Part shown: positions 1 to 64,000 of the stretch, piece by piece | How the letters are laid out: each line of letters begins with the position of its first letter | How positions within the stretch are numbered: position 1 is the stretch's first letter | Source of the DNA: Candidatus Woesebacteria bacterium RIFCSPHIGHO2_01_FULL_44_10 | GTDB lineage: Bacteria; Patescibacteriota; Microgenomatia; UBA8517 | Assembly (NCBI GenBank): GCA_001792465.1 | Contig: MGGO01000031.1 | Span: forward strand, 1,172 to 65,171 | Reading direction: 5' to 3' | Length of the DNA stretch: 64,000 bases | The notes under the pieces: generated by a model | What the model was told of the DNA's origin: nothing | Database searches by the model: none | What the model saw: only the letters and a program-made list of their open reading frames with translations | Position numbers and translations under genes: made by a program

Positions 1-588
1 ACCCAGGACGATAATATCAATCACTATCGGAACGGCCATGAAGGTTGCAATTTTCCTGAAGAGAGTGCTGTCGGGAACAAAGGAAAACCTAACACCAAGT
101 AAATAAAGGCCAACTGCAACAAGGGCCAAAACCAGAGCCACAATCCAAGCGTCTTTGACATCCTCGCGGCTTGAAAACATGGTATTGCCGATTTCAAAAA
201 CCCCGTAGCCGGCAGCCAACACTACCCAGAAATTTTTGAAAGCTTCATTTTTGATAAGTAAGCCAAATCCTAAAACAATAAGCACAATGCCCAAAATCAC
301 CGGGGCAACTCCAATAATGGTCCGACGAAAAGGATCAGCTTTGCCAATCGGCACACTCCCCAACTTCATTATTTTCCCCTCGCGTTCGGGGAAAAACTCA
401 GGCTGACCTACCGGAACAAATAAAATTAGAGCCGTTAAAAAATGAGCTATCTCATGGATAAATGTTCCGGGCAAAAATAAAACGGCAAAAAGGTAAGTTG
501 AAAGCATTCCCCCCAACTTCTTAGTCAGTTTTCGGGAAAGAAAATAAAGAACCAAAATCTCAAGTAAAAATAAAATCAGGTAAACCAT
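1..588 (-). CDS. Membrane zinc metallopeptidase-like protein (HEIAH motif). The 5' end (ATG at 588..586) is inside the window and the C-terminus runs off the window start, so the gene is partial.
   Basis: I translated the minus strand by hand. An open frame runs from ATG (588..586) to position 1. The protein is hydrophobic with multiple TM-like segments and an HExxH motif (FIHEIAHFL). Confidence 0.45.
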   Translation of the reverse strand, partial: MVYLILFLLEILVLYFLSRKLTKKLGGMLSTYLFAVLFLPGTFIHEIAHFLTALILFVPVGQPEFFPEREGKIMKLGSVPIGKADPFRRTIIGVAPVILGIVLIVLGFGLLIKNEAFKNFWVVLAAGYGVFEIGNTMFSSREDVKDAWIVALVLALVAVGLYLLGVRFSFVPDSTLFRKIATFMAVPIVIDIIVLG

Positions 589-591
589 TGT

Positions 592-981
592 CTAATTTGC
601 CGTTAGTTTTCTTAATTTTTGATCAAAAGTAAAAAGGCTGTATTCCTTTAGCCTTGACCGAGCAACCAGATAGCAATCGGTGAAACTGATTTTCTCCTGG
701 CTATAAATTTCAAGGCCCAACAAAAACGCTTCGCGATTCTCAACATCCAAGTAATCCGAGGATAAAATCATATCCAGCTTTTGGCCCACGGTTTTTTTGT
801 CCAATCCGTAATACTTCTCCAGCGAAAAAATAATTTCAAAAATAACAATGCTTGGCACAAATAATTTTATTTTCCGATTCTTCGCCTCTAAAAATAGAGA
901 CTTTACATCCTTGGTCTGCGGGGGAACATCCGCAAGCAGAAATCTTAAAAAAGCGTTCGTATCAACAAGGAAAGTTCTCAT
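592..981 (-). CDS. vapC: PIN-domain toxin (VapC-like)
   Basis: N-terminal 'FLVDTNAF' is a PIN signature. The size is about 129 aa. It overlaps the upstream antitoxin gene by 4 nt. Confidence 0.7.
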   Translation of the reverse strand: MRTFLVDTNAFLRFLLADVPPQTKDVKSLFLEAKNRKIKLFVPSIVIFEIIFSLEKYYGLDKKTVGQKLDMILSSDYLDVENREAFLLGLEIYSQEKISFTDCYLVARSRLKEYSLFTFDQKLRKLTAN

Positions 982-1214
982 AACCTGGCCAAATTTGCCT
1001 CAAATAACGCCCGCATTTTTTGAGCGGAGAGCGATTTTTTTTTGGTTTTGAGGCTTCCTTCCAACTCAAGAACGTCTTTAATCGGCTTGATCGTCAGCTG
1101 ATCGCCATCAATTCTGACTAAGGCGCGTCCCCTTTTTTTAAGGCCCAAAAAGCGCCGTGCCGCCACGGGAATACTTATCTGCCCCTGAGAAGTAATAGAA
1201 ACAGTGTACACCAT
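978..1214 (-). CDS. vapB: AbrB/MazE/SpoVT-type antitoxin (VapB-like)
   Basis: 78 aa. 'VYTVSITSQGQISIPVAARRFLGLKKG' is a swapped-hairpin AbrB-like motif. It is translationally coupled to the PIN gene. Confidence 0.6.
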   Translation of the reverse strand: MVYTVSITSQGQISIPVAARRFLGLKKRGRALVRIDGDQLTIKPIKDVLELEGSLKTKKKSLSAQKMRALFEANLARL

Positions 1215-1255
1215 ACATTAAATTTATCATTACTCATTATATTTGTCAATATGTA

Positions 1256-1981
1256 TTAAACTATTAAAAGTTTAATACCAACCAGAAGAAGAAAAATTGC
1301 TACAATTTTGCGAAATAATTTCTGCGGGATTTTGGTCACGACTTTCTCAGCAATTACTGCCCCCAGAAATGACGCGGGAATAAAAACCAAAAGCCCCAGG
1401 GTAAGCGCTCTGGGCAAGCCAATCCCACCGGCTGCGTAGCGGGTCAGCCGAGTTAAATCAACCAAAATGCCAATTGCGCCAGAGGTGGCAATATAGACGA
1501 CTTTGTCTAAGTTAAAAGCCGCCAGAAACGCTCCCCGCACCGGCCCACCCACACCAAAAATCCCTGCCAAAAACCCAGATAATGCTCCACCGGTTAGGCT
1601 ACTGCCTACATTTTGCGGTAGCTTGAATTTGTGGTTGACAAAAATGAAAACAGGATATGCTGCTAACACTGCTCCCAAAATCCGTGAAAGCGTGGCCTGT
1701 GGGACTGCAAAAACAAGTGAGGCGCCAGCAAGACTAGCTACTACTCCCGGGATGCCAAAAAGTAAAATCAGCCGCCATTTAATACCCTTTTTAAAAAGCA
1801 CTACTTTCCAAATGTCTCCAAAAAAGTGAATTATGCCCACCAGAAGCAAAGTAACCGGCAGAGGATAAAAAAGGGTTAGGACAGGAACCATAACAGTTGA
1901 AGTTCCAAACCCTGTCACAGTTCCCACTGCCGCAGCTACCACCGTCAAGCCCCCAATGAGTAAAATTTCCACTGGTTTCAT
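1256..1981 (-). CDS. TauE/SafE family (DUF81) sulfite/anion exporter-like membrane protein
   Basis: 241 aa, polytopic and Gly-rich in TM helices. It shows the two-fold repeat typical of TauE/SafE. Confidence 0.55.
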   Translation of the reverse strand: MKPVEILLIGGLTVVAAAVGTVTGFGTSTVMVPVLTLFYPLPVTLLLVGIIHFFGDIWKVVLFKKGIKWRLILLFGIPGVVASLAGASLVFAVPQATLSRILGAVLAAYPVFIFVNHKFKLPQNVGSSLTGGALSGFLAGIFGVGGPVRGAFLAAFNLDKVVYIATSGAIGILVDLTRLTRYAAGGIGLPRALTLGLLVFIPASFLGAVIAEKVVTKIPQKLFRKIVAIFLLLVGIKLLIV

Positions 1982-2000
1982 TATATAATGAATACCTATT

Positions 2001-2618
2001 ATGGCAGGAAAGAAAACAAAAGAAGTTATTTTTGACGTCGAGACTCAGAAGTGGTTTGATGAGATCGATTCGGAAAACCATGCTGATCTGGGGGTTTCAA
2101 TTGTTTCCGTCTACTCACGGCAACTTGACGGGGATTTCACCGAAAGTCAGGGGCAAATGCAGAGTTTTTGGGAAGATGAGATCACCCAAATGTGGCCACT
2201 TTTCCAAGAAGCAGATCGGGTCATTGGTTTTAATTCAATCGGCTTTGACGTCCCGGTTTTAATCCCATATGCTGCCTTTCCCCTCACCAAACTCCCCCAT
2301 TTTGACATCATGGCCAAAGTCAAAGAAGTTCTTGGGCACCGCTTAAGTCTTGACGCCATTGCCAAAGAAACCCTGAAAAGACAAAAAACAGAAACCGGCG
2401 CAATGGGAGTTGAGCTTTGGAAAAGGGGTGACAAAGAGTCGCTGGCCCGTTTGCAGCGTTATTGTGAAGCAGATGTCGCCATTACCCGGGATATTTATGA
2501 CATTGGTTTAAAAGAAAAACAACTCAAATACAAAGATAAATGGAACAGTCTCCGCACCTTTGAAGTTGATTTCTCCTACCCAGCCCCCGACCCGGTAAGC
2601 CAAGCGGGATTATTCTAA
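2001..2618 (+). CDS. DEDD-family 3'-5' exonuclease (DnaQ/RNase T-like)
   Basis: Exo I motif 'VIFDVETQ'. The C-terminal 'YCEADVAITRDIY' is an Exo III-like motif with a YxxxD core. Confidence 0.6.
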   Translation: MAGKKTKEVIFDVETQKWFDEIDSENHADLGVSIVSVYSRQLDGDFTESQGQMQSFWEDEITQMWPLFQEADRVIGFNSIGFDVPVLIPYAAFPLTKLPHFDIMAKVKEVLGHRLSLDAIAKETLKRQKTETGAMGVELWKRGDKESLARLQRYCEADVAITRDIYDIGLKEKQLKYKDKWNSLRTFEVDFSYPAPDPVSQAGLF

Positions 2619-2636
2619 TCCAGCTCGATTTTTGGT

Positions 2637-3062
2637 ATGACCCACTTTCCTGTATCGTCTAGATGGTACAATTGGGATATGCCCAAACCTAGCCCTTTTA
2701 AAGTACGTCCCAACCTCTTACCAAAATCCGATCCCAGATATAAAAAATGGAGAGAAAGCTTAAAGAAAAGGCCACCTCCGTGGGACGCTGGACACACAAA
2801 AGAAACACATCCGGGCCTAAAGAAAATCTCTGAGGCAAGAAAAAGGATTGACAACTTTGCCAAGTGGAGGCAACATGCTAGAGAAAATGGTTTAATTCCT
2901 GCATCATATCCGCCATTCGAAAAAACCAAAGATCTAGCAACTTTGATAGATTTGACTTTGGGTGATGGACACATCAATAAATTTCCCCGCACAGAAAAAC
3001 TATTCATCTACTCACGTATACTTACAACTTCGCCTTTTCAAACAGAAACGAGAAATTATTAA
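2637..3062 (+). CDS. Hypothetical protein
   Basis: ORF of 141 aa, basic and K/R-rich. No family recognised. Confidence 0.3.
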   Translation: MTHFPVSSRWYNWDMPKPSPFKVRPNLLPKSDPRYKKWRESLKKRPPPWDAGHTKETHPGLKKISEARKRIDNFAKWRQHARENGLIPASYPPFEKTKDLATLIDLTLGDGHINKFPRTEKLFIYSRILTTSPFQTETRNY

Positions 3063-3186
3063 AAGACGTCGAATTGGCATTAAAAAGACTTGATTTTCAT
3101 CCAGAAGTGCGAGCCTACGCAATTCGACTCAGGAAGAAAAATGAGGTAAAATACTTCAAGGAATTGATAAAATTCCGAGATTACAT

Positions 3187-3262
3187 TGCGGGGTAGTCTA
3201 ATGGTAGTTGACGTCGCTCTCTGGAAGCGAAGATCCAGGTTCAAGTCCTGGCCCCGCAGCCA
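3187..3262 (+). tRNA. tRNA-Gln (anticodon CTG), with encoded CCA
   Basis: I folded the sequence by hand. The acceptor stem is TGCGGGG/CCCCGCA. The anticodon stem is TCGCT/AGCGA with loop CTCTGGA, giving anticodon CUG. The T-stem is CCAGG/CCTGG with loop TTCAAGT. The discriminator is G, followed by CCA. Confidence 0.8.
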
Positions 3263-3502
3263 AGACGGGCACCCCAGTGACCGTGATGCCTAGAATAGCT
3301 CGAAAACACCTTCAAAAACCCCAGTCTTTATTCAAGACATTCGTACCACACGCTTGTTGTTCGGACAAATGCCTTGAAAGGGGCCTTTTTGAGTCGTTAT
3401 GTTGATAGTTTAAAGTAGTGTATTACTCTGGAGTTTGAACCTAGTGTTCTGCGATAGCTTTGCCCGGTCAGTCGGGAATAGTACCGAATAATCCCATAAT
3501 AC

Positions 3503-4816
3503 TCAGTGTGCCCGTAGCGAGGTAACATTTCTATTTTGGATAAATAGTGGAAAGTCAAAGAGGTTAAATAATTCTCGTTTTTCTTCAGTGTTTTTGTTTG
3601 TGAGAACATATCTGGCATAATCTCTGATATCCCAAACCCTTGAATTTGGATTAATGTCCTGTTGGAGGAATATTGCTTCTCTCATGTTTTTAAATTCCTC
3701 TAAACCCTCTTGGATTTTGTCTGTGAGTATCAGTTCGTGCCGGTGGGCAATGTACATGAAGTTGATAAGTTTAAGTAAACTTTTCGCTAATTTTTCTTCT
3801 GACACATAAGGCTCTTTGCAATCGTGATCCACTTGGCGTGAGCAATGATAATAAATATGATATCTTGGTTCACCGACCAATCTTTGTCGGTATCTGTCTT
3901 CTCCAACAATACTTGCTTTGCAATTTGCACATTTTAAGAGCCCTTTATAGGTAAAGTTTTTAGATCCCCACTTGGACTTAGCAGGAACTGTTAGTTTTTC
4001 CTGAACTTCATCGTATAACTGCTTCGTAATTAGAGGAGGGTATGCCCCTTTGTACCAATTTCCACTTTTAATGGGGAATTCAAATTCTCCGTAGTAAAAT
4101 GGATTTTTAAGCATCAAATAAATTTGACTTAAGGTAACTTTCTTTCCTGATTTATTAGTGAAATTTATCTCATCTAGCCATTTTTTAATTTTTCTCCCAC
4201 TTGCTTTTTCATCAATAACTTTTGTGAACATTTGGGCAACAACTGCCCCTCTTTCTGGATCAATAATTACGTCTTTGATGCCATTAAAAGATCTATTCAT
4301 ATAACCAATTGGCGTTGGTCCTGGTCGAAATCCCATTTCGCATTTTGCTCTAATTCCGCGTTTAACATTTATTCCTTTTTGGTCATTTTCCAGTTTTGCC
4401 TGACTACAAAGGATCATGAGTAAAAACTTTTCATTGGGATTATTTGAAAAAGTTTGGGAAAAGGTTCTAATTTTTAATAGTTTTCCTTGATCCATCAGGT
4501 CGACTAACATACCAAGATCTCCAGCGTTTCTACTTAGCCTATCAGGAGCCCAAGTTAAAATCCCGTCAAATCTTTTCTCTCTGATGTCATTTAGCAACTT
4601 CATGAACATTGGCCTTTGCCCTGAGTCTTTTGCAGAATGGCTTTCTTGCAAAACCTCTGCAACTTTCAGATTTTCTTTAACTGCAAGTGCCTGCATTTCT
4701 TTTAATTGGCTGTCTATGCTCATTATTTGCCGCTCATCACTTTCCGAAGATTTTCGGGCATACAAGCAGTATTTTATTTCCGGGGTACTATCCATTCTAG
4801 GGAGGGAGAGTACCAC
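3503..4816 (-). CDS. Large serine recombinase (integrase)
   Basis: The N-terminal resolvase catalytic region is 'YCLYARKSS..SIDSQ'. A recombinase domain and a Cys-rich zinc-ribbon region ('CANCKAS','YYHCSRQ') follow, for a total of 437 aa. The gene lies about 240 bp from tRNA-Gln. Confidence 0.75.
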   Translation of the reverse strand: MVLSLPRMDSTPEIKYCLYARKSSESDERQIMSIDSQLKEMQALAVKENLKVAEVLQESHSAKDSGQRPMFMKLLNDIREKRFDGILTWAPDRLSRNAGDLGMLVDLMDQGKLLKIRTFSQTFSNNPNEKFLLMILCSQAKLENDQKGINVKRGIRAKCEMGFRPGPTPIGYMNRSFNGIKDVIIDPERGAVVAQMFTKVIDEKASGRKIKKWLDEINFTNKSGKKVTLSQIYLMLKNPFYYGEFEFPIKSGNWYKGAYPPLITKQLYDEVQEKLTVPAKSKWGSKNFTYKGLLKCANCKASIVGEDRYRQRLVGEPRYHIYYHCSRQVDHDCKEPYVSEEKLAKSLLKLINFMYIAHRHELILTDKIQEGLEEFKNMREAIFLQQDINPNSRVWDIRDYARYVLTNKNTEEKRELFNLFDFPLFIQNRNVTSLRAH

Positions 4817-4831
4817 AAAGGTGGGGGAAGT

Positions 4832-6319
4832 CTAGCCGAAGTATCCGCGGTTCATCATTTCTGTAATACTTAGGCCTCGGTTGGGTGGTGGTCCATAGTC
4901 GGCAATATATATCTGCGGATCTACATGCGTATCCGAAATCAGATGTAAAATTAGTATAGAGAAAGCATCTGCTAAATCATCATGCTTTTCAATTCCAAAC
5001 CCAACAAGTTGCTCAATCAGTCTTTCTGCCCCTTTTCTTGGAAATAAAATCTTGCCTGTTCTTATCATGTGTGTTGTTAAAGAAAGTCGCGCTCTTTTAT
5101 CGCTTCCTTTTAATTTAACTCCCTCAGCTGGTATCTCTTTTTGTTCCAGTTGCTGAGTGAAAGCTGACTGGTATGCAACCTCTTCAATAAGCAGCTTAGT
5201 TGGAGTTCCCTCTCCTAGTGCTTTTGATAAGTTTTTAGCCTCCTCAATCGCATCAGGGAAAGATAGACGTTTGTTTATAGGATTAGGAAGGATATAAATC
5301 TTTCTTTCTTCAGAATAGTCATAAACGCTGGCAGATACCATGGCTGTATAGTCGGCTGTATCTTTTTCAGATATTGCAAGGTCAACTCCGGTCAATGTGT
5401 ACATAAATTCGTTTCCCGTAGGTGGTCCATCGTAATATTGTATCCACTCAGGATGAACAATCCTGTCTTCGTCAGATATTATTGTCAGTAAGAACTCTCG
5501 CGACCATGAGGATTCACTTGCCACTTTTAACTTTTGTTCTTTTACTGTCTTTTCATCTGGAAATTTTCCCGGCCAAATAATTTTATCGTCTTTAATCAAA
5601 GGATATTCTTTATAAGTTCCACTTAGCTTGTTTTTAATAATTTGATTTTTAAGCCTCATCATCAACGAGTCTTCGTGCAACAAATTGCCAATAATTACAT
5701 ATTTAGAGTTGGGGTTCCCGGCTGGGATAACATCTCCAGTTAACCATTCATAAGATTTGTTTCGTCCCTCTCTGGTTTTTACTGAATTTAGATCTTCCAC
5801 ATCATCGCAAATTATCAAGTCCGGCCTGTTTTGTAAGTGCCGAAGCCCTCTGATGCTCTCACCGCTTGATATCGCCGTTATTCTGGTATTATATTTTGAA
5901 AGGACTAAAGAGTTTGCCCGCCATTCGTCATCATCTTGTCCAAATGGCCCAAAGTCAGACATGAGTGTCGTGTTTGTTTCAAACTCTTTCTTGATGTTAG
6001 ATAGTATCAACCGTGATTGTTGCTGGGTTTGACTGATGAGAATTATGAATTTTTTGTTTAAATTACCAACCATCGCCCAGATGGGGTATGAGAGTGTCAT
6101 TATTGTTGATTTTGCCGAGCCTCTAAATGCAACAATTACTACAAACTTCTCGCTCTCGTTTTGAGTTAAACCAAAAATCTCTTTTTGGAAATCTGCAGTC
6201 TTGAATTCCACATAATGAGGGAAGTAGGTATTGAAAAACCAGAAATGGCTACGTTTTGTAAGGTGTATGCGAAATGACCTGTCCTGGATAAGCTTTTCAT
6301 GAATTTTGTGATCTTCCAT
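4832..6319 (-). CDS. Phage terminase large subunit-like ATPase/nuclease
   Basis: Walker A-like 'AFRGSAKST' and Walker B 'LIICDDVED'. A C-terminal acidic nuclease-like region is present. The size is 495 aa. Confidence 0.55.
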   Translation of the reverse strand: MEDHKIHEKLIQDRSFRIHLTKRSHFWFFNTYFPHYVEFKTADFQKEIFGLTQNESEKFVVIVAFRGSAKSTIMTLSYPIWAMVGNLNKKFIILISQTQQQSRLILSNIKKEFETNTTLMSDFGPFGQDDDEWRANSLVLSKYNTRITAISSGESIRGLRHLQNRPDLIICDDVEDLNSVKTREGRNKSYEWLTGDVIPAGNPNSKYVIIGNLLHEDSLMMRLKNQIIKNKLSGTYKEYPLIKDDKIIWPGKFPDEKTVKEQKLKVASESSWSREFLLTIISDEDRIVHPEWIQYYDGPPTGNEFMYTLTGVDLAISEKDTADYTAMVSASVYDYSEERKIYILPNPINKRLSFPDAIEEAKNLSKALGEGTPTKLLIEEVAYQSAFTQQLEQKEIPAEGVKLKGSDKRARLSLTTHMIRTGKILFPRKGAERLIEQLVGFGIEKHDDLADAFSILILHLISDTHVDPQIYIADYGPPPNRGLSITEMMNRGYFG

Positions 6320-6773
6320 TTTCTTCCTCCTTTCCAGCGTCTGGAATAAGTGACGCCAGCTCCAGCGCTCTTCTCACCACCTCCTCCTGATCAGGTTCAA
6401 GTTTTTCAATTTGTTTATTGGGAGTTGTTATCTCAACTCTGGTTGCATATGTTTTGTGATGGTGTTTAAGCCAGAAAATAATTGCCGTCATGTTTTGCTC
6501 TTTTATTGCGGAAAGCAATTGCGATTCTGCAATGTCGTTAACAAACGAAGATCCTTCTTCCAAAGCCTCATCCGCAGCCTTTGAGAAAGCCTCATCTTCT
6601 TTTTTCCAGCGATAATATGTCGCTCTGCTCACCCCAGTTTTTTGGCAAGCAACCTGTACAACTGGCGTCTTTTTAAATTCCTCTATCAAAGCAACCCTTT
6701 TGTTGTGTTGTCTTTTTAGTATTGAGCTACTCATGATATTTTCTTTGTTTCCTTCCCTGCGAGCTTCTCCCAA
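6297..6773 (-). CDS. HTH protein, terminase small subunit-like
   Basis: HTH 'KTGVSRATYYRWKK'. It is co-oriented with and overlaps the TerL-like gene. Confidence 0.4.
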   Translation of the reverse strand: MGEARREGNKENIMSSSILKRQHNKRVALIEEFKKTPVVQVACQKTGVSRATYYRWKKEDEAFSKAADEALEEGSSFVNDIAESQLLSAIKEQNMTAIIFWLKHHHKTYATRVEITTPNKQIEKLEPDQEEVVRRALELASLIPDAGKEEENGRSQNS

Positions 6774-8080
6774 CGTTTCTTAATTACCTCTGCATATACA
6801 GGGGACTTTTCCATTAGGTAACATTTTCTTTTCATTTTCGTGGCTGCAATTAAAGTAGAACCACTTCCACCGAAGGGCTCGATTATAAGATCGCCACGCT
6901 TAGTTAAAACTTTTATATACGGAGTTAATATTTCAATAGGCTTTGTCCCAAAGATTATTCCCTGGCCGGAGGATTTTTCATCGGATGCTTTATATTCGAT
7001 AAAATCAGTTGGGCAATACTTTTTGCCTTTCTCGTAACTTTCCCAGTTTGGTTTTCCTGAAGTGGCAAAAATGGCAGTTTCATACTCCTCTTGAAGTAGA
7101 GGCTCCTCCTCTGGAGTCATATTTAAGGATACCTTTCCTGAGGTTCCAACCATTGCAAAGTCGTACTTGTTAAAAAACTTATACTTTGCAGCAAACCCCT
7201 GCATTCTATTGGGTAAATGCCAGATTATTGTATTTCTGTATTTCCAGTGTTTTTCTAGTTCATTCCAAATAGTTCTTAAATTTTTCGGGTTTTCATAGAT
7301 GATAATTGAGAAATCAGCTTTCTGAATCTTAGCAATGTTATTCATCCACAACTGCGTAAAGTCCGGAGGTAATACATCTGTTTCCAAATATCTCCTGTCT
7401 CTTTTGGCTCCGAAGCCAGTAATTGCTCCTTTATATTTTTTCTTTCCCCGCAGATAGTCCAGGATATATGGAGGGTCAGTAAAGCACATATCAGCCTTCT
7501 CACCATCCATTAACTTGAGCACATCTGCTTCAACAGTTGAATCACCACACATAAGCCTCGAGTCTCCTAATGCATAAACATTCCCCTTTTGGATTTTTAT
7601 TTCCTTGATGTCCAGTTTTTGAAGCTCTTTTTCCAAATCAAATTGCTCAGGCGTAATATCAATTTCAAAAATATCGTCCAGCTCTTCAGAGGTAAAGCCA
7701 ATTTCCGATAAAATGTTCTCATCGAAATCGGCCAGTAATTTCCAATCCCAATCTCCAAGATTTTTATTTAGCCTGAGGTTTAGCTCTTTTTCTTTACTCT
7801 CATCTGGAATATTTAGATAGACTACGGGGATCTTTTTAAAGCCTAAGTCCCTTGCAACTTTAAGTCTAAAGTGCCCGCCAATTACAATGTTCTTTCTTTT
7901 CTCTGCTCCATTTACAATTATCGGGTCAACCAGGCCAAATTCTCCAATGCTTTCTTTTAAGCCATGAATTGCCTCCTCAGACCATTTTCTGGGGTTGTAA
8001 GTTGCAGGTTTTAATTCGTTTATATCAACCTGAACGATGTTGAGCTGGTTGGATACAGTTTCCATAAGTATCTGAAGCAT
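6731..8080 (-). CDS. ParB-like nuclease domain fused to beta-class DNA N6-adenine/N4-cytosine methyltransferase
   Basis: N-terminal ParB/Srx-like motif. The MTase motifs are 'FTDPPY' (motif IV) upstream of 'EPFGGSGST' (motif I), which is the beta-class order. Confidence 0.7.
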   Translation of the reverse strand: MLQILMETVSNQLNIVQVDINELKPATYNPRKWSEEAIHGLKESIGEFGLVDPIIVNGAEKRKNIVIGGHFRLKVARDLGFKKIPVVYLNIPDESKEKELNLRLNKNLGDWDWKLLADFDENILSEIGFTSEELDDIFEIDITPEQFDLEKELQKLDIKEIKIQKGNVYALGDSRLMCGDSTVEADVLKLMDGEKADMCFTDPPYILDYLRGKKKYKGAITGFGAKRDRRYLETDVLPPDFTQLWMNNIAKIQKADFSIIIYENPKNLRTIWNELEKHWKYRNTIIWHLPNRMQGFAAKYKFFNKYDFAMVGTSGKVSLNMTPEEEPLLQEEYETAIFATSGKPNWESYEKGKKYCPTDFIEYKASDEKSSGQGIIFGTKPIEILTPYIKVLTKRGDLIIEPFGGSGSTLIAATKMKRKCYLMEKSPVYAEVIKKRWEKLAGKETKKIS

Positions 8081-8137
8081 AAAACACTATAAAATCAGAA
8101 GAAACGATAAAATTGGAGGAAAAAAGGAGGAAATTTG

Positions 8138-8761
8138 TTAATTCATAAGTTTCCGAGCATACAGCAATCTATGACCATGCTTTCGTACTCTGCGTATCCC
8201 AACTTCAATACCTGCACGCCGCAAATATTTTTTTAAATCCCTTCTTATGTATCCAATCCCCTTTGATTCATCGGTAACATCTATCTTGTCCAGGAATTCT
8301 TTATCACTCACATAGTTATTTTTATAAGTTAATAACATCCTCAAGAATCTGCCGTGCTTAGACCCTGTGGTAATAATGCTAATTGGTTGATTGTTAAAAA
8401 GAAAAATACCCTCAAATGTAATAATCATATTGAATACTCCTTCATTTTCTTTAACTATCTCAACTTCCTGAATATTGGCAACAGGTTCAAACTGTAGGGC
8501 AAATGGATTCAACGCATATTGGAAACGTCGTGCCATGTGTGCCTGTGTTTCTTGAATGCTTCTTAATAACTCTGCAAAAGGAAAATTTAAAGCCGCTGAA
8601 ACAACCTCGTTATAGTGTTTAACCATATTTATATGCGCCAACCTGATTTCTTCTACTTGTTTTGCCAAGGCCATAGTGAGAGTCAATGCCTGATTTGGGT
8701 AAAAACTTAAGATGTCCGTTCTTTCTTCCATATCTAATTTTATCAGGCTATGCAAGTACAA
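8138..8761 (-). CDS. Hypothetical protein
   Basis: ORF of 207 aa with no recognisable motif. Confidence 0.3.
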   Translation of the reverse strand: MYLHSLIKLDMEERTDILSFYPNQALTLTMALAKQVEEIRLAHINMVKHYNEVVSAALNFPFAELLRSIQETQAHMARRFQYALNPFALQFEPVANIQEVEIVKENEGVFNMIITFEGIFLFNNQPISIITTGSKHGRFLRMLLTYKNNYVSDKEFLDKIDVTDESKGIGYIRRDLKKYLRRAGIEVGIRRVRKHGHRLLYARKLMN

Positions 8762-8830
8762 CTACTGCTCGAAGCGCCGAAAGTGGTAAAATTCATGTAA
8801 GTTTAAACTCTTGGACGTTGGAACTAAATA

Positions 8831-11800
8831 ATGTCGAGATATTATAGAAAATTTGACGCCAAAAAATATTGGGCTAGTAAGCCTTACTGCGAAGTATGCA
8901 AGACCAAAAAAGTTAAATATGGGAGAATATGTAGTGAGTGTGAAAAGAAAGCGGGTTTTAAAGAAGTTGAGATGAAAATAAATAATGACAAAATTAACAA
9001 TGATGATCTGGTTGCAAAATTCGCCTCGGCAGATCTTGAGCATACAGAAGCTGATCAAAGGTTAATATCGCTTGTTGGATATTTAAAAGATTGTGCCCAG
9101 GCTCTGCTGCGCTCAGTTGCTTTGAATGATTTGGGCACAAAAGATGTTTCTTTTCTTCCGATGTCCCCCGATTCTTTAGAGAAGTTAGCAGCTGATGATC
9201 TGGTTCTCAAAGGGCAGGAAGTGCTTGACCTGCTTTATAAACTAAAGGCAAGACCAACAGAATTCGAATTAATACTTGGAACACTTTTTGTAAAAGGGTT
9301 CAAAGGAAAAGGGGACAAAGTAACTCGTATTAACGCTCCCCTTATTTTTATAAAGCTTGAAGCCGAGAAAACGGAAGATGACTCAGTAGTTTTTAGTGTT
9401 AAAGAAGACATGATACATCTCAACCAATCCTTAGTGGCTAGTTTGGTTAGTGTAATCAATGAAGAGGAATTGGAAATACGTTTTCAAGATTTATGGAGCG
9501 CAACGCCAGAATGGCCATTGTCTTTTGAATCAATCCAACAATTTTATGAAAGTTTCAATAATTATTTTCCTGAAATTTTTTCTACAGATGAAAAAATTAG
9601 TAATTTTGTTGAACTGGATTCTATAGAAGCTAAAAAAGAAAAATATCAGATTTGTCCAGCTCACTGTCTGATAGTAGCACCAAAATTGGCAGCCGAGGGG
9701 ACTGTTGTCGAAGAAATAAACCAAATCCTGCAGGATATGAAAAACAACACGTCTGCAGATTTTCTGTTTCTGGAGAATAAAGCTGGCGGGGACCCCGTGT
9801 CTGAGGTAATAGATCAAACAACTGATGGATATTCAGAAGGAGGAAGTGAGGAGAATGAAAAATGGCACAACCTTTTTCCGTTTGACCTTAGTGATACACA
9901 GAAGGGTATTGTGCGCGCAGCTAGAGAAAACAATCTGACCGTTGTTTCTGGGCCACCTGGCACAGGGAAATCGTATACCATTGCTGCTATTATTTTAGAT
10001 CATTTGTTGGGTGGAAAACGCGTATTATTTGTTTCCCGAATGGACAAAGCGGTCGAGGTGGTAAGCGAGTGGCTTGAAGAATCTGTTGGTACTTTTTCTA
10101 TTGCTAGATCTGGAGGAAGAAAAGCACAACGTGCTTTAGCTGATAAGCTCGATTCCATTACTGGTGCAAAGACTCCAGTGAAGCACTATACAAAGGAAGA
10201 AATCGAAAGTGTGCTCAATGGATATTCCGACGCGCAAGAAAAACTAACAACTCTTGAAGAGCAGTTTTTGAATACGCTGTCTCAAGAAAGAACGTGGTCT
10301 AAGGTAAAGGAAGAAATTAATAACCTTGATGACAAAATAAAAACTGATCCAGATCTTTTATCTTTACCCATAGACAAGAAAAAAGCTGAGAAATTAAAGG
10401 AGAAAATCCGTGGAGCAGATTTTCTCATCAAGAATAAGAAGTTTTTCGTTCAGACATGGTGGGGAAACCACGTTCTCTCAAATGTCAAAAAACAGTTAGG
10501 TGCTAGAGATAATGCTACCCCGGATGAGTTAATTTATAAGGCAGAGCGCATAGAGAATGAAAGGAAGCTGGAAGAAGTTGAAAATGAAATCTCCAAATTT
10601 GACGAAATAAACCAATTGTGGACACAAATTTCTAGTCGAAAAGAAGAATTAAAGGATCTTGCTTTAAATAACCTAAAGGCTATGTTGTTGGGCAACTTAT
10701 ACACCATTGTACATAATTATGATAAACGTGTTGAGCTAAGAAACTTTATAAAATCGCTACGAACAGCAAATATGCGAGAAAAGTTGGCGCTCTTAGAGAA
10801 AGTCGAAACTGAAACTCTACTAAGCGCATTCCCTTGTTGGGCAAGTACAACTTATCACCTTTCCCAGATATTGCCCATAGAGCCTGGAATGTTTGATCTA
10901 GTCATTTTCGATGAATCTAGTCAGTGCGATTTAGCCTCTACGTTACCCGCTCTTTATAGAGCAAATAGAGCATTAATAGTTGGTGATCCGAAACAACTAA
11001 CTCATGTCGTATTTTTGGGGCGCCAGGCAGAATACTCTGCGTTTGCAAAGAATAACGTACCACCTGAAATGCAGGCCAACTATCGATTTTCGACACAAAG
11101 CCTGTTTAATGTGGCCGAAAATGCAGTTCCTCAAGCAAACTATTTTATGCTCGACGAACATTTTCGTTCTGATCCACATATCATAGGTTTTTCTAATAAG
11201 ATGTTTTATGAAGACAACATTAGAATTATGACCAATAGACCGAAACTCGGCTCAAATAAGGAAGATGCAGCAATTCAAATAGAATATATAAACGGCAAAC
11301 GTACCAATGGAGCAGCTAATCCGAAAGAGATAGAACATATTTTTTCACACGTAAGGCAGCTAATTGCGCAATCTCCGTTGGATAAACCAACTTCAATTGG
11401 AATACTTTCCCCTTTTAGGGACCAAGTAAATGCAATTACTAAAGAACTTCCGAATTGTGTAAATCTAAACGAAGTTGAGCGACATAATATTGTCGTGGGT
11501 ACTGCTCATAGTTTACAAGGTAACGAAAAGGATGTGGTAATTTTATCTTTGTCTCTTGACCCTAAGTTTCACCATGGGACATTGAGATTTCTAGAAACCC
11601 CTAATGTCTTTAATGTATCTATCACGCGCGCCAGAAAGAAATTAATTGTCATATCCTCCGTCGCTCTAGGCGACTTACCAAACGGGTTACTTAAGGAATT
11701 TTTATTATATGCAGGTGACTCTGCGACGAATATATTGCCTCGTGATGTGTTTGAATCCAGATTTGAGGAACAAGTTGCTCAAGCACTGGAACGAGAAGGT

Positions 11801-12064
11801 TTAAAGGTCTGGCCTCAATATGAGGCTGCCGGATTCTCAATCGACTTAGTAGTTAGAGATGGTAAGAATTGGATTGCAGTTGAGTGTGATGGGCCAACTC
11901 ATTTTGATATGAAACAAGGGCAGAGTTTTAACGATGCGTGGAGGCAAGGAATATTGGAAAGAGCTGGCTGGAAATTTGTAAGAATTCCTCATAGGGATTG
12001 GGAAAGAAATTCAGAAGAGCAAATTGAAAAGGTAAAGAAAAAATTGGATCAACTGCAGTATTAA
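8831..12064 (+). CDS. Zn-ribbon + Upf1-like SF1 helicase (AAA_11/AAA_12) + C-terminal DUF559 (Vsr-like PD-(D/E)xK) endonuclease
   Basis: N-terminal CxxC..CxxC. Walker A 'VVSGPPGTGKSYTIAAI' and Walker B 'VIFDESSQCD'. 'GDPKQL' and 'VGTAHSLQGNEKDVVILS' are helicase motifs. The C-terminal 'IAVECDGPTHF...AGWKFVRIP' is a DUF559 signature. Confidence 0.75.
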   Translation: MSRYYRKFDAKKYWASKPYCEVCKTKKVKYGRICSECEKKAGFKEVEMKINNDKINNDDLVAKFASADLEHTEADQRLISLVGYLKDCAQALLRSVALNDLGTKDVSFLPMSPDSLEKLAADDLVLKGQEVLDLLYKLKARPTEFELILGTLFVKGFKGKGDKVTRINAPLIFIKLEAEKTEDDSVVFSVKEDMIHLNQSLVASLVSVINEEELEIRFQDLWSATPEWPLSFESIQQFYESFNNYFPEIFSTDEKISNFVELDSIEAKKEKYQICPAHCLIVAPKLAAEGTVVEEINQILQDMKNNTSADFLFLENKAGGDPVSEVIDQTTDGYSEGGSEENEKWHNLFPFDLSDTQKGIVRAARENNLTVVSGPPGTGKSYTIAAIILDHLLGGKRVLFVSRMDKAVEVVSEWLEESVGTFSIARSGGRKAQRALADKLDSITGAKTPVKHYTKEEIESVLNGYSDAQEKLTTLEEQFLNTLSQERTWSKVKEEINNLDDKIKTDPDLLSLPIDKKKAEKLKEKIRGADFLIKNKKFFVQTWWGNHVLSNVKKQLGARDNATPDELIYKAERIENERKLEEVENEISKFDEINQLWTQISSRKEELKDLALNNLKAMLLGNLYTIVHNYDKRVELRNFIKSLRTANMREKLALLEKVETETLLSAFPCWASTTYHLSQILPIEPGMFDLVIFDESSQCDLASTLPALYRANRALIVGDPKQLTHVVFLGRQAEYSAFAKNNVPPEMQANYRFSTQSLFNVAENAVPQANYFMLDEHFRSDPHIIGFSNKMFYEDNIRIMTNRPKLGSNKEDAAIQIEYINGKRTNGAANPKEIEHIFSHVRQLIAQSPLDKPTSIGILSPFRDQVNAITKELPNCVNLNEVERHNIVVGTAHSLQGNEKDVVILSLSLDPKFHHGTLRFLETPNVFNVSITRARKKLIVISSVALGDLPNGLLKEFLLYAGDSATNILPRDVFESRFEEQVAQALEREGLKVWPQYEAAGFSIDLVVRDGKNWIAVECDGPTHFDMKQGQSFNDAWRQGILERAGWKFVRIPHRDWERNSEEQIEKVKKKLDQLQY

Positions 12065-12094
12065 AATCTGATATACTTTGACCTAGTCTCGAAG

Positions 12095-13510
12095 GTGAGA
12101 TATACTTCAACTATGAGTGATTCAAACAAAATTAAATGTCCAAAATGTGGAGAAAGTTTTGAACCTTCTGAGGCATACAAACATGAGTTAGAAGAATCTT
12201 TACTCAAAGAGACTCAGGCAAAGCATCAGGAAGATATTAAACGGCTTGAAAAGGAGAAGCTAGATCTTGCCGAATCAACGCGTCTCGAAACAGAAAAGAA
12301 AGCTAAAAAAGAGTTAGAAACTGCGGTAGAAGCAGCTAAAGAGGAAGCTGAGGCAAAAAATAAGCAAAATTCGAAACTTAAAGAAGAACTGGAAGAACAA
12401 AGTCAACTTTTAGCAGACCTAAAAGAAGAAAAAAGTAAGCTTCGTCGTGATCATGAACAAGAGCTTGAGGATGTCAGAAGGCAAACCGCCGAGATATCTC
12501 GTAAAGAAGCCGAAGAAAAAATTCGCAAAGAGCTTAAGAGTCAAATAACAGCCTCAAATGAGGAATCTAAAGCTCGTGAAGATCAAAACAAAGAACTCCA
12601 AGATCAGGTAAAAGAGTTACTTAAACAGATGCGCGAACTTAAAGATGATAGGGATAAATTAGGAATTGAATATGAAAAGAAGTTGCTTGAAGGTCAAGAC
12701 AAGATAAAACAAGATGCAAAAAAAGAAGCCCAGGACGAACTTAACCTCAGAATAGCTGAAAAAGATAAAAAACTTCAAGATGCAGAGAAACAAATACTTG
12801 AGTTGCAAAGGAAAATCCAACAAGGCCCCCAGAACCTACAAGGCGAGGTTCAGGAATTAGAACTACAAGAAATTCTATCAGTAGAATTTCCTTTTGATGA
12901 AATAAAAGAAGTGCCTAAAGGTGTCAGCGGAGCTGATGTACTTCAGACAGTTAAATCTCAGACTGGAGAAGTTTGTGGAACTATTATCTGGGAATCCAAG
13001 CGTACGAAGACTTGGGGTTCGGATTGGATTCAAAAATTAAAAGATGACCAAAGAATGATTAAAGCTGATCTCGCTATTTTGGTGTCTACAGTTCTGCCAC
13101 AAAATGTTTCTTCAATTGGCATTATTGATGGAGTTACGATCTGTGAATTGAGAATGGCTGTGAGCATTGCCCAACTTCTTAGACAGCAACTTATGAAGGT
13201 GCATTCGGCACAGGTTGCCAACGATGGCAAAGCTACAAAAGCTGAAATTGTTTACAATTATCTGATTAGTAATGAGTTTAGGCAGAGGATAGAGGTTTGG
13301 GTTGAATATTTTAAGGATAGACAGGAAAAAATCAATAGAGAAAGAATCTACTTTAACAAGAAGTGGCAAGAAGAAGAGAAAAGTATACAAAAAGTTATTA
13401 CAAACACAGCAGGTATTTATGGTGACTTGCAAGGCTTAATAGGAAATGCTTTACCAAAAGTGAGCTATCTTGAGCTTCCTGATTCTACAGAAGAGACAGA
13501 AAATAATTGA
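12095..13510 (+). CDS. Zn-ribbon / coiled-coil / C-terminal PD-(D/E)xK nuclease-like protein (DUF2130/RmuC-like)
   Basis: 'CPKCGESF' sits at the N-terminus. A coiled coil of about 250 aa rich in E/K/Q follows. The C-terminal 'GADVLQ...GTIIWESKRTK' gives a D...ExK nuclease core. Confidence 0.55.
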   Translation: MRYTSTMSDSNKIKCPKCGESFEPSEAYKHELEESLLKETQAKHQEDIKRLEKEKLDLAESTRLETEKKAKKELETAVEAAKEEAEAKNKQNSKLKEELEEQSQLLADLKEEKSKLRRDHEQELEDVRRQTAEISRKEAEEKIRKELKSQITASNEESKAREDQNKELQDQVKELLKQMRELKDDRDKLGIEYEKKLLEGQDKIKQDAKKEAQDELNLRIAEKDKKLQDAEKQILELQRKIQQGPQNLQGEVQELELQEILSVEFPFDEIKEVPKGVSGADVLQTVKSQTGEVCGTIIWESKRTKTWGSDWIQKLKDDQRMIKADLAILVSTVLPQNVSSIGIIDGVTICELRMAVSIAQLLRQQLMKVHSAQVANDGKATKAEIVYNYLISNEFRQRIEVWVEYFKDRQEKINRERIYFNKKWQEEEKSIQKVITNTAGIYGDLQGLIGNALPKVSYLELPDSTEETENN

Positions 13511-13606
13511 TTAATAAAGGTAAGTGTAAGTACTAAATTTTTGTCGTACAACAACCATTCTCAGTAGTGAATTTATTATTATTATCAAATGAGTTAAAAT
13601 ACGGCT

Positions 13607-14590
13607 ATGTCCGATAAAAATATGCATGAAAGGATTAATCAAATTTCAAAAGAAACAGGAGTACCGACAAAAAAGGTTCTCGATTTGTTATTTGCACTGC
13701 GAGATGGCGAAGTTGTTGAAAATAATGAATTGGTCCGAAAGGTAGGTGTTTCTAAAAATGCCCTAAATAAGGTAAAAGAGAGGCTGGCCTCGGTATTAGA
13801 ACCTGTGTCAAAAGACACACAACTTGATGGCGACCATGTTCAAGAAATACGAGCAATCTTTGATGAAGGCTATAAATTTGAAGATGCTATGTGGACTATC
13901 CTAGAAGATGATAAATACAAAAAGGCATCTGAATTGTTAGAAACTATTTCCGATAAGAGACCTTCACCTGAAAGAAGGTTTGATCAATTTACTGCAACTA
14001 TAGAAACAACGGCTCGTCGTGCTTCTCTCCTTCAATTCTTTGGAGACATTAAAGGTAAAAGAATTTTGTTTCTAGGTGATGACGATTTTACCTCGATAGG
14101 AGTGGCTTCTTTGGGATTGGCTGCTCATATAGAAGTACTAGATGTAGATAAACGCATTCTTGAGAGCATCAAAGGTGTCGCTGAGACAGAAGGTTTTACT
14201 ATTTCAACCACAAGAAGTGATTTAACACAGAGGCTGCCGAATCAGCTTATGAGAAATTTCGACATTGTATTTACAGATCCTCCGTACACGGAAAATGGCA
14301 TGAATCTATTTCTCTCAAGAGCTATTCAGGCATTGGATCCGGATAATCACGCAGCAAGGATATATACGTGCTATGGGAATAGTGACAGGGCTAGGGAGAG
14401 ATACCTGCCTGTACAAAGGTTATTTACAGAATCCGGATTAATGATGAGGTGGGTTTTTGACGGATTTAATCGCTACAGAGGGGCAGAATCGATTGGCAGC
14501 TCAAGTGCATTGTTAATAGCTGATGTAACACCAAAGACAAAACCTTTAGTTAAAGGAGGCTATGATAAACCCATCTATACCAACAATTGA
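13607..14590 (+). CDS. DUF43/BpsA-family aminopropyltransferase-like protein (class I SAM-fold; predicted dcSAM-dependent)
   Basis: Motif I is 'ILFLGDDDFTSIG' and the motif 'FTDPPY' is present. The N-terminus is winged-helix-like. The gene directly precedes and overlaps an AdoMetDC gene. Confidence 0.5.
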   Translation: MSDKNMHERINQISKETGVPTKKVLDLLFALRDGEVVENNELVRKVGVSKNALNKVKERLASVLEPVSKDTQLDGDHVQEIRAIFDEGYKFEDAMWTILEDDKYKKASELLETISDKRPSPERRFDQFTATIETTARRASLLQFFGDIKGKRILFLGDDDFTSIGVASLGLAAHIEVLDVDKRILESIKGVAETEGFTISTTRSDLTQRLPNQLMRNFDIVFTDPPYTENGMNLFLSRAIQALDPDNHAARIYTCYGNSDRARERYLPVQRLFTESGLMMRWVFDGFNRYRGAESIGSSSALLIADVTPKTKPLVKGGYDKPIYTNN

Positions 14591-14909
14591 ACACCATACG
14601 GCTCTTATTAAACTTGAAAAATTTCCCAACAATCAAAACAGCCTAGAACAGTTTGCTGATAAGCTAATAGAAAGTCTTAATTTGACTGTGGTTAAAAGCG
14701 TTTTTCATTCTTTCAAACCTCAAGGGAAAACTCTTGTATATATTCTTTCAGAGTCACACCTTGCAATTCACACATGGCCAGAATACAAGCTTCTTCATAT
14801 TGATTTGGTAAGTTGTGTTAAGGTCTTAAATTTTGAAAATTCATTGAAACTAATATTAAATAATTATGGGATTAGTAGTTTAAAGGTAAATCCGGCACTA
14901 GAAAGTTGA
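14562..14909 (+). CDS. speH: S-adenosylmethionine decarboxylase proenzyme (pyruvoyl-dependent, SpeH-type)
   Basis: 'VYILSESHLAIHTWPE' contains the ES self-cleavage site and the class 1 AdoMetDC signature. The size is about 115 aa. Confidence 0.75.
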   Translation: MINPSIPTIEHHTALIKLEKFPNNQNSLEQFADKLIESLNLTVVKSVFHSFKPQGKTLVYILSESHLAIHTWPEYKLLHIDLVSCVKVLNFENSLKLILNNYGISSLKVNPALES

Positions 14910-14997
14910 TGCCAGACAGTTTTGTGATACAATTATCATTAACAAAACTTAAATAAGAAAGTTTTGATGGTTAAACAAGCCATTTTAAATACGAGCT

Positions 14998-15567
14998 ATG
15001 GCAACTCGAAACCACACTAAACTAATAGTGGATCTTCTGGAGCTATATGGAGAGGATCCAAACAGAGAGGGACTCAAAGAAACTCCCGAAAGAGTTCTTC
15101 GAATGTACAAGGAGCTTCTGGGTGGTTATCAACAAGACCCATCTTCGGTAATTAAGACTTTCGAAGGAAATGGACATAATGACTTGGTGACTGTTAGCGA
15201 CATCGATTTTTATAGTCTTTGCGAACATCACATGATACCCTTTTTTGGAAAAGTTCATATAGGTTATATTCCAAACGGCCGAATACTTGGACTTTCGAAA
15301 TTCGTTCGATTGACAGAAATTTACGCCAGGAGACTTCAGGTACAGGAGCGGCTAACCAGACAAATAATGGATGCAATCGAAACAAATTTGCACCCACAAG
15401 GAGCAATCGTTCATGTTGAGGCGGAGCATCTTTGTATGGTAATGCGTGGTGTCAAGAAGAAAGGGGCAATCACCAAAACTACAGCTCTTTGTGGAGATTT
15501 TGAAAAAGACCCTTTACTTGTGGATAGATTTTTTAGACATATAAATCGTAGTGATAATTCAAAATGA
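14998..15567 (+). CDS. folE: GTP cyclohydrolase I
   Basis: 189 aa. 'FYSLCEHHMIPFFGKVHIGYIP' and 'VEAEHLCMVMRGV' are FolE signatures. Confidence 0.85.
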   Translation: MATRNHTKLIVDLLELYGEDPNREGLKETPERVLRMYKELLGGYQQDPSSVIKTFEGNGHNDLVTVSDIDFYSLCEHHMIPFFGKVHIGYIPNGRILGLSKFVRLTEIYARRLQVQERLTRQIMDAIETNLHPQGAIVHVEAEHLCMVMRGVKKKGAITKTTALCGDFEKDPLLVDRFFRHINRSDNSK

Positions 15568-16019
15568 AGGTAACAAAACAAATTGAGTGGGATATGGGGC
15601 ACAGAGTAACTAACCATCACTCTAAATGTCAAAACATACATGGCCACCGCTATCGGGCCGAAATATGCATGGAGGGGAAATTAGTAGACATAGAAGGCAT
15701 ATCAGAAGAAGGGATGGTTATTGATTTTGGAGATATTAAAAAGATTGCCATGGAACATGTCCACGATGTTTTAGATCATGGATTTATGGTCTGGAGGAAA
15801 GATAAGGAGGTTATGAAATTTTTTGAGGATAACCCAAAGCAAAAGCACATAATTGTTGATTTTGTGCCAACTTCCGAAAACATTGCAGCCTGGATTTTTA
15901 AAGAGTTAGATGGACGATTTATCGATAAATTTAAAACAGATTTGAGGCTTTGCTGGGTCAAACTTTGGGAAACACCAACGAGTGTTGCGATCTGCACCAG
16001 AGAGGATTTAGAAAAATAA
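15564..16019 (+). CDS. queD: 6-carboxy-5,6,7,8-tetrahydropterin synthase (PTPS family)
   Basis: 151 aa with a 'CQNIHGHRY' Zn-binding motif. It has a 4-nt overlap with folE. Confidence 0.8.
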   Translation: MKVTKQIEWDMGHRVTNHHSKCQNIHGHRYRAEICMEGKLVDIEGISEEGMVIDFGDIKKIAMEHVHDVLDHGFMVWRKDKEVMKFFEDNPKQKHIIVDFVPTSENIAAWIFKELDGRFIDKFKTDLRLCWVKLWETPTSVAICTREDLEK

Positions 16020-16020
16020 A

Positions 16021-16809
16021 ATGAGTGGCGAGAGACAGATTTACCAACCCACACCGGAGGATCGGGAAAGAATCAGGCCAAAACCTGACCTTCTTAAAGT
16101 AAGCGGAGATGGAGTTTTTGCTACTTTGCAAGGTGAGGGAGTTACAGCAGGAGAGCCTTCAGTATTTTTGCGGTTGCACTATTGCAACTTGACTTGTGGT
16201 AAACCTGAAGGGTGGAAGTGCGACACTTGGTATACATGGGATAAGGAAAGGGAGGAGTATTGGACGGAGTCATCTGATGTGAGTTTTAGAGAAATAGCAG
16301 CGACTATGGAAGCTGCTTGGGAAAGCGCTTTTGATGCTAATGGGACAAAAAGGGCGGTTATTACCGGAGGTGAGCCTCTTCTGCAACAAAGTAAAATTAT
16401 TAAGCTAATAGAAGAATTACCAGATTGGGACATAGAAATTGAGACTAATGGCACGATCGTTCCCGCCCCTGAGCTCGGTGATTGTCAATTTAATTGCTCG
16501 CCAAAACTGGAGAACAGCGGAAACAGTAAAGCGCGTAGATATAACCCATCGGCGCTAAAAGCAATAAATGCACTACCCAACTCATGGTTTAAATTCGTAG
16601 TTTCAGACACAAGCGATCTTGATGAAATAGATGAACTCGTGCGAGATTGCGAGCTCAATGAAGATAAATTACTTATAATGCCGGAGGGTCAAACAGCAGA
16701 TGTTGTCGAAGGACATGCACAACTTGTGAGAGATGCTGTTAATGAACGAGGGTGGAAAATTACTATGAGAAATCAACTAATTTGGTATGGTGACAAAAGA
16801 AGAACTTAA
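16021..16809 (+). CDS. queE: 7-carboxy-7-deazaguanine synthase (radical SAM)
   Basis: Cys cluster 'CNLTCGKPEGWKC' and 'ITGGEPLL'. It sits in que gene context. Confidence 0.7.
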   Translation: MSGERQIYQPTPEDRERIRPKPDLLKVSGDGVFATLQGEGVTAGEPSVFLRLHYCNLTCGKPEGWKCDTWYTWDKEREEYWTESSDVSFREIAATMEAAWESAFDANGTKRAVITGGEPLLQQSKIIKLIEELPDWDIEIETNGTIVPAPELGDCQFNCSPKLENSGNSKARRYNPSALKAINALPNSWFKFVVSDTSDLDEIDELVRDCELNEDKLLIMPEGQTADVVEGHAQLVRDAVNERGWKITMRNQLIWYGDKRRT

Positions 16810-17949
16810 ATGATAATTGGATCAATAGACAATAAAGAAGTAGATAGTTCAAATTTAATACTTGATACAGTTGATAATTTTCAGCTTGATGAAGTTGTTA
16901 GCAATGCATTGTTGCTTACACTGGCCGGATACTTAGAAAAAGATGACATCACAGTAAACGGTAAACAATACTTTGATAAAAAGAGACTTGAACAATTCTT
17001 TAGTTACGTTCTTAACGATAAAAGGGCAGCGCCACGAAAGTATAACCTTCAATTAAGTTTTTCGAACAAAAACCACGAAGTAAATTCTGCAAAGAAAAAC
17101 AATTACAAATACATTATTTCATATAGTGGTGGTATAGACAGCACTGCAGGGCTTTTGTACGCACTAGACAAGGGATACCCCATACAACCAGTTTGGGTTG
17201 GTTTTGGGCAAAAAAATGAAAAAGATGAGTTAGAGGTAATAAATAAAATCTGCAAGAAACTTAAAACCAGACCTATTGTTATCAATATTAATCTAAAGAG
17301 ATATGTTGATGAAGGTTGGAACAGGTGGAAAATGGGGATTATTCCTGGAAGAAACTATATTTTTGCGTCTATTGCTGCTTCTATGGTAAACCTATCAAGT
17401 AGCGATAAAAACACAATATATATTTGCGCGCATAAAGAAGAAATCAATCCTGTTAATACGGATAAAAGTGAAAGGTTTTACAACACATGTACTAAGATCT
17501 TTACAAAAAGCTACAACAAAGATATCGAGCTTACTACTCCATTTTTTAATGCCACTAAACCGGAAATTATCTATTACTGGATCAAGCACTGGAAACAGAA
17601 ATATAACATTTCACCACAAGAAACTGTTAGTTGCTATCACGGTACCAACTGTGGAATTTGTAAAGCTTGTATAAATCGTGCAGTTGCTTTTGCGTGTTGT
17701 GGGCTACAAACAGAAAGTTATAAAAATGATCCCTTTAAGGATACCGAGCATGTGATTCAAGAAGGATATATTGATCGATTTAATATATTAAAATTAGAAC
17801 GAAAACTTGATTTTCTTTTTGCCCTTAACTTTAACAAAAATTCCCTGCCAACAAACTTGAGAAACTTCGTAGATACAAACTATAAAAGATACAGCAACAA
17901 AATAATCGACAGACAAAAAATGATTAGAGAGGGTTTAAACATAAAATGA
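16810..17949 (+). CDS. queC: 7-cyano-7-deazaguanine synthase-like PP-loop ATPase (QueC) with an N-terminal extension of about 100 aa
   Basis: PP-loop 'ISYSGGIDST'. The C-terminal Zn site is 'CYHGTNCGICKAC'. The N-terminal extension was not recognised. Confidence 0.7.
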   Translation: MIIGSIDNKEVDSSNLILDTVDNFQLDEVVSNALLLTLAGYLEKDDITVNGKQYFDKKRLEQFFSYVLNDKRAAPRKYNLQLSFSNKNHEVNSAKKNNYKYIISYSGGIDSTAGLLYALDKGYPIQPVWVGFGQKNEKDELEVINKICKKLKTRPIVININLKRYVDEGWNRWKMGIIPGRNYIFASIAASMVNLSSSDKNTIYICAHKEEINPVNTDKSERFYNTCTKIFTKSYNKDIELTTPFFNATKPEIIYYWIKHWKQKYNISPQETVSCYHGTNCGICKACINRAVAFACCGLQTESYKNDPFKDTEHVIQEGYIDRFNILKLERKLDFLFALNFNKNSLPTNLRNFVDTNYKRYSNKIIDRQKMIREGLNIK

Positions 17950-18617
17950 AGCTATCAGTTGAATTACATAGCCTAGAGAGTAAGGATTCATTAACCTTAC
18001 TAAAAGCAATATATAAATCACTAGATGATTTCAAATCAGTGACCAAAGTTGATTTAGATAATATCCAAATTACGTGTACTAATAGCCATCGGCAGATGGA
18101 GCAAATACTTGGTTACAAGCGCCCAATGTGGGGAGTAAGCACTATCAAGAAAGGAAAGATATTTTTATATAATCCTAGGCTGTGGAACAAAAAACAAACA
18201 GGACACACTCCGGGCGATGTGGTAGCCAGCATTACTCATCAACTAGTACATCTTTACTTTGAGCAGGAAAAAATTAAATCACCTGTCTGGTTTGAGGAAG
18301 GGTATGCAACATATGTTAGCGATAGACAAAATGAAAAATTTAGGAAAAATGAGCTGAAAAAACTAGTTAAAAAGTATGGCGTATGTGACTATAACAGTCT
18401 AAAGGTCAGCTTTGCTAAACTTTCTGTTCCTGCGTTGTATTATCAAAGTTCATACGGCTTCATGTTTTATCTAGTTAAGCTACAAAAAGAAAATTCGCTT
18501 AACAAGTTAACTGATAAGTTAAAAAATGGAGAAAATTTCGAAAATAGTTTCATAAACATTTATGGCAGAAGTGCAAAAGATATATGGGAAGAGTTTAACA
18601 ATAAATTAATCAAATAA
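17946..18617 (+). CDS. Hypothetical protein with an HQxxH motif (possibly a metallopeptidase-like fold)
   Basis: 'ITHQLVHLYFEQE...EEGYATYV'. It is translationally coupled within the operon. Confidence 0.3.
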   Translation: MKLSVELHSLESKDSLTLLKAIYKSLDDFKSVTKVDLDNIQITCTNSHRQMEQILGYKRPMWGVSTIKKGKIFLYNPRLWNKKQTGHTPGDVVASITHQLVHLYFEQEKIKSPVWFEEGYATYVSDRQNEKFRKNELKKLVKKYGVCDYNSLKVSFAKLSVPALYYQSSYGFMFYLVKLQKENSLNKLTDKLKNGENFENSFINIYGRSAKDIWEEFNNKLIK

Positions 18618-18618
18618 T

Positions 18619-20298
18619 ATGAGCGGATATATTTTAGGAATCACCGGATGGTTTGAAAGAAGTCACGACGCATCTGCGTGTATTGTTAAAGACGGCAAGG
18701 TTTTGGTTATGGTTGAAGAGGAGAGATTTATCCGTAAGAAACATGCATACGACAAGACACCGGTTCGTTCGATTTCTTGGTGTTTAAATAAGTTGAGCCT
18801 AACTTTGGATGACATTGAGACTGTTGCGGTAGGTTGGGACTATAAGTATCTTTACCGTCTTGCTGGATTAAATGAGCCCAGATTGAATAATCTCGCAGAT
18901 GTGTTCTTTCCCAAAAAATATTTTTCGTATTCAAGGAAGCTAAAAATCGAAATTGTTCCCCATCATTTGGCACATGCGGCTTCATCGTATTTTCTCTCCG
19001 GATTAGACGAAGCAGCAATTTTAGTAGTAGATGGCCAAGGCGAAAACGAATCAACTACCATAGCTCGAGGTAGATCTGGAAAGATAGATATACTGCGAAC
19101 TTTTAGTATTGAGAATTCTTTAGGATATTTCTATGAAGCAGTGAGTGACTACATAGGACTAGGTCTTGACTCAGCTGGTAAGACCATGGGGCTTGCTTCA
19201 TATGGAGATATTATTTATGAATTTGACGAAATAAAGCTCTCTCCAAATGGGTATAAAGTTAATCTTAAGTTTGATAAAAAAGACAACTCACTTGATCAAC
19301 AGCAGCGTGTTCTTAGTGCATGGAAAAGAGTATTAATAGACACATTTGGTAAGCAAAACCAGGTGGACACAAAGTTTAATCCACTATATGGAGACTTCAC
19401 TAAAAGCGTGAAGATATCTAAGTTGCAAAAAGACACCGCCGCCTCAGCACAGGATGTTTTAGAAAGAACTTTGATGCATCTTTCTGAAATTGCTGTCAAC
19501 GAAACTGGCATAAAAGACTTATGTATGGCGGGTGGTGTGGCGTTAAACTGTTCGTCAAATACCAAAGTCGCCAGATCCGAGCACATAAACAGTCTATTTA
19601 TTCCACCCAACACTTCTGATGCCGGTGTTTCTCTTGGAGCTGCCCTGCTTATATCTGGAAAGGATAATTCGGGTGGGTCTCTGGAGTCTGCATATTTTGG
19701 ACCTTTATACACAAACTCTGAAATTAAATCTGTACTTGATAAAAACAATATCGCATATGAATACCATGAGGATATTGAAGATGTAGTTGCTAAACTACTA
19801 GCAAATGGAAAGATTGTTTCTTGGTTTCAGGACTCATTAGAGATTGGACCAAGGGCGCTTGGCAATCGAAGCATTGTAGCAAATCCAACGCTTGCGACAA
19901 TACACAAAAAGGTTAATGAGGCAAAAAACAGAGAGCAATGGAGGCCTCTAGCCCCCAGTATTCTAGAGGAGTCGATTGGTAAATATTTGGTAAATCCGAT
20001 GAAATCTCCTTTCATGCTTCATACATTTGATGTAAAAAAAGAAGTAAGAAGTAAAATTTCCGCGATTGTGCACGTTGATGGATCAACTAGACCTCAAACA
20101 GTGAGTAAAAAGGCAAACCCCCGATACCATAAAATGATCAGTAAATTTGGTAAATTAACAGGTTATGATCTTGTGCTTAATACATCTTTTAATGGTAGTC
20201 GTGAGCCAATAGTTTGCTCTCCATATGATGCATTAACCTCATTTATTAGTAATTCTACCGATTGCCTTGCTATTGGAAACTTTCTTGTAAGCAAATGA
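18619..20298 (+). CDS. NodU/CmcH-family carbamoyltransferase
   Basis: 559 aa. The N-terminal 'ILGITGWFERSHDASACIV' is a Kae1/YgjD-like carbamoyltransferase N-domain. A C-terminal YrdC-less CmcH-like domain is present. Confidence 0.7.
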   Translation: MSGYILGITGWFERSHDASACIVKDGKVLVMVEEERFIRKKHAYDKTPVRSISWCLNKLSLTLDDIETVAVGWDYKYLYRLAGLNEPRLNNLADVFFPKKYFSYSRKLKIEIVPHHLAHAASSYFLSGLDEAAILVVDGQGENESTTIARGRSGKIDILRTFSIENSLGYFYEAVSDYIGLGLDSAGKTMGLASYGDIIYEFDEIKLSPNGYKVNLKFDKKDNSLDQQQRVLSAWKRVLIDTFGKQNQVDTKFNPLYGDFTKSVKISKLQKDTAASAQDVLERTLMHLSEIAVNETGIKDLCMAGGVALNCSSNTKVARSEHINSLFIPPNTSDAGVSLGAALLISGKDNSGGSLESAYFGPLYTNSEIKSVLDKNNIAYEYHEDIEDVVAKLLANGKIVSWFQDSLEIGPRALGNRSIVANPTLATIHKKVNEAKNREQWRPLAPSILEESIGKYLVNPMKSPFMLHTFDVKKEVRSKISAIVHVDGSTRPQTVSKKANPRYHKMISKFGKLTGYDLVLNTSFNGSREPIVCSPYDALTSFISNSTDCLAIGNFLVSK

Positions 20299-21152
20299 AT
20301 ATCTCTGTAGTAATACCAGTATGTAATGATCTTAGGCTGAAAGCGTGCATAGATTCTATTGACGAAAAGGTCGAAGTTGTTATTTCTTTAAATAAACCAA
20401 CTAAAGAATTAAAAGACTTGATAAAGTCGATTCTGAAAGTTCAAAAAGAGAAAAATAAATATAAAAATATTAAATTTAATATTTGCGAGATCGGTTACCC
20501 CAGTATTGCAGGTGCCTATAACAATGGTATAAAACACGCGAGCTATGAAAATATTTTATTAATGGATTCTGATTGTATATTTGAAAAAGGATGTATCAGA
20601 AAGCTACATCAAAACATAAAAGGCCATCTTCTTTCGAAAGGAAAGGTTGTTTTCTCGAGTAATTCGCTTGTAACAAAAGTGGTGGCCAGAGCACGAGAGT
20701 TTCATACTTCCGATAAAGTCAGCGCATATTCTCCTCCCCTGCTTTTTAAAAAGAAAATAATCAACAAAATTGGTGGATATTATTTTCATCCTTCTTTGTG
20801 CTGGCTTGAAGATAGCGAATTTGATAAACGAGTTCAAAATGCCCAGTTAGAAATAGCATACGATAAATCTGCGAAGGTTATACACCCCTCTTTGAGTCCA
20901 GCACGGGATCTAAAGAGCGCCATTTGGTATGGAGTTGGAAAAAGAATAGGTGTAGAACTGGGAATTCACGATAAACCTACTGGCTTGATAGGCAGTATAA
21001 AGAAATATATTATTATGGCTCCCAAAAGCAAGGGATATTTGTCAGGCTTATATTTATTTACTTGGAAAATGGCTTTGTTTGTGGGTTATTATAGCCAAAA
21101 GTTTTTTAAGATAAGACCGGTGAGTATGATTATGTCTCAAAAAGAGAACTAA
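20295..21152 (+). CDS. Glycosyltransferase family 2
   Basis: 'MNISVVIPVCND' is a GT-A N-terminus and 'LMDSDC' is a DxD-like motif. The start was trimmed to the internal Met. Confidence 0.6.
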   Translation: MNISVVIPVCNDLRLKACIDSIDEKVEVVISLNKPTKELKDLIKSILKVQKEKNKYKNIKFNICEIGYPSIAGAYNNGIKHASYENILLMDSDCIFEKGCIRKLHQNIKGHLLSKGKVVFSSNSLVTKVVARAREFHTSDKVSAYSPPLLFKKKIINKIGGYYFHPSLCWLEDSEFDKRVQNAQLEIAYDKSAKVIHPSLSPARDLKSAIWYGVGKRIGVELGIHDKPTGLIGSIKKYIIMAPKSKGYLSGLYLFTWKMALFVGYYSQKFFKIRPVSMIMSQKEN

Positions 21153-21780
21153 ACCTTTTAATTGCAAATACTTCAGCAAAATCGCATTGCTCATGTAGCA
21201 ATCCTCGGTATTGATTTAAACCTTTTATTGCCAAGTCAATTCTGGAAGTTTCTAATTGCGATTTGTAATACGACATGGCTTTCATCTTAATTCCAATATA
21301 TTTAGTAATATCTTCAACTAGATTGTAAGCTTGAAGAGGCTTGTGCACTTCGTATAAAATCAACCCTTTTGTTTTTTTATTAGAATTTATATTGTATCTC
21401 CAGTAAGCTTGGGAAATTATTTGATAGGAAATTTTATGTTCATAATCAGCATCAAGGTCGTGGTTTATGTAAATAAAATCTGGTTTAATTTTTTTCCAAT
21501 ATTTTATAATTTTTGAAATATTCTGAACTGACACCTTGAATGTTTGATCTTTTAGTCGGAGAAATTGGCAATCAGTTATTTTCATATATGAACAAACTTT
21601 TTTCGCTTCTTCCTCTCTTCGTTTTTCTATCCTGTCGCCAGAAGATAAATATTGAATATAAACGTTGTTATTATTTTCTATCGCTTTAGCAATAGTTCCT
21701 CCACACCCTATAATTTCGTCATCTGGATGGGGTGCTATTACTAAAATTTTGTTTTTGGTACTTTTAGATGAATTTATCAT
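21130..21780 (-). CDS. PIG-L/LmbE-family N-acetylglucosaminyl deacetylase
   Basis: 'ILVIAPHPDDEIIGCGGTIA' signature. Confidence 0.7.
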   Translation of the reverse strand: MINSSKSTKNKILVIAPHPDDEIIGCGGTIAKAIENNNNVYIQYLSSGDRIEKRREEEAKKVCSYMKITDCQFLRLKDQTFKVSVQNISKIIKYWKKIKPDFIYINHDLDADYEHKISYQIISQAYWRYNINSNKKTKGLILYEVHKPLQAYNLVEDITKYIGIKMKAMSYYKSQLETSRIDLAIKGLNQYRGLLHEQCDFAEVFAIKRFSSLFET

Positions 21781-21825
21781 GAGCCTGTAGTATTATATCA
21801 AAGCTAATCGTAAATAACATTATAT

Positions 21826-22890
21826 ATGGATAAAGACAGGGATAAATTAACAAATCATGACCAACAAGCTCGTTCTGAGATAACTCTGATTATGAAATCT
21901 GGGTGGTCCGATATCGATATCGTAGATATTGAAGATCATACAGAACAAGGGTATTTCGGAGGAGTGTATTGTATAAAATCAACGGAGCGATCATACGCAT
22001 TAAAAAAACATCCAAGATCATTTAAAGGAAAATTTGATTTTCACAATCAAGTTTCTAATTTTATCAGCAACACTGGAGATGTTCGTTACTTCCCTTCCAC
22101 TATTCCAACTGAAAGTCGCGAACTGGCTGTTGATGAACCAGAGACTGATTCCTTTTGGGTACTAAATGAATGGGTAGAGGGGAGGGATATGAGATATCGT
22201 AGCAGACAAGAGAACGTAGATCACCATCTTCCGTTAATCTTTCGAAAAGTAGCACAAATGCATTCTCAGCTGGCTTCATTTCCCATAGGTGATGACAGCG
22301 TTGTGGATCGTAGCCTGTCAGAACACTGGGTACCAGAAATGTTAGAAAGATTTGATTTGGTCAGCAAAGGAGATTCGACCAGAAGAATAATTGATTTAAC
22401 CGGAATCGATTCTGCTAGTCTGACCAGATTTATGAGTATGAGTGACAGGTTTATTGAAGATATGTTGCAACATGACAAGCCTAAATATTGGGACCACAAT
22501 TTAACTAGAACTGTTATTCATGGTGATCTTAATCTCTCTCATGTTTTTGAAGCAAGTGGCGACTATGTATTGGTTGATATTGATAGGATGAAATACGGAA
22601 TGAGACTTGATGATCTTGGGAATCTAATCTCGGAGGCTTTTTTGTCTTGTGGGCAAAATACAGTGCTCGAGTCACTGCGTACGGCTGAGCAAGTGTTACC
22701 TTTAACAGATGTTGAAAAAGAAGACCTGACACAATACGTTAAATACGGTAAAATTAGGCAAAATTTTTGGTTGCTAAATGAAATTCTTACAAGAAATGAT
22801 CCTATGACATCTTTCCCTTTACAGCTTGAGCAAGAAGTTGCTAACACAGTTTTACTCGTTGAAAACTTAGAGATAAATGACAGAACGTAA
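21826..22890 (+). CDS. APH/choline-kinase-like phosphotransferase
   Basis: 'VIHGDLNLSHVF' is a Brenner HxDxxxxN-like motif and 'VLVDIDRM' is a DxD motif. Confidence 0.55.
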   Translation: MDKDRDKLTNHDQQARSEITLIMKSGWSDIDIVDIEDHTEQGYFGGVYCIKSTERSYALKKHPRSFKGKFDFHNQVSNFISNTGDVRYFPSTIPTESRELAVDEPETDSFWVLNEWVEGRDMRYRSRQENVDHHLPLIFRKVAQMHSQLASFPIGDDSVVDRSLSEHWVPEMLERFDLVSKGDSTRRIIDLTGIDSASLTRFMSMSDRFIEDMLQHDKPKYWDHNLTRTVIHGDLNLSHVFEASGDYVLVDIDRMKYGMRLDDLGNLISEAFLSCGQNTVLESLRTAEQVLPLTDVEKEDLTQYVKYGKIRQNFWLLNEILTRNDPMTSFPLQLEQEVANTVLLVENLEINDRT

Positions 22891-23599
22891 TAATAAATAT
22901 TTAAAACATTTTGAAGGAGACAGAGCACTAAAGAGATATCAAAATGAAATCCAGTGTGCCCAGATGTTTCCATTAATTACACCTCGTGTGATTTCAAGAG
23001 ATGATAAAAATCTTCGACTTGAATTCGAGTTGTTGCGGGGGGATAATACAGCGTTTACCAAATCGGGCTTGGTAGCCATTGGTAGAACTTTGGCTCAAAC
23101 TCACAAACAGGCAGGAATTGAATCAGGAGAATGGGTGGAGTCGGGACTACTTAGTAGGTACCAGGCAACTAATATTTCATCTCTCAGAGAGAGATATCAA
23201 AGCGCCAAAGGTGAGATTGAAGCGCCAAGATACAGCTTGACTCACGGAGATTACAGACGCAGAAATATATTTCTCACAGAGGGTGACGGGGTCAAGGTCA
23301 TCGACTGGGAATTTGCCGGTACAAATCTAATTTATTGGGATTTAGCAATCTTTATAGGAGATATGAGACATCAAAGATATCACAAGATACATGATTTAGA
23401 TGATTCACATTTTCTAGAAGCATACACTGGAGAGATTCCCTTAACCGATGAAGAAGCAAACTTCTGCCGTGTTTTAGGTGGAGTGGACATCGTACTTGAC
23501 CACATGGAACCAAGACAGGGAGAAAAACCGCCCGAACCGTCAGATTTGTTTGTGAATTTTAACGAAGAAGAAATGAAGTATTTATTACACAGTAACTAA
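22877..23599 (+). CDS. APH-like phosphotransferase (second paralog)
   Basis: 'LTHGDYRRRNIFL' and 'VKVIDWEFAG'. Confidence 0.55.
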   Translation: MTERNNKYLKHFEGDRALKRYQNEIQCAQMFPLITPRVISRDDKNLRLEFELLRGDNTAFTKSGLVAIGRTLAQTHKQAGIESGEWVESGLLSRYQATNISSLRERYQSAKGEIEAPRYSLTHGDYRRRNIFLTEGDGVKVIDWEFAGTNLIYWDLAIFIGDMRHQRYHKIHDLDDSHFLEAYTGEIPLTDEEANFCRVLGGVDIVLDHMEPRQGEKPPEPSDLFVNFNEEEMKYLLHSN

Positions 23600-23601
23600 T
23601 C

Positions 23602-24567
23602 ATGTCAATCGAAAATCAAATACGCACTAACTTGGAAGAAAACGAGGTTTATTTGTCAGAGAATCTTGGCCAACATATTTTGATAGATGAAGAAGCCCTA
23701 GAGTTAATCGGCCGTCAAGTAATTTCTGGTGGGAATGTGCTAGAGATTGGATCAGGGCCAGGAAATCTTACCGCAAAATTAACCGAACGGGCCAATCGAG
23801 TTGTAGGCATTGAGATAGACAGACAATTTGCCCCTGTATTAGAAGATCTTCAGGCAAGTTCACCAAATCTTGAGGTGATATATGGTGATGCATTAAGAGT
23901 TAATTTTCAACAGATAGTAGAATCTGAGAGAGATGAAGAGTGGCAAGTGGTATCTAACTTACCTTTCCATATCTCTGAACCGTTCTTAAAAAAGGTCGCA
24001 GGTCTTCCTGTCGAAAATGTCGTCCTAGTTGTAGGAGATGCTCTTGCAAGATCTATGCAAATTACAGATCCGGATTCTAGTGAGTTTAGTAGAACTTCTT
24101 TTTTGAGTCAAACCTTTTTTGAAACAAGTGTCATTGCAGATATTGAAAAGTCGGCTTTTTATCCTCCCCCTAGAACAAACGCAACAGCTGTTGTTTTGAC
24201 TCCGAGAGAAAGAGACGAGTTTAAATCAAATCCAAGGCTGGCAATCCAACATCGTTTATTTCTGACTGAGCATAAAAGTCCTACTGTGGGTAAAGTGATA
24301 AAGGAAGCCAGAGATAACCAAGTTGGTGGTGCGGGTAAAGATTCACACAGACCAAGCAGAAGAAAGGCAAGGCAAGAATTAAAACAACTTATTTACGAAG
24401 CTAACAATGGTGGTTTAGGGCAAGGGAATCGTCAGGATGGGGGAATTGGACACAGAGATGATAGTTTGGGTCTAGATGAGAGAATTCTAAGCACTCCATT
24501 TTCAAGGCTCGATAATCAAGAAGTTAGAGAACTGGCAAAAGCACTTAGAGATAAGTTTGGGCAGTGA
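23602..24567 (+). CDS. ksgA: rRNA adenine N6,N6-dimethyltransferase (KsgA/RsmA/Erm family) with an R/G/K-rich C-terminal extension
   Basis: 'LGQHILIDE', 'VLEIGSGPGNLT' and 'SNLPFHIS' (NLPY-like). An additional tail of about 60 aa, 'GGAGKDSHRPSRRKARQ..', is present. Confidence 0.7.
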   Translation: MSIENQIRTNLEENEVYLSENLGQHILIDEEALELIGRQVISGGNVLEIGSGPGNLTAKLTERANRVVGIEIDRQFAPVLEDLQASSPNLEVIYGDALRVNFQQIVESERDEEWQVVSNLPFHISEPFLKKVAGLPVENVVLVVGDALARSMQITDPDSSEFSRTSFLSQTFFETSVIADIEKSAFYPPPRTNATAVVLTPRERDEFKSNPRLAIQHRLFLTEHKSPTVGKVIKEARDNQVGGAGKDSHRPSRRKARQELKQLIYEANNGGLGQGNRQDGGIGHRDDSLGLDERILSTPFSRLDNQEVRELAKALRDKFGQ

Positions 24568-24619
24568 CGACTTGTACAAAATCTACCGTGCAATTGCGAG
24601 AAGGAAAGTAATATCTACT

Positions 24620-25027
24620 TCAGATTAAATCAAAAGCTTTCTTCTCGTCTTCGTGTTTCATTACTTCCTTAACTTTTTCGATCGGCATCCAATCATAACC
24701 GATACTTTCTTCATTTAGTTGAATCGATATATCTATGCGTTCAACTTTTAATGCTAAGAAATGGGCTTCAGTTAACCCATGTTTGCCCTCAAACTCAATT
24801 TTATAATTTAAGTTTTTGGTTTCTTTGAATTCGCTTGTCCCGAATTCTTCACCAGCCTCTCTTTTAGCTGCTTCCTCAAGGTTCTCATCTTTTTCAACGT
24901 CACCAAAAGTAATAGTCCATTCGTCCTCGTATTCGTCAAAAGGTTTATTGTGACGAAGTAAGAACCTTTTGTTTCCTTCTGGATCTATAGTCCATACTAT
25001 TACGGCTACTTTTTGATGTTTGCTCAT
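24620..25027 (-). CDS. NUDIX hydrolase (copy A of a duplicated module)
   Basis: Nudix box 'GDVEKDENLEEAAKREAGEEFG'. It is 135 aa and about 88% identical to the ORF at 42689..43096. Confidence 0.65.
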   Translation of the reverse strand: MSKHQKVAVIVWTIDPEGNKRFLLRHNKPFDEYEDEWTITFGDVEKDENLEEAAKREAGEEFGTSEFKETKNLNYKIEFEGKHGLTEAHFLALKVERIDISIQLNEESIGYDWMPIEKVKEVMKHEDEKKAFDLI

Positions 25028-25533
25028 ACTTTCAAGATTCTATTATAAAACTCATACTTTGCTCTTTGATAGTCCTTGTAATTTTTTCCATCAAAAGACA
25101 ATTTCAAATCTTCATACTCTTTTAATAATTTGTTGTTAGATCTTAGAATTTCATAGACTTTGATTTGCCTATCTGGAGGTTCTGTCAAATAAACTTCTAT
25201 CTCGTAACCGTCCTTATTAAATTTCCATTCAACGAAGGACTTTTTGACATATCTCCCTTGTTTATTAACTTCTCCAAAAAGCTTTTCAAAAGTTGGCAAA
25301 TACTTATCAAAGTCTTCCATGTTGGCAAGGGCATAAATATCAATGTCTTTTTGCCCTGATATTTCTAGAGCCACAGACCCCATGAACAGCACTTTAAGAT
25401 TAGAAAATGATTTTTTTATCTGTTTAACAATTGCTTCTCCTAATTTTTTGCCTTTTGAGTTAAATGGATGTATCGAGACTTTTCTATTAGGATCAATTTT
25501 TGATAAATAATCATTTTCTTCTTTGGTAAGCAT
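25024..25533 (-). CDS. GrpB-like nucleotidyltransferase-fold protein (copy A)
   Basis: 'LFMGSVALEISGQKDIDIYAL'. The annotated 234-aa ORF was trimmed to the internal Met (MLTKEEN) by comparison with its paralog at 43093..43590. Confidence 0.5.
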   Translation of the reverse strand: MLTKEENDYLSKIDPNRKVSIHPFNSKGKKLGEAIVKQIKKSFSNLKVLFMGSVALEISGQKDIDIYALANMEDFDKYLPTFEKLFGEVNKQGRYVKKSFVEWKFNKDGYEIEVYLTEPPDRQIKVYEILRSNNKLLKEYEDLKLSFDGKNYKDYQRAKYEFYNRILKV

Positions 25534-25569
25534 GTTTTGATTATATCGCACAACTGGTAAAATTGGATC

Positions 25570-25986
25570 ATGGCTAGAACTGGTACTCGCGCGGTTGCAA
25601 TAATTATCAAAGATAATAAAGTTGCCTTGATTCATCGTAAAAAAGAAGGAAGAGACTACTGGGTATTCCCTGGTGGTGGCGTAGAAAAAGGAGAAACCCC
25701 TGAAAAGGCAGTTATCAGAGAAGTGCAAGAGGAGTTGAGTTTGACAGGTAAGGTGGAAAGACTACTTTTTTCGGTAGAAAGTTACCCCAATGGCAATAAA
25801 GATCCATATTTTTTGTGCAGCGTTGGAAGCGAAGAAATTGAGTTGGGTGGACCAGAAAAGCAGCGACACTCAAAAGAGAATTGGTACGCCCCGCAGTGGG
25901 TTGAATTTGAAAAGGTTGGTAGCTTAAATTTATTACCCGAGACGGCTAAAGAACAATTTTTAGAAAAAGTTAGATCTGAGTTATAA
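25570..25986 (+). CDS. NUDIX hydrolase (MutT-like)
   Basis: 'GGGVEKGETPEKAVIREVQEELS' is a Nudix box. Confidence 0.65.
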   Translation: MARTGTRAVAIIIKDNKVALIHRKKEGRDYWVFPGGGVEKGETPEKAVIREVQEELSLTGKVERLLFSVESYPNGNKDPYFLCSVGSEEIELGGPEKQRHSKENWYAPQWVEFEKVGSLNLLPETAKEQFLEKVRSEL

Positions 25987-26044
25987 TCACATTTAGGTTG
26001 ATTTTGTAAAGTTATATCTCAAATTATAACTATACCAAACCACA

Positions 26045-26300
26045 TCAGGTATAGCAGCTGAGACAAATCCCTTTTTATACTGTCTCATTTGTCTCGTTTG
26101 GCCTCGTTTGTGATACACTTGAAGGAAGCAGCTATGGGATCGAAAGGTTCCAGACCGACATGCTCAGCCAAACAGGGCACCCCAGCGACCGAGATGCCTC
26201 GAGAAGCCCAACCTTTCCTTCTAAACCGCTAGTTTTTCTTCCAAACATTCGGACGGTACGCTCGTAATTCGGATATTAGCCTTGAAATAAGTCTCTGGTT
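26045..26300. repeat. Intergenic repeat family, copy 1, containing a GAGACAAAT/ATTTGTCTC hairpin and a degenerate tRNA-Gln-3'-like segment
   Basis: Shares 'GAGACA..CCCTTTTTATA.TGTCTCA..TGTCTC', 'GTGATACACTTG' and 'GGTTCCAGACC..GCTCAGCC' with the copies at 40362-40615 and 44842-45000. Its distal part, 'GGGCACCCCAGCGACCGAGATGCCT', matches 3266-3292 just downstream of tRNA-Gln. Confidence 0.5.
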
Positions 26301-26374
26301 AAGTGGACAGGTACCCCTTAAAATGCAAGAAGTTTCTATATAATTAGAAGCTTATTTTAAGGAGGTGATTTATT

Positions 26375-26632
26375 TTGAAACCTGTTATTGCCAAAGAAGT
26401 CAAAGAGGAAATATTGGCTAAAGTTAAGGCCGGTGAACCAGCCGCTTCAGTTGCCCAGAAATTCGGAATCTCGGTCAAAACGATATATGGCTGGTTAAGA
26501 TGGAATACCATTAAAGGAGTAAGTTGGCTAGATTATGCCAAGTTAAAGAGAGAAAATCAGCAACTAAAAGAGATTATTGGGGTATTGTCCCTTGAGGTTG
26601 CAAAGTCAAAAAAAAAGACAGGTAGGGCGTGA
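26375..26632 (+). CDS. IS3 transposase OrfA (HTH)
   Basis: 'VAQKFGISVKTIYGWLR' is the HTH. The leucine-zipper-like 'LKRENQQLKEIIGVL' follows. Confidence 0.7.
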   Translation: MKPVIAKEVKEEILAKVKAGEPAASVAQKFGISVKTIYGWLRWNTIKGVSWLDYAKLKRENQQLKEIIGVLSLEVAKSKKKTGRA

Positions 26633-27449
26633 GCTTGAAGCTAAACTGCCTGGAATCTCCAAACCCCTTATCTCCCGAACTCTTGGGATTGGAGAAAGAA
26701 ATCTTTACAACCAAAATACTAGACAAAAAGAGGCTGATCTGGCCCTAAAAGACCAGATACTCAAGGTTTTGGAACTAAACCCAAGTTATGGTCACAGAAG
26801 AGTCGCTTTAGCCTTGGGGATTGGCAAGAAAAGGACAAGAAGAGTTATGAGGCTGTTTGGTATCAAGCCTTACAAAAGAAAAGCTAGATGGACCAAAAAG
26901 AAGGATTATGGCAATCCACCCTCAGGAATTCCGAACCTTATCAAAGGTTCCTGCCCAGTTAAACCCAATGTTTATTTTGCCGGAGATTTTACAAGGCTAA
27001 TTTGGAATCAAAAGATTATCCATCTGGCCACTTTTATTGATTTATTTACCCGGGAAATTGTGGGCTGGTCAGTTTCCATTAGGCACACATCAGAATTTGT
27101 AATTGAAGCATTTTTAGATGCAGTGAGGAATGCGGGTTTACCTCTAATTGTCCATACCGATCAGGGAAGCGAATACAACTCAAAAGAATACACAAAGTTT
27201 ATGGAAAGCCTGGGAGTTAAGGTAAGTATGTCTGCTAAAGCCAGCCCTTGGGAAAATGGCTACCAAGAATCTTTCTATGACAACTTTAAAACTGATCTAG
27301 GAGCAGAATTTGAAAGGTTTGAGACCATCGGAGAGTTTGTCGAGGCTCTCCATTCAACAATTAACTATTACAACAACCGAAGGATTCACACCAAACTTAA
27401 AACATCTCCTCTCAAATTCAAGCTAGAATTTCTATCCCGTAATATGTAG
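26577..27449 (+). CDS. IS3 transposase OrfB (DDE/rve integrase core). It is expressed as an OrfAB fusion via a -1 frameshift.
   Basis: 'HTDQGSEYNS' marks the DDE region. The C-terminal 'YNNRRIHTKL' matches the conserved IS3 end. Confidence 0.7.
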   Translation: MGYCPLRLQSQKKRQVGRELEAKLPGISKPLISRTLGIGERNLYNQNTRQKEADLALKDQILKVLELNPSYGHRRVALALGIGKKRTRRVMRLFGIKPYKRKARWTKKKDYGNPPSGIPNLIKGSCPVKPNVYFAGDFTRLIWNQKIIHLATFIDLFTREIVGWSVSIRHTSEFVIEAFLDAVRNAGLPLIVHTDQGSEYNSKEYTKFMESLGVKVSMSAKASPWENGYQESFYDNFKTDLGAEFERFETIGEFVEALHSTINYYNNRRIHTKLKTSPLKFKLEFLSRNM

Positions 27450-27473
27450 AAAGTTTTTGCAAAAAAGGGGTAC

Positions 27474-27914
27474 TTGACACACGCGAGTTATCGGGAAAGA
27501 TATAAAGAGTTTTTGAAAATTGACTTTCCTCATATTCCGTATCCAAAAGATAAAAATAGCTTTAAGAAATTGGTTGCATTAGGTACAGAATTACGCTTGC
27601 TACATTTGCTTGAATCTCCGAAAGTAAACCAATTTATAACAACTTATCCTGTTGCTGGATCCAATGTAGTTGAAAAACCAAACTACAAAGATGGCAAAGT
27701 ATTTATTAATGAAAGCCAATATTTCGGAAGTGTTCCAGAAGTTGCATGGAACTTCTGGATTGGCGGTTACCAGCCAGCTCAAAAATGGCTTAAAGACAGA
27801 AAAGACAGAACTCTTACCAATGAAGACATTGAACATTATCAGAAGATGATTGTGGCGTTGGTGGAGACAGAAAGAATTATGAAAGAGATAGACAAAATTC
27901 CAAATGGTTTATAA
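27474..27914 (+). pseudogene. C-terminal fragment of a Type IIG/Type ISP/BREX-PglX-like DNA methyltransferase-restriction protein, truncated by the IS3 insertion
   Basis: 'YFGSVPEVAWNFWIGGYQPAQKWLKDRKDRTLTNEDIEHYQKMIVALVETERIMKEID' is the conserved C-terminal module of MmeI/PglX-like enzymes. The ORF begins inside the IS right end. Confidence 0.5.
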
Positions 27915-27962
27915 GCTGTATGACCTCGCACCGGAAGAAATTGCGATTATGGAGGGTAAAGA

Positions 27963-28970
27963 TTAGTTTCTCTCGGTATATTTATGGTTGTCGCTGAACC
28001 TTTTACAATCTCGACTTGCCTCATCTTTTTTAACCCCTACTTGCATCAGAGGATGAACTAACATCTTTTCTGCGAATTTCCCAAGCTTGACCCCCTGCGT
28101 TTTCGACACTGACTTTGCAAAGCTTATTTTCCCTTGTATTTTGCAGTAGTCATTGGAGGGAATGTATCCTTTCAATGACGCTGTTTCTAAAATTAAATTT
28201 CGTATCTGCTGGATGTGCCCCCTGCCAATTGAAAGCTTTCTGTTAACTGGTATACCTGTGACTTTTTGACTATAGTTTGAAGTTATCACTTTCACCTTTC
28301 GTTTTCTGACTGCATAGCCGTGCTTGACTAGTATTTTGATGATAGGTTCTATTGAGTCGGTAATACTCTTTTTACTGCCTGAAACGGTGATGTCATCAAT
28401 AAAAATGGTAATGTCTAGACCCGCGCTGTCGGCTACGGCTTTTATCTCTCCAAATACGGGTGCGAGTGCAAAGTTGCAAAGCAAAGGACTTGTTGGTGCA
28501 CCCTGGGGCAGTCTGTGTTGAAATGTAGTTAACTTGGTGAGTAGGTTTGCAGTCTTGTACCCGCAGCCAAAATGGTCAATCCACACTTGGTTTATCTGAT
28601 GATAATTCGTGCTGGGAAAACAGTTTTTTATATCGATGACCCCTATACATTCCTTTCCTATATGAATTTTCGCATTTTCGACAATTGACCTACCAGATAT
28701 TCCTCCCGTCATACCATCAGGCAGTCGGCGAATATTTCGATTGAGAATATTTTTAAGTATCCGTTTTTGGAGCGTCTTCAATGGGTGTTGGGGGTTATCT
28801 ATATGCCGCCACTTGTCTGTACCTTTTTTGTGGATATCAAAAGGTTGATAGTAACTACCAGCAGAGGTTGCGATTTTTTGCAACCTATCTCTTTTCGTGC
28901 CCAACAAGTATTCAAGGTATGAAAGCGAAACCAGTGGACGCAATTCTGGGGATTGTTTTTTTGTGCTCAC
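27963..28970 (-). CDS. Retron-type reverse transcriptase
   Basis: 'DIKNCFPS', 'LPQGAPTSPLLCNFAL', 'FIDDITVSG' (an F/YxDD variant) and 'KVTGIPV' (the retron VTG motif). It is collinear with RT-Ec86 over domains 2-7. The size is 335 aa. Confidence 0.7.
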   Translation of the reverse strand: MSTKKQSPELRPLVSLSYLEYLLGTKRDRLQKIATSAGSYYQPFDIHKKGTDKWRHIDNPQHPLKTLQKRILKNILNRNIRRLPDGMTGGISGRSIVENAKIHIGKECIGVIDIKNCFPSTNYHQINQVWIDHFGCGYKTANLLTKLTTFQHRLPQGAPTSPLLCNFALAPVFGEIKAVADSAGLDITIFIDDITVSGSKKSITDSIEPIIKILVKHGYAVRKRKVKVITSNYSQKVTGIPVNRKLSIGRGHIQQIRNLILETASLKGYIPSNDYCKIQGKISFAKSVSKTQGVKLGKFAEKMLVHPLMQVGVKKDEASRDCKRFSDNHKYTERN

Positions 28971-29254
28971 TATTTGTTCTCTAATAAAACATTGAGCAGA
29001 TTTTCGCCTATTTTATCTACACTTTTCTTATCCGAATTTTTAAGAACTTTTTTTTCAGAGGAGAGGAGGACCAGAAGATAAAATGGAACATCCAGCTTTT
29101 TGGCAATTTTTTCCAATACATCAATGCTGGGTGTCCTATCACCTTTCTCTATCCTTGACAAATAGCTATTATCCACGTTGAGAGCCTTAGCAAGGTCTTT
29201 TTGTGTTACACCTTTGGCAGCTCTAATGGTTTTTATTGCTTTTCCGTATTTCAT
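28970..29254 (-). CDS. XRE-family helix-turn-helix protein
   Basis: 'IRAAKGVTQKDLAKALNVDNSYLSRIEKG'. Its stop overlaps the RT start in an ATGA arrangement. Confidence 0.7.
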   Translation of the reverse strand: MKYGKAIKTIRAAKGVTQKDLAKALNVDNSYLSRIEKGDRTPSIDVLEKIAKKLDVPFYLLVLLSSEKKVLKNSDKKSVDKIGENLLNVLLENK

Positions 29255-29316
29255 ATCATCCTTACATAAAAATCTGAGTTTCCTCCGGTTTTTATATAAG
29301 AAATTAAGGATGAAGT

Positions 29317-29511
29317 TTATCGCACTTTCTCCAAAAGTTTCTTACAAATTTTATTAACCGATTCTTTAGCCTTGCGGTGATTTCTCACGCTCAGCGAGTG
29401 GTTAAAATCCTTCAGAGCTTTTTTCAAAAATCGCTCATCTTCTGATCCCAGCACTCCTGACTTAACAAGACTGTTGATAGAATCAACAATTTGTTGAAAT
29501 CGTTTAGCCAT
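29317..29511 (-). CDS. Small basic helical protein (64 aa) of unknown function
   Basis: The ORF has a strong RBS (AAGGAGGTG) 7 nt upstream. It is the first gene of the HTH-RT operon. Confidence 0.4.
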   Translation of the reverse strand: MAKRFQQIVDSINSLVKSGVLGSEDERFLKKALKDFNHSLSVRNHRKAKESVNKICKKLLEKVR

Positions 29512-29519
29512 AATATTTT

Positions 29520-29920
29520 CACCTCCTTAATCTGTAGCTGGCTCCTCTTTAGAAAGAGGACTACGAGTGCCACTCGTCCTCTTTATGAAAGTGTTGGGAT
29601 CTCCTTAATTCTTAAGGTGCCGTTAAGTTAAAGTATCAGCAGGATAGACGCGTGCAACGAAACATTGCATATCACGTTGTCCATTCATGCTCAAATACTC
29701 GCCCCGGCCAAAAAGCAGAGCAAATTATTACTCTGCGACCTTCCTTTCGGAAAATCATCAGTAGCTCGTTTGAGCTGAGCCAGTCGAAACTGACTTGTTA
29801 GGTACGATATGGCGTAAGGTGAAAAATTAATGTGCTAAGGCGGCATCCGCCGTCAGAAAGAATATAACAGCTCGTGTTCACTTTGTCAAATAGTTGTACT
29901 GATAGACAATTTTAGCCTGA
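29520..29920 (-). ncRNA. Candidate structured non-coding RNA (possible retron msr/msd-like region) upstream of the small-ORF/HTH/RT operon
   Basis: About 400 nt without a long ORF. Hairpins are present at 29538-29572 (tcctcttt..aaagaggac-acgag..ctcgt-cctcttt), 29706-29727 (gcagag..ctctgc), 29753-29768 and 29828-29843 (ggcgg..ccgcc). Confidence 0.3.
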
Positions 29921-29921
29921 C

Positions 29922-30716
29922 GTGTTATCATCCAATTACTTCCCTATGACCAATCAAATGGCAGAAAAAATGAATAAATACGGACAAAGAGGAGAGAAGT
30001 ACCGATACATGCCTGGTTCAAAGAAGCCGTTTAGTTTGAGCCGCAGCAAAATTGATCTCTTTTTAGAGTGTCCGCGCTGTTTTTATCTTGACAGAAGGGT
30101 TGGTCTGGGTAGGCCAGGCATGCCAGGCTGGCCTTTGAATAGTGCTGTGGATGAGCTTTTGAAAAAAGAGTTTGATCTGCTTCGAAAAAATGGCGAGGCA
30201 CACGCTATTATGGAAAAGTACAAAATTGACGCTGTTCCCTTTCAACACCCGGATATTGATACCTGGCGAGCAAACTTTACCGGCAGGCGTTTTCTTCACA
30301 AGCCCACCAACCTAGAAGTCTTTGGAGCCGTCGATGATATTTGGGTTAACAGAAAAGGAGAGCTCATTATTGTTGATTACAAAGCAACCTCTACCAGTAA
30401 AGAGATTTCCCTTGACGATGAGTATAAGGAAGGCTACAAAAAACAAATTGAAATTTACCAGTGGATTTACAGGCAAAACGGACACAAGGTGAGTGACACT
30501 GGCTACATAGTATATGCCAATGGGATAAAAGACCGGGACAAGTTTGATGGAATCTTGGAGTTTGAGATGAGCCTTCACCCGCACAAAGGTGATGATTCTT
30601 GGGTTGAGCCAACTATTTACGAAATGAAAAAGTGTCTAGATTCAGACAAAATTCCCGATCCCAATCCAAATTGTGAATTTTGCAAATATCGGGAATTAAT
30701 CAGAAAAGAAGAATGA
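29922..30716 (+). CDS. PD-(D/E)xK nuclease of the Cas4/RecB family with a four-Cys cluster
   Basis: 'VDDIWV...LIIVDYKAT' gives the D..D/EYK core. Cysteines occur at 'CPRCFY' (N-terminal) and 'CEFCKY' (C-terminal). Confidence 0.6.
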   Translation: MLSSNYFPMTNQMAEKMNKYGQRGEKYRYMPGSKKPFSLSRSKIDLFLECPRCFYLDRRVGLGRPGMPGWPLNSAVDELLKKEFDLLRKNGEAHAIMEKYKIDAVPFQHPDIDTWRANFTGRRFLHKPTNLEVFGAVDDIWVNRKGELIIVDYKATSTSKEISLDDEYKEGYKKQIEIYQWIYRQNGHKVSDTGYIVYANGIKDRDKFDGILEFEMSLHPHKGDDSWVEPTIYEMKKCLDSDKIPDPNPNCEFCKYRELIRKEE

Positions 30717-30767
30717 TGAAACAAAATGAGTTAAAATATTTGTTATGTCGGAAATAGACAAGAATAA

Positions 30768-31301
30768 ATGAAAATAAATAAAAACCCTGAAGATAATTAC
30801 AAAATTGAAGAGGCAATTAAATTTTTAGTCCTTTCAGTAGAAAAAACTGGGACAAATCCAAAACCAGTTATAACCCACTCTATTAGGGTTGCTTTTCGAT
30901 TGGATTTCTATGGTTATGGCATGGATGTTATTTTGGCAGCACTCCTTCATGATTTACTTGAGGATACTGTGACTTCTTTAGAAGAAATCGAAGATAAATT
31001 TGGGAAGACGGTTTCGGAGTTGGTATCGGCCAGCACTTTTAACAAAGAAATTGAGGATAAGGAAGAGAGATACAAAACAAGCTTTGATAAAGCTTTGCAA
31101 TCCGGTAGGAATGCTCTGGTAATACGAGCCGCCGACTTACTTGATAATAGTTTCTATTACTCTTTGGTTGACGATCAAAAAGTTTATAATCATTTGCTCG
31201 GAAAGTTATCCTACTTTCTAAAAACAGCCAAAAATAAAATAGGTAAGGAAAAAATATATAAGGATTTGGATGGTAGATTGAAGATACTTAAGAAAAAATG
31301 A
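30768..31301 (+). CDS. HD-domain phosphohydrolase ((p)ppGpp-hydrolase-like)
   Basis: 'HSIRVA' and 'AALLHDLLEDT' are HD motifs. Confidence 0.5.
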   Translation: MKINKNPEDNYKIEEAIKFLVLSVEKTGTNPKPVITHSIRVAFRLDFYGYGMDVILAALLHDLLEDTVTSLEEIEDKFGKTVSELVSASTFNKEIEDKEERYKTSFDKALQSGRNALVIRAADLLDNSFYYSLVDDQKVYNHLLGKLSYFLKTAKNKIGKEKIYKDLDGRLKILKKK

Positions 31302-32521
31302 AAATTCTTTACACAAATAACATAAAATTCCCGGGGGATAGTCCTTTTGAAGTAGTAGAAAGGAAAGGAATTGGTCATCCAGATACAGTCGCAGATGCGG
31401 TTGCCGAAAGAATTTCTGTGGATTATTCAAAATATTGCATTGAACACTTTGGTGCAATTTTACACCACAATGTTGATAAATTTGCCGCCCTTGGAGGTCT
31501 TGTAAATGTTGATTGGGGTAAGGCAGAAATGACCAAGCCTGTGCGGGCTTTGGTAAATGGGCGCATAAGTGGATCCTTCAATAAAAACACAATTCCTCTC
31601 AAAGAAATCTATAAAAAGGCTATTAAAGATCAGCTTGCGATTGCGCTACCTTCTCTGAACACAGACAAATCATTAGAAATAATTGATCACTTTACAACTT
31701 ATTCGAAAAACCCGCGTTGGTTTAATCCCTTGAGTTTAGATGATCTTCCTGACCACTCAAATTTGTTTGCCAACGACACTTCCGCGGTCGTGAGTTATTG
31801 GCCATTGACAAAAAGTGAGCAACTTGTATTGAAACTGGAAGGATATTTCTATGATAAAAATCAAAAACCCAAATTCAAAAACTTCGGTCAAGATATAAAG
31901 GTTATGGTTGTGAGAAGAGAGAATAAATTTGATATTACTCTCTGTGTTCCCTTTTTCTCAAAATATCTCGATGGTCCGGATTCATATTGGACTAAGTTAC
32001 ATGAACTCGAGTCTAAACTTACGAAGTATGCAAGAAGTCTTTTGGATATTGCAGCCACAATTGATCTTAAAGTAAATCCTCATGATCAAAGAAAAAAGGG
32101 CAGCATTGATGCCAAATCCTTTTACTTCGTAGCAGCCGGAGGAGCTTTGGACTATGGTGAAGAAGGAGTCGTGGGTCGCGGGAATAATCGCTTAGGCATA
32201 ATTCCATCGTTCAGACCATATACCATGGAGGCAGCTTGTGGCAAAAATCCCGTTTATCATGTGGGAAAAGTATTGGGGCTTGTGTCAGATGTACTAGCAA
32301 AGGAAATAGCAAAGAAATGCAAATGCAACGTAGAAGTTTGGATTATTACCAGGAATGCAGATCCCCTGTTTGAGCCTAATAATATAATAATAAATACATC
32401 TGAAAAGGTAGATAAACAGAAAATTGAGGGGGTTGTAAAGTCGATTCTTTCCCAAAGAGATTGGACAGATAAAATAATTCGTGAGGGAGTCATTATCCCT
32501 AAAACCGGAAACATGTATTAA
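31298..32521 (+). CDS. Archaeal-type S-adenosylmethionine synthetase
   Basis: '[19 protein letters not shown]'. The length of 407 aa is typical of archaeal/CPR MAT. Confidence 0.7.
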
Positions 32522-32563
32522 ATCCTCCACAGAATTTGATAATCACGCTCAATCGATGTATTA

Positions 32564-33445
32564 TTGCCCTATAATATGGTAATTACAGCACTAATAGGCT
32601 TGCCTGTCGAACACAGTGTCTCTCCAACGCTATTCTCCATTTATGCCAAATCCTCAGGACTTGAATACTCACACTTAAAAATAGACGTTCGAGCTAAAAA
32701 CTTGAAGAATGCTCTTGAAGCTTCTAAAACGTTGAATTTTAGTGGTCTGAACGTAACTCTGCCTTACAAAATGGACGTAATCAGATATCTGGATCATGTT
32801 GATAAGGAAGCTCTGAAAATAGGTGCCGTTAACACAATCGTAAATAAAAAAGGGAAATTGTATGGATTCAACACAGACTCCTATGGTGCTATAGAATCGA
32901 TAAAAGATCACAGTAAAATTGTTTCGAGGGAAGCGGTTGTTTTGGGTACTGGGGGTGCCGCTAGGGCCTTAGTAGCAGGTTTACTGGCTGGTGGTTGTAC
33001 AAGAGTTGTTGTTGCTTACAGAAGGCCAAAGTCCATCAGAACAAAAGGAATTATGAAGGACTTTAAAGGAAAAGTTGAATTTATCACTTATCACGATAAA
33101 AATCTTATTGAGAAACTGGCTGAGGCTAACATAGTCTGTAATGCTACCAGCTGTGGAATGGCTCCTAAGTCTACTGAGTCACCAATACCTTATGAAACCT
33201 TAAAAGAGGTTTCTCTTAAGGGAGATTTTGCAAAAAAATTGTTTTTCGACGCAATATTTAACCCTTATGAAACTCAGTTTTTGAAAAATGCCAAGAAGCT
33301 GGGGGCAGACATACAAGGAGGTACTGAGATGATGATTTATCAAGGAGTGAGGGCATTTGAACTCTGGACAGGGAAGAAAGTTAGCAGAAAATCTGTAGCG
33401 GAAGCTAAAAAAATGCTAAGAAAACATCTTTTGAAAGTCAAATGA
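32564..33445 (+). CDS. aroE: Shikimate/quinate dehydrogenase (AroE family)
   Basis: 'LIGLPVEHSVSP' and 'VLGTGGAARA'. Confidence 0.7.
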   Translation: MPYNMVITALIGLPVEHSVSPTLFSIYAKSSGLEYSHLKIDVRAKNLKNALEASKTLNFSGLNVTLPYKMDVIRYLDHVDKEALKIGAVNTIVNKKGKLYGFNTDSYGAIESIKDHSKIVSREAVVLGTGGAARALVAGLLAGGCTRVVVAYRRPKSIRTKGIMKDFKGKVEFITYHDKNLIEKLAEANIVCNATSCGMAPKSTESPIPYETLKEVSLKGDFAKKLFFDAIFNPYETQFLKNAKKLGADIQGGTEMMIYQGVRAFELWTGKKVSRKSVAEAKKMLRKHLLKVK

Positions 33446-35274
33446 AAAATAAGATTAACATCTCTATAAATCTTGATGAAATTTCTGATGATTTTGATAA
33501 AGCGGTGAAATTTCTAGTCAAGAATAAAGTCAAATTTGTGGAGATAAGGACAATAAATCGAAAGAACATTGTTGACTTCGATATTGAAGATGTAAAAAAA
33601 GTTGCAGCTGGCCTTTCTAAAAATGACCTGAAAGTCTCTGCGATTGCTTCCCCTCTTTTTAAGTGGTATCTAAACCAAACCGGAGAAAAAATTTTGCACG
33701 ATAATTTTTCATTTAACCCCGCTCTTAACGAAAACCAAAAACGAGAGTATATTTTGAAAACAATCAAAATCGCTAAGATCTTTGGTACGAAAAATGTCCG
33801 AGTATTTTCAAATCTCAAACAGGATGGATTAAAGTCAAAAGATTTATTTAGAGATGTGATGTTTAAATATATGCTTCAGGAATTCTCTAAGGCGAGGATC
33901 GTTCCCCTTTTGGAAAACGAACCAGTATGCTTAATTTCCAAAGCAGATGACTATCTAGTCACATTACAAAAATACGGGAAACAAGGACTTAAAGCATGGT
34001 GGGATATTGCCAACTCATATGACGTGGGCGATCTTGTCGACGGAAATCTCATTAAAAACCTAGCGATTTTTGTAGAATATCTCCATGTTAAAGACAAGGT
34101 ATCAAGAATTGAGAAAACATATGTTCCACTAGGAAAAGGATATATCAACTATAAAAGAATATTTTCAGATCTACTACCTGTTATCGAAAAGGATATCTTT
34201 TCCAGCATTGAAACCCATGTTCATTCAGACAAAGTTCAGGCAACGAAAACATCTTTAGATCATCTAAATGGTCTCTTAAACCAAAAAAGAGCTGCATACG
34301 CCATTGTTGGTGCCGGAAGGATTTCGAAGAAACACTCTCTGGCCATCAAAGAGAATATAAATTCAGAACTAAGGGGAGTATTTGATATAGATCGTAAAAA
34401 AGCGGAATCTTTTGCATCGGAAAGCGATGTTAAAAATTATCAGAATTTAAACGATCTTCTTTCAGACCAAAAAGTTGAAGTAGTTGATATCTGCACCCCT
34501 CATCATACACATATAAAAATTGCACAGAAAGTTATTGCCGTCAATAAGATCGTTCTTTCGGAAAAACCATTTTCTATTAACTCTAAAGGATTGGAGGAAT
34601 ACCTAAAGGACAACAAATCTGCCGGAAATACGTATGTCGTATTTCAAAATTTATTTAATAAACCAGTACAGCAATTTATTGACAATTTTAGAAAAGGTAA
34701 ATTTGGGAAAATACAATTTTTTGCTGCGAATATCAGGTGGAGTCGAGACGATGATTACTTTAAAGATTGGCATGGAAAAATCCGATTTTCAGGGGGATCA
34801 CTTTTCAATCAAGCAATTCATTCAATACAACTCTTACTCCTCTTGTTGGGAAACCAGACAAAAAATGTTTCCTATCAAAAAAGAACAGTTAGAAAAGGTT
34901 CTGAAGTGGAAGATATCGGAAATGCAGTTATTAATTTGAAAAACGGGGCTTTCGGATATCTGGAATTATGCTTGGTTAATAAAGGAGAAAATTTAGAATC
35001 CTCATTTTATTTATCTGGTACAAAAGGTTCAATGAAGATAGACGGTAAAGCTCTTAATAGCCTTGTTTATGAGTATTTTGATAGTGAAAAAAACAAACGT
35101 GTTTATGGAGGCAAGAGCATAAGCGATATTTATGGCAACGGCCACAAAATTCTTATCAAAACCCTGAGTGACAAAATTCTGGGCAAAAAAGATGTAAACC
35201 AGAAATATTTGATTAAAGCAAAGGATGTTCTGCCCGTTATTAGATTCATAGAAAAATTATATGGAAACTCTTAA
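33442..35274 (+). CDS. Fusion protein: N-terminal xylose-isomerase-like TIM barrel (sugar-phosphate isomerase/epimerase) and C-terminal Gfo/Idh/MocA oxidoreductase
   Basis: 'AYAIVGAGRISKKH' is the Rossmann N-terminus of the second half. The first half resembles a TIM barrel. 610 aa in total. Confidence 0.4.
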   Translation: MKNKINISINLDEISDDFDKAVKFLVKNKVKFVEIRTINRKNIVDFDIEDVKKVAAGLSKNDLKVSAIASPLFKWYLNQTGEKILHDNFSFNPALNENQKREYILKTIKIAKIFGTKNVRVFSNLKQDGLKSKDLFRDVMFKYMLQEFSKARIVPLLENEPVCLISKADDYLVTLQKYGKQGLKAWWDIANSYDVGDLVDGNLIKNLAIFVEYLHVKDKVSRIEKTYVPLGKGYINYKRIFSDLLPVIEKDIFSSIETHVHSDKVQATKTSLDHLNGLLNQKRAAYAIVGAGRISKKHSLAIKENINSELRGVFDIDRKKAESFASESDVKNYQNLNDLLSDQKVEVVDICTPHHTHIKIAQKVIAVNKIVLSEKPFSINSKGLEEYLKDNKSAGNTYVVFQNLFNKPVQQFIDNFRKGKFGKIQFFAANIRWSRDDDYFKDWHGKIRFSGGSLFNQAIHSIQLLLLLLGNQTKNVSYQKRTVRKGSEVEDIGNAVINLKNGAFGYLELCLVNKGENLESSFYLSGTKGSMKIDGKALNSLVYEYFDSEKNKRVYGGKSISDIYGNGHKILIKTLSDKILGKKDVNQKYLIKAKDVLPVIRFIEKLYGNS

Positions 35275-36289
35275 TAGGGCAGGTATAACTGAAAAACTAT
35301 CGGCTAGTTACTATTTAGGTAGCGGTGTTACGGGTTTGGTGCCTTTTGAAGTAATTGCCACCAAATCTTTGGATGAAGGATCAAAATTACCTTCTTCATT
35401 CGAAGTGGTAAGAGATAGTCATTCATCATCTCTATTTTTAGCAAGTAGTGAGACTCATAAAAAACCGGGTGATGATAGCGTGTTATTTATTCTCAAAGAC
35501 GATTCGGGACAGTCTCAAATCGAAGTTGTCTCTCCAGATTTATTTATAATAAACGGCCCCATAGATTCTGAGGGCTTTCAAGACCGTCTGCCGTACCTAT
35601 TTTATAATCTTGCCGAGAGGGCTAGGCAGGAAAAATTTGAATTGCTGACAGCACACGCTGCAGCAGTGTCCAAAGACGGAAGAGGAATACTAATACTTGG
35701 CGATAAAGGTTCAGGTAAAACTTCAATTATGTTGGCTCTGTGTTTAACTCAAGGCTACGAAATGGTTGGGAACGACTCTGTAATTTTAGGAACTCAAAGA
35801 GAATTATCAGTAATGGCAGGTAGTCGGCAAATTAATGTAAGGCTCCCTGTTGCAAAAAAACTTTCCCTACCGCTAAATGAAGAACTAAGAAAAGAGGATC
35901 AAATCGATTACGAAATAAAATCATCGTTTTTGCCTGAGGACTTAGGAATTAAAGCCAACGAATCGAGTAATCCAATATCTATGGTTGTGAGAATAAATCT
36001 ACACTCTGATAATCCCGACTTTGTTGCAACAAATATTCCATCACTTGAGATTGAGGCATTAAGACTGAGTGAAAATTTCTCCAGGTATATTCGTGGAATA
36101 CCTACTCCCTTAGAACTTTCCAGTACGGGAATACGCGGATATTTTCCTGATTTAGATTCTCCAGAATTGACCGAAACCAGAAATAACGTGGTTAATGCTC
36201 TATTGACACAGACAACCTATCTATATGTTGCAGGCAACGATCCAACACACACGGCCCAACAACTTGATGCCATAATTAAGAAATTATGA
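35261..36289 (+). CDS. P-loop protein with an HPr-kinase C-domain-like motif
   Basis: 'GRGILILGDKGSGKTSIMLAL'. Confidence 0.35.
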   Translation: METLNRAGITEKLSASYYLGSGVTGLVPFEVIATKSLDEGSKLPSSFEVVRDSHSSSLFLASSETHKKPGDDSVLFILKDDSGQSQIEVVSPDLFIINGPIDSEGFQDRLPYLFYNLAERARQEKFELLTAHAAAVSKDGRGILILGDKGSGKTSIMLALCLTQGYEMVGNDSVILGTQRELSVMAGSRQINVRLPVAKKLSLPLNEELRKEDQIDYEIKSSFLPEDLGIKANESSNPISMVVRINLHSDNPDFVATNIPSLEIEALRLSENFSRYIRGIPTPLELSSTGIRGYFPDLDSPELTETRNNVVNALLTQTTYLYVAGNDPTHTAQQLDAIIKKL

Positions 36290-37413
36290 AAATTATTGTA
36301 ATAATTCCTACTCTGAATGAAGCAGACAGTATTGCGTTTGTAACAAAAACGATTGATAAGGGTCTGAGAAAAATTTCAGGAAACCCCAGGGCACTAATCG
36401 TTAATTCTGATGGTGGCAGTACCGATAAGACTTCTGATGTTTTTCTTAAAACAGGCACTTTTTTCCCAAAAAAAGTAATCTCTTACAACGGTAAAAGAGT
36501 CGGCAAGGGAAGAAACGTTTTTGAGGTGCTAAAATTGTTTCATAACTCAGCTGATTACTTCTTAATGATCGATGGAGACATTACTTCTATTGAAACAGGT
36601 TGGGTAAGTAAACTTCTAAATCCTCTCTTGAACAAAAATGCTGATCTGGTTGTCCCTATCTACAAACGAAATAGATATGAAGGAAATACAACAAATCATT
36701 TCTCTTCACCATTAATTTACGCTTATTTTGGTAAAAACATTTCACAACCAATCGCTGGAGATTTTGCCTTTACAAAGAAGTTGGCAAAAAAGATCTATGC
36801 GTCTTTTTCTTCTGATTCGGATTATGGATACGGAGTGGATACGTTGATTACTTGGACTGCACTTTTAAGCCAATTCAAGATAAAACAAATTAGACTCGGC
36901 AGGAAAATTCATAAGCCCAGTTTTCCCAAGATAGTCCCGATGTTTGGACAGGTGTGTTTTTCAACCATTAATCTTCTTAGTGAGAATAGAGAGAGCATTA
37001 AAAAAAGATTGAGTATCAAGAGAAAGCAATTATCTAATATGTTAGAAGTAATCGACGATACTTATATCAAAGTACCAACTACAAAAAAGGTAGTCGAAAT
37101 TGAAAATATTGTTCATAAGTTATTAAAAAAACAAAGAATTTCGGAAGAAATCCCGGGAAGTAAAACCACAAGTTGCCTTAATATGGATATTTGGACAGAT
37201 ATTTTATGTAAGCATATAAATATTGTTCTAAAAAAGAAACTCAAAAAGAAAGAAAAGGATGAATTTATAGAATCAATCACTGCATATTATTTACTGAGAG
37301 TGCTGGGCTACTTTAAGGAAATAGAAAAGCTGTCGGCAAAAGAAATCGATCGGCTTTTAATCGCGCAAAAACAAATGCTTCAAGAGAAAGTTGGCAAGAT
37401 GCTGTCTGATTAG
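36286..37413 (+). CDS. GT-A fold glycosyltransferase (glucosyl/mannosyl-3-phosphoglycerate synthase-like)
   Basis: 'KIIVIIPTLNEADSI' and 'MIDGD' (DxD). Confidence 0.5.
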   Translation: MKIIVIIPTLNEADSIAFVTKTIDKGLRKISGNPRALIVNSDGGSTDKTSDVFLKTGTFFPKKVISYNGKRVGKGRNVFEVLKLFHNSADYFLMIDGDITSIETGWVSKLLNPLLNKNADLVVPIYKRNRYEGNTTNHFSSPLIYAYFGKNISQPIAGDFAFTKKLAKKIYASFSSDSDYGYGVDTLITWTALLSQFKIKQIRLGRKIHKPSFPKIVPMFGQVCFSTINLLSENRESIKKRLSIKRKQLSNMLEVIDDTYIKVPTTKKVVEIENIVHKLLKKQRISEEIPGSKTTSCLNMDIWTDILCKHINIVLKKKLKKKEKDEFIESITAYYLLRVLGYFKEIEKLSAKEIDRLLIAQKQMLQEKVGKMLSD

Positions 37414-38420
37414 GTTGAGGAATAAACCCCGTGGGTAGATAACCAATCTCGAGCTTCTCTGACCTTTCGTTCTAGTTGATTTTTAGATAGTTTCTCTGAA
37501 GGCTTTTCTACAACAACCCATCTATCCAAATCTTTATCCAATTGAAGTCTTCCAAACCCAAAAAATACTTCTTCGGTTTCTAACCCAGGACACTTGTCAA
37601 AAAAATAACAGGTGTTTCTTAAGTAATTAACGATATCTTCGTGCTTCTTGGTTCTGTAAACGTTTGCGACCGCTTCGGGAGATTCCAGATGATAGGCGTG
37701 GATATCTTCCCTGTAAACAGTATGGTAATCATGGTTTGAATGAAGTCTGTAAGAAAGCTCTTGATCATAATTTCCCCAGCCGATGTAACTTTCATCGAAT
37801 TCTACTTCAGGATTATTGGGAACACTCAGGTTACATGCGAAGGCGGCTCTCCACGGGGATTTTGAATGCAACCATTGTTTTCTTTTTTCGCTCTCACCCA
37901 GCTCTCTTCTTTCGGAGACTTCGTCTGTCTGCCAATCGTGTTCAAGGTCGTTCAATGCCACCCTGATAGGTTTACCGTCCAGAGACTCAAATACAATCGG
38001 GTTTATTTCACCCCTCCAGTTTCTGTTTCCTGCAACTATCAACTTGGGTTGAACATGTGTTTCCATATGTTTTTTGACTAAATCAATGCTAGGTACCATG
38101 TCTCCTGCAAGAAAAAGCAAATAATTCCCTCTTGCCAGTCTTATGCCATTGTTAAAGGACACATTCTCTCGCATCCCCCTGTCTTGTTGCCAGACGTATT
38201 TAAGAGGAATACCAGCCCTATCAAAATCTTGATAAATCCCTAAAAATGTATCTGAATCAGAGCCGTCGTCGGCAACAATAACCTCTTGAAAGCCAGTAAA
38301 ATCCTGAGCAAGCAATGAACGCAAAGCCAACTTCAAGGATAGTGGTTGATTATGAACATTTATAATTACACTAACGTCTATATCAAGCCTCTCTTTGGAA
38401 ATCTCAGATTCTTTGAACAT
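37410..38420 (-). CDS. Glycosyltransferase family 2
   Basis: 'VSVIINVHNQ' and 'VIVADDGSDSD'. Confidence 0.55.
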   Translation of the reverse strand: MFKESEISKERLDIDVSVIINVHNQPLSLKLALRSLLAQDFTGFQEVIVADDGSDSDTFLGIYQDFDRAGIPLKYVWQQDRGMRENVSFNNGIRLARGNYLLFLAGDMVPSIDLVKKHMETHVQPKLIVAGNRNWRGEINPIVFESLDGKPIRVALNDLEHDWQTDEVSERRELGESEKRKQWLHSKSPWRAAFACNLSVPNNPEVEFDESYIGWGNYDQELSYRLHSNHDYHTVYREDIHAYHLESPEAVANVYRTKKHEDIVNYLRNTCYFFDKCPGLETEEVFFGFGRLQLDKDLDRWVVVEKPSEKLSKNQLERKVREARDWLSTHGVYSST

Positions 38421-38511
38421 ATTGTGGCTATTGTAGCATAATTAGCAACAAAGACTAACCTATAGCCTTTGATTTGTTGGATGTTATTCTCATGCTATAA
38501 TAGCGGCAGTT

Positions 38512-39255
38512 ATGATAAGACGAGAATTTGATCGTGGTTTAGAGGGGAATGTAGAGCAATTTACAACAATTGCCATACCAGGAATACCTGAAATCAAGGA
38601 AGGCGATGACATTGGAACGATAATTTGTAAGCAGAGTCGTGGGATTGGAGGTTTATTGGGCGGTGATATTATAGTTGTAGCTTCAAAAATAATATCCAAA
38701 GCAGAAGGAAGAATAATTGATAAATCGAGTATAAAAGTATCCGATAAAGCCAATGAATTGTCTCAAGCTACGGGCAAACCTGCTCCCGTTTGTCAACTTA
38801 TCTTGGATGAGTCGAGTGATTTAATTGTTCGAGGACACACTATAGTTGCACACCACAAATTGGGTTATATTCTGACCTCAGCCGGAGTTGACCAAGTTGA
38901 TGAATTTCATATTTCTTTAATACCAGAAGATCCTGATTTGTCTGCCAAAAAAATGAGAGAAAAGATAGAAGAGCTTTCGGGTAAAAAAATAGCAGTTGTT
39001 ATTACTGATAGTGAGGGGAGGGAGGATAGGGCTGGAGCTGGGGCTGTTGCACTAGGAGTATCTGGTATAGATTCCATCAGAAGGACCGCTTCTCCATCCG
39101 GAAAACAGCAAGAGGAAACAATATCGGATATGATTGCTAATGCAGCAAGTTTATTAATTGGGCAGAGAGGGAAAAATACTCCCGCGGTTGTATTAAGAGG
39201 ACTTAACATTGGAAGAAATACAGAGTCTAGGCTCCAAGATTATTTGCGAAAGTAG
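38512..39255 (+). CDS. CofE-like (F420-0:gamma-glutamyl ligase family) protein
   Basis: 'EGDDIG..I' and 'VVASKIISKAEGR'. The region is Gly-rich. 247 aa. Confidence 0.5.
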   Translation: MIRREFDRGLEGNVEQFTTIAIPGIPEIKEGDDIGTIICKQSRGIGGLLGGDIIVVASKIISKAEGRIIDKSSIKVSDKANELSQATGKPAPVCQLILDESSDLIVRGHTIVAHHKLGYILTSAGVDQVDEFHISLIPEDPDLSAKKMREKIEELSGKKIAVVITDSEGREDRAGAGAVALGVSGIDSIRRTASPSGKQQEETISDMIANAASLLIGQRGKNTPAVVLRGLNIGRNTESRLQDYLRK

Positions 39256-39263
39256 CTATTTAA

Positions 39264-39941
39264 CTACTTCTCTTCTAGGTCTGAAAATATCTCCATCGCT
39301 TTATCTTCATAAACAGGCTCTTTAGTCTCTGTGTCTCGATAACTATGGTCTGCTTTTGGAATTTCAAAATACCTAATTTGTCTTGATTTGACATCTTTTA
39401 AATCTCCTTTAACAACTTCAATATTACCAAATTTATCTTTTTCTCCTTGAATAACAGTGATGGGACCGTTGAAGTTTTTAAGTCTTAGGCTTCCGGTTAC
39501 ATAACCTAAAATTATTATTGAAAATTTACTTCTCAAACTTTTATTTAATTTATCCAAATAAAAACTGGCAACAATTCCACCTAGTGATTTACTAATTAAT
39601 CTTACTTTTTTATACTTTTTATAGTCACAGAAGTCTAAAAATTTTTGTAAAACTCCCAATTCTTCCACAAGCTCAGGACCGGATGATTGATCTTGACCTC
39701 GCTCGGCAAAAGGAAAATTAAAAGCGATTACGCTGTGACCCTGATTGACTGACAGTTGATAAACCTTCCTTATAAGTGACATTTCCATTCCTTCCGATGA
39801 GCCTCCGTGAAGAATTACATCTAAGGTGTCTGATTTGGAATTATGATAGATCTGAAAACTAGTAAAGTCCATCATGTTGTGTTTATAAATCCATTTTATA
39901 ATGATATTTATCTTTTTCCTTACCAATTCTCTTAAAACCAT
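39264..39941 (-). CDS. Alpha/beta hydrolase
   Basis: The nucleophile elbow is 'ISKSLGG'. 'VILHGGSS' is also present. Confidence 0.5.
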   Translation of the reverse strand: MVLRELVRKKINIIIKWIYKHNMMDFTSFQIYHNSKSDTLDVILHGGSSEGMEMSLIRKVYQLSVNQGHSVIAFNFPFAERGQDQSSGPELVEELGVLQKFLDFCDYKKYKKVRLISKSLGGIVASFYLDKLNKSLRSKFSIIILGYVTGSLRLKNFNGPITVIQGEKDKFGNIEVVKGDLKDVKSRQIRYFEIPKADHSYRDTETKEPVYEDKAMEIFSDLEEK

Positions 39942-40344
39942 TCTTCTCGTAAAAACGATGAGCTCTTTTCATTAGAAAATGGGTATTTAATACTACCTCT
40001 TTATAACCCTGTTTTTTCGCAAAAGCTATTGCATGATTAAATAAAGCTTGTCCTACTCCTTTGCCATGATAATCACTCAAAACAAACATTCTATTTAGTT
40101 TTGCGGTGTCATTCCCCATATCTCTAATGGCAACGGTTCCAATTACCAGGTCTCCTTCAAGAGCAACCCAGAATCTGCCTCTGTCTTTATAAATTTCAGG
40201 AATCTGGTATAAGTCTTCATCTTGAAGTGGTTCATCAGATTTAGGAATTACTTCAAGCTCCATCAAACCTTTTCCCACTACATCAACTACTTGGCCTTGA
40301 TATTTTGGCTCAAACTCGGCTATTTCAAAATTTATTTCAGCCAT
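39883..40344 (-). CDS. GNAT-family N-acetyltransferase
   Basis: 'VLSDYHGKGVGQALFNHAIAFAKKQGY' is the acetyl-CoA binding motif A. Confidence 0.7.
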   Translation of the reverse strand: MAEINFEIAEFEPKYQGQVVDVVGKGLMELEVIPKSDEPLQDEDLYQIPEIYKDRGRFWVALEGDLVIGTVAIRDMGNDTAKLNRMFVLSDYHGKGVGQALFNHAIAFAKKQGYKEVVLNTHFLMKRAHRFYEKNGFKRIGKEKDKYHYKMDL

Positions 40345-40361
40345 AACTAAAGTTTACCATA

Positions 40362-40615
40362 AATATTACTATATCAAAATGTATCAAGACTGAAATTTGA
40401 GACACCCTTTTTTATACTGTCTCATTTGTCTCATTTAGCCTTGATGTGAGACAATTACACCACCGAGTTATAAGGATAGAAAGGGTCCAGACCGGCCTGC
40501 TCAGCCGATTCGACTCGCTACGCTCGCTCACGGCTTACAGCCCAAAACCAAGAATTGTCCTGTTATACACTTATACACCCCAGGGGTGGTCTAGGTTGGC
40601 ACAGGTGGGATTTTG
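40362..40615. repeat. Intergenic repeat family, copy 2, adjacent to the IS200-like TnpA remnant
   Basis: 'TATCAAAATGTATCAAGACTGAAATTTGAGACACCC...TGTCTCATTTGTCTC...GGTCCAGACCGGCCTGCTCAGCC'. Confidence 0.5.
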
Positions 40616-40619
40616 TTAT

Positions 40620-41290
40620 TTACTCTAATATCAAGCCTTTAATCTTTCCTAGTTTTCTCTGATAATCCGCTTGGTTGTATACAAATTGTTCATATTTTCC
40701 CCTAGAACCTACCATTTTAGTTATAAATGATGAATTTATTAGATCGTTATTATCTTCTTTTTCGGCTAAATAATAAGGAAACGATGTCCACGGGTATTTA
40801 TCTAAATCCACTATATTAATAAGAAATGAAGTTACCGGATTTAAATGTATATACCTTGACAGGTGCAGTAAATAATTATCTTTTTCTATTCTTTTTGCTT
40901 TAAAAGGTCCTTGAAAGACGCTTCCGAATCTTTTATTTCTTAAATTATAGTATTTTGCAAAACTGTTTTGTAAATTAGAGATAAACTGTACAACTCCATA
41001 ATCTTTGATTTGTTTAAGAAGAATGTGATAATGATTAGGCATAAAGGCAAATGAATAAATTTCTACAATTGGGGTTGATTTTCGAAAATTATCTTCATAT
41101 GTCTTTTTGAGATCTTTTTGAAGTGTTAAGTATTTAGAAAACTTTAATTTTTATGGAAATCTATAAAAGTCGATAAGGGAAAGAGCTCTCTTTAGTATTT
41201 TATTGCCTTTATATATTGATATTGCTCCAGTTGAACGATTAAACAAATGGTAATATTCATTATTTGCAAAGACTACTTTTCTTTTGGGCA
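40620..41290 (-). pseudogene. Decayed IS200/IS605-family (Y1/HuH) TnpA or RAYT-like transposase
   Basis: The ORF at 40620..41042 begins at the HuH motif 'MPNHYHILL' and carries the Tyr region 'LSRYIHLNPV'. The missing N-terminal segment ('YYHLFNRSTGAISIYKG') is found upstream in the same orientation but is separated by a stop. Confidence 0.55.
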
Positions 41291-41457
41291 CAATTAAAGA
41301 TTAATCGGAAAATCCCAGGTGCGTCAACCCAATCCACACCTGGTGTGTATTATGGTGTGTATTATTTTGAGCAAGCAAAGCTTGTTCTTGAATTTTTCGA
41401 AATGACTCCGTTCCTTGTAGTAAACTTCTTGAGATTTTGATTGTCTGAGGGTGGGCG

Positions 41458-42090
41458 GTGTTCATGTTCAGATTATGCCCAATAATTTGGTACAATACCA
41501 AAGAGTTTATTTATATGAGTAACTCAGATGTTTATTACAAAAAGACAATTGAATATCCTTTTAATGGTCAGAAGTTTTCGTTTGATGTCGCAAATACATT
41601 ATTCTCAACTTTTGAGATGGACCATGGCACTGACATTTTAATTCGTTCTATTGTTACAAAAAGTCCAAAAACTATTCTTGATTTGGGATGTGGTTATGGA
41701 CCTCTGGGAGTTATTCTTGCAAAAACCAATCCAAAAGCAGAAGTTACTATGCTTGACTCAAACCTTCTTGCTGTGCGTTATTCCAAATATAACTTGCTGA
41801 AAAATAATGTTACTAACGCAACCGTTGTGGGGAGTGTTGGTATTGAGGCAGTAAAAGATAAAACATTTGATTTAATTGTTTCAAATATCCCGGCTAAAAT
41901 TGGCGATGAAGCGATTACTCAGGAGTTCATTTTGGCACCATATGAGCTTCTTGACCCAGGAGGAGAATTGTGGGTTGTGGTAGTCAGTGCGCTAAACAGA
42001 TTAATACCAAAAATAGGAGGCGAACATAATATTAAAATTAGAAATGTACGGAAACGCCGTGGGCACACTGTTTATCAGATAACAAAATAA
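41458..42090 (+). CDS. Class I SAM-dependent methyltransferase (RsmC/small-domain type)
   Basis: 'ILDLGCGYGPLG' and 'VSNIPAK'. Confidence 0.55.
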   Translation: MFMFRLCPIIWYNTKEFIYMSNSDVYYKKTIEYPFNGQKFSFDVANTLFSTFEMDHGTDILIRSIVTKSPKTILDLGCGYGPLGVILAKTNPKAEVTMLDSNLLAVRYSKYNLLKNNVTNATVVGSVGIEAVKDKTFDLIVSNIPAKIGDEAITQEFILAPYELLDPGGELWVVVVSALNRLIPKIGGEHNIKIRNVRKRRGHTVYQITK

Positions 42091-42094
42091 TAAT

Positions 42095-42697
42095 ATGACT
42101 GAAGAAAAAGAATTATTAACAATTTTATCTGAAGACGAGTACAAACGAGTTTTGGCCCGTTTGCGAAAGGAGTTTGGTGAGCCTAAAACTCAAAAACGTC
42201 TATCGCTCCAATCTGATGATTATAGTCAAACAGATATTGATACCAGAATCCGGATTACAAATGGCAATGCTGAGTTGATGCAAAAGGTTGGTGATTGGAA
42301 GAATATTACCAAAGGAAAGTCCCGCACAGAAATTTCTATCCCTCTACCAAGTGACTCCAATGTAATTGCGGGTTTATACAGAATAATTCGTAATCTAATG
42401 AAAGGGCCGAAGATTGAAAATATTGTTATGCAGTTTGAAAGTTTTATCTGGGAAACTAAGAATATCGAAATTAAGCTGACTCATCAGTTTGGCAAAAGTG
42501 ATGCTTACAACTGTGAATTTGAGGTGCTAGATAGCTCGTACAAACCTAAAGATCTTATGAAAAAATATAATGTCCCTATAAATTCACCCACACAAACTGA
42601 GGATTTTTGGAGAAAGTGGAATGAAAAGGTAAATTTAAACGCTGACCAACTAGCTGATGAGGAGTTATTGGAGATTATTAAAAAATATCTAGATTAA
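42095..42697 (+). CDS. Hypothetical protein with possible weak CYTH-like features
   Basis: 'QSDDYSQTDIDTRIRITNG...LMQK' resembles the CYTH 'D.YFDT..LRiR..g..LT.K' pattern. Confidence 0.25.
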   Translation: MTEEKELLTILSEDEYKRVLARLRKEFGEPKTQKRLSLQSDDYSQTDIDTRIRITNGNAELMQKVGDWKNITKGKSRTEISIPLPSDSNVIAGLYRIIRNLMKGPKIENIVMQFESFIWETKNIEIKLTHQFGKSDAYNCEFEVLDSSYKPKDLMKKYNVPINSPTQTEDFWRKWNEKVNLNADQLADEELLEIIKKYLD

Positions 42698-43096
42698 ATC
42701 AAAAGCTTTCTTCTCGTCTTCATGTTTCATAATCCCTTTTACTTTTTCAATTAACTTCCAGTCACATCCAATACTTTCTTCATTTAAAGTAATGGTGACA
42801 TCCAAATTTTCCACTTTTAGTGCTATAAAATGAGCTTCGGTTGGCCCGTGTTTGCCCTCAAACTCAATTTTATGATTTAAGTTTTTGGTTTCTTTGAATT
42901 CGCTTATCCCTAATTCTTCACTGGCCTCTCTTTTAGCTGCTTCCTCAAGGTTCTCACCATCTTCAACATCTCCAAAGGTGATAGTCCACTCATTCTCGTA
43001 TCCATCAAAAGGTTTGTTGTGCCGAAGCAGAAATCTTTTATTTCCTTCTGGGTCAATTGTCCAAACAATTACAGCTACTTTTTGATGTTTGCTCAT
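42689..43096 (-). CDS. NUDIX hydrolase (copy B)
   Basis: Near-identical to the ORF at 24620..25027. Confidence 0.65.
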   Translation of the reverse strand: MSKHQKVAVIVWTIDPEGNKRFLLRHNKPFDGYENEWTITFGDVEDGENLEEAAKREASEELGISEFKETKNLNHKIEFEGKHGPTEAHFIALKVENLDVTITLNEESIGCDWKLIEKVKGIMKHEDEKKAFDLI

Positions 43097-43590
43097 ACTT
43101 TCAAGATTCTACTATAAAATTCATACTTCGCTTTTTGATAATCTTTATAACTTTTTCCATCAAAAGATAGCTTCAAGTCTTCGTATTCTTCTAATAATTT
43201 TTGGTTGGATCTCAGAATTTCATAAACTTTAATCTGCCTTTCTGGTGATTCAGTCAAATAAACTTCTATCTCGTAACCATCTTTCTGAAATTTCCACTCA
43301 ACAAAGGTTTTGTGTGTATGCTTTGGTTTTCCAAATAGGTTTTCTAAAGCTGGCAAGTATTCACCGAATTTATTAGATTCTGATAACGCATAAATATCAA
43401 TATCATTCTGTCCTGCAATTCCAAGTGCTGTTGCTCCCATAAATGATACCTCAACATCAGGCAACTTCTCTTTGATTCTTTTAACTATCAAATCTCCAGC
43501 CTCTTTTGCTTTTGGATCGAAAGGCAAGACAGCAATTTTCTTTTTCGGATCAATTTTAGCTAAATAATTTTGTTCATCTCGCGTAAGCAT
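43093..43590 (-). CDS. GrpB-like nucleotidyltransferase-fold protein (copy B)
   Basis: 'SFMGATALGIAGQNDIDIYAL'. The C-terminal 90 aa are near-identical to copy A. Confidence 0.5.
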   Translation of the reverse strand: MLTRDEQNYLAKIDPKKKIAVLPFDPKAKEAGDLIVKRIKEKLPDVEVSFMGATALGIAGQNDIDIYALSESNKFGEYLPALENLFGKPKHTHKTFVEWKFQKDGYEIEVYLTESPERQIKVYEILRSNQKLLEEYEDLKLSFDGKSYKDYQKAKYEFYSRILKV

Positions 43591-44569
43591 GTTTTATTAT
43601 ACCCGTGTTGAGACTATAATTCATTGTATGAAAGTAATCATCGGCTCCAACAACAAAGATAAAATAAAGATCGCTAAAGATGCTTTAGGTGAACTTCATC
43701 TGGATGTTGAAGTTGAAGGGAAAAAAGCAGATTCTGGGATTGCAGATCAACCACTGGACAAAGAAACCACTCAAGCAGGTGCAATAAACCGTGCTAGAAA
43801 TACAAAGATGCAAAATCCAGAGGCTGATTTTTCGCTTGGATTGGAAGGCGGACTCCATGATTACGGCGAGGGTTATCATCTCGTAACTTTTGCTTGTTTA
43901 GTTGACAAAACCGGTAACAAATTTGTCGGTGAAGGCGAGGAAATCCACTTGCCGATAGAAGTTTCTGAAAAAGTAAAAAACGGAGAATGGTTTGGAAAAG
44001 TTATTCGAGAGTACGCAAAGAAAAACAAAATTGACAACAATTTAATAACCAGATTGTCTCCTTTTGCCCAAGCAATTCAAAACGCATATGCTGAATATCT
44101 CAAAAGTTATGGAGACTTGGGACATAGGGATAAAGCTTCAGGAGTTATTACGAATAGTGATGGTAAGCTTTTGATAGTTCAATTAACTACCTACGGGGAA
44201 GGCCAATGGAATTTTCCTGGCGGGGGGATTGAAGACAACGAATCCGAAGACCAAACTATTTTGAGGGAGCTTAAAGAAGAGTTGGGAACAGATAAGTTTG
44301 AGATTGTCAGAAAAAGTAGGTACATTGAAAAATACGAATGGCCGCCTTTTGTAATTGCTAAACGGCTAAAAGCTGAAAAAAGAACCTGGAGAGGTCAAAG
44401 AGTAAGATATTTTTTAATTAAGTTTCTCGGCAACGACAAAGATTTAAAACCTGATTCTGGAGAAATCGAAAAAATAAAATGGATTAAGAAGGAAGAACTA
44501 AAAGGCCATTTCATTTTTCCTAAACAATTGGAATTAGCAGAAAAGGTGATTGAAGAGTTTCTTATTTAA
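43589..44569 (+). CDS. YjjX/ITPase-like non-canonical NTP pyrophosphatase fused to a C-terminal NUDIX domain
   Basis: The N-terminal 'VIIGSNNKDKI..' through 'EADFSLGLEGG' is collinear with YjjX. The C-terminal 'GGGIEDNESEDQTILRELKEELG' is a Nudix box. Confidence 0.5.
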   Translation: MFYYTRVETIIHCMKVIIGSNNKDKIKIAKDALGELHLDVEVEGKKADSGIADQPLDKETTQAGAINRARNTKMQNPEADFSLGLEGGLHDYGEGYHLVTFACLVDKTGNKFVGEGEEIHLPIEVSEKVKNGEWFGKVIREYAKKNKIDNNLITRLSPFAQAIQNAYAEYLKSYGDLGHRDKASGVITNSDGKLLIVQLTTYGEGQWNFPGGGIEDNESEDQTILRELKEELGTDKFEIVRKSRYIEKYEWPPFVIAKRLKAEKRTWRGQRVRYFLIKFLGNDKDLKPDSGEIEKIKWIKKEELKGHFIFPKQLELAEKVIEEFLI

Positions 44570-44825
44570 AGCCAATTACTTGATATCCGTGTTTTTCAAT
44601 TTCTTCTTTACTCCAAAAAGACAAGTCCTTGGTTTTAACAATGTAAGTAACCTTTTTATCAATGGTTCTACCCGTGTAATCTTTTCTTTCTGGATCCCAT
44701 TCGCGGAGGACCAGAACATCTCCTTTATTGCACCCAAAGTCAGCCAACCTAATTTCAAAAGTTTTATCGCCCCTAAGAATTGCCTCAAAATACTTTGGCC
44801 AGACTTTCTTTTCTATTTTTGCCAT
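44562..44825 (-). CDS. ASCH/DUF3850-like small protein
   Basis: 'WPKYFEAILRGDKTFEIR' and 'GDVLVLREW'. Confidence 0.45.
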   Translation of the reverse strand: MAKIEKKVWPKYFEAILRGDKTFEIRLADFGCNKGDVLVLREWDPERKDYTGRTIDKKVTYIVKTKDLSFWSKEEIEKHGYQVIGFK

Positions 44826-44841
44826 AACTTAAGTCTACCAC

Positions 44842-45000
44842 AAACAAAACTGTATCAAAACATATCAAGATTGAAGTTTGAGACAACCCCTTTTTATAGT
44901 GTCTTAAATGTCTCACTTCGGCTACACTCAGTGCAGGCATTTAGCCTTAAAAGTGATACACTTGGAGTTAGAGCATATGGGACTATCTGGTACTAGACCC
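44842..45000. repeat. Intergenic repeat family, copy 3
   Basis: 'TGTATCAAAACATATCAAGATTGAAGTTTGAGACAACCCC...GTGATACACTTGGAG...CTAGACCCTGAAGCTCAGC'. Confidence 0.45.
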
Positions 45001-45096
45001 TGAAGCTCAGCAAGTGAGCTTTATTTTTATTGACATAACCTCTTAAAACTTTTGTTTAAAACCTGCTAAAATGTGTCCAGAATAAGGTTTTGATCC

Positions 45097-45438
45097 ATGA
45101 AATTAATAGCTAAAAAGATTTCTCTAAAAGCTATCGAAAAACTGGCGAAAGCTAAATTTGGGAATTTAGTTAAGGCTGTGGTCGATGTTGAAAAAGAGAT
45201 CATGGTCGTTGACGGTGAGCTTCATTCGGATGAGGAGGCACTCCTTTTGTCCCATAGTTCAAAACAAGAAAATCTTTGGGGTATCAACCTCTACCCGCAG
45301 CTGAAAGGAGAGGATTTTATCGAATTTGATTCCATGATAAATGTCAGGCCATCTTTCGGAAATAGCTCCCGAGGCATTGATAACCCTAAAGTAAGAGAGA
45401 AAATAGTGGAGATTGTCGAAAAATTGGTTAAAAAATGA
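45097..45438 (+). CDS. Hypothetical protein
   Basis: ORF of 113 aa. It overlaps the next ORF by 4 nt, so the two may be a coupled pair. Confidence 0.3.
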   Translation: MKLIAKKISLKAIEKLAKAKFGNLVKAVVDVEKEIMVVDGELHSDEEALLLSHSSKQENLWGINLYPQLKGEDFIEFDSMINVRPSFGNSSRGIDNPKVREKIVEIVEKLVKK

Positions 45439-45797
45439 GTGTCCAACACAAAAACTTAGCGTCCGGTAATTGGGGTAAAATGCCTCTTGCCGCGCAGCTT
45501 GCCAATGTAGGCAGCGAAGTAGAAAGAACAATTTCCTGGAGTCAAAAAGGCAACCAAGATTACAGCCAAAAAGCATTTGCGCGGGCGCTTGAGCTTCTGG
45601 CTCTGACAAAAACTCACTGCAAGAAAAATTCTCAACTGAAAGAAGTTGGTAGAATTTATGAACTTTTGGTCGATTATTTTGCAGGCAAAAACGACTATGG
45701 CTCAACTGACCAGTTGTGGAAAAGATATTTTAGCTGCTACACCTACCTGACCGCTAATGTTAGAAACACATCCTTAGATACAAATTTGATATCTTGA
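45435..45797 (+). CDS. Hypothetical protein
   Basis: ORF of 120 aa. Confidence 0.3.
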   Translation: MSVQHKNLASGNWGKMPLAAQLANVGSEVERTISWSQKGNQDYSQKAFARALELLALTKTHCKKNSQLKEVGRIYELLVDYFAGKNDYGSTDQLWKRYFSCYTYLTANVRNTSLDTNLIS

Positions 45798-45827
45798 CTT
45801 CGGGAAATATTTGGTCTATCGTAAATT

Positions 45828-46658
45828 ATGCCCGTAGAAAAAATTGCCCTCTTCAAAGGTAAAAAAATTCGCCGTCATTGGGAAAACAATCAAGAACAGT
45901 GGTATTTTTCTGTAATCGACATTGTCGCTGTATTAACAGAAAGTACAATCCCCAAAAGGTACTGGTCAGACCTAAAAAGTAAACTTCGTGAAGAAGGTAG
46001 TGAGGTGTACGAAAAAATCGTACACCTGAAAATGGTAGCACCAGATGGTAAATATTATCCAACCGATGCTGCAGATACTGAGACTGTGCTGCGTCTAATC
46101 CAGTCGATCCCCTCACCCAATGCCGAGCCGTTCAAACTCTGGCTGGCACGGGTGGGTTATGAGCGACTTGAAGAAACTGCCGACCCTGAATTAGCTATAA
46201 ATCGTGCCCTCAAAATTTATCTTCAAAAAGGTTACAGCCGCGAGTGGATCAATCAAAGGCTCAAAAGCATAGAAATTCGTAAAGACCTGACTGATGAATG
46301 GGAAACACGTGGCGTCAAAGAGGGAATAGAGTTTGCTATACTAACAGATGAAATTACCCAAGCCTGGGCAGGTTTAACTACAAGACAATACAAAAATCTC
46401 AAAAGCCTAAAAAAAGAAAGCCTGCGGGATAACATGACTAATTTGGAATTAGTCTTGAATATGCTGGCTGAAACGGTCACAACTGAAATATCAAAAAAAC
46501 GAAAACCAAAAGGCTTCATTCCAAGTAAAAAGATTGCCAAAGAGGGCGGCGGTATTGCCGGCAATGCCAGAAAACAAATCGAAAGAAAAACCGATAAAAA
46601 AGTTGTCACTAAAGAAAATTTTCAAACCATGAACAGGAAGAAATTGACAAAAGGCTAA
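45828..46658 (+). CDS. Bro-N/KilA-N domain protein, DinD/RhuM-like
   Basis: The N-terminal Bro-N-like region precedes the conserved 'LIQSIPSPNAEPFKLWLARVGYERL'. It is a paralog of the ORF at 51430..52305. Confidence 0.5.
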   Translation: MPVEKIALFKGKKIRRHWENNQEQWYFSVIDIVAVLTESTIPKRYWSDLKSKLREEGSEVYEKIVHLKMVAPDGKYYPTDAADTETVLRLIQSIPSPNAEPFKLWLARVGYERLEETADPELAINRALKIYLQKGYSREWINQRLKSIEIRKDLTDEWETRGVKEGIEFAILTDEITQAWAGLTTRQYKNLKSLKKESLRDNMTNLELVLNMLAETVTTEISKKRKPKGFIPSKKIAKEGGGIAGNARKQIERKTDKKVVTKENFQTMNRKKLTKG

Positions 46659-46681
46659 CTTTTAAGTTATCGTAGTCAGAC

Positions 46682-47095
46682 ATGAAAACTGCAGTTATAG
46701 TTGTAGTTTTAATTGCTGTTTTGGCCGGGGGTGGGTTTTTTGCTTATCGATCAATGACTTCCAGGACCCCCAGCCAACCTGCAGTTACCGAAACGGCAAC
46801 TGTTACAACGCAAACCCCTCAAGCTTCACCAACAATTACATATGATAGCTCCGGCTTTTCTCCAGCGACCATCACCGTTGGCGTCGGGGAGGCCGTAACT
46901 TTTGTAAATCAGTCAAGCCGCGCAATGTGGATTGCCAGCAATCCCCACCCGATTCACACCGGTCTGGCTGGTTTTGACGCCAAAAAAGGCATTGGTAACG
47001 GGGAAAGTTTCAGTTTCAGTTTCACCAAGGCAGGAGAATTTGGCTATCATAACCATCTCAATCTTTCTGATACGGGAACCGTTGTTGTCGAGTAG
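46682..47095 (+). CDS. Secreted or membrane-anchored cupredoxin-like protein lacking the canonical Cys ligand
   Basis: An N-terminal TM helix is present. The C-terminal 'EFGYHNHLNLSDTGTVVV' is beta-rich. Confidence 0.3.
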   Translation: MKTAVIVVVLIAVLAGGGFFAYRSMTSRTPSQPAVTETATVTTQTPQASPTITYDSSGFSPATITVGVGEAVTFVNQSSRAMWIASNPHPIHTGLAGFDAKKGIGNGESFSFSFTKAGEFGYHNHLNLSDTGTVVVE

Positions 47096-47097
47096 AA

Positions 47098-48543
47098 TTA
47101 TTTCTGATGGCGATCTGTGTAGCCCGGGAAAAAGTCTGTTTTGATCCCTGCCACTTTCATCTTTGAAAGCATTTTGGCAAAAATATCAACCATCGGTTGG
47201 GGGCCGGAGACGTAATAAATTCTTTTTTTCCAGTCGGGGACTTTTGTTTTAATCAGTGCTTCGTCAATATAACCGTCCTTTTCGGTAACAACATAATGGG
47301 TTTTAATCCCCACCTTTTGGGCTTCGTCAAAAAGCTTTCTAAAAGCAATATCCTGGAGCGTGGAATTTGAATATAAAAGCACAATGTCTCTTTCTTGCTT
47401 TTTATCAATCAACCAGCGGGCCATGCTGGCAAAGGGCGTGATCCCGATACCTCCGGCGATAAAAGCCAGGGGAATTGTTTTATCTTTGGGCAGGACAAAT
47501 TCACCAGCCGCGTCCATGGCCACAATTTGGTCCCCTCCTTTGAGGTTGGAAAGAGTCTTTTTAAAAGAACTGGCCTCATCTGGAACCCTGACCGCAATCA
47601 TAATGTCTTTTTGGGTTGGTGAGGAGGCAATGGTGAAATAGCGCCGTACGCCCCGGGCGTCAGGTCCAACGTGAGGCAGAGTCCAGTGCAGAAATTGGCC
47701 GGGCCGATAATCAAACGAAGCCGTTTTTGCAAAATGAAACGCGTAGGTATTGTTGGCCAGTTTTTCTTTGGTTTTTAAAGTCAGAATTGTCCTGAAAGGC
47801 AGAGAAAGCAAGTAAAAAAGAATATTACCCGCCAGAAGTGAAGCTTCCAGGGTGTAGCCCACTTTTACAAACTGCTGAGTTAGAATAAGCACGACCGCGA
47901 CAAAGCCGGCATAAATAATTTGTTTTTTGGTTTCCACCGGGGAGGTCAAAGGCTCAATAAGCATGACCGAAACAAAAAAGATAATCGGGCTTACTCCCAG
48001 AAAGCCTGATCCAAGCAAGTAAGTTGCCAAAAAGACGGCTGCCAGTGTAAATCTTTTGATTTTAGTCAGAATCAAAAAGCCACCAATGGCTGTAAAGGCA
48101 GTTAAAGGTGGGCTGCCCACCCACCACGAAGCACCAATACCGCCAAAAACCGCCATTGCCGTTACTGCCAAAGCCGCCGGGTTGAAAATGTGCCTTTTCC
48201 TGATTGCCAGAACGTATTTTGAGACCATGGCGGCAATTGCCACTAAAGTCAGAAAAACAAGCTGTCCGGGAAAATCTACCGGACCGACAATTAAGGAAAG
48301 AATTAAGGCGGTAATGGTGGCCGATTCGGAATTGGTAACCGCACCAAAAATTTTCGAAAAAATTCTGTTGGCAATATTTGCTACCAGAAAAAGATAAACA
48401 GCCTGAAGAGCAATCTGAACCGGCGGGAGTGGTAAAACTCCCAAAAAACCTTCAACGACCGCAAGTGTTAAATAACCAATCAATACATACAGGATTAACC
48501 GATACATGGTTAGCCTATTGAGAAGATTGGTCAGCCAAGTCAT
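47098..48543 (-). CDS. Membrane protein (RnfD/NqrB-like polytopic N-terminus) fused to an FNR-type FAD/NAD(P)-binding oxidoreductase domain
   Basis: 'RRYFTIAS' is the RxYS FAD motif. 'AFIAGGIGITPF' is the NAD(P) GxGxxP motif. At least 8 TM helices are present in the N-terminal half. Confidence 0.55.
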   Translation of the reverse strand: MTWLTNLLNRLTMYRLILYVLIGYLTLAVVEGFLGVLPLPPVQIALQAVYLFLVANIANRIFSKIFGAVTNSESATITALILSLIVGPVDFPGQLVFLTLVAIAAMVSKYVLAIRKRHIFNPAALAVTAMAVFGGIGASWWVGSPPLTAFTAIGGFLILTKIKRFTLAAVFLATYLLGSGFLGVSPIIFFVSVMLIEPLTSPVETKKQIIYAGFVAVVLILTQQFVKVGYTLEASLLAGNILFYLLSLPFRTILTLKTKEKLANNTYAFHFAKTASFDYRPGQFLHWTLPHVGPDARGVRRYFTIASSPTQKDIMIAVRVPDEASSFKKTLSNLKGGDQIVAMDAAGEFVLPKDKTIPLAFIAGGIGITPFASMARWLIDKKQERDIVLLYSNSTLQDIAFRKLFDEAQKVGIKTHYVVTEKDGYIDEALIKTKVPDWKKRIYYVSGPQPMVDIFAKMLSKMKVAGIKTDFFPGYTDRHQK

Positions 48544-48549
48544 ATCCTA

Positions 48550-49155
48550 ATGTTATCAAACAATTTGGCATTAATTTTCATTCTGATGCTATTATATACC
48601 TGCAATATGAAAATCGTTGCCACACTAAGAAATCAACAATATATATTCGAAACCAAGCCAGGTTTGTTTTCAAAAGACAAAATAGATTTAGGAACTCGGT
48701 TATTAATTGAAAATATGGAAATCAAAAATGGTGATACCGTCGTAGATCTGGGGTGCGGCTACGGCCCCATTGGCATTGTTGCAGCCAATCTTGCACCCGA
48801 AGGAAGAGTCTATCTGGTCGATATAGATATTCGAGCCCTCAAATACGCAAAAATTAACGCCGAGATCAATAGCACAAAAAATGTCGAAATTCTGGCAAGC
48901 GATGGTTTTGAAAAAATACCGCCCGAAATAAATTTTGATGTTGTGCTGTCAAACCCTCCAAGTCATATGCCTAAAGAAACGATTATTGAGTTTATAGAAA
49001 ATTCAAAAATGCGACTCAGAGAAAACGGCAAATTATATTTTGTAACCGTAAAGAGGATCAAACCGCTGATTAAGCGTGAATTTGAAAGAGTCTTTGGCAA
49101 TTACAGCTCAGTTGCGTCAAAGTATGAACACGTAATCTCATTAGCTAATATATAA
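48550..49155 (+). CDS. Class I SAM-dependent methyltransferase (RsmC-like, NPPSH motif)
   Basis: 'VVDLGCGYGPIG' and 'LSNPPSH'. It is a paralog of the ORF at 41458..42090. Confidence 0.55.
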   Translation: MLSNNLALIFILMLLYTCNMKIVATLRNQQYIFETKPGLFSKDKIDLGTRLLIENMEIKNGDTVVDLGCGYGPIGIVAANLAPEGRVYLVDIDIRALKYAKINAEINSTKNVEILASDGFEKIPPEINFDVVLSNPPSHMPKETIIEFIENSKMRLRENGKLYFVTVKRIKPLIKREFERVFGNYSSVASKYEHVISLANI

Positions 49156-49299
49156 AATGATTGTCAAGAGAAAAACTGGTTACTTTGTTTTAAGCGAGAA
49201 AACGCGGAGGAACTTGGGTGGACCGTACAAAACCAGAGAAGAAGCCAAAAAGCGCCTGCGGCAGGTGGAATTTTTCAAAAGGCAAAAAAAGTAACTATC

Positions 49300-49923
49300 T
49301 TAAGCAGGTTCCATAATATAACCTCTAGTCACACAGTTTTCCCGCATCTTTCTGATTTTCCCCATTAAATCAGCGTTAGAAACTAATCCGTCGAGATGCA
49401 GTTTATAACTGAATAAGGTTCCACTCTTGATAGAATCGTGTGTAGTTGTTTCTTCATAGACCGGTGGCTGGTCCGGAAGATTGAGAAGCCGCTGTCTGAA
49501 TTGATGCATACTTTTTACAGTGGCTCCTCGTAAAAAATTCATGCGAGGAAAATTCTCACTAAAATTGTCTTCATTTCTCCACCAATCAACCAAGGCTGAT
49601 AGGGCAGCCCCAAAAACCGTGCCGTATTTAATAGGATTGCCTTTACCATACCTGCTTGAGTACCGATCAGGATAAAAATGCATGTGCCAACTATTCCCTG
49701 TACGCTCAATTCTCAAGCCGGTATTTCCAAAAGCTACGGCGTGAATGTTTTCTCCATCATATATATACTTAGTCTCAAAATTTATTGGCTCGAGCTTTTT
49801 TTCCTCTTCCATCATATAATTAAATAATACTATAGCCCTTGACAGATAAAATTCATATATGCGTATACTGGTATATAAGTTTTTTGAAGGGGGTGAGGAG
49901 AAATGGCAGCAAAAAAACCTCAA
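49300..49923 (-). CDS. Hypothetical protein
   Basis: ORF. The true start is probably the internal 'MMEEEKK'. Confidence 0.3.
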   Translation of the reverse strand: MRFFCCHFSSPPSKNLYTSIRIYEFYLSRAIVLFNYMMEEEKKLEPINFETKYIYDGENIHAVAFGNTGLRIERTGNSWHMHFYPDRYSSRYGKGNPIKYGTVFGAALSALVDWWRNEDNFSENFPRMNFLRGATVKSMHQFRQRLLNLPDQPPVYEETTTHDSIKSGTLFSYKLHLDGLVSNADLMGKIRKMRENCVTRGYIMEPA

Positions 49924-50115
49924 ATGAAAGGGTTAGATTGGGTAGCTTGGGTACTTGTGGTTGTGGGTGCCCTTAACTGGGGATTCGTAGGAGTAGCTAA
50001 CTTGAACTTGGTAGAATCAGTTTTTGGCGTTAGCGCTTCCCTAGTTTCAGTCTTTTACATACTAGTTGGCCTCGGAGGACTCTATATGGTCTGGATGGCC
50101 CTAGGAAAGAAGTAA
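49903..50115 (+). CDS. DUF378-like small membrane protein
   Basis: 'VLVVVGALNWGFVGVANLNLVESVFG'. Confidence 0.5.
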   Translation: MAAKKPQMKGLDWVAWVLVVVGALNWGFVGVANLNLVESVFGVSASLVSVFYILVGLGGLYMVWMALGKK

Positions 50116-50401
50116 GGAGTTTATAACTTTCACCTGATCTCTAATCAATTGTCCTGCGTCGCTATCGATCTTTTCGTTTAAGTATTGAATGATTGATTCG
50201 TCGTAGGGGTTTAAGTGGAATTTATCCAAGAACTCTTCGTGATGGTCAGAGTGGAGGTTGTCTAAGATGCAACCGACTATTTTGTGGTGGATAAGTTCAT
50301 CTACTATCTGCCACAATTCTTCTTTCTCTTCCTGAGTTTGCGCTACTTTACTGATGTGTTTTTCTACGTCAGATAAATCTAGTAAACTGTCGTAGAAAAT
50401 T

Positions 50402-51394
50402 TTAGACATTGATTAAATTCACTCCTTCTAAGTTTAGTTTATTATATTCCACCGGACCAATGGGAACTTGATTTTGTGGATCATCAACAAAGAAAAGGAC
50501 GACCGGTCCCTTTTTGTAGCGCGAGCCACCAAGGTAATCCATAACTTCCGGGCTACCACCAAAATGTTTCCCTGTCCAGGCCGCCGGGCCGGAGTCGGCA
50601 ATGGCGGCAACGACTGCGTTTCCATTGGCAGTGTTTACAATTAAAACTTTACGATATTTATACCAATCCCGCAGGTACGGTTGGCGGCGACCCCAGTCAG
50701 GCAGATACAGAGTTTGAACTACGGCATACCAGCGTTCGGTTTCCTCCAAGTTACGGGTAAACTTGTCTTTTGAAGGGGCAAAATAACCCCAGGCTCCAAG
50801 GCCCGGAGCAATGCCCTCTTTAAGCATTTCGCTGTCCTGGCTGTGATTGGCCAGGGTATCGCCGGGGTAGCGCCTCAAGTGCTGCTCAGCCCCAATGTAG
50901 CCGTAAGTGGTGTTAAGGTGCTCCCCCTCTAATGTTGCCCGTGCTTTAATTCCAATAACACCCTCAAAAACCTGCTCAAGATTTTTTTCTTCTTCGCGGC
51001 TCAAGGGCCTGGGTTTTTCGGGAATAACCTCTTTCAAGGATTCAATCAATACTTTTTTGGGTGCTTCAGGAGATTGAGTAGATTCACCCACAGTTTTTAG
51101 TCTTTCCACAACTTCATGGGCAGGGGGCAGGGCTTTTTGCCCCTTAGGTGGGGAAAGAAGAAGCACTCCGGCCAAAGCGCTAGCACCAATGATTTTAGCG
51201 GAGTGCTCACGGACACGGCCCAAATCCAGCCCCTTCTTTTCCAAATATTTCTTTGCTTTGGGATACTTTTGGGCAAACTCATCTCTTACCTCGAACTGTT
51301 TGACTTTGAGCTTTTGCCGCAGGGCCTCGGCTTTCTCCCGGGCAGCATCAACTTTAATGTCAAAATAAGTCTGTGTGGGTACCTTTCCCCCCAT
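50402..51394 (-). CDS. Hypothetical secreted protein with a possible DPBB (RlpA/3D-like) C-terminal domain
   Basis: 'VLIVNTANGNAVVAAIADSGPAAWTGK'. Confidence 0.3.
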   Translation of the reverse strand: MGGKVPTQTYFDIKVDAAREKAEALRQKLKVKQFEVRDEFAQKYPKAKKYLEKKGLDLGRVREHSAKIIGASALAGVLLLSPPKGQKALPPAHEVVERLKTVGESTQSPEAPKKVLIESLKEVIPEKPRPLSREEEKNLEQVFEGVIGIKARATLEGEHLNTTYGYIGAEQHLRRYPGDTLANHSQDSEMLKEGIAPGLGAWGYFAPSKDKFTRNLEETERWYAVVQTLYLPDWGRRQPYLRDWYKYRKVLIVNTANGNAVVAAIADSGPAAWTGKHFGGSPEVMDYLGGSRYKKGPVVLFFVDDPQNQVPIGPVEYNKLNLEGVNLINV

Positions 51395-51429
51395 GTTATT
51401 TCATTATACAATGAAGTTGGACAAGTTCA

Positions 51430-52305
51430 TTATCCTCCAATCAACTTTTTACTCTGGGGCAAAAAATTCTTCCTGGAAACAATTGAGCGCTTGAGGCGCT
51501 TCTCAAGTTTTTTTCTGGCACCACCGGCAATATCTCCACCGGCGCGGGCATCTTTTTTAAGTTTGGGCACCCCTTTTGAGTCCTCAACCCGATGGATCTC
51601 AGTTGTGGCCCGCTCTCCCAACATGGTAAAAATCAATTCAAAATCGTCCATATGGTCGCGTAGATTTTCCCTTTTTAGCCCCTTTAATCTTTTGTACTGG
51701 CTGGGGGTAACTCCAAATGCGGCTTTGGAAATCTCAGCGGTCAAAATTTTGTAATCTTTTTTGGCTTTTGCGCCACGTTTTTGCCACTCGTCGGTTAGTT
51801 CTTCACGAATAACAATCCCACGCATCCTTTTTTCAATCCAGTCGCCAGGGTAACCTTTGGCTTTATACAAAACCCTGGTTCTCTTAGTCGCCAATTCCGG
51901 ATCTTCAATCTCTTGAATGCGTTCATACCCAACCTTTGCCAACCATCGTTTAAATGGCTCTGCCTTCGGGGAAGGGATAGATTGAATGAGGCGAAATATC
52001 CCTTCTGTGTTCCAACAATAAGCCTTCTGTTTGCCTCCAGGAGTTCTAATTTCCAACATAAGGGGTGGTACAAATTGTACCCCCCCTTTGCTCATTAATT
52101 TTCTCAACTCAGTATCCCTGGATTTGAGGCGCTTGAAATACTGAGCCGGATCTCTGGAGTCTGTCAGAGCTTCAATTATGTCGTTAACCACGAACCACCA
52201 CTCATTTTTATAAATGGTCTTTCTAATTCCTTTCCCCCTAAAAATGGCAATCTTTGTGTTTTCTTCCATTTCTTTATTTGTATCAACTCCGACACCAAAA
52301 CACAA
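51430..52305 (-). CDS. Bro-N domain protein, DinD/RhuM-like (paralog)
   Basis: 'LIQSIPSPKAEPFKRWLAKVGYERI'. It is about 50% identical to the ORF at 45828..46658. Confidence 0.5.
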   Translation of the reverse strand: MCFGVGVDTNKEMEENTKIAIFRGKGIRKTIYKNEWWFVVNDIIEALTDSRDPAQYFKRLKSRDTELRKLMSKGGVQFVPPLMLEIRTPGGKQKAYCWNTEGIFRLIQSIPSPKAEPFKRWLAKVGYERIQEIEDPELATKRTRVLYKAKGYPGDWIEKRMRGIVIREELTDEWQKRGAKAKKDYKILTAEISKAAFGVTPSQYKRLKGLKRENLRDHMDDFELIFTMLGERATTEIHRVEDSKGVPKLKKDARAGGDIAGGARKKLEKRLKRSIVSRKNFLPQSKKLIGG

Positions 52306-52399
52306 TTGCCCAACTTAAGCCCAGAAATTATACAAGAATGAAGTCTAAACTCGAATCAGTTTTTGAAATACGTGCAAGGACGGACCTTGTACGTCATTC

Positions 52400-53626
52400 C
52401 TAGCCCAGAACTTTTTGAAGTCTTTTGATGGATTCCTCCCTCCCTAAAATCTCAATTGATTCATTGATCGGGGGGGTGATTTTTTGACCGGTGAGGGCAA
52501 TACGTAAGTCCATAAAAAAGTCCCCTACTTTAAAGCCATTCTTTTGGGGAACTTTATCTAAAGATTCGTTCTTCTCCAAAGCTGCAATAGCGGCAGCAAG
52601 ATGCTTTTTATAATTCCTGCCTAGTAATTTTCTATCCACTTCCACTTCGGAAGTGGCCAGAAAGAAAGAGCACAGCGAGTCGAATTCTTTGAGAGTTTTG
52701 ATGCGGGTTTTTACTAAGGGAACTAATTTTTCGACTAGATCTTTATCATACTTACCTTCAAAGAAATCATAAATTTTTGCTTTTAGATCCTCGTTTTTCA
52801 TTTCCCGAATATATTCACCGTTGATCCAATCGAGTTTATCTCTGTCAAAAATTGGTCCGGTCTTGCGGACGCGGGCAAGGTCAAGATTTTTAACAAAATC
52901 GTCAAAAGAAAAAATTTCTTTTTCTTCCGGATGACTCCAGCCCAAAAGGCATAAAAAATTTACCAAAGCTTCGGGTAGATAGCCTTCCTGCTGATACCAA
53001 GACAAAGCCACCGGATTTTTTCGCTTAGAAATTTTGCTGCGGTCAGCGTTTCGCAAAAGCGGCATGTGGCCAAACTCCGGCAAGGCGGCCCCAAGCGCCT
53101 GATAAACCGTAATTTGGCGGGGGGTGTTGCTGATGTGATCCTCGGCCCGAATGACGTGGCTTATTTTCATCTCAATATCGTCAACCACGACCGCAAAATT
53201 GTAAGTCGGAAAGCCGTCTTTTTTGATGATGGCAAAATCTTTCATTTCTTCCTTAGGAAAAGTAATTTCTCCTCGAATCAGGTCTTGCCAAGAAACGTAC
53301 TCTCGGGGTACGCGCAAAATTATACCCCCGTCTTCCTCATACGCTTTATCTTCATCCAGAAGCCTTTGAGCATATTTTTTATAAACATCCAGCCGGTCGG
53401 ACTGACGGTAAAATTCATCCCAAGTAAAACCCAACCATTTTAGTCCTTCCTCAATCACTTTGATTCCACCTTCCACTTCCCGTTTTTTATCCGTATCTTC
53501 GATTCTTAAAATAAATTTACCTTTATTTTTGCGGGCCATGGCCAGATTAAACAAAGCAATGTAGGCTGTCCCCACATGAGCAAAGCCGGTAGGTGATGGG
53601 GCGATTCTGGTTCGTACGTTAGGCAT
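52400..53626 (-). CDS. gltX: Glutamyl-tRNA synthetase
   Basis: HIGH-class 'PSPTGFAHVGTA' and KMSKS 'KISKRKN'. The start was trimmed to 'MPNVRTRIAPSPTG'. Confidence 0.75.
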   Translation of the reverse strand: MPNVRTRIAPSPTGFAHVGTAYIALFNLAMARKNKGKFILRIEDTDKKREVEGGIKVIEEGLKWLGFTWDEFYRQSDRLDVYKKYAQRLLDEDKAYEEDGGIILRVPREYVSWQDLIRGEITFPKEEMKDFAIIKKDGFPTYNFAVVVDDIEMKISHVIRAEDHISNTPRQITVYQALGAALPEFGHMPLLRNADRSKISKRKNPVALSWYQQEGYLPEALVNFLCLLGWSHPEEKEIFSFDDFVKNLDLARVRKTGPIFDRDKLDWINGEYIREMKNEDLKAKIYDFFEGKYDKDLVEKLVPLVKTRIKTLKEFDSLCSFFLATSEVEVDRKLLGRNYKKHLAAAIAALEKNESLDKVPQKNGFKVGDFFMDLRIALTGQKITPPINESIEILGREESIKRLQKVLG

Positions 53627-53632
53627 CTTCAA

Positions 53633-54715
53633 TTGAATTTTACCACCGACCCCACGTATACTCAAAAGAGAATGACCAGTCTGACTCAAGTTGCTATCTC
53701 AACCCGAAAAATAATCCGCTATGGCATCTACGGTATCTTGGGATTAATTGCTTTAAGAATTATTTTTGGGCTGGGTATTAATTTGTACAAAAGGCTTTTC
53801 CCCAAGCCTCCGCCTCCCCCAACGGTCGCTTTTGGCAAATTGCCTGGTTTGCCGTTTCCTGAAAAAGAGCGACCGCAAGTAACCTATACTCTGCAAACCG
53901 TAACTGGGCAGCTGCCTGCTCTGCCTACCCAGACCAAGGTTTACTTCATGCCCCAGCTGTCATCTAACCTATTGGCCCTGGAGTCGGCCAAACAAAAGGC
54001 CACTTCTCTAGGTTTTGTCAGCGAACCAATTGCCAAAAGTGAAACTATTTACACTTTTCCCCATCCCAGAGTTCCATCAGATCTTGAAATGAATATCATT
54101 ACCGGAAGCTTCTCCATTAGTTACAACCTCTCCATTGATTCCTCTCCAGTTGAAAGAAGGCCTTCCTCACCAGAAATTGCGGCAAGCCAGGTAAGGAGCT
54201 TTCTGTCCTCGGCAAATCTTCTACCGGAAGATCTAACCGGCCAGACCAGCCATGAATTCCTAAAAATTGAAGCTCTCAGGCTGGTTGACGCTATTTCTCT
54301 CTCAGAGGCAGATCTGGTCCGGGTAAACCTTTTCAGACGTGCTTACGATGAGTTGCCGGCGGTCACTCCGGATCCTAAGCGAGCTAATGTTTGGTTCTTG
54401 GTAACAGGGGCCAGCCAGCGCGAAAAACAAATTGTCAACGGTGAGTATCACTACTTCCCCGTCGATGAAGAGCAGTCCTCTACCTACCCCATTAAAACCG
54501 CGCAGGACGCCTACAATGAGCTTGCCGCGGGCGCAGGATATATCGCCAATATGGGACAAAGTGAGAGTGGGCAGGTAGTGATAAGGGAAGTGTATTTAGC
54601 TTACTATGACGCCGGTGAACAAGTAGAATTTTACCAGCCAGTTATTGTCTTTGCCGGCGACAACAACTTTATAGCCTACGTCCCCGCTGTCACGGCTGAT
54701 TATTACGAAGAGTGA
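53633..54715 (+). CDS. Hypothetical exported protein
   Basis: An N-terminal TM/signal segment is present. 360 aa. Confidence 0.35.
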   Translation: MNFTTDPTYTQKRMTSLTQVAISTRKIIRYGIYGILGLIALRIIFGLGINLYKRLFPKPPPPPTVAFGKLPGLPFPEKERPQVTYTLQTVTGQLPALPTQTKVYFMPQLSSNLLALESAKQKATSLGFVSEPIAKSETIYTFPHPRVPSDLEMNIITGSFSISYNLSIDSSPVERRPSSPEIAASQVRSFLSSANLLPEDLTGQTSHEFLKIEALRLVDAISLSEADLVRVNLFRRAYDELPAVTPDPKRANVWFLVTGASQREKQIVNGEYHYFPVDEEQSSTYPIKTAQDAYNELAAGAGYIANMGQSESGQVVIREVYLAYYDAGEQVEFYQPVIVFAGDNNFIAYVPAVTADYYEE

Positions 54716-55131
54716 AAATCATCCCCTTCGAAGCTCTCGAAAAAGCAATCCCGCCCCTAAAAGCAAAATCCCCCACGACACAATAATCAGTAAGGTTAAA
54801 TTACTCATCGTAAACTCATGTTACCTTTTCTTTATCAGAAAGTAAATAAATAAATAAAGCAAACCCGTTAGGGCAGTTGCCACCGAGAAAATCCTTATAA
54901 TATCTTCAAAATTCATAAATTAACTACTTTTATTAATCAGCAAGGCGAAACTTACAGAAACCAAAGATAAAGATAGCCCCCATATTCCAGTAGTAATAAT
55001 ATTCTGTAAATCCCTGGTTGAAAAGATGGGGGCGACAACTCCACCGGCAAACCAAGTAACCCCCACATTCGCGACGAACTCAGAAAGTATGCGGCGCTGG
55101 TGGACAGTTAACCTCACTAATAAATTCTAAC

Positions 55132-56022
55132 CTAAAATTTAACTTCTTGCCAGGAGTAATTTTCAAAAATCCAATCAATTAATTCCCTTGTTTCACCAAA
55201 CCGATCTTGGGAACCTAGAAGAGCAATAATTATTTTGTGCCCATCCCGCTCAATATAAGTTACCAGATTCTCCCGTGCATCCTCAGTCCAGCCGGTCTTA
55301 ATGCCAACAACCCCGTCAACCACCCCCAAAAGCTCATTGATATTAATTAGATAATGAGCAATTTCTCCGTCAACGCTCGTGACTCTGGTTTCCTTAGTCC
55401 CAACAATCTGGGCAAATTCTGGATTTTGCATGGCAATTTGAGAAAGCCGAACTAAATCTCTGGCCGTGGAAACGTGATCCTCACCATCAAGACCGGTGGG
55501 GTTTGCAAATAGGGTGTGGTCAAGATGGTACCTGGCCGCTTTCATATTCATGGCTGCGACAAACATTTCTCTGCCACCGGGATAGTCAGCGGCCAGTGCT
55601 TCAGCCGCGTCATTGGCTGAATAAATCAAAAGACCCTTCAAAAGATCCTTCGCGACCATTTCCTCCCCTGCTATCAATCCCATTTTTTGCCCGACCACTG
55701 ACAGCGGTTTGACTTTCACTACATAGTCGTCAGGGTAATAGTCCATGGCAACCAGCGCCGTCATTATCTTAGTTGTTGAGGCAGGAAGAAGTGTTTGGTC
55801 CGCATTTTTCTCATACATAACAACTGACGAGTCGAGGTCAACCGCAGTCACCCCTTGGGCTGAAAGCACGGGAAACCCCTCGGTGTTGCCCAAAACCGGC
55901 AGAAGGCTAAAGGCAGCAACCGGTTTTGGTTGGCTAACCACAACAAAGTCAGGTTTGGACAAGGCCAGGGCCGAGCTGGCTATAAAAACAAATGAGAGCA
56001 TGGACAGCAAGAGAAGTTTCAT
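55132..56022 (-). CDS. dacA: D-alanyl-D-alanine carboxypeptidase (S11, PBP5 family)
   Basis: The SxxK motif is 'PASTTKIMTA'. An N-terminal signal peptide is present. Confidence 0.7.
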   Translation of the reverse strand: MKLLLLSMLSFVFIASSALALSKPDFVVVSQPKPVAAFSLLPVLGNTEGFPVLSAQGVTAVDLDSSVVMYEKNADQTLLPASTTKIMTALVAMDYYPDDYVVKVKPLSVVGQKMGLIAGEEMVAKDLLKGLLIYSANDAAEALAADYPGGREMFVAAMNMKAARYHLDHTLFANPTGLDGEDHVSTARDLVRLSQIAMQNPEFAQIVGTKETRVTSVDGEIAHYLININELLGVVDGVVGIKTGWTEDARENLVTYIERDGHKIIIALLGSQDRFGETRELIDWIFENYSWQEVKF

Positions 56023-57299
56023 GGTTTTAATCTCTTCACGTCACGAGGCAGAAAAGTCGCTTCTTTTACACTTGGTAAATCAAGAATTTTCATGACGATC
56101 CGCCCAGGTCCAATTCCACCACCGCCGTGTGGGGGACAACCATATCTAAAAAAGTTCAGGTAATCTTTTAAATCGTCCAAGGACATCTTCTTTTCTTTTG
56201 CTTGCTTTTCCAAAACTTCAATTCTATGTTCCCGTTGAGCTCCAGTTGTAATTTCAATACCTTTGTAAAGTAAGTCAAAACTCATCGTTAAATCAGGATT
56301 ATCTTTATGTCGCATGTGGTAAAAGGGTCTTGCCTCCTTCGGATAATCAATCAAGAATACAAAATCGTGCCCGGTTTCCTCCTTGATTAGACGTGATAAT
56401 TCTTTTTCTTCTTCGGGAGTTACATCGTATTCTTTCTCACTTTCTATTCCCAACTTATTCAATTTATTTTTAGCCTCAGCCATAGAAATTTTTGGGAACG
56501 GAATTTGGGGAATTTCTAGATCTACACCCACATCTGCTTTAACTCTCTTAAATGCGCTTACCAACATCTTCTCTTCTTCAGCCATAACGTCGTAATGCGA
56601 CTCAATAAATGAGATCTCGAAATCCCAACCTGTAAACTCGGTCATGTGTCTAGTAGTAAACGAGAGCTCGGCTCGAAAAACTGGACCAACCATGAAAATT
56701 TTTTCAAAACCAGCCGCCATTGCCATCTGTTTGTAAAACTGGGGTGACTGTGCAAGAAACGCTTTTCTTTCAAAATATTTTACCTCGAAAACCTCCGCTC
56801 CTGATTCACTTGCTGTGCTCATAAACGATGGGGAATAAACCTGAACATAGCCACCCTGTTCCCAATAGTCACGAAAGCCCTTTTCCAAAGCAGTCCATAC
56901 CTCAAAAATTTGTCTTTTTCCTTCCTGCCTCAAGTTGATCCAACGCCAGTTAAATCTTTTTGTGGCTCCAACTTCTCCCTCTTTCGCTTGTATGGGTATA
57001 GGCAGCTCATCGGCAAGAGATAGAATTTTTAGCTTTTTTATTTGAATCTCCACTACGCCTGTTTCAAGATTTTTGTTGACTAGCTTTTCCGGGCGTTTTT
57101 TGACTTCGCCAGCAATTTCTACTACTGACTCTGGTGTAACTCTCGGTAAACCTTTACCAACACATTGGACTAATCCACTTCGGTCCCTCAAATCAATGAA
57201 GGTAATCCCACCATGATCCCGGACTGAGTCCACCCAACCTTTAAGGAGAACTTTCTCCCCAACTTTTTTTGTTGTCTCAATGGCTAACGTTCTGTCCAT
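56019..57299 (-). CDS. aspS: Aspartyl-tRNA synthetase, archaeal/eukaryal-type (class IIb)
   Basis: The N-terminal OB fold is 'VLLKGWVDSVRDHGGITFIDLRD'. Class II motifs are 'FRAE' and 'GGGIGPGR'. Confidence 0.75.
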   Translation of the reverse strand: MDRTLAIETTKKVGEKVLLKGWVDSVRDHGGITFIDLRDRSGLVQCVGKGLPRVTPESVVEIAGEVKKRPEKLVNKNLETGVVEIQIKKLKILSLADELPIPIQAKEGEVGATKRFNWRWINLRQEGKRQIFEVWTALEKGFRDYWEQGGYVQVYSPSFMSTASESGAEVFEVKYFERKAFLAQSPQFYKQMAMAAGFEKIFMVGPVFRAELSFTTRHMTEFTGWDFEISFIESHYDVMAEEEKMLVSAFKRVKADVGVDLEIPQIPFPKISMAEAKNKLNKLGIESEKEYDVTPEEEKELSRLIKEETGHDFVFLIDYPKEARPFYHMRHKDNPDLTMSFDLLYKGIEITTGAQREHRIEVLEKQAKEKKMSLDDLKDYLNFFRYGCPPHGGGGIGPGRIVMKILDLPSVKEATFLPRDVKRLKP

Positions 57300-57562
57300 A
57301 CTGTCCGTATTTTAGCCCGCTTGACAGACAATCGCAAGCTGTTATAAAATTTCTCGGCATGGCAAACCAACTCCTAAGGACTAGGGGTTTTTTAATGCTT
57401 ATGGCGGAAAGAGAACAAATTGAAAAAATGGTTCGCGGGGCTGACCCTGAACAAGTGTTACACCTTAAAGTGTTGACGGCTCGGCTGCTGTCACAGCGTA
57501 AAAAAGTGGATTTCGGACCAGCTTTATGCAAAGTAGCCACAAATGAGAGGCTGATTGAGCAA

Positions 57563-59197
57563 CTAACTGTCTTGGCCAATGGCTCGAATGTCTCTAACTT
57601 TCAATTGTAAGCTTTTGTGGCCGTTCCAGACGTTTTCTTCCAGATTATAAGCGATGTCAATTTGATCTCCCAGAGATAGTTTTTGGGCTAGGTGGCCAAA
57701 GCTAAATGCAATGGCTTCAAATACTTTTTCTTGATTTCGCAGTACCAACTTCAAATGTTTATTATCTCCCCCCACGCTGCGTGCTTCCAATACTTCAACA
57801 CCAAAAGTCGCAAAGCTGGGCGTCGGATTACCCAACCCCGTAGGGTCAAAGTCGGCAATTTTTTCAGCCAGATCCTGGGTAAGGCTGCCAAAGCCAATTT
57901 CCGTATCAACGGTTAGACTACGAGATAAAACCTCGTCGGTTAACAAGGGCTTGGCTATTTCATCCAGTTTTTGGTGGAATTCACTAATTCTTTCGGTTTT
58001 AATGCTAAATCCGGCCGCCATCGGATGGCCTCCGCCCTCTTCAATTAAGTCAGAAAGCTGCCGGATCGCCGCAATAATATTAAAGCCCGGAATTGAGCGG
58101 GCAGAGGCTTTGCTCATTTCACTGCCTTTGGCAATAACAACCGCTGGCCGCCAATGAGCTTCAACCAGCTTTGCCGCCGCCAAGCCAATCACCCCCTCGT
58201 GATAACTCTCATGAGCCAAAAGAATTACCCCCTTAAAACTTTTGTCTTTACTTGCCCCCCGGGTATGGGCAACAACCTCTTCAACGATTCTCTGCCGCTC
58301 GCTATTGGTTCTCCCCAAAAGCTGAGCTAATTCTTGAGCGCGACTTTGCGCCGGGGTACACAAAAGCCGCAGTGAATCCAGAGCATGGGCAAGTCTGCCC
58401 ATGGCATTGATTCGGGGTGCAATCACAAAGCCCACGTGGTAAGCGCCAACCCCTCCAGGGAATAAAGCTGCCTCACGCAAAAGTTCCAAGAGTCCCGGCC
58501 GCTGGGTGGTATTAAGATCGTTAAGACCGTATTTGGCAAATGATCGATTGGGGCCAATCAGAGGCAAAACGTCTGCAATGGTTCCAATTCCAGCCAGTTC
58601 CAAACCACTTTGACTGCCCAGTTCGCGGGCCAGAATCCAGGCTAGTCCCGCGCCACCGATTTTGTCCGTATGCACAGTTGCATACGCTTTGGGTAATTTT
58701 TTTTCTTTTTGATGGTGATCCGAAATAATAACATCAATCCCCAACTTGTTAGCTGTGTCAACACCTTTGTGGGCTACTATCCCGTTATCAACGGTAAGTA
58801 TTAATTTGAGGCCAGGATTTTGGTCCGCCAGCCGGCGGATTGAGTCTTTGTTGAGTCCGTATCCTTCTGAAAACCTCTCCGGAATATAGGGCATCACGTC
58901 AGCACCAAGGCTGTGAAGCGCTTCCCAGGCAATGGCAGTGGCACAAACTCCGTCTGCGTCATAATCCCCATAAACAATTATTTTTTCTTTGGCTTTGATG
59001 GCTTTTTTGATTCTTGCTGCCGCCTTTTTTACCTCACCTGATGAAATTCCAAGCTCTTTGAGAGTCAAATCCTTTGGGTGTTTAGGATTAAAAAATTCTT
59101 GACTGTTTTTAACACCTCTGTTTTCCAAAAGAATCTCTACAATTCTACTTGCACTACTTTTACTACTTGTAATACTTTTCTTAACTTCCCACTGCAT
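57563..59197 (-). CDS. recJ: Single-stranded-DNA-specific exonuclease RecJ (DHH/DHHA1)
   Basis: 'IVYGDYDADGVCAT' and 'DHH'. The GGGH DHHA1 motif is 'GGGHPMAAG'. Confidence 0.75.
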   Translation of the reverse strand: MQWEVKKSITSSKSSASRIVEILLENRGVKNSQEFFNPKHPKDLTLKELGISSGEVKKAAARIKKAIKAKEKIIVYGDYDADGVCATAIAWEALHSLGADVMPYIPERFSEGYGLNKDSIRRLADQNPGLKLILTVDNGIVAHKGVDTANKLGIDVIISDHHQKEKKLPKAYATVHTDKIGGAGLAWILARELGSQSGLELAGIGTIADVLPLIGPNRSFAKYGLNDLNTTQRPGLLELLREAALFPGGVGAYHVGFVIAPRINAMGRLAHALDSLRLLCTPAQSRAQELAQLLGRTNSERQRIVEEVVAHTRGASKDKSFKGVILLAHESYHEGVIGLAAAKLVEAHWRPAVVIAKGSEMSKASARSIPGFNIIAAIRQLSDLIEEGGGHPMAAGFSIKTERISEFHQKLDEIAKPLLTDEVLSRSLTVDTEIGFGSLTQDLAEKIADFDPTGLGNPTPSFATFGVEVLEARSVGGDNKHLKLVLRNQEKVFEAIAFSFGHLAQKLSLGDQIDIAYNLEENVWNGHKSLQLKVRDIRAIGQDS

Positions 59198-59214
59198 ACT
59201 GGTATACTAAAACT

Positions 59215-60552
59215 ATGCACTTCACTATACCAGATGAGGTTGGCGGTGTAATCGCTAAGTTTGAGAAAGCCGGCTTTGAAATCTACATCGTTGGCGGAGC
59301 CGTTCGTGACTTGCTTATGGGTAAGAGCGTTATTGACTGGGACTTTGCCACCAATGCCACGCCCGATGAATCACAAAAAGTATTAGGCAAAGACAGCTAT
59401 CATCAGGGATTCGGTACGGTCGGCCTCCCGACCCAAACCGAGGGCTTTAAACCATTTGAAATTACTACCTACCGGATTGAATTTGGTTACTCTGACAAAA
59501 GACGGCCGGACAAAGTCGCCTGGGGTAAAACTCTTGAAGAAGATCTCAAAAGAAGAGATTTTACGATTAATGCCATGGGGCTTACTAAAGTAAAAATAAT
59601 TGATCCACACGGTGGGCAAAAAGATTTAGAAAAAAAACTGATCCGTGCCGTCGGTGGCCCCCAGGAGCGCTTTGCCGAGGATACTCTGCGCATGATGCGG
59701 GCGGTACGCCTGGCAGCTGAGCTTAATTTTAAGATTGAAAAAAAGACACTTGATGCCATCAAAGCAAACTCTACTTTAATCAATAAAATTGCCAGAGAGC
59801 GCATTAGAGACGAACTCATTAAAATCTTGGCTTCACCAAATCCTCACGAAGGTGTGCTCCACTTAAGAGAAACAGGTCTCCTGATCGAGATTCTTCCGGA
59901 GCTCGAAAAAGCTTTTGGAGTCGAACAAAAATCTCCTCAAAGACACCACATTTACGACGTCGGGACACACTGTTTGCTTTCTTTGAAACACTGCCAGTCG
60001 ACTGATCCCATTGTCCGCTTTGCCACTCTTATTCATGACATAGGCAAACCCCAGACTTACAAAAAAATGCCCAACGGGGTAATTACTTTTTATAATCACG
60101 AGGTCGTGGGAACTAGAATTGCCAAAAGGATCGCCGAACGTCTGCGTTTTTCCAATGAACAGGCCAGAAAGTTAATTAAACTGGTCCGCTGGCATCAGTT
60201 CTCGGTTGGCGAAACCCAGACCGATAAAGCCTTGAGAAGGTTTATCACTCGGGTGGGAGTGGAAAATGTTGAAGATATGCTTGAGCTTCGGCGGGCTGAC
60301 CGTCTGGGCAGCGGCGCTCGTGAGACTTCCTGGCGCACGGAGGAGTTTAAAAAGCGCCTCATTGAAGTCCAAAAACAACCCTTTACCATTCACGATCTAA
60401 AAATTACCGGTAACGACGTTATGAAAGTGCTCGGAATTAAACCGGGGCCAAAGATAGGGGAAATTTTAGAAAAACTCTTCGCTGAAGTTGTGGATCAGAA
60501 ACTGCCTAACGACAAAAAGGCCCAATTGACAAGATTAAAAGAACTGGAGTGA
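59215..60552 (+). CDS. cca: CCA-adding tRNA nucleotidyltransferase with HD domain
   Basis: 'IYIVGGAVRDLLMG', 'DWDFAT' and the C-terminal HD 'LIHDIGK'. Confidence 0.7.
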   Translation: MHFTIPDEVGGVIAKFEKAGFEIYIVGGAVRDLLMGKSVIDWDFATNATPDESQKVLGKDSYHQGFGTVGLPTQTEGFKPFEITTYRIEFGYSDKRRPDKVAWGKTLEEDLKRRDFTINAMGLTKVKIIDPHGGQKDLEKKLIRAVGGPQERFAEDTLRMMRAVRLAAELNFKIEKKTLDAIKANSTLINKIARERIRDELIKILASPNPHEGVLHLRETGLLIEILPELEKAFGVEQKSPQRHHIYDVGTHCLLSLKHCQSTDPIVRFATLIHDIGKPQTYKKMPNGVITFYNHEVVGTRIAKRIAERLRFSNEQARKLIKLVRWHQFSVGETQTDKALRRFITRVGVENVEDMLELRRADRLGSGARETSWRTEEFKKRLIEVQKQPFTIHDLKITGNDVMKVLGIKPGPKIGEILEKLFAEVVDQKLPNDKKAQLTRLKELE

Positions 60553-60933
60553 ATATCATATGTGATATTATCTAACTATAAAAAATAAAATTTACACCTT
60601 CGAGAATCATCTTAAAGAAAGCCTTAAGGCCCCGAGTTTCGAAAGACTTGGGAAGATCCGAAGCTTGAGTCTTGGGCGGCAAAACAACTAAACAAACATC
60701 GTTGCCGTCAAAAATTGAGGTTGAAGAATTGTCTTTAGATTGTTTAAAATTATCTGGGGTTGATTAAATCAAAAGGTCACGGCTTCTTGAAATCTTCCTC
60801 TAAAGAAAAAAAGAAAAACTTGGTGTGTTGTACTGGTTGATTCGTTTTCCCATTCGGAAAACTTTATCACAAATAAAATACAGCCGGTTACCAGTTTTGT
60901 GCCGGCAGTGGTTTAAGATGGTACAACTCACGC

Positions 60934-61062
60934 AAAACCGACTCGGATGGTAATCCGAACGTTTTCAATCTGAATCACAACGAAGATGGCCTCTGGTTGA
61001 ATGACAATTGGGCCAATCCTGACAGTCGGTGGAATTCTGACAACGAATTCGTTTTCTCTCTA
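60934..61062 (+). repeat. DGR template repeat (TR)
   Basis: About 125 bp, near-identical to the reverse complement of 62480-62606. Every mismatch is an A in this copy against a non-A in the other. Confidence 0.8.
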
Positions 61063-61080
61063 ACGAAAGTCTTTCTTTTT

Positions 61081-61107
61081 ACCGCACCATTCTAGGTGCG
61101 GTTTTTC
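61081..61107 (+). terminator. Hairpin (ACCGCAC/GTGCGGT stem) followed by a T5 run immediately after the TR. It is terminator-like, or may be a DGR-associated structural element.
   Basis: Read directly from the sequence: a 7-bp perfect stem, an 8-nt loop, then TTTTT. Confidence 0.45.
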
Positions 61108-61361
61108 TTCCAGCCACCAAACATTCTCCCAACCTCATCTAATTTCACCGCCGTTCGCTCGTATTGTTTATGAGAAATAAACTTCGCCTCCCAAGCGATT
61201 GAAACTAGAAATTTAAGAGCATCCAAACAAACAATGCATTCCGTAATTTTTTGGATTTTTGTTTCTTTCGGGCTAAAATAGGCTACATATGAAAACTCCA
61301 AAAGATCCAGAAATTTATTTTCAATTCTGGCTCCAATTAAGTAGCGTGCAGACTTGGGCAT
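61092..61361 (-). CDS. avd: DGR accessory variability determinant (Avd, four-helix-bundle family)
   Basis: '...LVSIAWEAKFISHKQYE...LDEVGRMFGGWKK' matches the Avd/TIGR02436 C-terminus. The annotated ORF start at 61484 runs through the (GA)n tract, so the gene was trimmed to the internal Met. Confidence 0.6.
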   Translation of the reverse strand: MPKSARYLIGARIENKFLDLLEFSYVAYFSPKETKIQKITECIVCLDALKFLVSIAWEAKFISHKQYERTAVKLDEVGRMFGGWKKNRT

Positions 61362-61398
61362 ATGAGGAACGCTAGCCAGCCACAACAAGTATCCCTCT

Positions 61399-62583
61399 TT
61401 GATTTTCCTCAAAATCGAGGAGCTCACCGAGAGAGAGAGAGAGAGAGAGAGAGTAAGGCTGCGCCATACATATAATGATATCATCCGCCTTGAAAATTTT
61501 CTTTCATCCTGGCAAGAGTTTCTAAAGGGTAAGAAAAAGCGCAGGGATGTTTTTGAATTTTCCCTCCACCTGATCGATAATCTTGTTGATCTTCACAAGA
61601 AGTTGACTGACAAAACTTACAGGCACGGAGAATATTTTGCCTTTAAGATAAACGATCCAAAACCAAGGAGTATCCACAAAGCGGGGGTGGCAGACAGACT
61701 TCTCCACCACGCAATCTATAGAATTCTGTATCCCTATTTTGATAAAAAATTCATTTTTGACTCCTATTCTTGCCGTATTGATAAGGGCACTCACAAGGCC
61801 ATCAACCGCTTTCGATACTTCGCCAGAAAAGCTTCCAAAAACAACACACGAACTGCCTGGGTACTAAAATGCGATATCAAAAAATTTTTTGCCAATATCG
61901 ACCACCAAATCTTAAAAAAGATCCTCAAAAATCACATCGCAGACCAAGAAGTACTTTGGTTGCTCAGGCAAGTTATAGATAGTTTTGAAACACCTGAAAA
62001 GCCAGAGACTGGTTTGCCGCTGGGAAACCTAACCAGTCAGCTTTTGGTGAACGTTTACATGAATGAATTTGATCGGTTTATTAAAAGGAAACTCAAAGTG
62101 AAATACTATCTTCGTTATGCCGATGACTTTACCGCCCTGAGTGAAGACAAACAATATTTAGTCGATCTAATTCCTAAAATGTCTCAGTTTTTGCAAACTG
62201 AGCTAAAACTTTCTTTGCACCCAAAAAAAATTTTCATCAAAACGCTGGTTTCCGGAGTTGACTTTTTAGGTTGGACCCACTTTCCCCACCATAGAGTGCT
62301 AAGAACAAGCACAAAACGAAGAATGCTAACAAAATTAAGCAAAAACTTTTCACTAGAAAGCTTGGCCTCGTACCTGGGCCTTTTGAGCCACGGAGACACC
62401 TTCAAACTAAGACAAAAAATCACCAGTAGGCGCCCCGCTTGCGCCGCCAAAGTGTCAAAGAGGCAAAATCTCAAGATTACTTGCGGAGAGAGAAAACGAA
62501 CGCGCTGCCAGAACGCCACCGACTGTCAGGACTGGCCCAATAGTCATCCAACCAGAGGCCATCCCCGTCGTGATCCAGAATGA
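61399..62583 (+). CDS. DGR reverse transcriptase
   Basis: 'LPLGNLTSQLL' is the [I/L]GxxxSQ motif diagnostic of DGR RTs. 'YLRYADDF' is YxDD. The N-terminal 'LKGKKKRRDVFEF..LHKKLTDKTYRHGEY' is typical. The apparent start is TTG, and the exact 5' and 3' ends are uncertain. Confidence 0.8.
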   Translation: MIFLKIEELTERERERERVRLRHTYNDIIRLENFLSSWQEFLKGKKKRRDVFEFSLHLIDNLVDLHKKLTDKTYRHGEYFAFKINDPKPRSIHKAGVADRLLHHAIYRILYPYFDKKFIFDSYSCRIDKGTHKAINRFRYFARKASKNNTRTAWVLKCDIKKFFANIDHQILKKILKNHIADQEVLWLLRQVIDSFETPEKPETGLPLGNLTSQLLVNVYMNEFDRFIKRKLKVKYYLRYADDFTALSEDKQYLVDLIPKMSQFLQTELKLSLHPKKIFIKTLVSGVDFLGWTHFPHHRVLRTSTKRRMLTKLSKNFSLESLASYLGLLSHGDTFKLRQKITSRRPACAAKVSKRQNLKITCGERKRTRCQNATDCQDWPNSHPTRGHPRRDPE

Positions 62584-64000
62584 AAACGTCCGGACCACCA
62601 CCCGAGTCGGCGACTTGTTTCATGCCAATAAATAACCATTCATATAGAGGCTGATCTTTGTATTTCAAGCGCAAAGATGGTCCGACTTCCGCAGGACACA
62701 ACTCAAGTCCCAAAGATTGTGCTTTTGCATATATCTCATCGGTTGTCGCTCCTCTTTCAAAACCCAAGGTACTAATTGTCAACCTAACCAGAGCCAATTT
62801 CCGAGGATTTTTCTCGACTTCAAATTCTCTATTTCGCATCATACTTTCCGCATAGTCACTTACATTAATTCCCTGCCTCTTTAATTCGTTTTGAAGCTGA
62901 TCTTTTGTTTTTCCCCCAATTGTTAAGATTTCACGTCCTATTTTGCCTTCCGGAAAGGACGTATATATCTCAATAGATTCAGGCAAAAACTCAAAAATCC
63001 CCGGGAAGAGTGATCCAATATAGGCTTTTGTACGCTCGTTTATGACGTCAGATGGTCCCCAAGCGATTTGATTGTTATAGATAATTTTAGCGTCACCTAT
63101 CGGATCGCGATCTGGCCTCAATCTTAACTCGGCAATCCGAGGGTCATCTTCATACCCAAATCCCTGTATCTTGGAGTCAACTTCATAAATAAATCTCAAA
63201 TCTTCAATTGATAATTCTTGTCCCTTGTTTACTTTTTCCTCAAGCCCAGTCAATCGCTTCATATCAGCAGAGGCTTTGCGGTACTTTTCCGCGCCAGGAA
63301 GTTGGTCAATTTTTTCCTCGGCAATGGTAACCATATTTGCTTCCAAGTTTTGATCTTTATCTGCTACTCCCCGGGCTTCAAAAATTTCTCCCTTTTGCAT
63401 CCGGATGGCAATTCTGGGAATTGTTGGATTACCGTATTTATCAGGTGTGTAGTAAACATAAAAATCCCCACCTTCCAGTTGTGCCTTTGCGGTGCCAAAA
63501 CCAGCAGTGCACCAAGAGGTACCTTTATTTTGCAGTGATTTCCAAAGTTCAGTTGGGTCAGACCCTTGACGGTAAGCAATCCACATTCCTTTGGTTTCCT
63601 CTTTCATCTCAGAGGTGATCTCGCCCTTTTGTTTTATTCCTTCAGCATATTGGTCAGCAAACGACATCCTTGCAAATTCCCGCGCTTCTCTTTGTGTTAA
63701 AACGTCGTTTTCTGGGACATTCATCCTTCTTTGCGCTTTTTGAATATTCTCAAGAGCCCGATTGTCATACGCCGCGCTGATCATATCCTGAACATACCCC
63801 AAAGCACTCCTGTCTATATCCGGAAAAAGAAAGTTCGTTCCTGGAGAGCGCTTGGGGAACTTACCTTCATCCTTGTCCCAACGACCTAAACTTAAAATAC
63901 TTCGGAAAGCATAGTAGCGGAACCATGGGGCATATGGCTCATTGGGGTCAGAAAAATAATTTATCCATTGGTCCAGCGATTTTTCCAGATCCTCAACTGC
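62477..64000 (-). CDS. DGR target protein with C-terminal variable repeat. The N-terminus runs off the window end, so the gene is partial.
   Basis: The reading frame stays open to position 64000 upstream of the annotated start. The C-terminal 42 aa are encoded by the VR. Confidence 0.7.
   Translation of the reverse strand, partial: AVEDLEKSLDQWINYFSDPNEPYAPWFRYYAFRSILSLGRWDKDEGKFPKRSPGTNFLFPDIDRSALGYVQDMISAAYDNRALENIQKAQRRMNVPENDVLTQREAREFARMSFADQYAEGIKQKGEITSEMKEETKGMWIAYRQGSDPTELWKSLQNKGTSWCTAGFGTAKAQLEGGDFYVYYTPDKYGNPTIPRIAIRMQKGEIFEARGVADKDQNLEANMVTIAEEKIDQLPGAEKYRKASADMKRLTGLEEKVNKGQELSIEDLRFIYEVDSKIQGFGYEDDPRIAELRLRPDRDPIGDAKIIYNNQIAWGPSDVINERTKAYIGSLFPGIFEFLPESIEIYTSFPEGKIGREILTIGGKTKDQLQNELKRQGINVSDYAESMMRNREFEVEKNPRKLALVRLTISTLGFERGATTDEIYAKAQSLGLELCPAEVGPSLRLKYKDQPLYEWLFIGMKQVADSGGGPDVFILDHDGDGLWLDDYWASPDSRWRSGSAFVFSLRK
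62480..62606 (-). repeat. DGR variable repeat (VR) at the 3' end of the target gene
   Basis: See the TR entry. The TR-A to VR-N substitutions include GG, G, T, G, CG, G, G and C. Confidence 0.8.

Follow-up and report, generated by a model that had tools for sequence, protein, structure and literature searches.

A phage-derived terminase and methyltransferase module beside tRNA-Gln in Candidatus Woesebacteria: the conserved core of a probable satellite-like element family of CPR bacteria

Genes adjoining tRNA-Gln

The window analysed here is a stretch of 64,000 nucleotides from a Candidatus Woesebacteria genome (contig MGGO01000031.1). Near its start a tRNA-Gln gene is followed by five genes, all on the minus strand:

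3187..3262, plus strand: tRNA-Gln(CTG) (ARAGORN; Rfam RF00005, 60.7 bits)
3503..4816, minus strand: large serine recombinase (LSR), an integrase (Pfam PF00239, PF07508 and PF13408; phrog_95)
4832..6319, minus strand: large terminase subunit TerL (ATPase and nuclease), T7/Terminase_6 type (phrog_38)
6297..6773, minus strand: TerS-like small HTH protein, probable small terminase (PHROG TerS families)
6731..8080, minus strand: ParB_N / N6_N4 DNA methyltransferase fusion, ParB-MTase (PF02195 and PF01555; phrog_498)
8138..8761, minus strand: conserved hypothetical gene (homologs at other loci)

This is the gene order given in the initial annotation, which also noted that virion genes are lacking. 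Both points are borne out. Portal, capsid and tail genes were not found among the ORFs scanned or read between 3.2 and 50 kb, and neither the 3.2-45 kb portion of the window nor the related loci described below contain portal, major capsid, tail or lysis genes.

The LSR carries the Resolvase, Recombinase and Zn_ribbon_recom domains of Pfam and matches the phrog_95 integrases (E 2.5e-61); the catalytic domain of the TP901-1 integrase can be aligned to the region of its catalytic serine. Compared with the related locus L009, the recombinase is only 57% identical while TerL is 86% identical. Nucleotide homology to L009 ends at 4047, indicating that the C-terminal part of the LSR has diverged. TerL, which has more than 4271 homologs, matches the phrog_38 terminase large subunits (E 2.6e-83) and scores slightly below the cutoff of Pfam Terminase_6C. 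Both of its Walker motifs (A and B) line up with those of the T7-type terminase structures PDB 4bij and 8dgc, and its catalytic motif residues are invariant in an alignment of 29 sequences. The TerS-like protein matches several TerS PHROGs (best E 2e-11). Since Pfam recognises only a generic HTH in it, the assignment is probable rather than proven; its true start codon may lie downstream, giving a polypeptide of 145-158 aa. The ParB-MTase combines ParB_N and N6_N4_Mtase domains (Pfam; phrog_498, E 1e-82). The hypothetical gene has no family match in Pfam or PHROG and none in PADLOC, and its AF2 model is unusable (pLDDT 41). Homologs lie immediately upstream of the MTase in six other loci, and judging by eye only, the product is possibly a DNA-binding regulator. 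All ORFs of the module in the window are full length.

Junction repeats and the extent of the element

The initial annotation proposed an integrative element at tRNA-Gln, to be checked by a duplication of the tRNA end and by comparison with related genomes. The tRNA-Gln end is indeed repeated downstream, in diverged form, next to a non-coding end sequence designated X:

3257..3379, plus strand: Y, tRNA-proximal junction direct repeat, attL region (matches 26165-26287)
26007..26169, plus strand: X1, distal end of E1, non-coding end sequence (copies in the window and in family loci)
26165..26287, plus strand: Y', distal junction repeat, attR region (matches Y)

The tRNA-Gln gene, on the attB side, would be the target of integration and runs convergent to the LSR gene. 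Y starts at the final 6 nt of tRNA-Gln and lies 124 nt from the LSR. It is 72% identical to Y' over 123 nt (E 2e-14), the best 25 nt (3267-3291) reaching 92%. X1 adjoins Y', and a Y-like sequence also follows X in two related loci, L042 and L058. Based on the diverged Y/Y' repeat and X1, we propose an element, E1, extending from about 3263 to 26170 (roughly 23 kb), with its far end near 26.2 kb. E1 would then be some four times larger than the span of the genes listed above. Alternatively, an undetected boundary may lie nearer 8.8 kb than 26.2 kb. With an identity of just 72% between the repeats, the copy of E1 in the window may be old or immobile. A serine recombinase needs no long att duplication, so that the lack of one would not strictly have spoken against integration.

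Related genomes do not share the gene order of the window. Two of them, L173 and L174, lack the block; in L174 the flanks come within about 6 kb of each other, but they are rearranged and without the tRNA. An exact empty attB was not found, a scan with the exact tRNA returning only the window's own sequence. Neither an excised circle nor an attP junction was found, and all 17 contigs with this TerL show it in the same context (17/17). The GC content is about 0.37 in the block versus 0.44 in the flanks.

Proposed cargo and a probable tandem array

The features downstream of the module are as follows:

8831..25986, no strand assigned: proposed cargo region of E1, from the module up to the X1/Y' boundary (Pfam, PADLOC; GC about 0.37)
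26288..40332, no strand assigned: E2, a proposed tandem element of greater age that retains no recombinase (Pfam, PADLOC; low GC)
40333..40506, plus strand: X2, second end-sequence copy (sequence match to X1 and X3)
40507-44813: proposed decayed element E3, holding an LSR remnant
41364..41465, minus strand: remnant of a second LSR, 34 aa (tblastn and blastn against L009)
44814..44990, plus strand: X3, third end-sequence copy and proposed outer island edge (sequence match; GC change nearby)

The proposed cargo of E1 comprises an SF1 helicase with an MTES_1575 nuclease, DUF2130, BpsA and AdoMetDC (polyamine), a FolE-QueD-QueE-like-QueC-like set (QueE being named by eye only), Peptidase_MA-like, carbamoyltransferase, GT2 and PIG-L genes, two APH-like kinases, an RrnaAD methyltransferase, NUDIX, GrpB and a further NUDIX. 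The helicase and nuclease match PDC-S37, MkoA/C and Hhe in PADLOC and form a candidate defence pair. The earlier suggestion that the helicase-nuclease pair and the que genes are cargo of the same island agrees with a far end near 26.2 kb, which places them inside E1.

X consists of a TGTCTCA heptamer array, a GTTATAAGGA box and a GGTTCCAGACC...CAGCCA end; it shows no conserved RNA fold. Besides the three copies in the window, X was found at 18 further loci of the family, where it invariably lies distally and in inverted orientation with respect to the module; it may mark the end of the element. Over 164 nt, X2 shares 73% identity with X1 (E 1e-17), and it is 81% identical to X3; sequences matching its core at 92-100% occur in many other loci. 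The LSR remnant corresponds to residues 346-379 of the L009 LSR (85% identity, E 1e-13 by tblastn; 81% over 102 nt by blastn). The two further X copies and this remnant suggest that E1 heads a tandem array of about 42 kb that fills the low-GC block (3.3-45 kb); GC reaches the flank level at about 46 kb. E2, whose boundary assignment is tentative and rests on X2 only, contains an IS3-type transposase, a Type ISP R-M fragment, a type VI retron RT (PADLOC RT_VI, E 6e-72) with an HTH gene, a Cas4-like nuclease, HD, an archaeal-type AdoMet synthetase, shikimate DH, sugar and GT genes, an F420 ligase-like gene, a hydrolase and GNAT.

A family across CPR/Patescibacteria

More than 100 independent loci have the same gene set. 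In all 72 informative loci (72/72), across CPR/Patescibacteria lineages, the MTase gene comes first, then the TerS-like gene and then that of TerL, and in every one of them the TerS-like gene adjoins and overlaps the TerL gene. Where at least 8 kb of sequence is available downstream of TerL, a co-oriented LSR follows in 48 of 60 loci. Beyond the module, each gene family occurs in at most 26 of 82 loci. Between TerL and LSR these loci have 109 ORFs in all; they are Sie/Ltp/DUF4352 proteins, nucleases, MarR regulators, ABC transporters, NUDIX hydrolases and parts of DGRs, with no portal, capsid or tail gene among them. The LSR-linked TerLs make a single clade with intermixed host taxa, in what is a crude NJ tree with unreliable host labels for many MAGs, and the family appears to spread horizontally.

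A convergent tRNA gene (Gln, Ser, Glu, Lys or Asn) lies downstream of the LSR, within 3 kb, in 14 of 55 loci (P = 1.3e-5). Direct repeats of 15-34 nt bracket some of the elements, which measure 9.6-16 kb. The smallest, L031 (9.6 kb), has the same geometry as Y/Y' in the window, with a 34 nt repeat at 97%. An S24 repressor of CI/LexA type is present in the bounded elements; none was found in the window's copy. Neither the element in the window nor the bounded relatives L031 and L069 gave a primase/rep match, nor was a recombination directionality factor recognised. None of the 58 whole-contig loci is circular. The family is very widespread in ultra-small CPR/Patescibacteria and apparently undescribed.

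This recurrence weighs against one of the origins offered in the initial annotation, a prophage remnant, if this is taken to mean chance decay. Under that explanation, random deletions stripped a once-complete prophage at tRNA-Gln of its structural genes, and the leftovers are non-functional. The absence of virion genes, the diverged junction repeat, the lack of an observed excised form, and the IS element, gene fragments and LSR remnant in the surrounding region would all be in keeping with it. However, random decay acting separately at so many CPR loci would not lead each time to an identical minimal set in identical order. The existence of cleanly bounded copies, the intact ORFs, the invariant TerL catalytic motifs and the single clade of LSR-linked TerLs are equally contrary to it. 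At the level of the family, chance decay is largely refuted, and we regard it as very unlikely overall.

It is conceivable that the module belongs to a complete virus whose novel structural proteins hide among unannotated ORFs. No family match was found for several small ORFs of the bounded elements, and a Saccharibacteria phage has been published as lacking an identifiable capsid gene (PMC6509639). Against this, L031 has a single unannotated ORF above 150 aa (302 aa) and is too small for a set of portal, capsid, tail and lysis genes. Viruses that use TerL require a portal and an HK97-fold capsid, and portal and capsid genes are readily detected in related phages (see below). This makes the hidden-virus explanation extremely improbable.

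Phage relatives and the probable role of the module

The same scan, applied as a positive control to phage relatives with TerLs 35-44% identical, finds portal, MuF, protease and major head genes. None of 16 such relatives has an LSR. A complete CPR prophage shows the order rep, ParB-MTase, Dcm, TerS, TerL, portal, capsid, tail; in the related true phages, too, the ParB-MTase lies upstream of TerS-TerL. The module is thus of phage descent. One of these phages, L138 (TerL 41% identical), comes from the same metagenome as the contig of the window, and related CPR phages that co-occur with the elements are candidate helpers.

Might the terminase and the MTase serve a purpose unrelated to virions, either as an R-M-like addiction module that stabilises the island or with TerL/TerS processing replication intermediates? 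The MTase is strictly linked to a nuclease-ATPase, reminiscent of R-M logic, many copies show no sign of helper genes nearby, and replication genes are not recognised. Yet bona fide phages share the MTase-TerS-TerL order at the head of their packaging/morphogenesis operon, which argues that the linkage was inherited from phage packaging, and the ATPase and nuclease motifs of TerL are those of a packaging motor. We consider such a role unlikely.

A domesticated system that benefits the host is another proposal. It could interfere with phage packaging by competing for, or cleaving at, procapsids, or resemble a gene transfer agent with structural genes elsewhere. The very wide distribution and high conservation in CPR would fit, as would the defence genes that frequently surround the module (R-M of MmeI type, Shedu, Druantia, DGR, retron, Mokosh-like); moreover, known satellites protect their hosts. 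On the other hand, an integrase, att repeats and a phage-type repressor travel with the module, the TerL phylogeny is incongruent with host labels, and TerL and LSR have no PADLOC match. Furthermore, the portal homologs of related phages are about five times rarer and lie mostly on phage-sized contigs. Domestication is therefore rather unlikely.

The explanation we favour, with modest confidence, is that the genes beside tRNA-Gln are the conserved core of E1, an LSR-inserted member of a phage-derived CPR family that is packaged with the aid of helpers. The most likely function would be that of a helper-dependent satellite with its own terminase: the packaging enzymes and the integrase are kept while particle genes are absent, so the element is probably carried in capsids supplied by other phages. 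The family would descend from temperate siphovirus-like CPR phages through loss of all the genes that follow TerL, namely those for portal, capsid, tail and lysis. The family would have kept the ParB-MTase, TerS-like protein and TerL as a packaging-initiation module, together with the recombinase, a regulatory region and a variable cargo of defence, superinfection-exclusion and metabolic genes.

In the proposed cycle, the LSR would insert E1 at the 3' end of tRNA-Gln by joining attP, located beside the X end sequence, to the tRNA 3' end and trailer. Upon induction or infection by a helper phage the element would be excised. TerS and TerL would then recognise the DNA of the element itself, cleave it and fill the procapsids of a related helper with it, the MTase modifying the DNA as protection from restriction or as a mark of the packaging site. 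We know of no satellite family that has TerL but lacks capsid genes; the loading of helper capsids by a foreign TerL is hence without precedent.

Comparison with known systems

The initial annotation had offered a phage satellite or PICI-like element as its other origin. The satellite character is favoured; membership of the PICIs founders on the replication module and the type of integrase. Like PICIs/SaPIs, the CPR element is a site-specific island of about 10-20 kb with an integrase at one end, a phage-type repressor, defence and accessory cargo, and no virion or lysis genes. It has its own terS-like gene (PHROG match), in addition to TerL; in PICIs/SaPIs the small terminase redirects packaging. 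Unlike PICIs, which use a tyrosine integrase, it uses an LSR, adds a full TerL and a ParB-MTase, and resides in CPR bacteria. A primase/replicase module is not detected in it, capsid-remodelling or helper-interference genes are not recognised, and its relatives carry S24 CI/LexA-like rather than AlpA/Stl regulation.

The cfPICIs also encode both TerS and TerL, and their packaging is fully satellite-specific. They possess capsid, portal, protease and head-tail connector genes, whereas the CPR element has none, even though the same scan detects such genes in the phage relatives; it is thus not a cfPICI. Nor is it a complete temperate prophage, given the missing portal, major capsid, tail and lysis genes. 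A gene transfer agent, which would have a chromosomal cluster of structural genes, no integrase and no excision, fits poorly at the level of the contigs covered: an integrase and att repeats are present, no structural cluster is nearby, and portal homologs are rare on chromosomal contigs.

The temperate siphovirus-like CPR phages (L138 from IMG/VR; L175, the Campbellbacteria prophage of CP064977) share the order ParB-MTase, (second MTase), TerS, TerL, with homologous TerLs, and are the probable ancestors of the family. In these phages, genes for portal-MuF, protease, capsid, connector and tail come next, and replication genes are present as well, whereas in the CPR element the LSR follows TerL directly or within a few kb, and X is added.

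Tycheposons reportedly carry cargo, integrate at tRNA genes and build up tandem arrays within hypervariable islands of low GC, some of them using serine recombinases. The integration at tRNA, the cargo and the arrays in low-GC islands are common to both. Tycheposons differ in their hosts, marine cyanobacteria, and in having neither a conserved terminase-MTase module nor an X-type end.

Finally, the LSR systems of phiC31, Bxb1, TP901-1, SPbeta and SCCmec resemble the CPR element in the resolvase, recombinase and zinc ribbon domains of the integrase and in the position of its gene by an att site. Indeed, E1 shows this recombinase architecture, with the integrase near one end and bounds that fall within the attL and attR regions. 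Those systems are generally known to insert, with minimal identity, inside protein-coding genes or at particular intergenic positions, whereas the CPR family occupies tRNA 3' ends, with repeats of 15-34 nt (about 120 nt in the window) and the X end sequence.

The terminase module and its setting

The genes beside the tRNA-Gln gene belong to a family of phage-derived, tRNA-linked integrative elements that carry a large serine recombinase (LSR) and in which the packaging-initiation module is intact and virion genes are absent. The initial annotation had read a tRNA-Gln gene followed, on the minus strand, by LSR, TerL, TerS-like, ParB-methyltransferase (MTase) and hypothetical genes, with no virion genes. 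Profile searches and an ORF scan bear out all of this:

3187-3262, plus strand: tRNA-Gln(CTG) (ARAGORN; Rfam)
3503-4816, minus strand: LSR (Resolvase, Recombinase and Zn_ribbon_recom domains; phrog_95, E 2.5e-61)
4832-6319, minus strand: TerL (phrog_38, E 2.6e-83)
6297-6773, minus strand: TerS-like small HTH protein (several TerS PHROGs, best E 2e-11)
6731-8080, minus strand: ParB_N and N6_N4 DNA methyltransferase fusion (phrog_498, E 1e-82)
8138-8761, minus strand: hypothetical gene without a family match

Alignment to T7-type terminase structures recovers the Walker A and B motifs of TerL, and alignment to the TP901-1 integrase recovers the catalytic region of the LSR. A PADLOC scan of these two proteins gave no defence-system match, and the AF2 model of the 8138-8761 protein is unusable (pLDDT 41). 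Over 3.2-50 kb, the window ORFs that were scanned or read included no virion gene. An identical TerL occurs on 17 contigs, with the same context in all 17; the organism, a Candidatus Woesebacteria bacterium, comes from aquifer metagenomes. GC content is ~0.37 over 3-46 kb and ~0.44 on either side (1-3 kb and past 46 kb); the step at 3 kb puts the flagged genes on the margin of a ~42 kb low-GC block.

Distribution of the family

Among the matches listed at E <= 1e-10, TerL has at least 4271 homologs, many of them 55-60% identical and lying on contigs of 100-450 kb named Roizmanbacteria, Parcubacteria or Patescibacteria. In a scan of one genome per species, a TerL relative was found in at least 304 species. 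The loci analysed are the best 80 of these and come from Saccharibacteria, WWE3, Levy-, Kuenen-, Moran-, Berkel-, Dojka-, Gracili- and Peri/Peregrinibacteria, among others. All 72 loci with enough upstream sequence have a ParB-MTase gene and a TerS-like gene immediately before TerL and co-directional with it, and a second MTase often comes after the ParB-MTase. A co-oriented LSR gene follows TerL in 48 of the 60 loci with at least 8 kb on that side. The distance from TerL to the LSR is 33-216 bp in 27 loci and 0.9-7.8 kb in 30. Clustering of all neighbouring ORFs found any further gene family in at most 26 of 82 loci. A rough NJ tree groups the LSR-linked TerLs in one clade and places the portal-linked phage TerLs outside it. 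Host labels are thoroughly intermixed within this clade, which argues for horizontal spread.

The closest relatives of the window's module (L009 and L092) encode a TerL 86-87% identical to its own, and nucleotide homology is confined to window positions 4047-7732. Their LSR is only 57-64% identical, diverging in the C-terminal, DNA-recognition part, and a tRNA-Gln gene lies 8.3 kb past it. A 55 kb IMG/VR contig filed as a virus (IMGVR_UViG_3300032737_000190) holds two full MTase-TerS-TerL-LSR modules. This is consistent with tandem or multiple copies, and with the classing of such elements as phages by viral-detection pipelines.

Absence of virion genes and the related phages

None of the 109 ORFs between TerL and LSR in the family loci matches a portal, capsid or tail family. 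Instead, they match superinfection-exclusion proteins (Ltp, Sie, DUF4352), nucleases, MarR regulators, ABC transporters, NUDIX hydrolases, helicases and DGR Avd. As a positive control, the same scan detected portal, MuF-type minor head protein, maturation protease and major head protein in most IMG/VR relatives that have no LSR and whose TerL is only 35-44% identical. A complete prophage of this control type, in a Campbellbacteria chromosome (CP064977), is laid out as replication genes, ParB-MTase, Dcm, TerS, TerL, portal-MuF, protease, capsid, connectors and tail. Taken together, the contrast in the scan and the gene order of this prophage make the element family look like that phage type minus everything after TerL; with those genes lost, TerL adjoins the cargo and the integrase end.

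Phages typified by the IMG/VR contig L138 (TerL 41% identical) are found in the same metagenome as the window's contig and are candidate helpers. Their portal family also occurs in prophages of Campbellbacteria and Patescibacteria chromosomes; it is ~5 times rarer than the TerL family and lies mostly on phage-sized contigs.

In about 7 family loci, DGR parts (an RVT_1 reverse transcriptase and bAvd) lie between TerL and LSR, for instance at 19003-20373 in L010, so that DGRs are recurrent cargo of the family.

Integration at tRNA genes

A tRNA gene (Gln, Ser, Glu, Lys or Asn) lies downstream of the LSR, on the opposite strand, in 27 of the 60 loci scanned, which is the layout of the window; only 2 of the 60 have one upstream of the module. 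The tRNA gene is less than 3 kb from the LSR in 14 of 55 loci (binomial P = 1.3e-5). Elements of 9.6-16 kb are bracketed by exact or near-exact direct repeats, with one copy in the tRNA 3'-end region and the other 2.4-5.7 kb upstream of the MTase. The longest repeat, in L031, has 34 nt at 97% identity and consists of the last 5 nt of tRNA-Ser and 29 nt of trailer; those in L069, L061 and L065 measure 18, 17 and 15 nt. The elements bounded in this way contain a CI/LexA-type S24 repressor, divergent from small genes without assigned function, followed by one or more MTases, TerS, TerL, LSR and morons. They contain no replication, tyrosine-integrase or virion genes. None of the 58 whole-contig loci is circular.

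A conserved end sequence

The distal side of the module is marked by a sequence, termed X, of which the window has three copies:

26007-26169: X1, immediately inside the distal junction repeat Y'
40333-40506: second copy (X2)
44814-44990: third copy

Another 18 loci, drawn from different lineages, also carry X; in each of them X is distal to the module and in inverted orientation with respect to it. Its core of 26-39 nt is 90-100% identical even where the proteins are ~50% identical; in L031 it lies 76 nt inside the distal direct repeat. The alignment shows three boxes: a TGTCTCA heptamer array (GAGACA...TGTCTCATTTGTCTCA...TGAGACA), GTTATAAGGA, and GGTTCCAGACC...GCTCCGCCA. In L031 and L034 every heptamer copy has shifted together to TGTCCC/GGGACA. 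Such a concerted change is the pattern expected if the heptamers are repeated binding sites for one protein.

Other origins of X were considered. A structured RNA is rejected, given an RNAalifold consensus energy of -0.68 kcal/mol, 0 compensatory pairs and no Rfam match. Also rejected is an origin of the 3' ends of X as decayed tRNA-Gln 3' halves, since their local alignments score like shuffles (p = 0.22, 0.31, 0.72). X2 adjoins a truncated IS200/Y1-type (REP-associated-like) transposase fragment (40620-41042, minus strand; weak Pfam match, E 4e-4, below cutoff). It is unlikely that X represents the REP sequences of this fragment, because 18 further loci, in other genomes, have X at the module's distal end.

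Boundaries in the window

The initial annotation had proposed a search for a downstream direct repeat of the tRNA-Gln 3' end. No exact copy exists in the window, but a diverged junction repeat does: Y (3257-3379), which begins at the last 6 nt of tRNA-Gln, matches Y' (26165-26287) over 123 nt at 72% identity (E 2e-14), with a best stretch of 25 nt at 92%. A Y-like sequence also follows X in L042 and L058. The latter was considered as a second clean attL/attR case and fits in part; Y-like sequence follows X, but the tRNA-proximal side differs. From the Y/Y' repeat and the presence of the family-wide X at its distal copy, we place the element that holds the flagged genes, E1, at about 3263-26170. 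This boundary makes the helicase-nuclease, DUF2130, polyamine and 7-deazapurine genes cargo of E1, and agrees with the earlier suggestion that the helicase-nuclease and que genes belong to the same island. The divergence of Y from Y' means that this copy may no longer move.

Further along, X occurs twice more, a remnant at 41364-41465 shares 85% identity with part of the LSR of L009, and GC content returns to the flank level near 46 kb. Together these suggest, tentatively, two older, decayed tandem elements: E2 (~26.3-40.5 kb) and E3 (~40.5-45.0 kb). A NUDIX and GrpB gene pair occurs twice, at 24620-25728 and 42689-43590 (~83% nucleotide identity over 300 nt), each time close to an X copy on its inner side, as though distal-end cargo had been conserved in two related elements.

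Gene order in related genomes had been named at the outset as one means of telling an insertion from ancestral genes, and it differs. In two such genomes (L173 and L174), the module does not follow the orthologs of the left-flank RNase_H_2 gene, so the block appears to be lineage-specific. In L174, ~6 kb separates the RNase_H_2 ortholog from orthologs of genes found at 50-56 kb in the window, where the distance is ~47 kb; the L174 region is rearranged and has no tRNA gene. Neither genome offers a clean empty site, and an exact tRNA search of metagenomes for one returned the window's own sequence as the sole match.

Cargo and neighbouring genes

The stretch 8831-13510 encodes a 1077-aa SF1 helicase (AAA_11/AAA_12) fused to an MTES_1575/DUF559-type nuclease, followed by a coiled-coil DUF2130 protein. 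PADLOC matches of the fusion are PDC-S37 (E 7e-68), Mokosh MkoA/MkoC and Hhe. The two genes, transcribed divergently from the module, are a candidate defence pair. At 13607-14909 a BpsA_C branched-chain polyamine synthase gene overlaps that of a pyruvoyl AdoMet decarboxylase, a pair carried here on a mobile element. The stretch 14998-24567 holds the 7-deazapurine set: GTP cyclohydrolase I, PTPS/QueD, a gene that by eye is QueE-like, and a QueC-like gene whose product has 100 extra N-terminal residues. After it come Peptidase_MA-like, carbamoyltransferase, GT2, PIG-L deacetylase, two APH-like kinase and RrnaAD (Erm/KsgA-type) rRNA methyltransferase genes, and no tgt/DpdA gene was seen within 14998-24567. 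Queuosine salvage or DNA modification fits the set less well than does a small biosynthetic cluster of nucleoside type with self-resistance.

Beyond E1, at 26375-27914, an IS3-type transposase (HTH orfA and rve orfB in overlapping frames) lies directly beside a 146-aa C-terminal fragment of a Type ISP/MmeI-like R-M protein. The fragment has 74% nucleotide identity to intact R-M genes adjoining the module in L009 and L011. A reverse transcriptase (27963-29254, minus strand), adjoined by an XRE-type HTH gene, best matches the retron type VI RT (PADLOC RT_VI, E 6e-72). An archaeal-type S-adenosylmethionine synthetase (31298-32521; PF01941, E 6e-85) is also encoded in the low-GC island, with genes for shikimate dehydrogenase and sugar modification close by. 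In the host flank, a 124-nt inverted repeat (60938-61061/62487-62610; 85% complementary) encloses ~1.4 kb with an ORF at 61399-62583 and may represent insertion sequence ends.

Possible mode of action and implications

Upon induction or helper infection, the element would excise. TerS and TerL of the element would then engage the element's DNA and attach to the procapsids of a related helper phage; the MTase would protect or mark that DNA. Where many members carry an SOS-type repressor, the window's copy has just the 8138-8761 gene. No excised form was seen among the 17 TerL contigs, the exact-tRNA metagenome search or the 58 whole-contig loci, and no replication gene or directionality factor was recognised in the elements.

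The most far-reaching reading, a tentative one of somewhat less than even confidence, is that these are pan-lineage CPR/Patescibacteria helper-dependent satellites of a new architecture (TerS, TerL and ParB-methyltransferase, without capsid genes). They would be moved by the LSR, with attP beside X, into the 3' ends of several tRNA genes, form tandem arrays, and be a main vehicle for the exchange of defence and metabolic cargo. If this is true, most 'terminase' or 'prophage' signals in CPR genomes are satellites, not phages.

CPR bacteria make up a large share of bacterial diversity, have few known phages and are only now becoming genetically tractable. What stands out is the breadth of the family in these poorly understood lineages, together with the conserved X and the tRNA-targeting serine recombinases, which come with a defined end sequence and could serve as genetic tools in CPR organisms. 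Finding a terminase-bearing element in hundreds of CPR species implies that a corresponding population of helper phages exists, most of it still unseen, and the element offers a route for gene flow among lineages thought to share little DNA. Many family members are IMG/VR entries, hence already filed as viruses by detection pipelines, so satellites may be inflating CPR prophage counts. In the window, horizontal acquisition explains the 42 kb low-GC block with its defence, polyamine and 7-deazapurine genes.

Comparison with known systems

No description of the module or the family was found in the portion of the full-text literature covered. Structural genes are present in the CPR prophages of PMC6509639 and PMC7739484, and PMC12366544 mentions terminase in connection with a T4 escape mutant. 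Likewise, no precedent was found described for a satellite that supplies TerL without capsid; a full terminase without capsid genes would widen the known range of satellite strategies. The element is neither a complete prophage nor a GTA. It is not a PICI in the strict sense, because it has no primase/rep module and a serine rather than a tyrosine integrase, and it falls outside the cfPICIs because head genes are absent from it. In function, its nearest likeness is nonetheless to a PICI- or cfPICI-type satellite.

Follow-up and report, generated by a model that had tools for sequence, protein, structure and literature searches.

In a stretch of 64,000 nucleotides from Candidatus Woesebacteria bacterium RIFCSPHIGHO2_01_FULL_44_10 (the window), two adjacent genes, here called A and B, would with a probability slightly above one half (about 0.55) constitute a facultative two-gene cassette that is carried as cargo by integrative elements of Patescibacteria and whose most likely task is the restriction of phages or other incoming DNA. 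We base this reading on the domain content and intact catalytic motifs of the two proteins, on their recurrent adjacency, on the replacement of the partner of A and on the mobile-element and defence contexts of the homologues, and we infer from them a defence function, its substrate and any physical coupling between A and B. To judge from sequence, the pair is a plausible anti-phage cassette candidate of a known general kind.

Domain architecture of A and B

Gene A (OGM29466.1, A2630_00525; 8831..12064, ATG start) lies, like all features of A and B given below, on the + strand and encodes a protein of 1077 amino acids, as determined from the open reading frame, Pfam, a family alignment, sequence and fold matches in the PDB and an exact database match. 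The analysis confirmed that it consists of a zinc ribbon, a DUF4011-like N-terminal domain, an Upf1-like SF1B helicase and an MTES_1575/Vsr-like nuclease; the length, zinc ribbon, Upf1/DNA2-type SF1B helicase and Vsr-like nuclease that an earlier note had read from the sequence agree with the open reading frame, Pfam and PDB matches. The zinc ribbon CxxC...CxxC (residues 20-37, 8888..8941), which has a weak DZR_2 match in a domain search, was recognized in the family alignment, in which C20, C23, C34 and C37 are unchanged across homologues (n=18). This type of zinc ribbon module is also found as small stand-alone proteins. A beta-rich domain follows (residues ~70-310, 9038..9760), predicted with a pLDDT of about 75-88 and regarded as a divergent DUF4011; the Pfam match of A itself is weak (PF13195, E 0.04, residues 157-205). 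When this domain was used in a single-sequence search, only 50 representative clusters were obtained among 1.84 billion proteins, mostly proteins about 1000-1100 amino acids long in which the domain is N-terminal; the search returned no protein longer than 1385 amino acids, and so did not reach proteins of the length of Hhe. Among 25 scanned proteins with the domain, DUF4011 (PF13195) was detected in 5 (best E 1.2e-6), MTES_1575 in 13 and helicase domains in 14-17.

The helicase core begins with RecA1 (AAA_11 in Pfam, residues 353-727, 9887..11011), whose Walker A motif GPPGTGKS (374-381) and motif II DExSQ (694-698) are unchanged in the alignment of homologues (n=18). The AAA_11 match covers 375 residues versus a profile of 257 positions, and both this span and the predicted structure model, whose long helices include 455-484 and 564-627, indicate an all-helical insertion of ~230 amino acids inside RecA1 (residues ~430-660, 10118-10810). 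RecA2 (AAA_12, residues 756-943, 11096..11659, Pfam E 3.1e-28) matched Sen1, Upf1, IGHMBP2 and DNA2 in the PDB sequence search, and the PDB matches of A by sequence and fold are Sen1/SETX, Upf1, IGHMBP2, Aquarius, ZNFX1 and DNA2. The C-terminal nuclease (residues 978-1072, 11762..12046) had been called DUF559; it is a Vsr/DUF559-like PD-(D/E)xK domain by virtue of its match to REase_MTES_1575 (Pfam E 1.8e-24), whereas DUF559 itself stays below threshold (18.6 bits versus a cut-off of 20.6). Its residues E979, D1005, E1018, D1020 and H1024 are all invariant in the family alignment of 18 homologues.

Gene B (OGM29467.1, A2630_00530; 12113..13510, ATG start) encodes 465 amino acids comprising a CxxC knuckle, a long helix and a DUF2130 PD-(D/E)xK nuclease. 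The open reading frame had been read as 471 amino acids beginning 30 bp downstream of A, which corresponds to a GTG start (12095..13510); it is real and adjacent, but the ATG at 12113 is preferred because the database protein and the N-termini of homologues agree on it, leaving a spacer of 48 bp (12065..12112). The N-terminus (MSDSNKIKCPKCGESFEPSEAYKHELEE...) is charged, and in the predicted model the knuckle (residues 9-12) is followed by a charged single helix, presumably a coiled coil (residues 18-236, 12164..12820, AlphaFold model). The earlier note's coiled coil and nuclease thus hold in the form of a predicted helix of ~220 amino acids and a DUF2130 domain with invariant catalytic residues, but its zinc ribbon is reduced to a CxxC-plus-His knuckle with nearly invariant C9 and C12 in the family alignment and a weak zf-C2HC_2 match (E 0.005). 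DUF2130 (PF09903) is matched over residues 211-456 with E 5.9e-62 and 209.7 bits versus a gathering score of 26.7 bits. The PD-(D/E)xK core (residues 240-345) contains D275, E294 and K296, all invariant in the family alignment, and together with C-terminal helices extends over residues 240-446 (12830..13450).

A PDB sequence search with B gave no match, nor did B match the PADLOC models, its helix yielding coiled-coil-type noise to LmuB and JetC. PADLOC 2.0 holds no DUF2130 model and the literature consulted describes the function of DUF2130 as unknown, in line with the earlier statement that the pairing is not an established named system. The description of B as RmuC-like is apt for its architecture only; Pfam found no RmuC domain (PF02646) in B and hhalign of the DUF2130 profile against an RmuC protein detected no similarity (probability 0.06). 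Within the spacer, no terminator-like site was found on the + strand, and of all sigma-70-like matches between 8 and 14 kb the best one falls inside it (12078-12106, 10 of 12), so B may have its own transcription here; this candidate promoter is a lead only, since the total of promoter-like matches was not above the shuffled expectation.

Genomic contexts of A and of DUF2130 genes

In the window, the pair lies between an element backbone and que genes, as had been noted earlier and as the annotated neighbours bear out, the recombinase being of the serine type. The backbone, situated beside a tRNA-Gln gene (3187-3262, + strand), is encoded on the - strand and consists of a large serine recombinase (3503-4816), a terminase-like gene (4832-6319), a small HTH gene (6297-6773), a ParB-N6/N4 methyltransferase (6731-8080) and, just upstream of A, a gene for 207 amino acids without assigned family (8138-8761), of which the related loci yielded no homologue. 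Downstream of B, genes for a BpsA-like protein and an AdoMet decarboxylase precede FolE/QueD/QueE/QueC. The same backbone recurs in L115/L116 and in L094, in the latter with 56% identity for the terminase, 51% for the small gene and 69% for the ParB-methyltransferase. Phage genomes compared with the region by megablast showed no match, the tRNA-Gln region shares no attachment-site-like direct repeat of at least 13 nt with downstream sequence, and Rfam matched only the tRNA. The idea that the whole low-GC region is a prophage was rejected, as the genes at 32 to 45 kb are metabolic. Likewise, a Dpd-type 7-deazaguanine DNA modification linking A to the que genes was discarded, as the DpdJ match comprises only 90 helicase residues and a TGT/DpdA gene is absent from the flanking genes.

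Twelve distinct neighbourhoods of A-clade homologues (53-86% identity, window included) were compared; they are a small sample, picked by length of assembled sequence, and do not represent independent events. A full DUF2130 gene is located 3-48 bp downstream of A on the same strand in five of them, namely the window, L010/L011, L012, L117 and L122, the A of L122 being only 54% identical. In one neighbourhood (L115/L116) an RmuC gene occupies the partner slot, and the A protein of this locus shares 82% identity with its DUF2130-linked counterpart in L012. Truncated N-terminal remnants of DUF2130 follow A in two neighbourhoods (L003/L004; L006-L008) and a partner gene is absent after A in the remaining four. 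The order and strand of A and partner are constant in the window and 7 further contexts, with gaps of 3-24 bp outside the window. Among the related loci compared, A has no conserved upstream neighbour and none of its other neighbours recurs. The co-occurrence across genomes that had been set as a check was therefore found, and the A+B module is facultative: the pairing recurs but not always. As A occurs where the partner is absent (4/12) and is full length where the partner is truncated (2/12), A does not need B. The DUF2130 partners are mutually only 31-42% identical, in comparison with 53-86% among the A proteins, and in a rough neighbour-joining tree they are scattered among DUF2130 proteins that are RM-linked, Gabija-linked, viral or from plasmids, which argues for partner swapping and not for simple co-inheritance.

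Homologues of A are rare (about 48 full-length clusters) and their neighbours include serine recombinases, PrimPol genes, Gabija, PycTM, AbiEii, DGR and Fic. At least 3 distinct backbones carry A, and loci such as L122 and L117 place it outside an element. The data support the view that A homologues are rare genes on mobile elements beside known defence genes and not the core housekeeping genes that would have spoken against the claim of the earlier note. A metagenome scan with a single A protein and over-specific patterns yielded at least 2 loci. A genome scan with A gave 2 close relatives, and the other 78 loci encode relatives of 26-37% identity without DUF2130 or RmuC; these distant relatives have a conserved upstream PLDc_2 gene instead, as in Mokosh type I.

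The B family is promiscuous in its neighbours. In L094, which has the backbone of the window, A is replaced by a Type I HsdR, an OLD-family ATPase and an HsdM/S fusion, and the DUF2130 gene is retained (69% identity) 18 bp after the preceding gene. In L095 a DUF2130 gene is the last of a Type ISP + PDC-S06 operon and overlaps the preceding gene, and in L104 an HsdS + OLD operon is closed by a DUF2130 gene. The overlap in L095 and the 18-bp gap in L094 argue for co-transcription of DUF2130 with its upstream partner. On plasmids, DUF2130 adjoins genes annotated as ATP-dependent endonuclease and UvrD helicase, the gene-pair pattern of Gabija, and is also seen within a Type I RM locus. DUF2130 occurs furthermore as a lone gene in a housekeeping-like context (L096), on phage contigs among small phage genes and, on plasmids, next to ArdC, WGR and DUF736 genes in surroundings that resemble a leading region, indicating that this is not a defence-only family.

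Relationship to known defence systems

By sequence comparison, A is most closely related to Hhe (PADLOC PDLC02194, NCBIfam NF042953), the PADLOC candidate PDC-S37, ProA (NCBIfam NF058533) and the Mokosh helicases. Hhe, which is reportedly an anti-phage system and is encoded by a single gene, shares with A the order of an SF1 helicase (AAA_11/AAA_12) and a MTES_1575/Vsr-like nuclease at the C-terminus; the domain in front of them is of DUF4011 type in Hhe and only marginally so in A. Residues about 660-1076 of A match the Hhe, PDC-S37 and ProA models with E-values from 7e-68 to 3e-44. However, A has 1077 amino acids versus profile lengths of 1550-1911, and only the C-terminal 40% of A aligns: with Hhe NF042953 residues 660-1076 correspond to profile positions 1254-1684 of 1797 (192.4 bits, cut-off 2000), and with ProA NF058533 only residues 678-1075 are matched (215.3 bits, cut-off 1500). 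A is further set apart from all three by its zinc ribbon and by the nuclease partner that recurs downstream of it.

The helicase half of A matches the PADLOC models for PDC-S37, MkoC (E 4e-53), Hhe and MkoA (E 2e-42). Mokosh (MkoA helicase and MkoB PLD nuclease, fused as MkoC in type II) likewise combines an Upf1-like helicase of COG1112 type with a nuclease, which can be encoded separately, and its defence is lost when either the ATP site of the helicase or the PLD site is mutated. In contrast, the pair in the window lacks the PLD nuclease, which was found neither fused nor adjacent in A, B or the flanking genes, and the Ser/Thr kinase domain of Mokosh; its nucleases are the Vsr-like domain fused to the helicase and DUF2130 as a protein of its own. 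CnuH of CoCoNuT type III-B is similar to A in its Upf1-like helicase, helical or coiled-coil insertion and fused Vsr-like nuclease, and in the CoCoNuT paper coiled coils were proposed to couple helicase and effector; McrB/McrC (CnuB/CnuC) genes are missing from the annotated neighbours of A, both in the window and in the homologue loci compared. The likeness to Nhi that had been suggested for A did not hold up, as no Nhi model is among the PADLOC matches of A at E <= 0.01 and the order of Nhi, an N-terminal nuclease plus helicase, differs.

For B, the closest analogue is ShdA of Shield in the form found within DISARM and Type I RM loci. ShdA consists of a transmembrane helix, a coiled coil and an RmuC nuclease, degrades DNA, is sufficient for defence on its own and has homologues embedded in such loci; Shield was reported only in Pseudomonas. 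B resembles it in the arrangement of a long coiled coil (predicted helix 18-236) followed by a nuclease of the PD-(D/E)xK superfamily, encoded by an additional gene next to modules of helicase or restriction type, but its nuclease is DUF2130 versus RmuC, and it starts with a charged CxxC knuckle versus the membrane helix of ShdA.

Possible roles of the pair

In the cassette favoured here, the conserved component would be A, a compact motor-nuclease related to Hhe and to the helicases of Mokosh. The zinc ribbon together with the DUF4011-like domain may engage foreign nucleic acid or a replication intermediate, the Upf1-like SF1B core would provide ATP-driven translocation and the Vsr-like MTES_1575 domain would cut. 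B, a putative coiled-coil PD-(D/E)xK DNase, would be a second and exchangeable nuclease that is recruited to A, possibly by contact of its coiled coil with the helical insertion of A, or that acts in parallel on the same target, comparable to the role of the coiled-coil RmuC nuclease ShdA within DISARM and Type I RM loci. A wider proposal, which we put forward only tentatively, is that DUF2130 represents a widespread unnamed class of plug-in coiled-coil nuclease effectors, repeatedly enlisted by defence motors that are not related to each other (Hhe-like, Type I RM + OLD, Type ISP + PDC-S06, Gabija), different DUF2130 lineages having entered the slot of the A clade on several occasions and RmuC on one; in that case A+DUF2130 of Patescibacteria might be a new two-component defence system whose translocase is coupled, by coiled-coil contacts, to a DNase that can be exchanged. 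Should the pairing be functional, DUF2130, a widespread domain, would serve many restriction-type machines as a modular second nuclease, what is known of ShdA-type RmuC nucleases would extend beyond Pseudomonas, and the A clade would add a compact Hhe/Mokosh-type system to the poorly charted defence systems of the candidate phyla radiation. With a helicase that is conserved and a partner that is repeatedly replaced, the A clade provides a natural experiment on effector swapping in immune operons.

The occurrence of A without B in 4 of 12 contexts, its survival beside decayed copies of B and the sufficiency of ShdA alone would also be expected if A and B were two independent single-gene systems, a stand-alone Hhe-like A and a stand-alone ShdA-like B with its own promoter, brought together by the clustering of defence genes in mobile-element hotspots. 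Such an arrangement would also accommodate the promoter-like site in the spacer and the many unrelated neighbours of B, which occurs alone as well. We nevertheless judge it unlikely, because the order, strand and short gaps are fixed in 7 contexts beyond the window, because scattered DUF2130 lineages (in the rough tree) and once RmuC fill the same slot and because no other neighbour of A recurs; the close spacing in L095 and L094 also speaks for joint transcription of DUF2130 with an upstream partner.

Still less probable in our estimation is a service of the pair in the DNA metabolism of element or host, be it recombination, repair, end processing of the DNA2-like or RmuC-like kind, or replication or packaging of the element. 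The resemblance of the helicase core to DNA2, Sen1 and Upf1, the first description of RmuC as a recombination-limiting protein, the recombinase, terminase-like or PrimPol genes close to A in most loci and the presence of DUF2130 in phages and plasmid leading regions would suit this role, but it is difficult to reconcile with the variety of backbones and non-element contexts of A, with its rarity and its defence-gene neighbours and with L094, which on the same backbone holds a restriction-modification + OLD module in the place of A. The cassette favoured above could, as a special case of defence, serve the element rather than the cell, being a weapon of a phage-satellite-like element that cuts the DNA of helper or competing phages and so favours its own packaging. 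We consider this improbable, as capsid, replication or helper-interaction genes were not identified and A+B also occur outside the window-type backbone; nothing in the present data separates such a weapon from generic defence, and it would fit the composition of the backbone (recombinase, terminase-like gene, small HTH gene, ParB-methyltransferase), which is kept in the window, L094 and L115.

Domain organization of the helicase-nuclease and its downstream neighbor

The window belongs to Candidatus Woesebacteria bacterium RIFCSPHIGHO2_01_FULL_44_10, and both open reading frames described in the earlier note were found to be present. Gene A (8831-12064, forward strand; OGM29466.1, A2630_00525) encodes a protein of 1077 aa that is annotated as hypothetical or as "RAP domain-containing". 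For gene B (OGM29467.1, A2630_00530), the database protein and the N-termini of homologues agree, and therefore the start is most probably the ATG at 12113, giving a protein of 465 aa and a spacer between the genes of 48 bp instead of the 30 bp read previously.

Pfam profiles assign residues 353-727 of A to AAA_11, residues 756-943 to AAA_12, and residues 978-1072 to REase_MTES_1575 (E 1.8e-24). As the latter is a nuclease of the Vsr/DUF559 type, the type proposed before for this end of the protein stands, although the DUF559 profile itself scores slightly below its threshold. In an alignment of 18 homologues (46-79% identity), C20, C23, C34, and C37, the Walker A motif GPPGTGKS, motif II DExSQ, and the nuclease residues E979, D1005, E1018, D1020, and H1024 are invariant. 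Sequence and fold searches against the PDB returned Sen1/SETX, Upf1, IGHMBP2, Aquarius, ZNFX1, and DNA2, all of them Upf1-like SF1B helicases. The AlphaFold model (pLDDT 68.8) displays a beta-rich N-domain (residues ~70-310) and a RecA1 domain interrupted by an all-helical insertion of ~230 aa (residues 430-660). The N-domain is rare, a search of 1.84 billion proteins yielding 50 representative clusters, and its full-length carriers mostly have ~1000-1100 aa; among 25 carriers scanned, MTES_1575 was detected in 13, helicase domains in 14-17, and PF13195 (DUF4011) in 5 (best E 1.2e-6). On the strength of these carrier hits the N-domain is predicted to be a divergent DUF4011, A itself reaching only E 0.04 against that profile. 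The zinc-ribbon module preceding it (residues 1-58, window 8831-9004) also exists by itself, in the form of numerous proteins of only 60-200 aa, and is found at the N-terminal end of an unrelated protein of 1385 aa (45-63% identity over ~45 residues), suggesting a mobile adaptor module.

Protein B is a DUF2130 protein (Pfam, E 5.9e-62). Among homologues its CxxC knuckle is nearly invariant and D275, E294, and K296 are invariant, and in the AlphaFold model (pLDDT 78.5) the knuckle is followed by a single helix (residues 18-236) and an alpha/beta domain.

Recurrence and apparent exchange of the partner gene

Homologues of the A clade are rare (~48 full-length clusters, 45-79% identity, one of them named Candidatus Buchananbacteria, Patescibacteria), and the sample of neighborhoods is small, comprising 12 distinct ones. 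In five of these 12 the gene after A, in the same orientation, is a full DUF2130 gene, so that the proposed pairing recurs: in the window at 48 bp and in the compared loci L010/L011 at 5 bp, L012 at 24 bp, L117 at 3 bp, and L122, where A is only 54% identical, at 8 bp. In L115/L116, an element sharing the terminase-like, HTH, and ParB-methyltransferase backbone of the window, A is followed after 10 bp by a gene for an RmuC-domain protein. The ORFs following A in L003/L004 (223 aa) and L006-L008 (80 aa) correspond to the N-terminal part of DUF2130 proteins, with its zinc knuckle and coiled coil, and represent decayed partners. Four of the 12 neighborhoods (L001, L005, L009, L093) have no partner after A, so A can evidently persist without B. 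No recurrent upstream neighbor of A was found among the compared loci.

While the A proteins are 53-86% identical among themselves, their DUF2130 partners share only 31-42%, and the A proteins of L012 and L115 are 82% identical yet are followed by DUF2130 and RmuC, respectively. In a rough neighbor-joining tree, A-linked partners occupy at least three separate places: B of the window clusters with DUF2130 copies linked to restriction-modification (RM), those of L010 and L117 with a viral copy, and that of L012 with copies from Campylobacterota plasmids. The closest relatives of B, in L094 (69%) and L095 (65%), both lack a link to A. Within the limits of a small sample and a crude tree, conservation of A together with divergent and scattered partners is read as repeated refilling of the partner slot, which is a stronger argument for a functional linkage than mere co-inheritance would be.

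Genomic settings, known systems, and possible function

In the window, A is preceded, beside a tRNA-Gln, by genes for a large serine recombinase, a terminase-like protein, a small HTH protein, a ParB-methyltransferase fusion, and an unknown 207-aa protein. Elsewhere A is carried by serine-recombinase elements of different types, with terminase-like or PrimPol/NrS1-type backbones, and its neighbors include Gabija and PycTM (L005), AbiEii (L117), and diversity-generating-retroelement (DGR) and Fic genes (L010). L094 has the backbone of the window (terminase 56%, small gene 51%, ParB-methyltransferase 69% identity) and, in the position of A, Type I HsdR, an OLD-family ATPase, and an HsdM/S fusion, followed by DUF2130 and a Shedu gene. 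DUF2130 genes also overlap the end of a Type ISP + PDC-S06 operon (L095), follow HsdS and an OLD ATPase (L104), and on plasmids precede genes annotated as ATP-dependent endonuclease and UvrD helicase, the Gabija pattern (Aliarcobacter), lie within a Type I RM locus (Chryseobacterium) or near SIR2+PIN genes (Bradyrhizobium), or adjoin an NB-ARC gene (Granulicella). As a DUF2130 gene also stands by itself in a housekeeping-like setting (L096) and others lie among small phage genes or beside ArdC, WGR, and DUF736 genes on conjugative plasmids, the family is tied to mobile elements and often to defense, not exclusively to defense. Two loci unrelated to each other, one on a Patescibacteria contig (L010, 8502-10557) and one on an Aliarcobacter plasmid (L119, 421-2986), combine DUF2130 with an adjacent or nearby DUF2779 gene, which in L010 is followed by a DUF2726/MTES_1575-like gene.

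With PADLOC, only the helicase-nuclease half was matched, by PDC-S37, MkoC, Hhe, and MkoA; the likeness to Nhi suggested before was not borne out, no Nhi model being matched. Against NCBIfam, A scored 192 bits for Hhe and 215 bits for ProA, far under the cut-offs of 2000 and 1500 bits. With this score A is no member of the Hhe family, but with its probable divergent DUF4011, helicase, and MTES_1575 layout it has the architecture of Hhe in compact form. Relatives at 26-37% identity (Planctomycetota, Pseudomonadota) form a pair with a PLDc_2 gene lying upstream, an arrangement known from Mokosh type I; Mokosh depends on the ATP site of its helicase as well as on the PLD site. This PLDc_2 gene (~230 aa; for example L018, 9058-9789) is conserved in 11 loci with distant A relatives (within L014-L091), which encode Mokosh type I-like pairs whose helicase carries an MTES_1575 nuclease as a further, C-terminal domain. 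For CoCoNuT systems, fusion of a Vsr-like nuclease to an Upf1-like helicase that contains a coiled-coil insertion has been described, and coupling to effectors through coiled coils was proposed; A has no accompanying McrBC genes.

In the literature consulted DUF2130 is a PD-(D/E)XK family of unknown function, and no PADLOC model covers it, in agreement with the view that its pairing with A belongs to no named system. The best published analogue of B is ShdA of Shield, composed of a transmembrane helix, a coiled coil, and an RmuC domain, which degrades DNA, suffices for defense, and also lies within DISARM and Type I RM loci. As profile comparison detected no similarity between DUF2130 and RmuC, this likeness is architectural only, and the description of B as RmuC-like holds for architecture but not for profile.

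A and B are thus best described as a candidate cassette, recurrent and facultative, of a helicase-nuclease with an accessory nuclease, a general kind already known, with a partner family not described before. The interpretation as a defense module is supported in part, as the pairing recurs but is facultative. A might load on foreign nucleic acid via its zinc ribbon and DUF4011-like domain, translocate, and then use the Vsr-like domain for cleavage; B, presumably dimeric through its coiled coil, would supply a second DNase activity, either docked on the helical insertion of A or acting in parallel. Alternatively, the two genes might be independent systems sharing a hotspot, a reading favored by the four neighborhoods in which A stands without a partner and opposed by the apparent repeated refilling of the slot after A. 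The genes might also serve DNA metabolism of the element or act in interference between satellite and helper.

The region downstream of the pair

Downstream of B lies a gene cluster (13607-25728) with a BpsA-like aminopropyltransferase, AdoMet decarboxylase, FolE, QueD, QueE-like, and QueC-like (379 aa) proteins, followed by a string of tailoring-type enzymes; the cluster further encodes peptidase MA, a carbamoyltransferase, GT2, a PIG-L deacetylase, two APH-type kinases, an RrnaAD/Erm-like methyltransferase, NUDIX, and GrpB. It contains no TGT/DpdA gene and resembles a tRNA-queuosine operon less than it does a putative biosynthesis cluster for a 7-deazapurine nucleoside, equipped with resistance-type genes; if so, its presence in a Patescibacteria genome would be unusual. 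At 26577-27449, an IS element (rve integrase) immediately precedes a 146-aa fragment (27474-27914) that is 71% identical to the specificity domain at the C-terminus of a Type ISP enzyme of 1024 aa, whose gene is the first of the L095 Type ISP + PDC-S06 + DUF2130 operon. The fragment is a truncated restriction gene located 14 kb away from B. A reverse transcriptase (27963-28970, reverse strand) matches the PADLOC model for retron RT type VI over its full length (E 6e-72) and is followed by a Cas4-like PD-(D/E)xK gene (29922-30716) and an HD-domain gene (region 27963-30716). At 31298-32521 an archaeal-type S-adenosylmethionine synthetase (PF01941) is encoded in this bacterial genome, and that of the related Woesebacteria locus L096 is of the bacterial type. 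A DGR pair at 61092-62583 consists of a bAvd-like gene (61092-61484, reverse strand) and a reverse transcriptase (61399-62583, forward strand), the latter 60% identical to the DGR reverse transcriptase encoded closely before the A+B pair of L010.

Follow-up and report, generated by a model that had tools for sequence, protein, structure and literature searches.

A mobile gene cluster from Candidatus Woesebacteria that may direct synthesis of a decorated 7-deazaguanine metabolite

The enzymes FolE, QueD and QueE convert GTP to 7-carboxy-7-deazaguanine (CDG) by an established pathway. Precedents for QueC-fold enzymes that ligate CDG to an amine are RoyL (bioRxiv 10.64898/2026.04.15.718813) and Cap9/QatC (PMC13329287, PMC13279940). 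ArcS adds an amine to the nitrile of preQ0, and only when preQ0 is N-glycosylated (PMC10516641, PMC11298593). That a preQ0 derivative can be N-glycosylated with UDP-GlcNAc has a precedent in huimycin (bioRxiv 10.64898/2026.04.15.718813). The cluster considered here, in a tiny symbiotic Candidatus Woesebacteria, lies within the window, by which we mean the whole 64-kb stretch of DNA analysed; no published description of it was found in the literature searched.

We contend that this mobile operon is probably a specialised-metabolite cluster, encoding a glycosylated, de-N-acetylated and carbamoylated 7-deazaguanine with a dcSAM-derived amine arm, although the reading is held with appreciable reservation, no product being known and no chemistry data being available. 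The compound is most likely an unknown antibiotic-like small molecule in which a modified guanine is combined with an amino sugar and an arm of polyamine type. Other ultra-small bacteria and archaea carry related clusters, as do a few ordinary bacteria. The original prediction had preferred a gene cluster for such a glycoside, possibly aminopropylated, to queuosine-type modification of tRNA or DNA. Comparative evidence favours the same choice with the product unproven, on the grounds of gene co-occurrence, the lack of a nearby transglycosylase, the exporters of sister clusters, and a full-length homologue of TobZ.

Nine genes run on the plus strand from 13607 to 21152 (Table 1), and re-measurement of their junctions bears out the tight coupling first described, as each is an overlap or a gap of no more than 1 nt, save one gap of 88 nt. 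All cluster ORFs were recovered where they had been placed, and every domain identity assigned to them holds in Pfam and NCBIfam profile searches, including FolE and QueC at domain level. Downstream lie a PIG-L (LmbE-like) deacetylase, whose position was correctly described and whose minus-strand orientation we add, two APH-family kinases and a KsgA-like RrnaAD protein. The window cluster contains neither a regulator nor an exporter. A NUDIX gene, of which two lie downstream of the cluster here, also recurs beside it elsewhere (L004, L006, L007, L135).

Table 1. Features of the cluster and its downstream flank, with the evidence for each and its junction to the next gene.
Feature	Position	Strand	Evidence	Junction to next gene
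BpsA-family (DUF43) aminopropyltransferase-like enzyme	13607-14590	+	Pfam BpsA_C, E 3e-45	overlap 29 nt
Small pyruvoyl-type S-adenosylmethionine decarboxylase, AdoMetDC (dcSAM supply)	14562-14909	+	Pfam AdoMet_dc, E 3e-21	gap 88 nt
GTP cyclohydrolase I, FolE	14998-15567	+	Pfam GTP_cyclohydroI, E 5e-71, 238 bits	overlap 4 nt
QueD-type 6-carboxytetrahydropterin synthase	15564-16019	+	Pfam PTPS, E 3e-31	gap 1 nt
QueE-like radical SAM enzyme (7-carboxy-7-deazaguanine synthase)	16021-16809	+	NCBIfam QueE models	gap 0 nt
Extended QueC-family ATP-dependent enzyme, proposed CDG:amine ligase	16810-17949	+	QueC domain, 7e-27	overlap 4 nt
Gluzincin-like (Peptidase_MA_2) protein, HQxxH...WFEEG, no assigned function	17946-18617	+	Pfam, E 5e-8	gap 1 nt
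TobZ-like O-carbamoyltransferase	18619-20298	+	Carbam_trans_N 9e-41, Carbam_trans_C 7e-64	ATGA overlap with GT2 start ATG 20295; 37 nt overlap if TTG 20262
Soluble family-2 glycosyltransferase (GT2)	20295-21152	+	Pfam Glycos_transf_2, 9e-13	convergent with PIG-L, which overlaps the GT2 end by 23 nt
PIG-L/LmbE-family de-N-acetylase	21130-21780	-	Pfam PIG-L, E 4e-23	
APH/CotS-family kinase 1 (APH1)	21826-22890	+	Pfam APH, E 2e-7; CotS subfamily, 50 bits	overlap 14 nt
APH-family kinase 2 (APH2), HGDxxxxN motif	22877-23599	+	Pfam APH, E 5e-9	gap 2 nt
KsgA-like rRNA adenine N6-methyltransferase paralogue (RrnaAD)	23602-24567	+	Pfam RrnaAD, E 2e-34	
NUDIX (possible accessory gene, cluster membership not established)	24620-25027	-	Pfam	
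GrpB (possible accessory gene, cluster membership not established)	25024-25728	-	Pfam	
NUDIX (possible accessory gene, cluster membership not established)	25570-25986	+	Pfam	

The linkage of these genes is far beyond chance. Within 10 kb on either side of the ~380-aa QueC-like gene, at 17 loci compared with 95 control loci carrying canonical QueC, we found GT2 at 14 (2 controls; p 3e-13), the TobZ-like carbamoyltransferase at 13 (1 control; p 9e-13), PIG-L at 11 (3 controls; p 7e-9), RrnaAD at 9 (no controls; p 4e-9) and the BpsA-like gene at 7 (no controls; p 5e-7). Absence of conserved co-occurrence among the que, carbamoyltransferase, GT2 and DUF43 genes would have told against the original prediction, and the linkage is instead shared by many diverged genomes. 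That CPR genomes are compact and rich in gene overlaps, and that KsgA, AdoMetDC and FolE each serve housekeeping functions in many organisms, could be taken to mean that queuosine-precursor, polyamine, ksgA and unrelated sugar-metabolism genes have merely been packed together in a small genome. We regard this as scarcely credible, given the strength of the enrichment over controls, the low-GC island on which the cluster sits, and the recurrence of the gene set, in shuffled order, across several CPR classes, a DPANN archaeon, and sister clusters of nearly the same genes in Actinomycetota (one from a cultured Propioniciclava) and Firmicutes. Several of the domains are, moreover, fused to one another or to further partners (AdoMetDC-ArcS core, GT2-NUDIX in L137, QueC-like-His_Phos_1, and GT-A-like-QueC-like). 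Fortuitous adjacency is thus effectively refuted by the co-occurrence statistics. Carriers are mostly CPR bacteria, with one DPANN archaeon, so that this version of the cluster, first thought unexpected in a CPR-like genome, in fact has its main home in CPR and DPANN.

The mobile setting raises the question of whether the product is a free molecule at all. An integrase, TerL, TerS and a ParB-methylase adjoin the window cluster, and in L001 the cluster sits between the portal and major head genes; as phage packaging or capsid genes abut the cluster in both places, a role in nucleic-acid modification stays conceivable. A decorated 7-deazaguanine might be placed in DNA, tRNA or rRNA by an unrecognised insertion or conjugation enzyme, for instance as a prophage-borne anti-restriction or ribosome-modification system, and this would accord with the integral RrnaAD protein, which belongs to an RNA-directed methyltransferase family, with the use by sister clusters of the catalytic core of the tRNA enzyme ArcS, and with a DPPY-type motif in the BpsA-like protein, as found in exocyclic-amine nucleic-acid methyltransferases. 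We nonetheless judge it unlikely. Profile searches found no match to TGT (PF01702), DpdA, QueA or QueF among the other ORFs of the window, in keeping with the original prediction, for these 64 kb only and with the rest of the genome outside the scope of the search; nor does the TGT/DpdA family appear among the Pfam annotations within ±10 kb of related loci. Of 2.9 million viral contigs, none encoded the extended QueC family at full length, the mobile backbone flanking the cluster is not conserved between loci, sister clusters carry MFS or ABC exporters, and TobZ-like, PIG-L and DegT-type enzymes tailor the sugars of small molecules.

Under the metabolite reading, FolE, QueD and QueE would make CDG from GTP. 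FolE exceeds the cut-offs of the NCBIfam FolE models, and QueD falls below that of TIGR03367 (85.3 bits against 89.25). The top matches of QueE are five NCBIfam QueE models (E 8e-21 to 5e-11), none of them reaching its cut-off, and QueE orthologues elsewhere (200-345 bits) adjoin QueD and a QueC-like gene. The route from GTP to preQ0 originally inferred from FolE, QueD, QueE and QueC stands in its gene calls, but preQ0 as the product is doubtful because the canonical signature is incomplete in the QueC-like enzyme; the base may instead be a CDG amide. The QueC domain spans residues 102-295 of this 379-aa protein, and to the N-terminal extension of ~100 aa already recognised must be added a C-terminal one of ~85 aa. 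Every cluster-linked QueC without an ArcS core departs from the canonical His in YxQxH and from the Tyr and/or Cys in YPDC, yet retains the base-reading Asp; in the three clusters with an ArcS core, QueC is fully canonical. This either/or sample is small, with 3 loci against ~20 that lack phylogenetic independence. On these motif changes and this sample alone, we consider it an even bet that the extended QueC acts as a CDG:amine ligase and not as a preQ0 synthase. It would adenylate the CDG carboxylate and most likely pass it to an amine, yielding an N-substituted amide, and not to ammonia with subsequent dehydration to the nitrile preQ0. In the DPANN cluster QueC is of canonical length, and in L054 the QueC-like gene is paired with a YhhQ-family transporter, a family whose known substrates are preQ0 and preQ1; other roles of QueC-like enzymes are accordingly possible.

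The best full-length Foldseek match of the QueC-like enzyme is QatC, which likewise has N- and C-terminal extensions, and the window flanks resemble a defence island (a Mokosh/PDC-S37-like helicase-nuclease, a retron RT, a Type IIG fragment and a Cas4-like gene). In one clade, too, a conserved protein without known function always follows the QueC-like gene: orthologues of the HQxxH protein lie directly downstream of it in L001, L006, L010 and L013. Gln stands in for the catalytic Glu in four of six, and sister clusters have an M16 peptidase-like gene in place of the HQxxH one. It might be supposed from these features that CDG is attached to the N-terminus of a partner, such as the adjacent HQxxH protein, in anti-phage defence of the QatC/Cap9 type. 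We find this very improbable, however, since QatA/B/D, CD-NTase and Cap10 were not found, no cluster protein bears the N-terminal Met-Gly acceptor motif, PADLOC and NCBIfam QatC matches are core-only or negligible, the genes conserved beside it encode enzymes of sugar tailoring, and the base-reading Asp kept here is lost in QatC.

In the proposed metabolite pathway, AdoMetDC would generate decarboxylated SAM, from which the BpsA-family enzyme would move aminopropyl groups, the two together supplying or lengthening the amine arm. AdoMetDC falls slightly below the cut-off of TIGR03330 (70.8 bits against 75.65), and the self-processing motif ESH...HTWPE is seen in its sequence; its fusion to the ArcS core in sister clusters links dcSAM to the C7 substituent. 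The BpsA-like protein, which has an N-terminal domain of ~110 aa, matches the N4-bis(aminopropyl)spermidine synthase of T. kodakarensis (PDB 5xnc, E 1e-25) and shares with it the stretches LGDDDxTS and TDPP(E/Y)T; the gene recurs in sister clusters L138, L139 and L046.

GT2 is a near-universal partner of the QueC-like gene, present also at 10 of 12 loci of a distant subfamily, and its family comprises ~100 clusters at 60-70% identity across CPR. The AF2 model (pLDDT 92) has a generic GT-A fold, the protein lacks a transmembrane segment, and fold-search matches did not discriminate; donor and acceptor are not identified. The PIG-L protein carries an AHPDDE motif and is best matched by BshB1/BshB2 in NCBIfam and by BcZBP, BshB and diacetylchitobiose deacetylase in the PDB. 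This affinity to BshB, the triad of glycosyltransferase, PIG-L and ATP-dependent ligase, the pairing of QueC-like gene and GT2 as the tightest in the cluster, the GT-A-like-QueC-like fusions and the missing exporter in the window could each reflect a retained intracellular low-molecular-weight cofactor or protectant, or a cell-envelope glycoconjugate, and not an antibiotic. We think such a product improbable, together with its specific scheme, modelled on mycothiol and bacillithiol, in which a glycosyltransferase would form GlcNAc-X, PIG-L would deacetylate it and the QueC-like ligase would acylate the glucosamine amine with CDG. The extended QueC-like family is very patchy, rare and located on mobile islands (63 representatives in 1.84 billion; ~14 of 185,579 species genomes), which does not resemble a core cofactor; its distant subfamily lacks PIG-L, sister clusters have exporters, and protection from a toxic product accounts better for the rRNA methyltransferase and kinases linked to it.

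In our preferred scheme, of an antibiotic-like product, the APH-family kinases would phosphorylate the compound and the KsgA-like enzyme would methylate the producer's own ribosome, which, if so, suggests the ribosome as target. APH1 has orthologues in L001, L006 and L010, and APH2, with weak matches to homoserine kinase, ThiK and APH(3'), in L001 and L013. APH-family kinases can also be biosynthetic, for example as anomeric sugar kinases. The RrnaAD protein, diverged in its C-terminal part, scores 136 bits against ksgA TIGR00755 (cut-off 171) and resembles B. subtilis KsgA (93 bits) more than ErmC' (48 bits). The KsgA/Erm family originally assigned to it is upheld, but it is no mere downstream neighbour: it is an integral member, lying inside the cluster in L010-L013, L016-L019 and L136. 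It accompanies, and does not replace, the class-I methyltransferase, and is limited to versions mostly without exporters. It could alternatively be a housekeeping rsmA or a biosynthetic N-methyltransferase.

Comparison with better-known pathways suggests how the sugar might be tailored. GT2 would add an N-acetylhexosamine, PIG-L would remove the acetyl group to free the sugar amine, and the TobZ-like enzyme would O-carbamoylate a sugar hydroxyl. The models for these inferred steps are huimycin, TobZ/NodU, and the pathways to aminoglycosides, mycothiol and bacillithiol, in which a GlcNAc is attached and then deacetylated. In L006 an FAD oxidase, a DegT aminotransferase and another GT-A stand in for the GT2, PIG-L and carbamoyltransferase module, and constitute an alternative route to an amino sugar. 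Sister clusters, those of free-living organisms, differ from the CPR/DPANN versions in having exporters (MFS in L046 and L138; ABC in L139) and canonical QueC with the ArcS catalytic core, often fused to AdoMetDC; an MFS exporter is also present in L018. The CPR/DPANN clusters probably rely for self-protection on rRNA methylation and phosphorylation where the sisters rely on export. The carbamoyltransferase, for its part, matches the aminoglycoside enzyme TobZ over its full length (3ver_A, 419 bits), with metal and active-site motifs kept.

Our ORF list reproduced the coordinates of the original prediction, with nine genes on the plus strand encoding a BpsA-like protein, AdoMetDC, FolE, QueD, QueE, a QueC-like protein, an HQxxH protein, a carbamoyltransferase and a GT2 glycosyltransferase, followed by PIG-L, two APH-family kinases and an RrnaAD methyltransferase (see table). 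The predicted domain identities were likewise all upheld by Pfam and NCBIfam, for proteins (OGM29468-OGM29479) that the source MAG record annotates as hypothetical; an exact-sequence match puts the window on a 257,879-bp contig of this Candidatus Woesebacteria MAG. FolE scores above the NCBIfam cut-offs and QueD is the best match but lies below its cut-off; QueE is the weakest call, its best matches being five NCBIfam QueE models, all below cut-off. With the QueC-family domain, these enzymes complete a clustered gene set leading from GTP to CDG/preQ0. The predicted lack of TGT/DpdA, QueF and QueA also stands, as Pfam detected none among the other ORFs of at least 110 aa in the 64 kb, and within this window alone QueG/H of the queuosine tRNA pathway is likewise missing. 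Promoter- and terminator-like sites were no more numerous than in shuffled sequence, and are therefore uninformative on operon limits; an Rfam scan of the window for riboswitches and other RNAs returned tRNA-Gln alone.

Coordinates of features in the window and, where a locus is named, in related loci
Feature	Position	Strand	Remarks
tRNA-Gln and the genes after it	3187-8761		GC falls here from about 0.43 to 0.33-0.40, up to roughly 45 kb
Large serine integrase	3503-4816	minus	
TerL	4832-6319	minus	phrog_38 match, 282 bits
TerS	6297-6773	minus	
ParB-N6/N4 DNA methyltransferase	6731-8080	minus	next in this run is an unknown 207-aa ORF
Defence-island-like stretch	8831-13510		
Nine-gene run	13607-21152	plus	
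BpsA-like gene	13607-14590	plus	
BpsA-like/AdoMetDC junction			29-nt overlap
AdoMetDC/folE junction			88-nt gap
Successive junctions, folE to carbamoyltransferase			4-nt overlap, 1-nt gap, no gap, 4-nt overlap, 1-nt gap
QueC-like gene	16810-17949	plus	
Carbamoyltransferase/GT2 junction			ATGA start/stop overlap, provided GT2 starts at ATG 20295
PIG-L	21130-21780	minus	convergent with GT2
APH1, APH2, RrnaAD	21826-24567	plus	second tightly packed group
NUDIX + GrpB, first copy	24620-25728		directly downstream of cluster
43-nt repeat	26062-26104, 40399-40441, 44881-44923		70-86% identity; intergenic, within island
Defence-island-like stretch	26375-31301		
Second sugar-/cofactor-type gene group	31298-39255		
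NUDIX + GrpB, second copy	42689-43590		18 kb on
Two Bro-N paralogues and second reverse transcriptase	45828-46658, 51430-52305, 61399-62583		right end, amid core genes
L001, flanking prophage structural genes	2099-3988, 18127-19296		
L138 cluster	4501-15525		GCA_014164675.1, contig JACJFX010000016
L138, GT2 ORF	9893-10729		uncalled
L054, stand-alone GT-A-like gene	8076-9212		

The QueC-like protein, at 379 aa, belongs to a small family of proteins of approximately 380 aa (hereafter extended QueC; 78 clusters at 90% identity), of which an exhaustive profile search recovered, at E<=1e-30, 63 representatives out of 1.84 billion; about 40 of these are full-length proteins. In a collection of species-representative genomes, full-length members are almost all from Patescibacteria, including Amesbacteria, Woesebacteria, Saccharibacteria, Gracilibacteria, Falkowbacteria and Paceibacteria; MAGs of gut Bacilli, Mollicutes and Clostridia contain a subfamily of about 30% identity. 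The same gene set recurs in related CPR genomes, in an order shuffled between loci, and the tailoring genes travel with the que core, bearing out the co-occurrence that had been supposed. Window proteins were scored against six-frame ORFs from two sets of loci, 17 non-redundant ones with extended QueC and 95 controls with canonical QueC (15 genomic, 80 viral). GT2 was found in 14 of the 17 versus two controls (p = 3e-13), carbamoyltransferase in 13 versus one (p = 9e-13), PIG-L in 11 versus three (p = 7e-9), and the BpsA-like protein in seven versus none (p = 5e-7), so that none of these exceeds three of the 95 controls; RrnaAD was present in nine and absent from all controls (p = 4e-9). FolE, QueD and QueE were not enriched, as expected, because canonical QueC is likewise linked to them. 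These p-values are too strong, given that the loci are phylogenetically non-independent, and the counts are lower bounds, as contig ends cut many loci. Chance adjacency of the cluster genes, to which we give next to no credence, is excluded by the comparative data. Functional links are further supported by domain fusions, which join AdoMetDC to the core of archaeosine synthase, ArcS (about 19 clusters), the QueC-like domain to His_Phos_1, GT2 to NUDIX, and a GT-A-like module of approximately 440 aa, at the N-terminus, to the QueC-like domain in three proteins (P0239, P0240 and P0241; 817-835 aa). The last three were considered as fusions with the window's own GT2 and rejected, since the fused module is a different GT-A-like gene of the distant Bacilli-type clusters, in all of which a stand-alone homologue is found as an unannotated gene of approximately 370 aa.

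The cluster takes several forms in other lineages. In an Aenigmarchaeota (DPANN) locus, L136, FolE2, QueD and QueE are accompanied by a class-I methyltransferase, carbamoyltransferase, PIG-L, GT2, a 228-aa QueC and two tandem RrnaAD genes. Three sister clusters lie in free-living lineages. L046, in a MAG labelled Micrococcus, encodes carbamoyltransferase, an AdoMetDC-DUF5591 fusion, GT2, methyltransferase, PIG-L and an M16 peptidase-like protein, followed by a BpsA-like protein, an MFS transporter, QueC, QueD, QueE and FolE; L138, in the cultured Propioniciclava sp. MC1683, has the same gene set, including the fusion of AdoMetDC to the ArcS core and the MFS exporter; and L139, in a Defluviitaleaceae MAG, combines BpsA_C, carbamoyltransferase, DUF5591, GT2, methyltransferase, PIG-L, an ABC exporter, QueC, QueD, QueE and FolE. 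In locus L006, an FAD oxidase, a DegT aminotransferase and another GT-A replace the GT2/PIG-L/carbamoyltransferase module, and constitute an alternative way to an amino sugar. An actinomycete-like metagenome contig, L003, joins a QueC-like gene (46% identity) and GT2 (375 bits) with other GT2s, GFO_IDH oxidoreductases, MbtH and an MFS transporter, while in Bacilli-type clusters, such as L054, the partners of GT2 and the QueC-like gene are a kinase, a His_Phos_1 phosphatase and a transporter of the YhhQ family; a radical SAM/SPASM protein and DUF6270 are further members of these clusters.

The QueC-like enzyme departs from canonical QueC in several respects. It exceeds the canonical length of about 220 aa through N- and C-terminal extensions, and does not reach equivalog level (TIGR00364, 85 bits versus a cut-off of 150). 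The family alignment retains the SGGxDS PP-loop, GQ...E, PxRN, four zinc cysteines and an invariant Asp218; in the window protein the PP-loop reads SGGIDS, and the cysteines are spaced C-x5-C-x2-C-x2-C rather than C-x8-C-x2-C-x2-C. Canonical QueC, cluster 1 of PF06508, bears an experimentally defined signature made up of Y-x-Q-x-H-x-x-E and Y-P-D-C; the E. coli enzyme cannot do without Y35 and Y131 (PMC13329287). Phage and housekeeping QueCs keep this signature. The entire extended family lacks these substrate motifs, having F-G-Q-K-N..E and N-T-D-K-S in their place, in which Asp alone is kept. Within YPDC, the tyrosine makes a stacking contact with the deazaguanine, whose Watson-Crick edge is read by the Asp, and QatC is without both residues (PMC13279940); because the base-reading Asp is retained in extended QueC, binding of a 7-deazaguanine is plausible, as judged from the alignment. 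We consider a protein-modifying defence system of the QatC/Cap9 type very unlikely here, as the partner proteins and an N-terminal glycine acceptor are missing.

Most informative about this enzyme is a mutually exclusive distribution. An HMM, for which C-terminal regions of at most 240 residues were taken from proteins P0203-P0228, found DUF5591 only in the three sister clusters and one phage, and precisely those clusters have a fully canonical QueC (YGQRH, YPDC). Every cluster without DUF5591 has a non-canonical QueC, whether the extended form, Y-G-Q-K-S / Y-P-D-S in the archaeon, or Y-G-Q-S-S / F-G-D-N in loci L035 and L041, and this search found no ArcS core in the window or in any locus with an extended or non-canonical QueC. 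DUF5591 is the catalytic C1 core of ArcS, which adds a lysine amine to the preQ0 nitrile, and acts on a preQ0 nucleoside or nucleotide rather than the free base (PMC10516641; PMC11298593). In the L046 fusion the AdoMetDC processing site is retained, as is the PC-x3-KPY-x2-S motif. We infer that in sister clusters QueC would form the nitrile, to which the ArcS core would then add an amine, giving an amidine; and that in CPR/DPANN clusters a modified QueC may place the amine straight onto the activated carboxylate, giving an amide, for which RoyL, Cap9 and probably QatC provide precedent. Fusion of the ArcS core to AdoMetDC, together with the constant presence of a BpsA-family enzyme, suggests that the amine is derived from decarboxylated SAM (dcSAM); candidates are an aminopropyl amine, a short polyamine and dcSAM itself. 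We regard this scheme as evenly poised between right and wrong, as the sample is small, and the YhhQ-type transporter of L054 and the clusters lacking BpsA attest to other arrangements.

The BpsA-like protein itself has a BpsA_C domain with the LGDDDxTS and TDPP(E/Y)T motifs common to the solved branched-polyamine synthase, and its gene overlaps that of AdoMetDC. It meets the description of a BpsA-type aminopropyltransferase at the level of sequence; neither aminopropyl transfer nor the acceptor has been tested. The window protein reads T-D-P-P-Y-T where BpsA of T. kodakarensis has T-D-P-P-E-T. D-P-P-Y is motif IV of methyltransferases that act on the exocyclic amines of nucleobases, and on account of this motif the exocyclic amine of deazaguanine is a possible acceptor.

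Among the remaining tailoring enzymes, the carbamoyltransferase aligns with TobZ over its full length (419 bits) and retains the HDASA, HHLAHAAS, DGQGE, SD-GVSLGAA, GPRALG-RS and LNTSFN stretches, and PIG-L has the AHPDDE motif, with BshB-type and chitobiose deacetylases as its best matches. Some 270 aa long, soluble and of the GT-A type, the GT2 is better conserved than the QueC-like protein, at 60-70% identity across CPR; PDB sequence and profile searches and Foldseek gave only generic GT-A matches, including AvpGT with Ara-A, and nothing that discriminates its acceptor. The HQxxH protein, of unknown role, is gluzincin-like, with the catalytic Glu replaced by Gln in four of six orthologues, and an M16 peptidase-like gene occupies the corresponding place in sister clusters; it was rejected as an N-terminal-glycine acceptor, as its N-termini are not conserved. 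The triad of glycosyltransferase, PIG-L and ligase would also fit a retained cofactor or envelope glycoconjugate made by mycothiol-like logic, an unlikely explanation in our view, with which the rarity and mobility of the cluster and the presence of exporters do not accord.

Those exporters, found in L046, L138, L139 and locus L018, bear on how a producer might protect itself. The window cluster contains neither an exporter nor a regulator, and its candidate resistance genes are RrnaAD and the two APH kinases. RrnaAD is nearer KsgA than Erm, with a diverged C-terminal part, and falls below ksgA equivalog level (TIGR00755, 136 bits versus a cut-off of 171), its Pfam match ending at profile position 200 of 263. 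In nine loci it is embedded in the cluster, adjoining GT2 in L016 and L017, carbamoyltransferase in L019, and lying between FolE and QueE in L018. In these respects, and in the tandem copies of L136, it departs from a housekeeping KsgA/RsmA, for which equivalog-level scores, a conserved RNA-binding domain at the C-terminus and no linkage to accessory genes would be expected. Replacement of the biosynthetic class-I methyltransferase by RrnaAD was rejected, as both occur together in L016, L017 and L136. RrnaAD and APH kinases belong to CPR/DPANN versions whereas exporters belong to free-living ones, with L018 also having an MFS transporter; this split is the pattern expected of alternative self-protection strategies, and on that basis points to the ribosome as the target of the product, by inference only.

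The cluster lies inside a low-GC stretch (0.33-0.40, roughly 4-45 kb) flanked by DNA of 0.42-0.47 GC, and the right-hand 19 kb of the window is core genome (GluRS, AspRS, RecJ, CCA-adding enzyme). To its left, tRNA-Gln is followed on the minus strand by integrase and terminase genes, an arrangement resembling a remnant prophage or the border of a tRNA-integrated island. In Patescibacteria JTS-AC151 (L001, 297-kb contig), the entire 12-kb cluster sits between a portal/adaptor gene and the major head protein gene, and is cargo inside the prophage structural module of a CPR bacterium. Such neighbourhoods, along with the RNA-enzyme ancestry of RrnaAD and ArcS, might suggest that the cluster modifies nucleic acid. 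We find this improbable: DpdA, whose gene adjoins preQ0 genes in Dpd and phage DNA-modification systems, is absent from the window, and the Pfam annotation of related loci, over ±10 kb, lists no TGT/DpdA; an IMG/VR scan returned only canonical-core QueC at <=30% identity and no full-length extended member, so that extended QueC was rejected as a typical phage DNA-modification gene; and exporters and sugar-tailoring enzymes are present. A mobile backbone common to the loci was also sought and rejected, none being found save a ParB-methylase and helicase shared with L035.

Other features of the island were noted in passing. The stretches on either side of the cluster have defence-island-like content. 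One protein joins an SF1 helicase to an MTES_1575/DUF559 nuclease (PADLOC PDC-S37, MkoC/MkoA and Hhe; a Mokosh/PDC-S37-like helicase-nuclease), and a DUF2130 protein has a long coiled coil; a Type IIG/ISP restriction enzyme is represented by a C-terminal fragment only. An IS3 transposase, a reverse transcriptase that on its protein sequence alone is of retron type (RT_VI, 240 bits), a Cas4-like PD-(D/E)XK nuclease and an HD protein are also encoded. The duplicated NUDIX and GrpB pair, which shares 83% nucleotide identity over a 300-nt repeat and encodes proteins almost identical at their N-termini, flanks a stretch rich in mobile and defence-type genes; it is conceivable, and untested, that GrpB, with its nucleotidyltransferase-type fold, modifies the cluster product. 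A 43-nt sequence, GACAAATCCCTTTTTATACTGTCTCATTTGTCTCGTTTGGCCT, occurs three times and could be a MITE, IS end or att-type repeat. The second sugar-/cofactor-type group encodes an archaeal-type SAM synthetase, a shikimate dehydrogenase-like protein, a xylose-isomerase-like TIM barrel fused to a GFO/IDH/MocA oxidoreductase (chemistry of the inositol type, with weak similarity to two oxidoreductases that adjoin the QueC-like gene in L003), a 342-aa P-loop protein without family, two GT2s and a CofE/F420-ligase-like protein; whether these genes work with the deazaguanine cluster, for example in SAM supply or by providing a cyclitol or sugar partner, is unknown. The second reverse transcriptase, in the same right-hand region as the Bro-N paralogues, is generic or group-II-intron- or DRT-like.

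The boldest reading would have ultra-small CPR/DPANN symbionts swapping a cluster, carried in part by prophages and defence islands, whose product is a deazaguanine amino-sugar antibiotic of a new class, directed at the ribosome, with a side arm of dcSAM-derived aminopropyl amine put on by an unrecognised QueC clade of CDG:amine ligases; the producer would be saved by rRNA re-methylation and phosphorylation of the compound rather than by export, and the product used against hosts or competitors, or as chemical anti-phage defence. This remains a tentative proposal, in which our confidence is low. Donor, acceptor, amine, order of steps, target and ecological role are all inferred, and no chemistry has been tested. 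CPR and DPANN organisms are considered nearly devoid of secondary metabolism, and little is understood of how they interact with hosts. If the antibiotic reading is true, these organisms would owe a chemical means of attack or defence to a conserved, horizontally exchanged cluster that protects the ribosome of its carrier and whose product is a cationic deazapurine glycoside. The few 7-deazapurine natural products would be joined by a new scaffold, QueC would show a third kind of repurposing after RoyL and Cap9/QatC, and a new use would be revealed for decarboxylated SAM and for the ArcS core outside tRNA modification. The sister cluster in cultured Propioniciclava sp. MC1683 is a practical experimental entry point, and makes the question directly testable.

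Known 7-deazapurine natural-product clusters include those for toyocamycin, tubercidin, huimycin and roseomycin. Literature searched on CPR/DPANN deazaguanines, aminopropyl natural products and streptothricin StnG contained no description of the present cluster; the main text of a 2026 genome-mining survey (about 2 million genomes), whose detection rule is that tgt, dpdA, queF and queA are missing from the genome, does not mention carbamoyl, aminopropyl, polyamine, ArcS or Patescibacteria, and the accessible portion of a 2026 QueC-family survey does not describe the extended clade. Possible resemblances to streptothricin and echiguanine were not used as evidence. Huimycin, and the proposed dapiramicin cluster, likewise have a full GTP-to-7-deazaguanine set clustered with a glycosyltransferase and no transglycosylase, and the huimycin enzyme N-glycosylates the base with UDP-GlcNAc (bioRxiv 10.64898/2026.04.15.718813, sections 15, 16, 18; PMC7439116). 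However, HuiG is GT4-type (PF13439) rather than GT2; the N-acetyl group is kept, with canonical preQ0 chemistry and O-methylation; PIG-L, carbamoyltransferase, BpsA/AdoMetDC, kinases and rRNA methyltransferase are lacking; and the hosts are actinomycetes, not CPR/DPANN. RoyL, of the peptidyl-7-deazapurine roseomycin A, is a QueC-fold enzyme that adenylates CDG and couples it to an amine as an amide, without making preQ0 (bioRxiv 10.64898/2026.04.15.718813, sections 16-17), the chemistry that we propose for extended QueC. Its reported amine contacts (Tyr41, His45 and Glu48) are the Y-x-Q-x-H-x-x-E positions, at which extended QueC has F-G-Q-K-N, in the absence of a direct sequence comparison; its acceptors are amino acids and dipeptides, its partners ATP-grasp and TauD rather than sugar-tailoring enzymes, and the N- and C-terminal extensions are a feature of the extended family, not of RoyL. 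From QatC (QatABCD) and Cap9 (type IV CBASS) the cluster differs in that QatA/B/D, CD-NTase and Cap10 are absent from the window, no cluster protein has a Met-Gly acceptor motif at its N-terminus, and the base-reading Asp is kept in extended QueC and lost in QatC (PMC13279940).

Aminoglycoside logic is shared in the TobZ homologue, in the use of GT and PIG-L (oxidase and DegT in L006) for an amino sugar, and in APH-family kinases and an rRNA methyltransferase inside the cluster. The GT/PIG-L and oxidase/DegT steps parallel those to paromamine and neamine, in which LmbE-type deacetylation comes after GlcNAc transfer and an FAD dehydrogenase works with an aminotransferase; APH and rRNA methyltransferases serve aminoglycoside producers in self-resistance. 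The resemblance to 2-deoxystreptamine clusters is confined to tailoring and resistance-type genes: the domain search detected neither a 2-deoxy-scyllo-inosose synthase nor any further gene for a cyclitol core within the cluster, and the aglycone is a deazapurine; the rRNA methyltransferase is KsgA-like, whereas aminoglycoside producers usually have the Kgm/Kam families; and the glycosyltransferase is GT2 rather than GT4. With the branched-chain polyamine synthase BpsA, the BpsA-like protein shares BpsA_C with GDDD and TDPP, and gene overlap with AdoMetDC fits dcSAM-dependent aminopropyl transfer; yet it sits among deazaguanine and sugar genes rather than polyamine metabolism, and matches the solved enzyme at 94 bits over the catalytic domain only, and its acceptor is probably not spermidine. 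The ArcS core of the sister clusters is stand-alone or fused to AdoMetDC, without TGT-like and PUA domains, in an exporter-bearing small-molecule context. The closest parallels are huimycin, in which a preQ0 derivative is N-glycosylated with GlcNAc; RoyL, in which a QueC fold carries out amide ligation; TobZ and aminoglycoside logic, for sugar tailoring and resistance-type genes; and, for the sister clusters, ArcS. In none of them does a deazaguanine core occur together with de-N-acetylation, carbamoylation, dcSAM/aminopropyl chemistry and an rRNA methyltransferase; the host range is unusual for a 7-deazapurine natural-product cluster, and the sub-function of its QueC is probably new.
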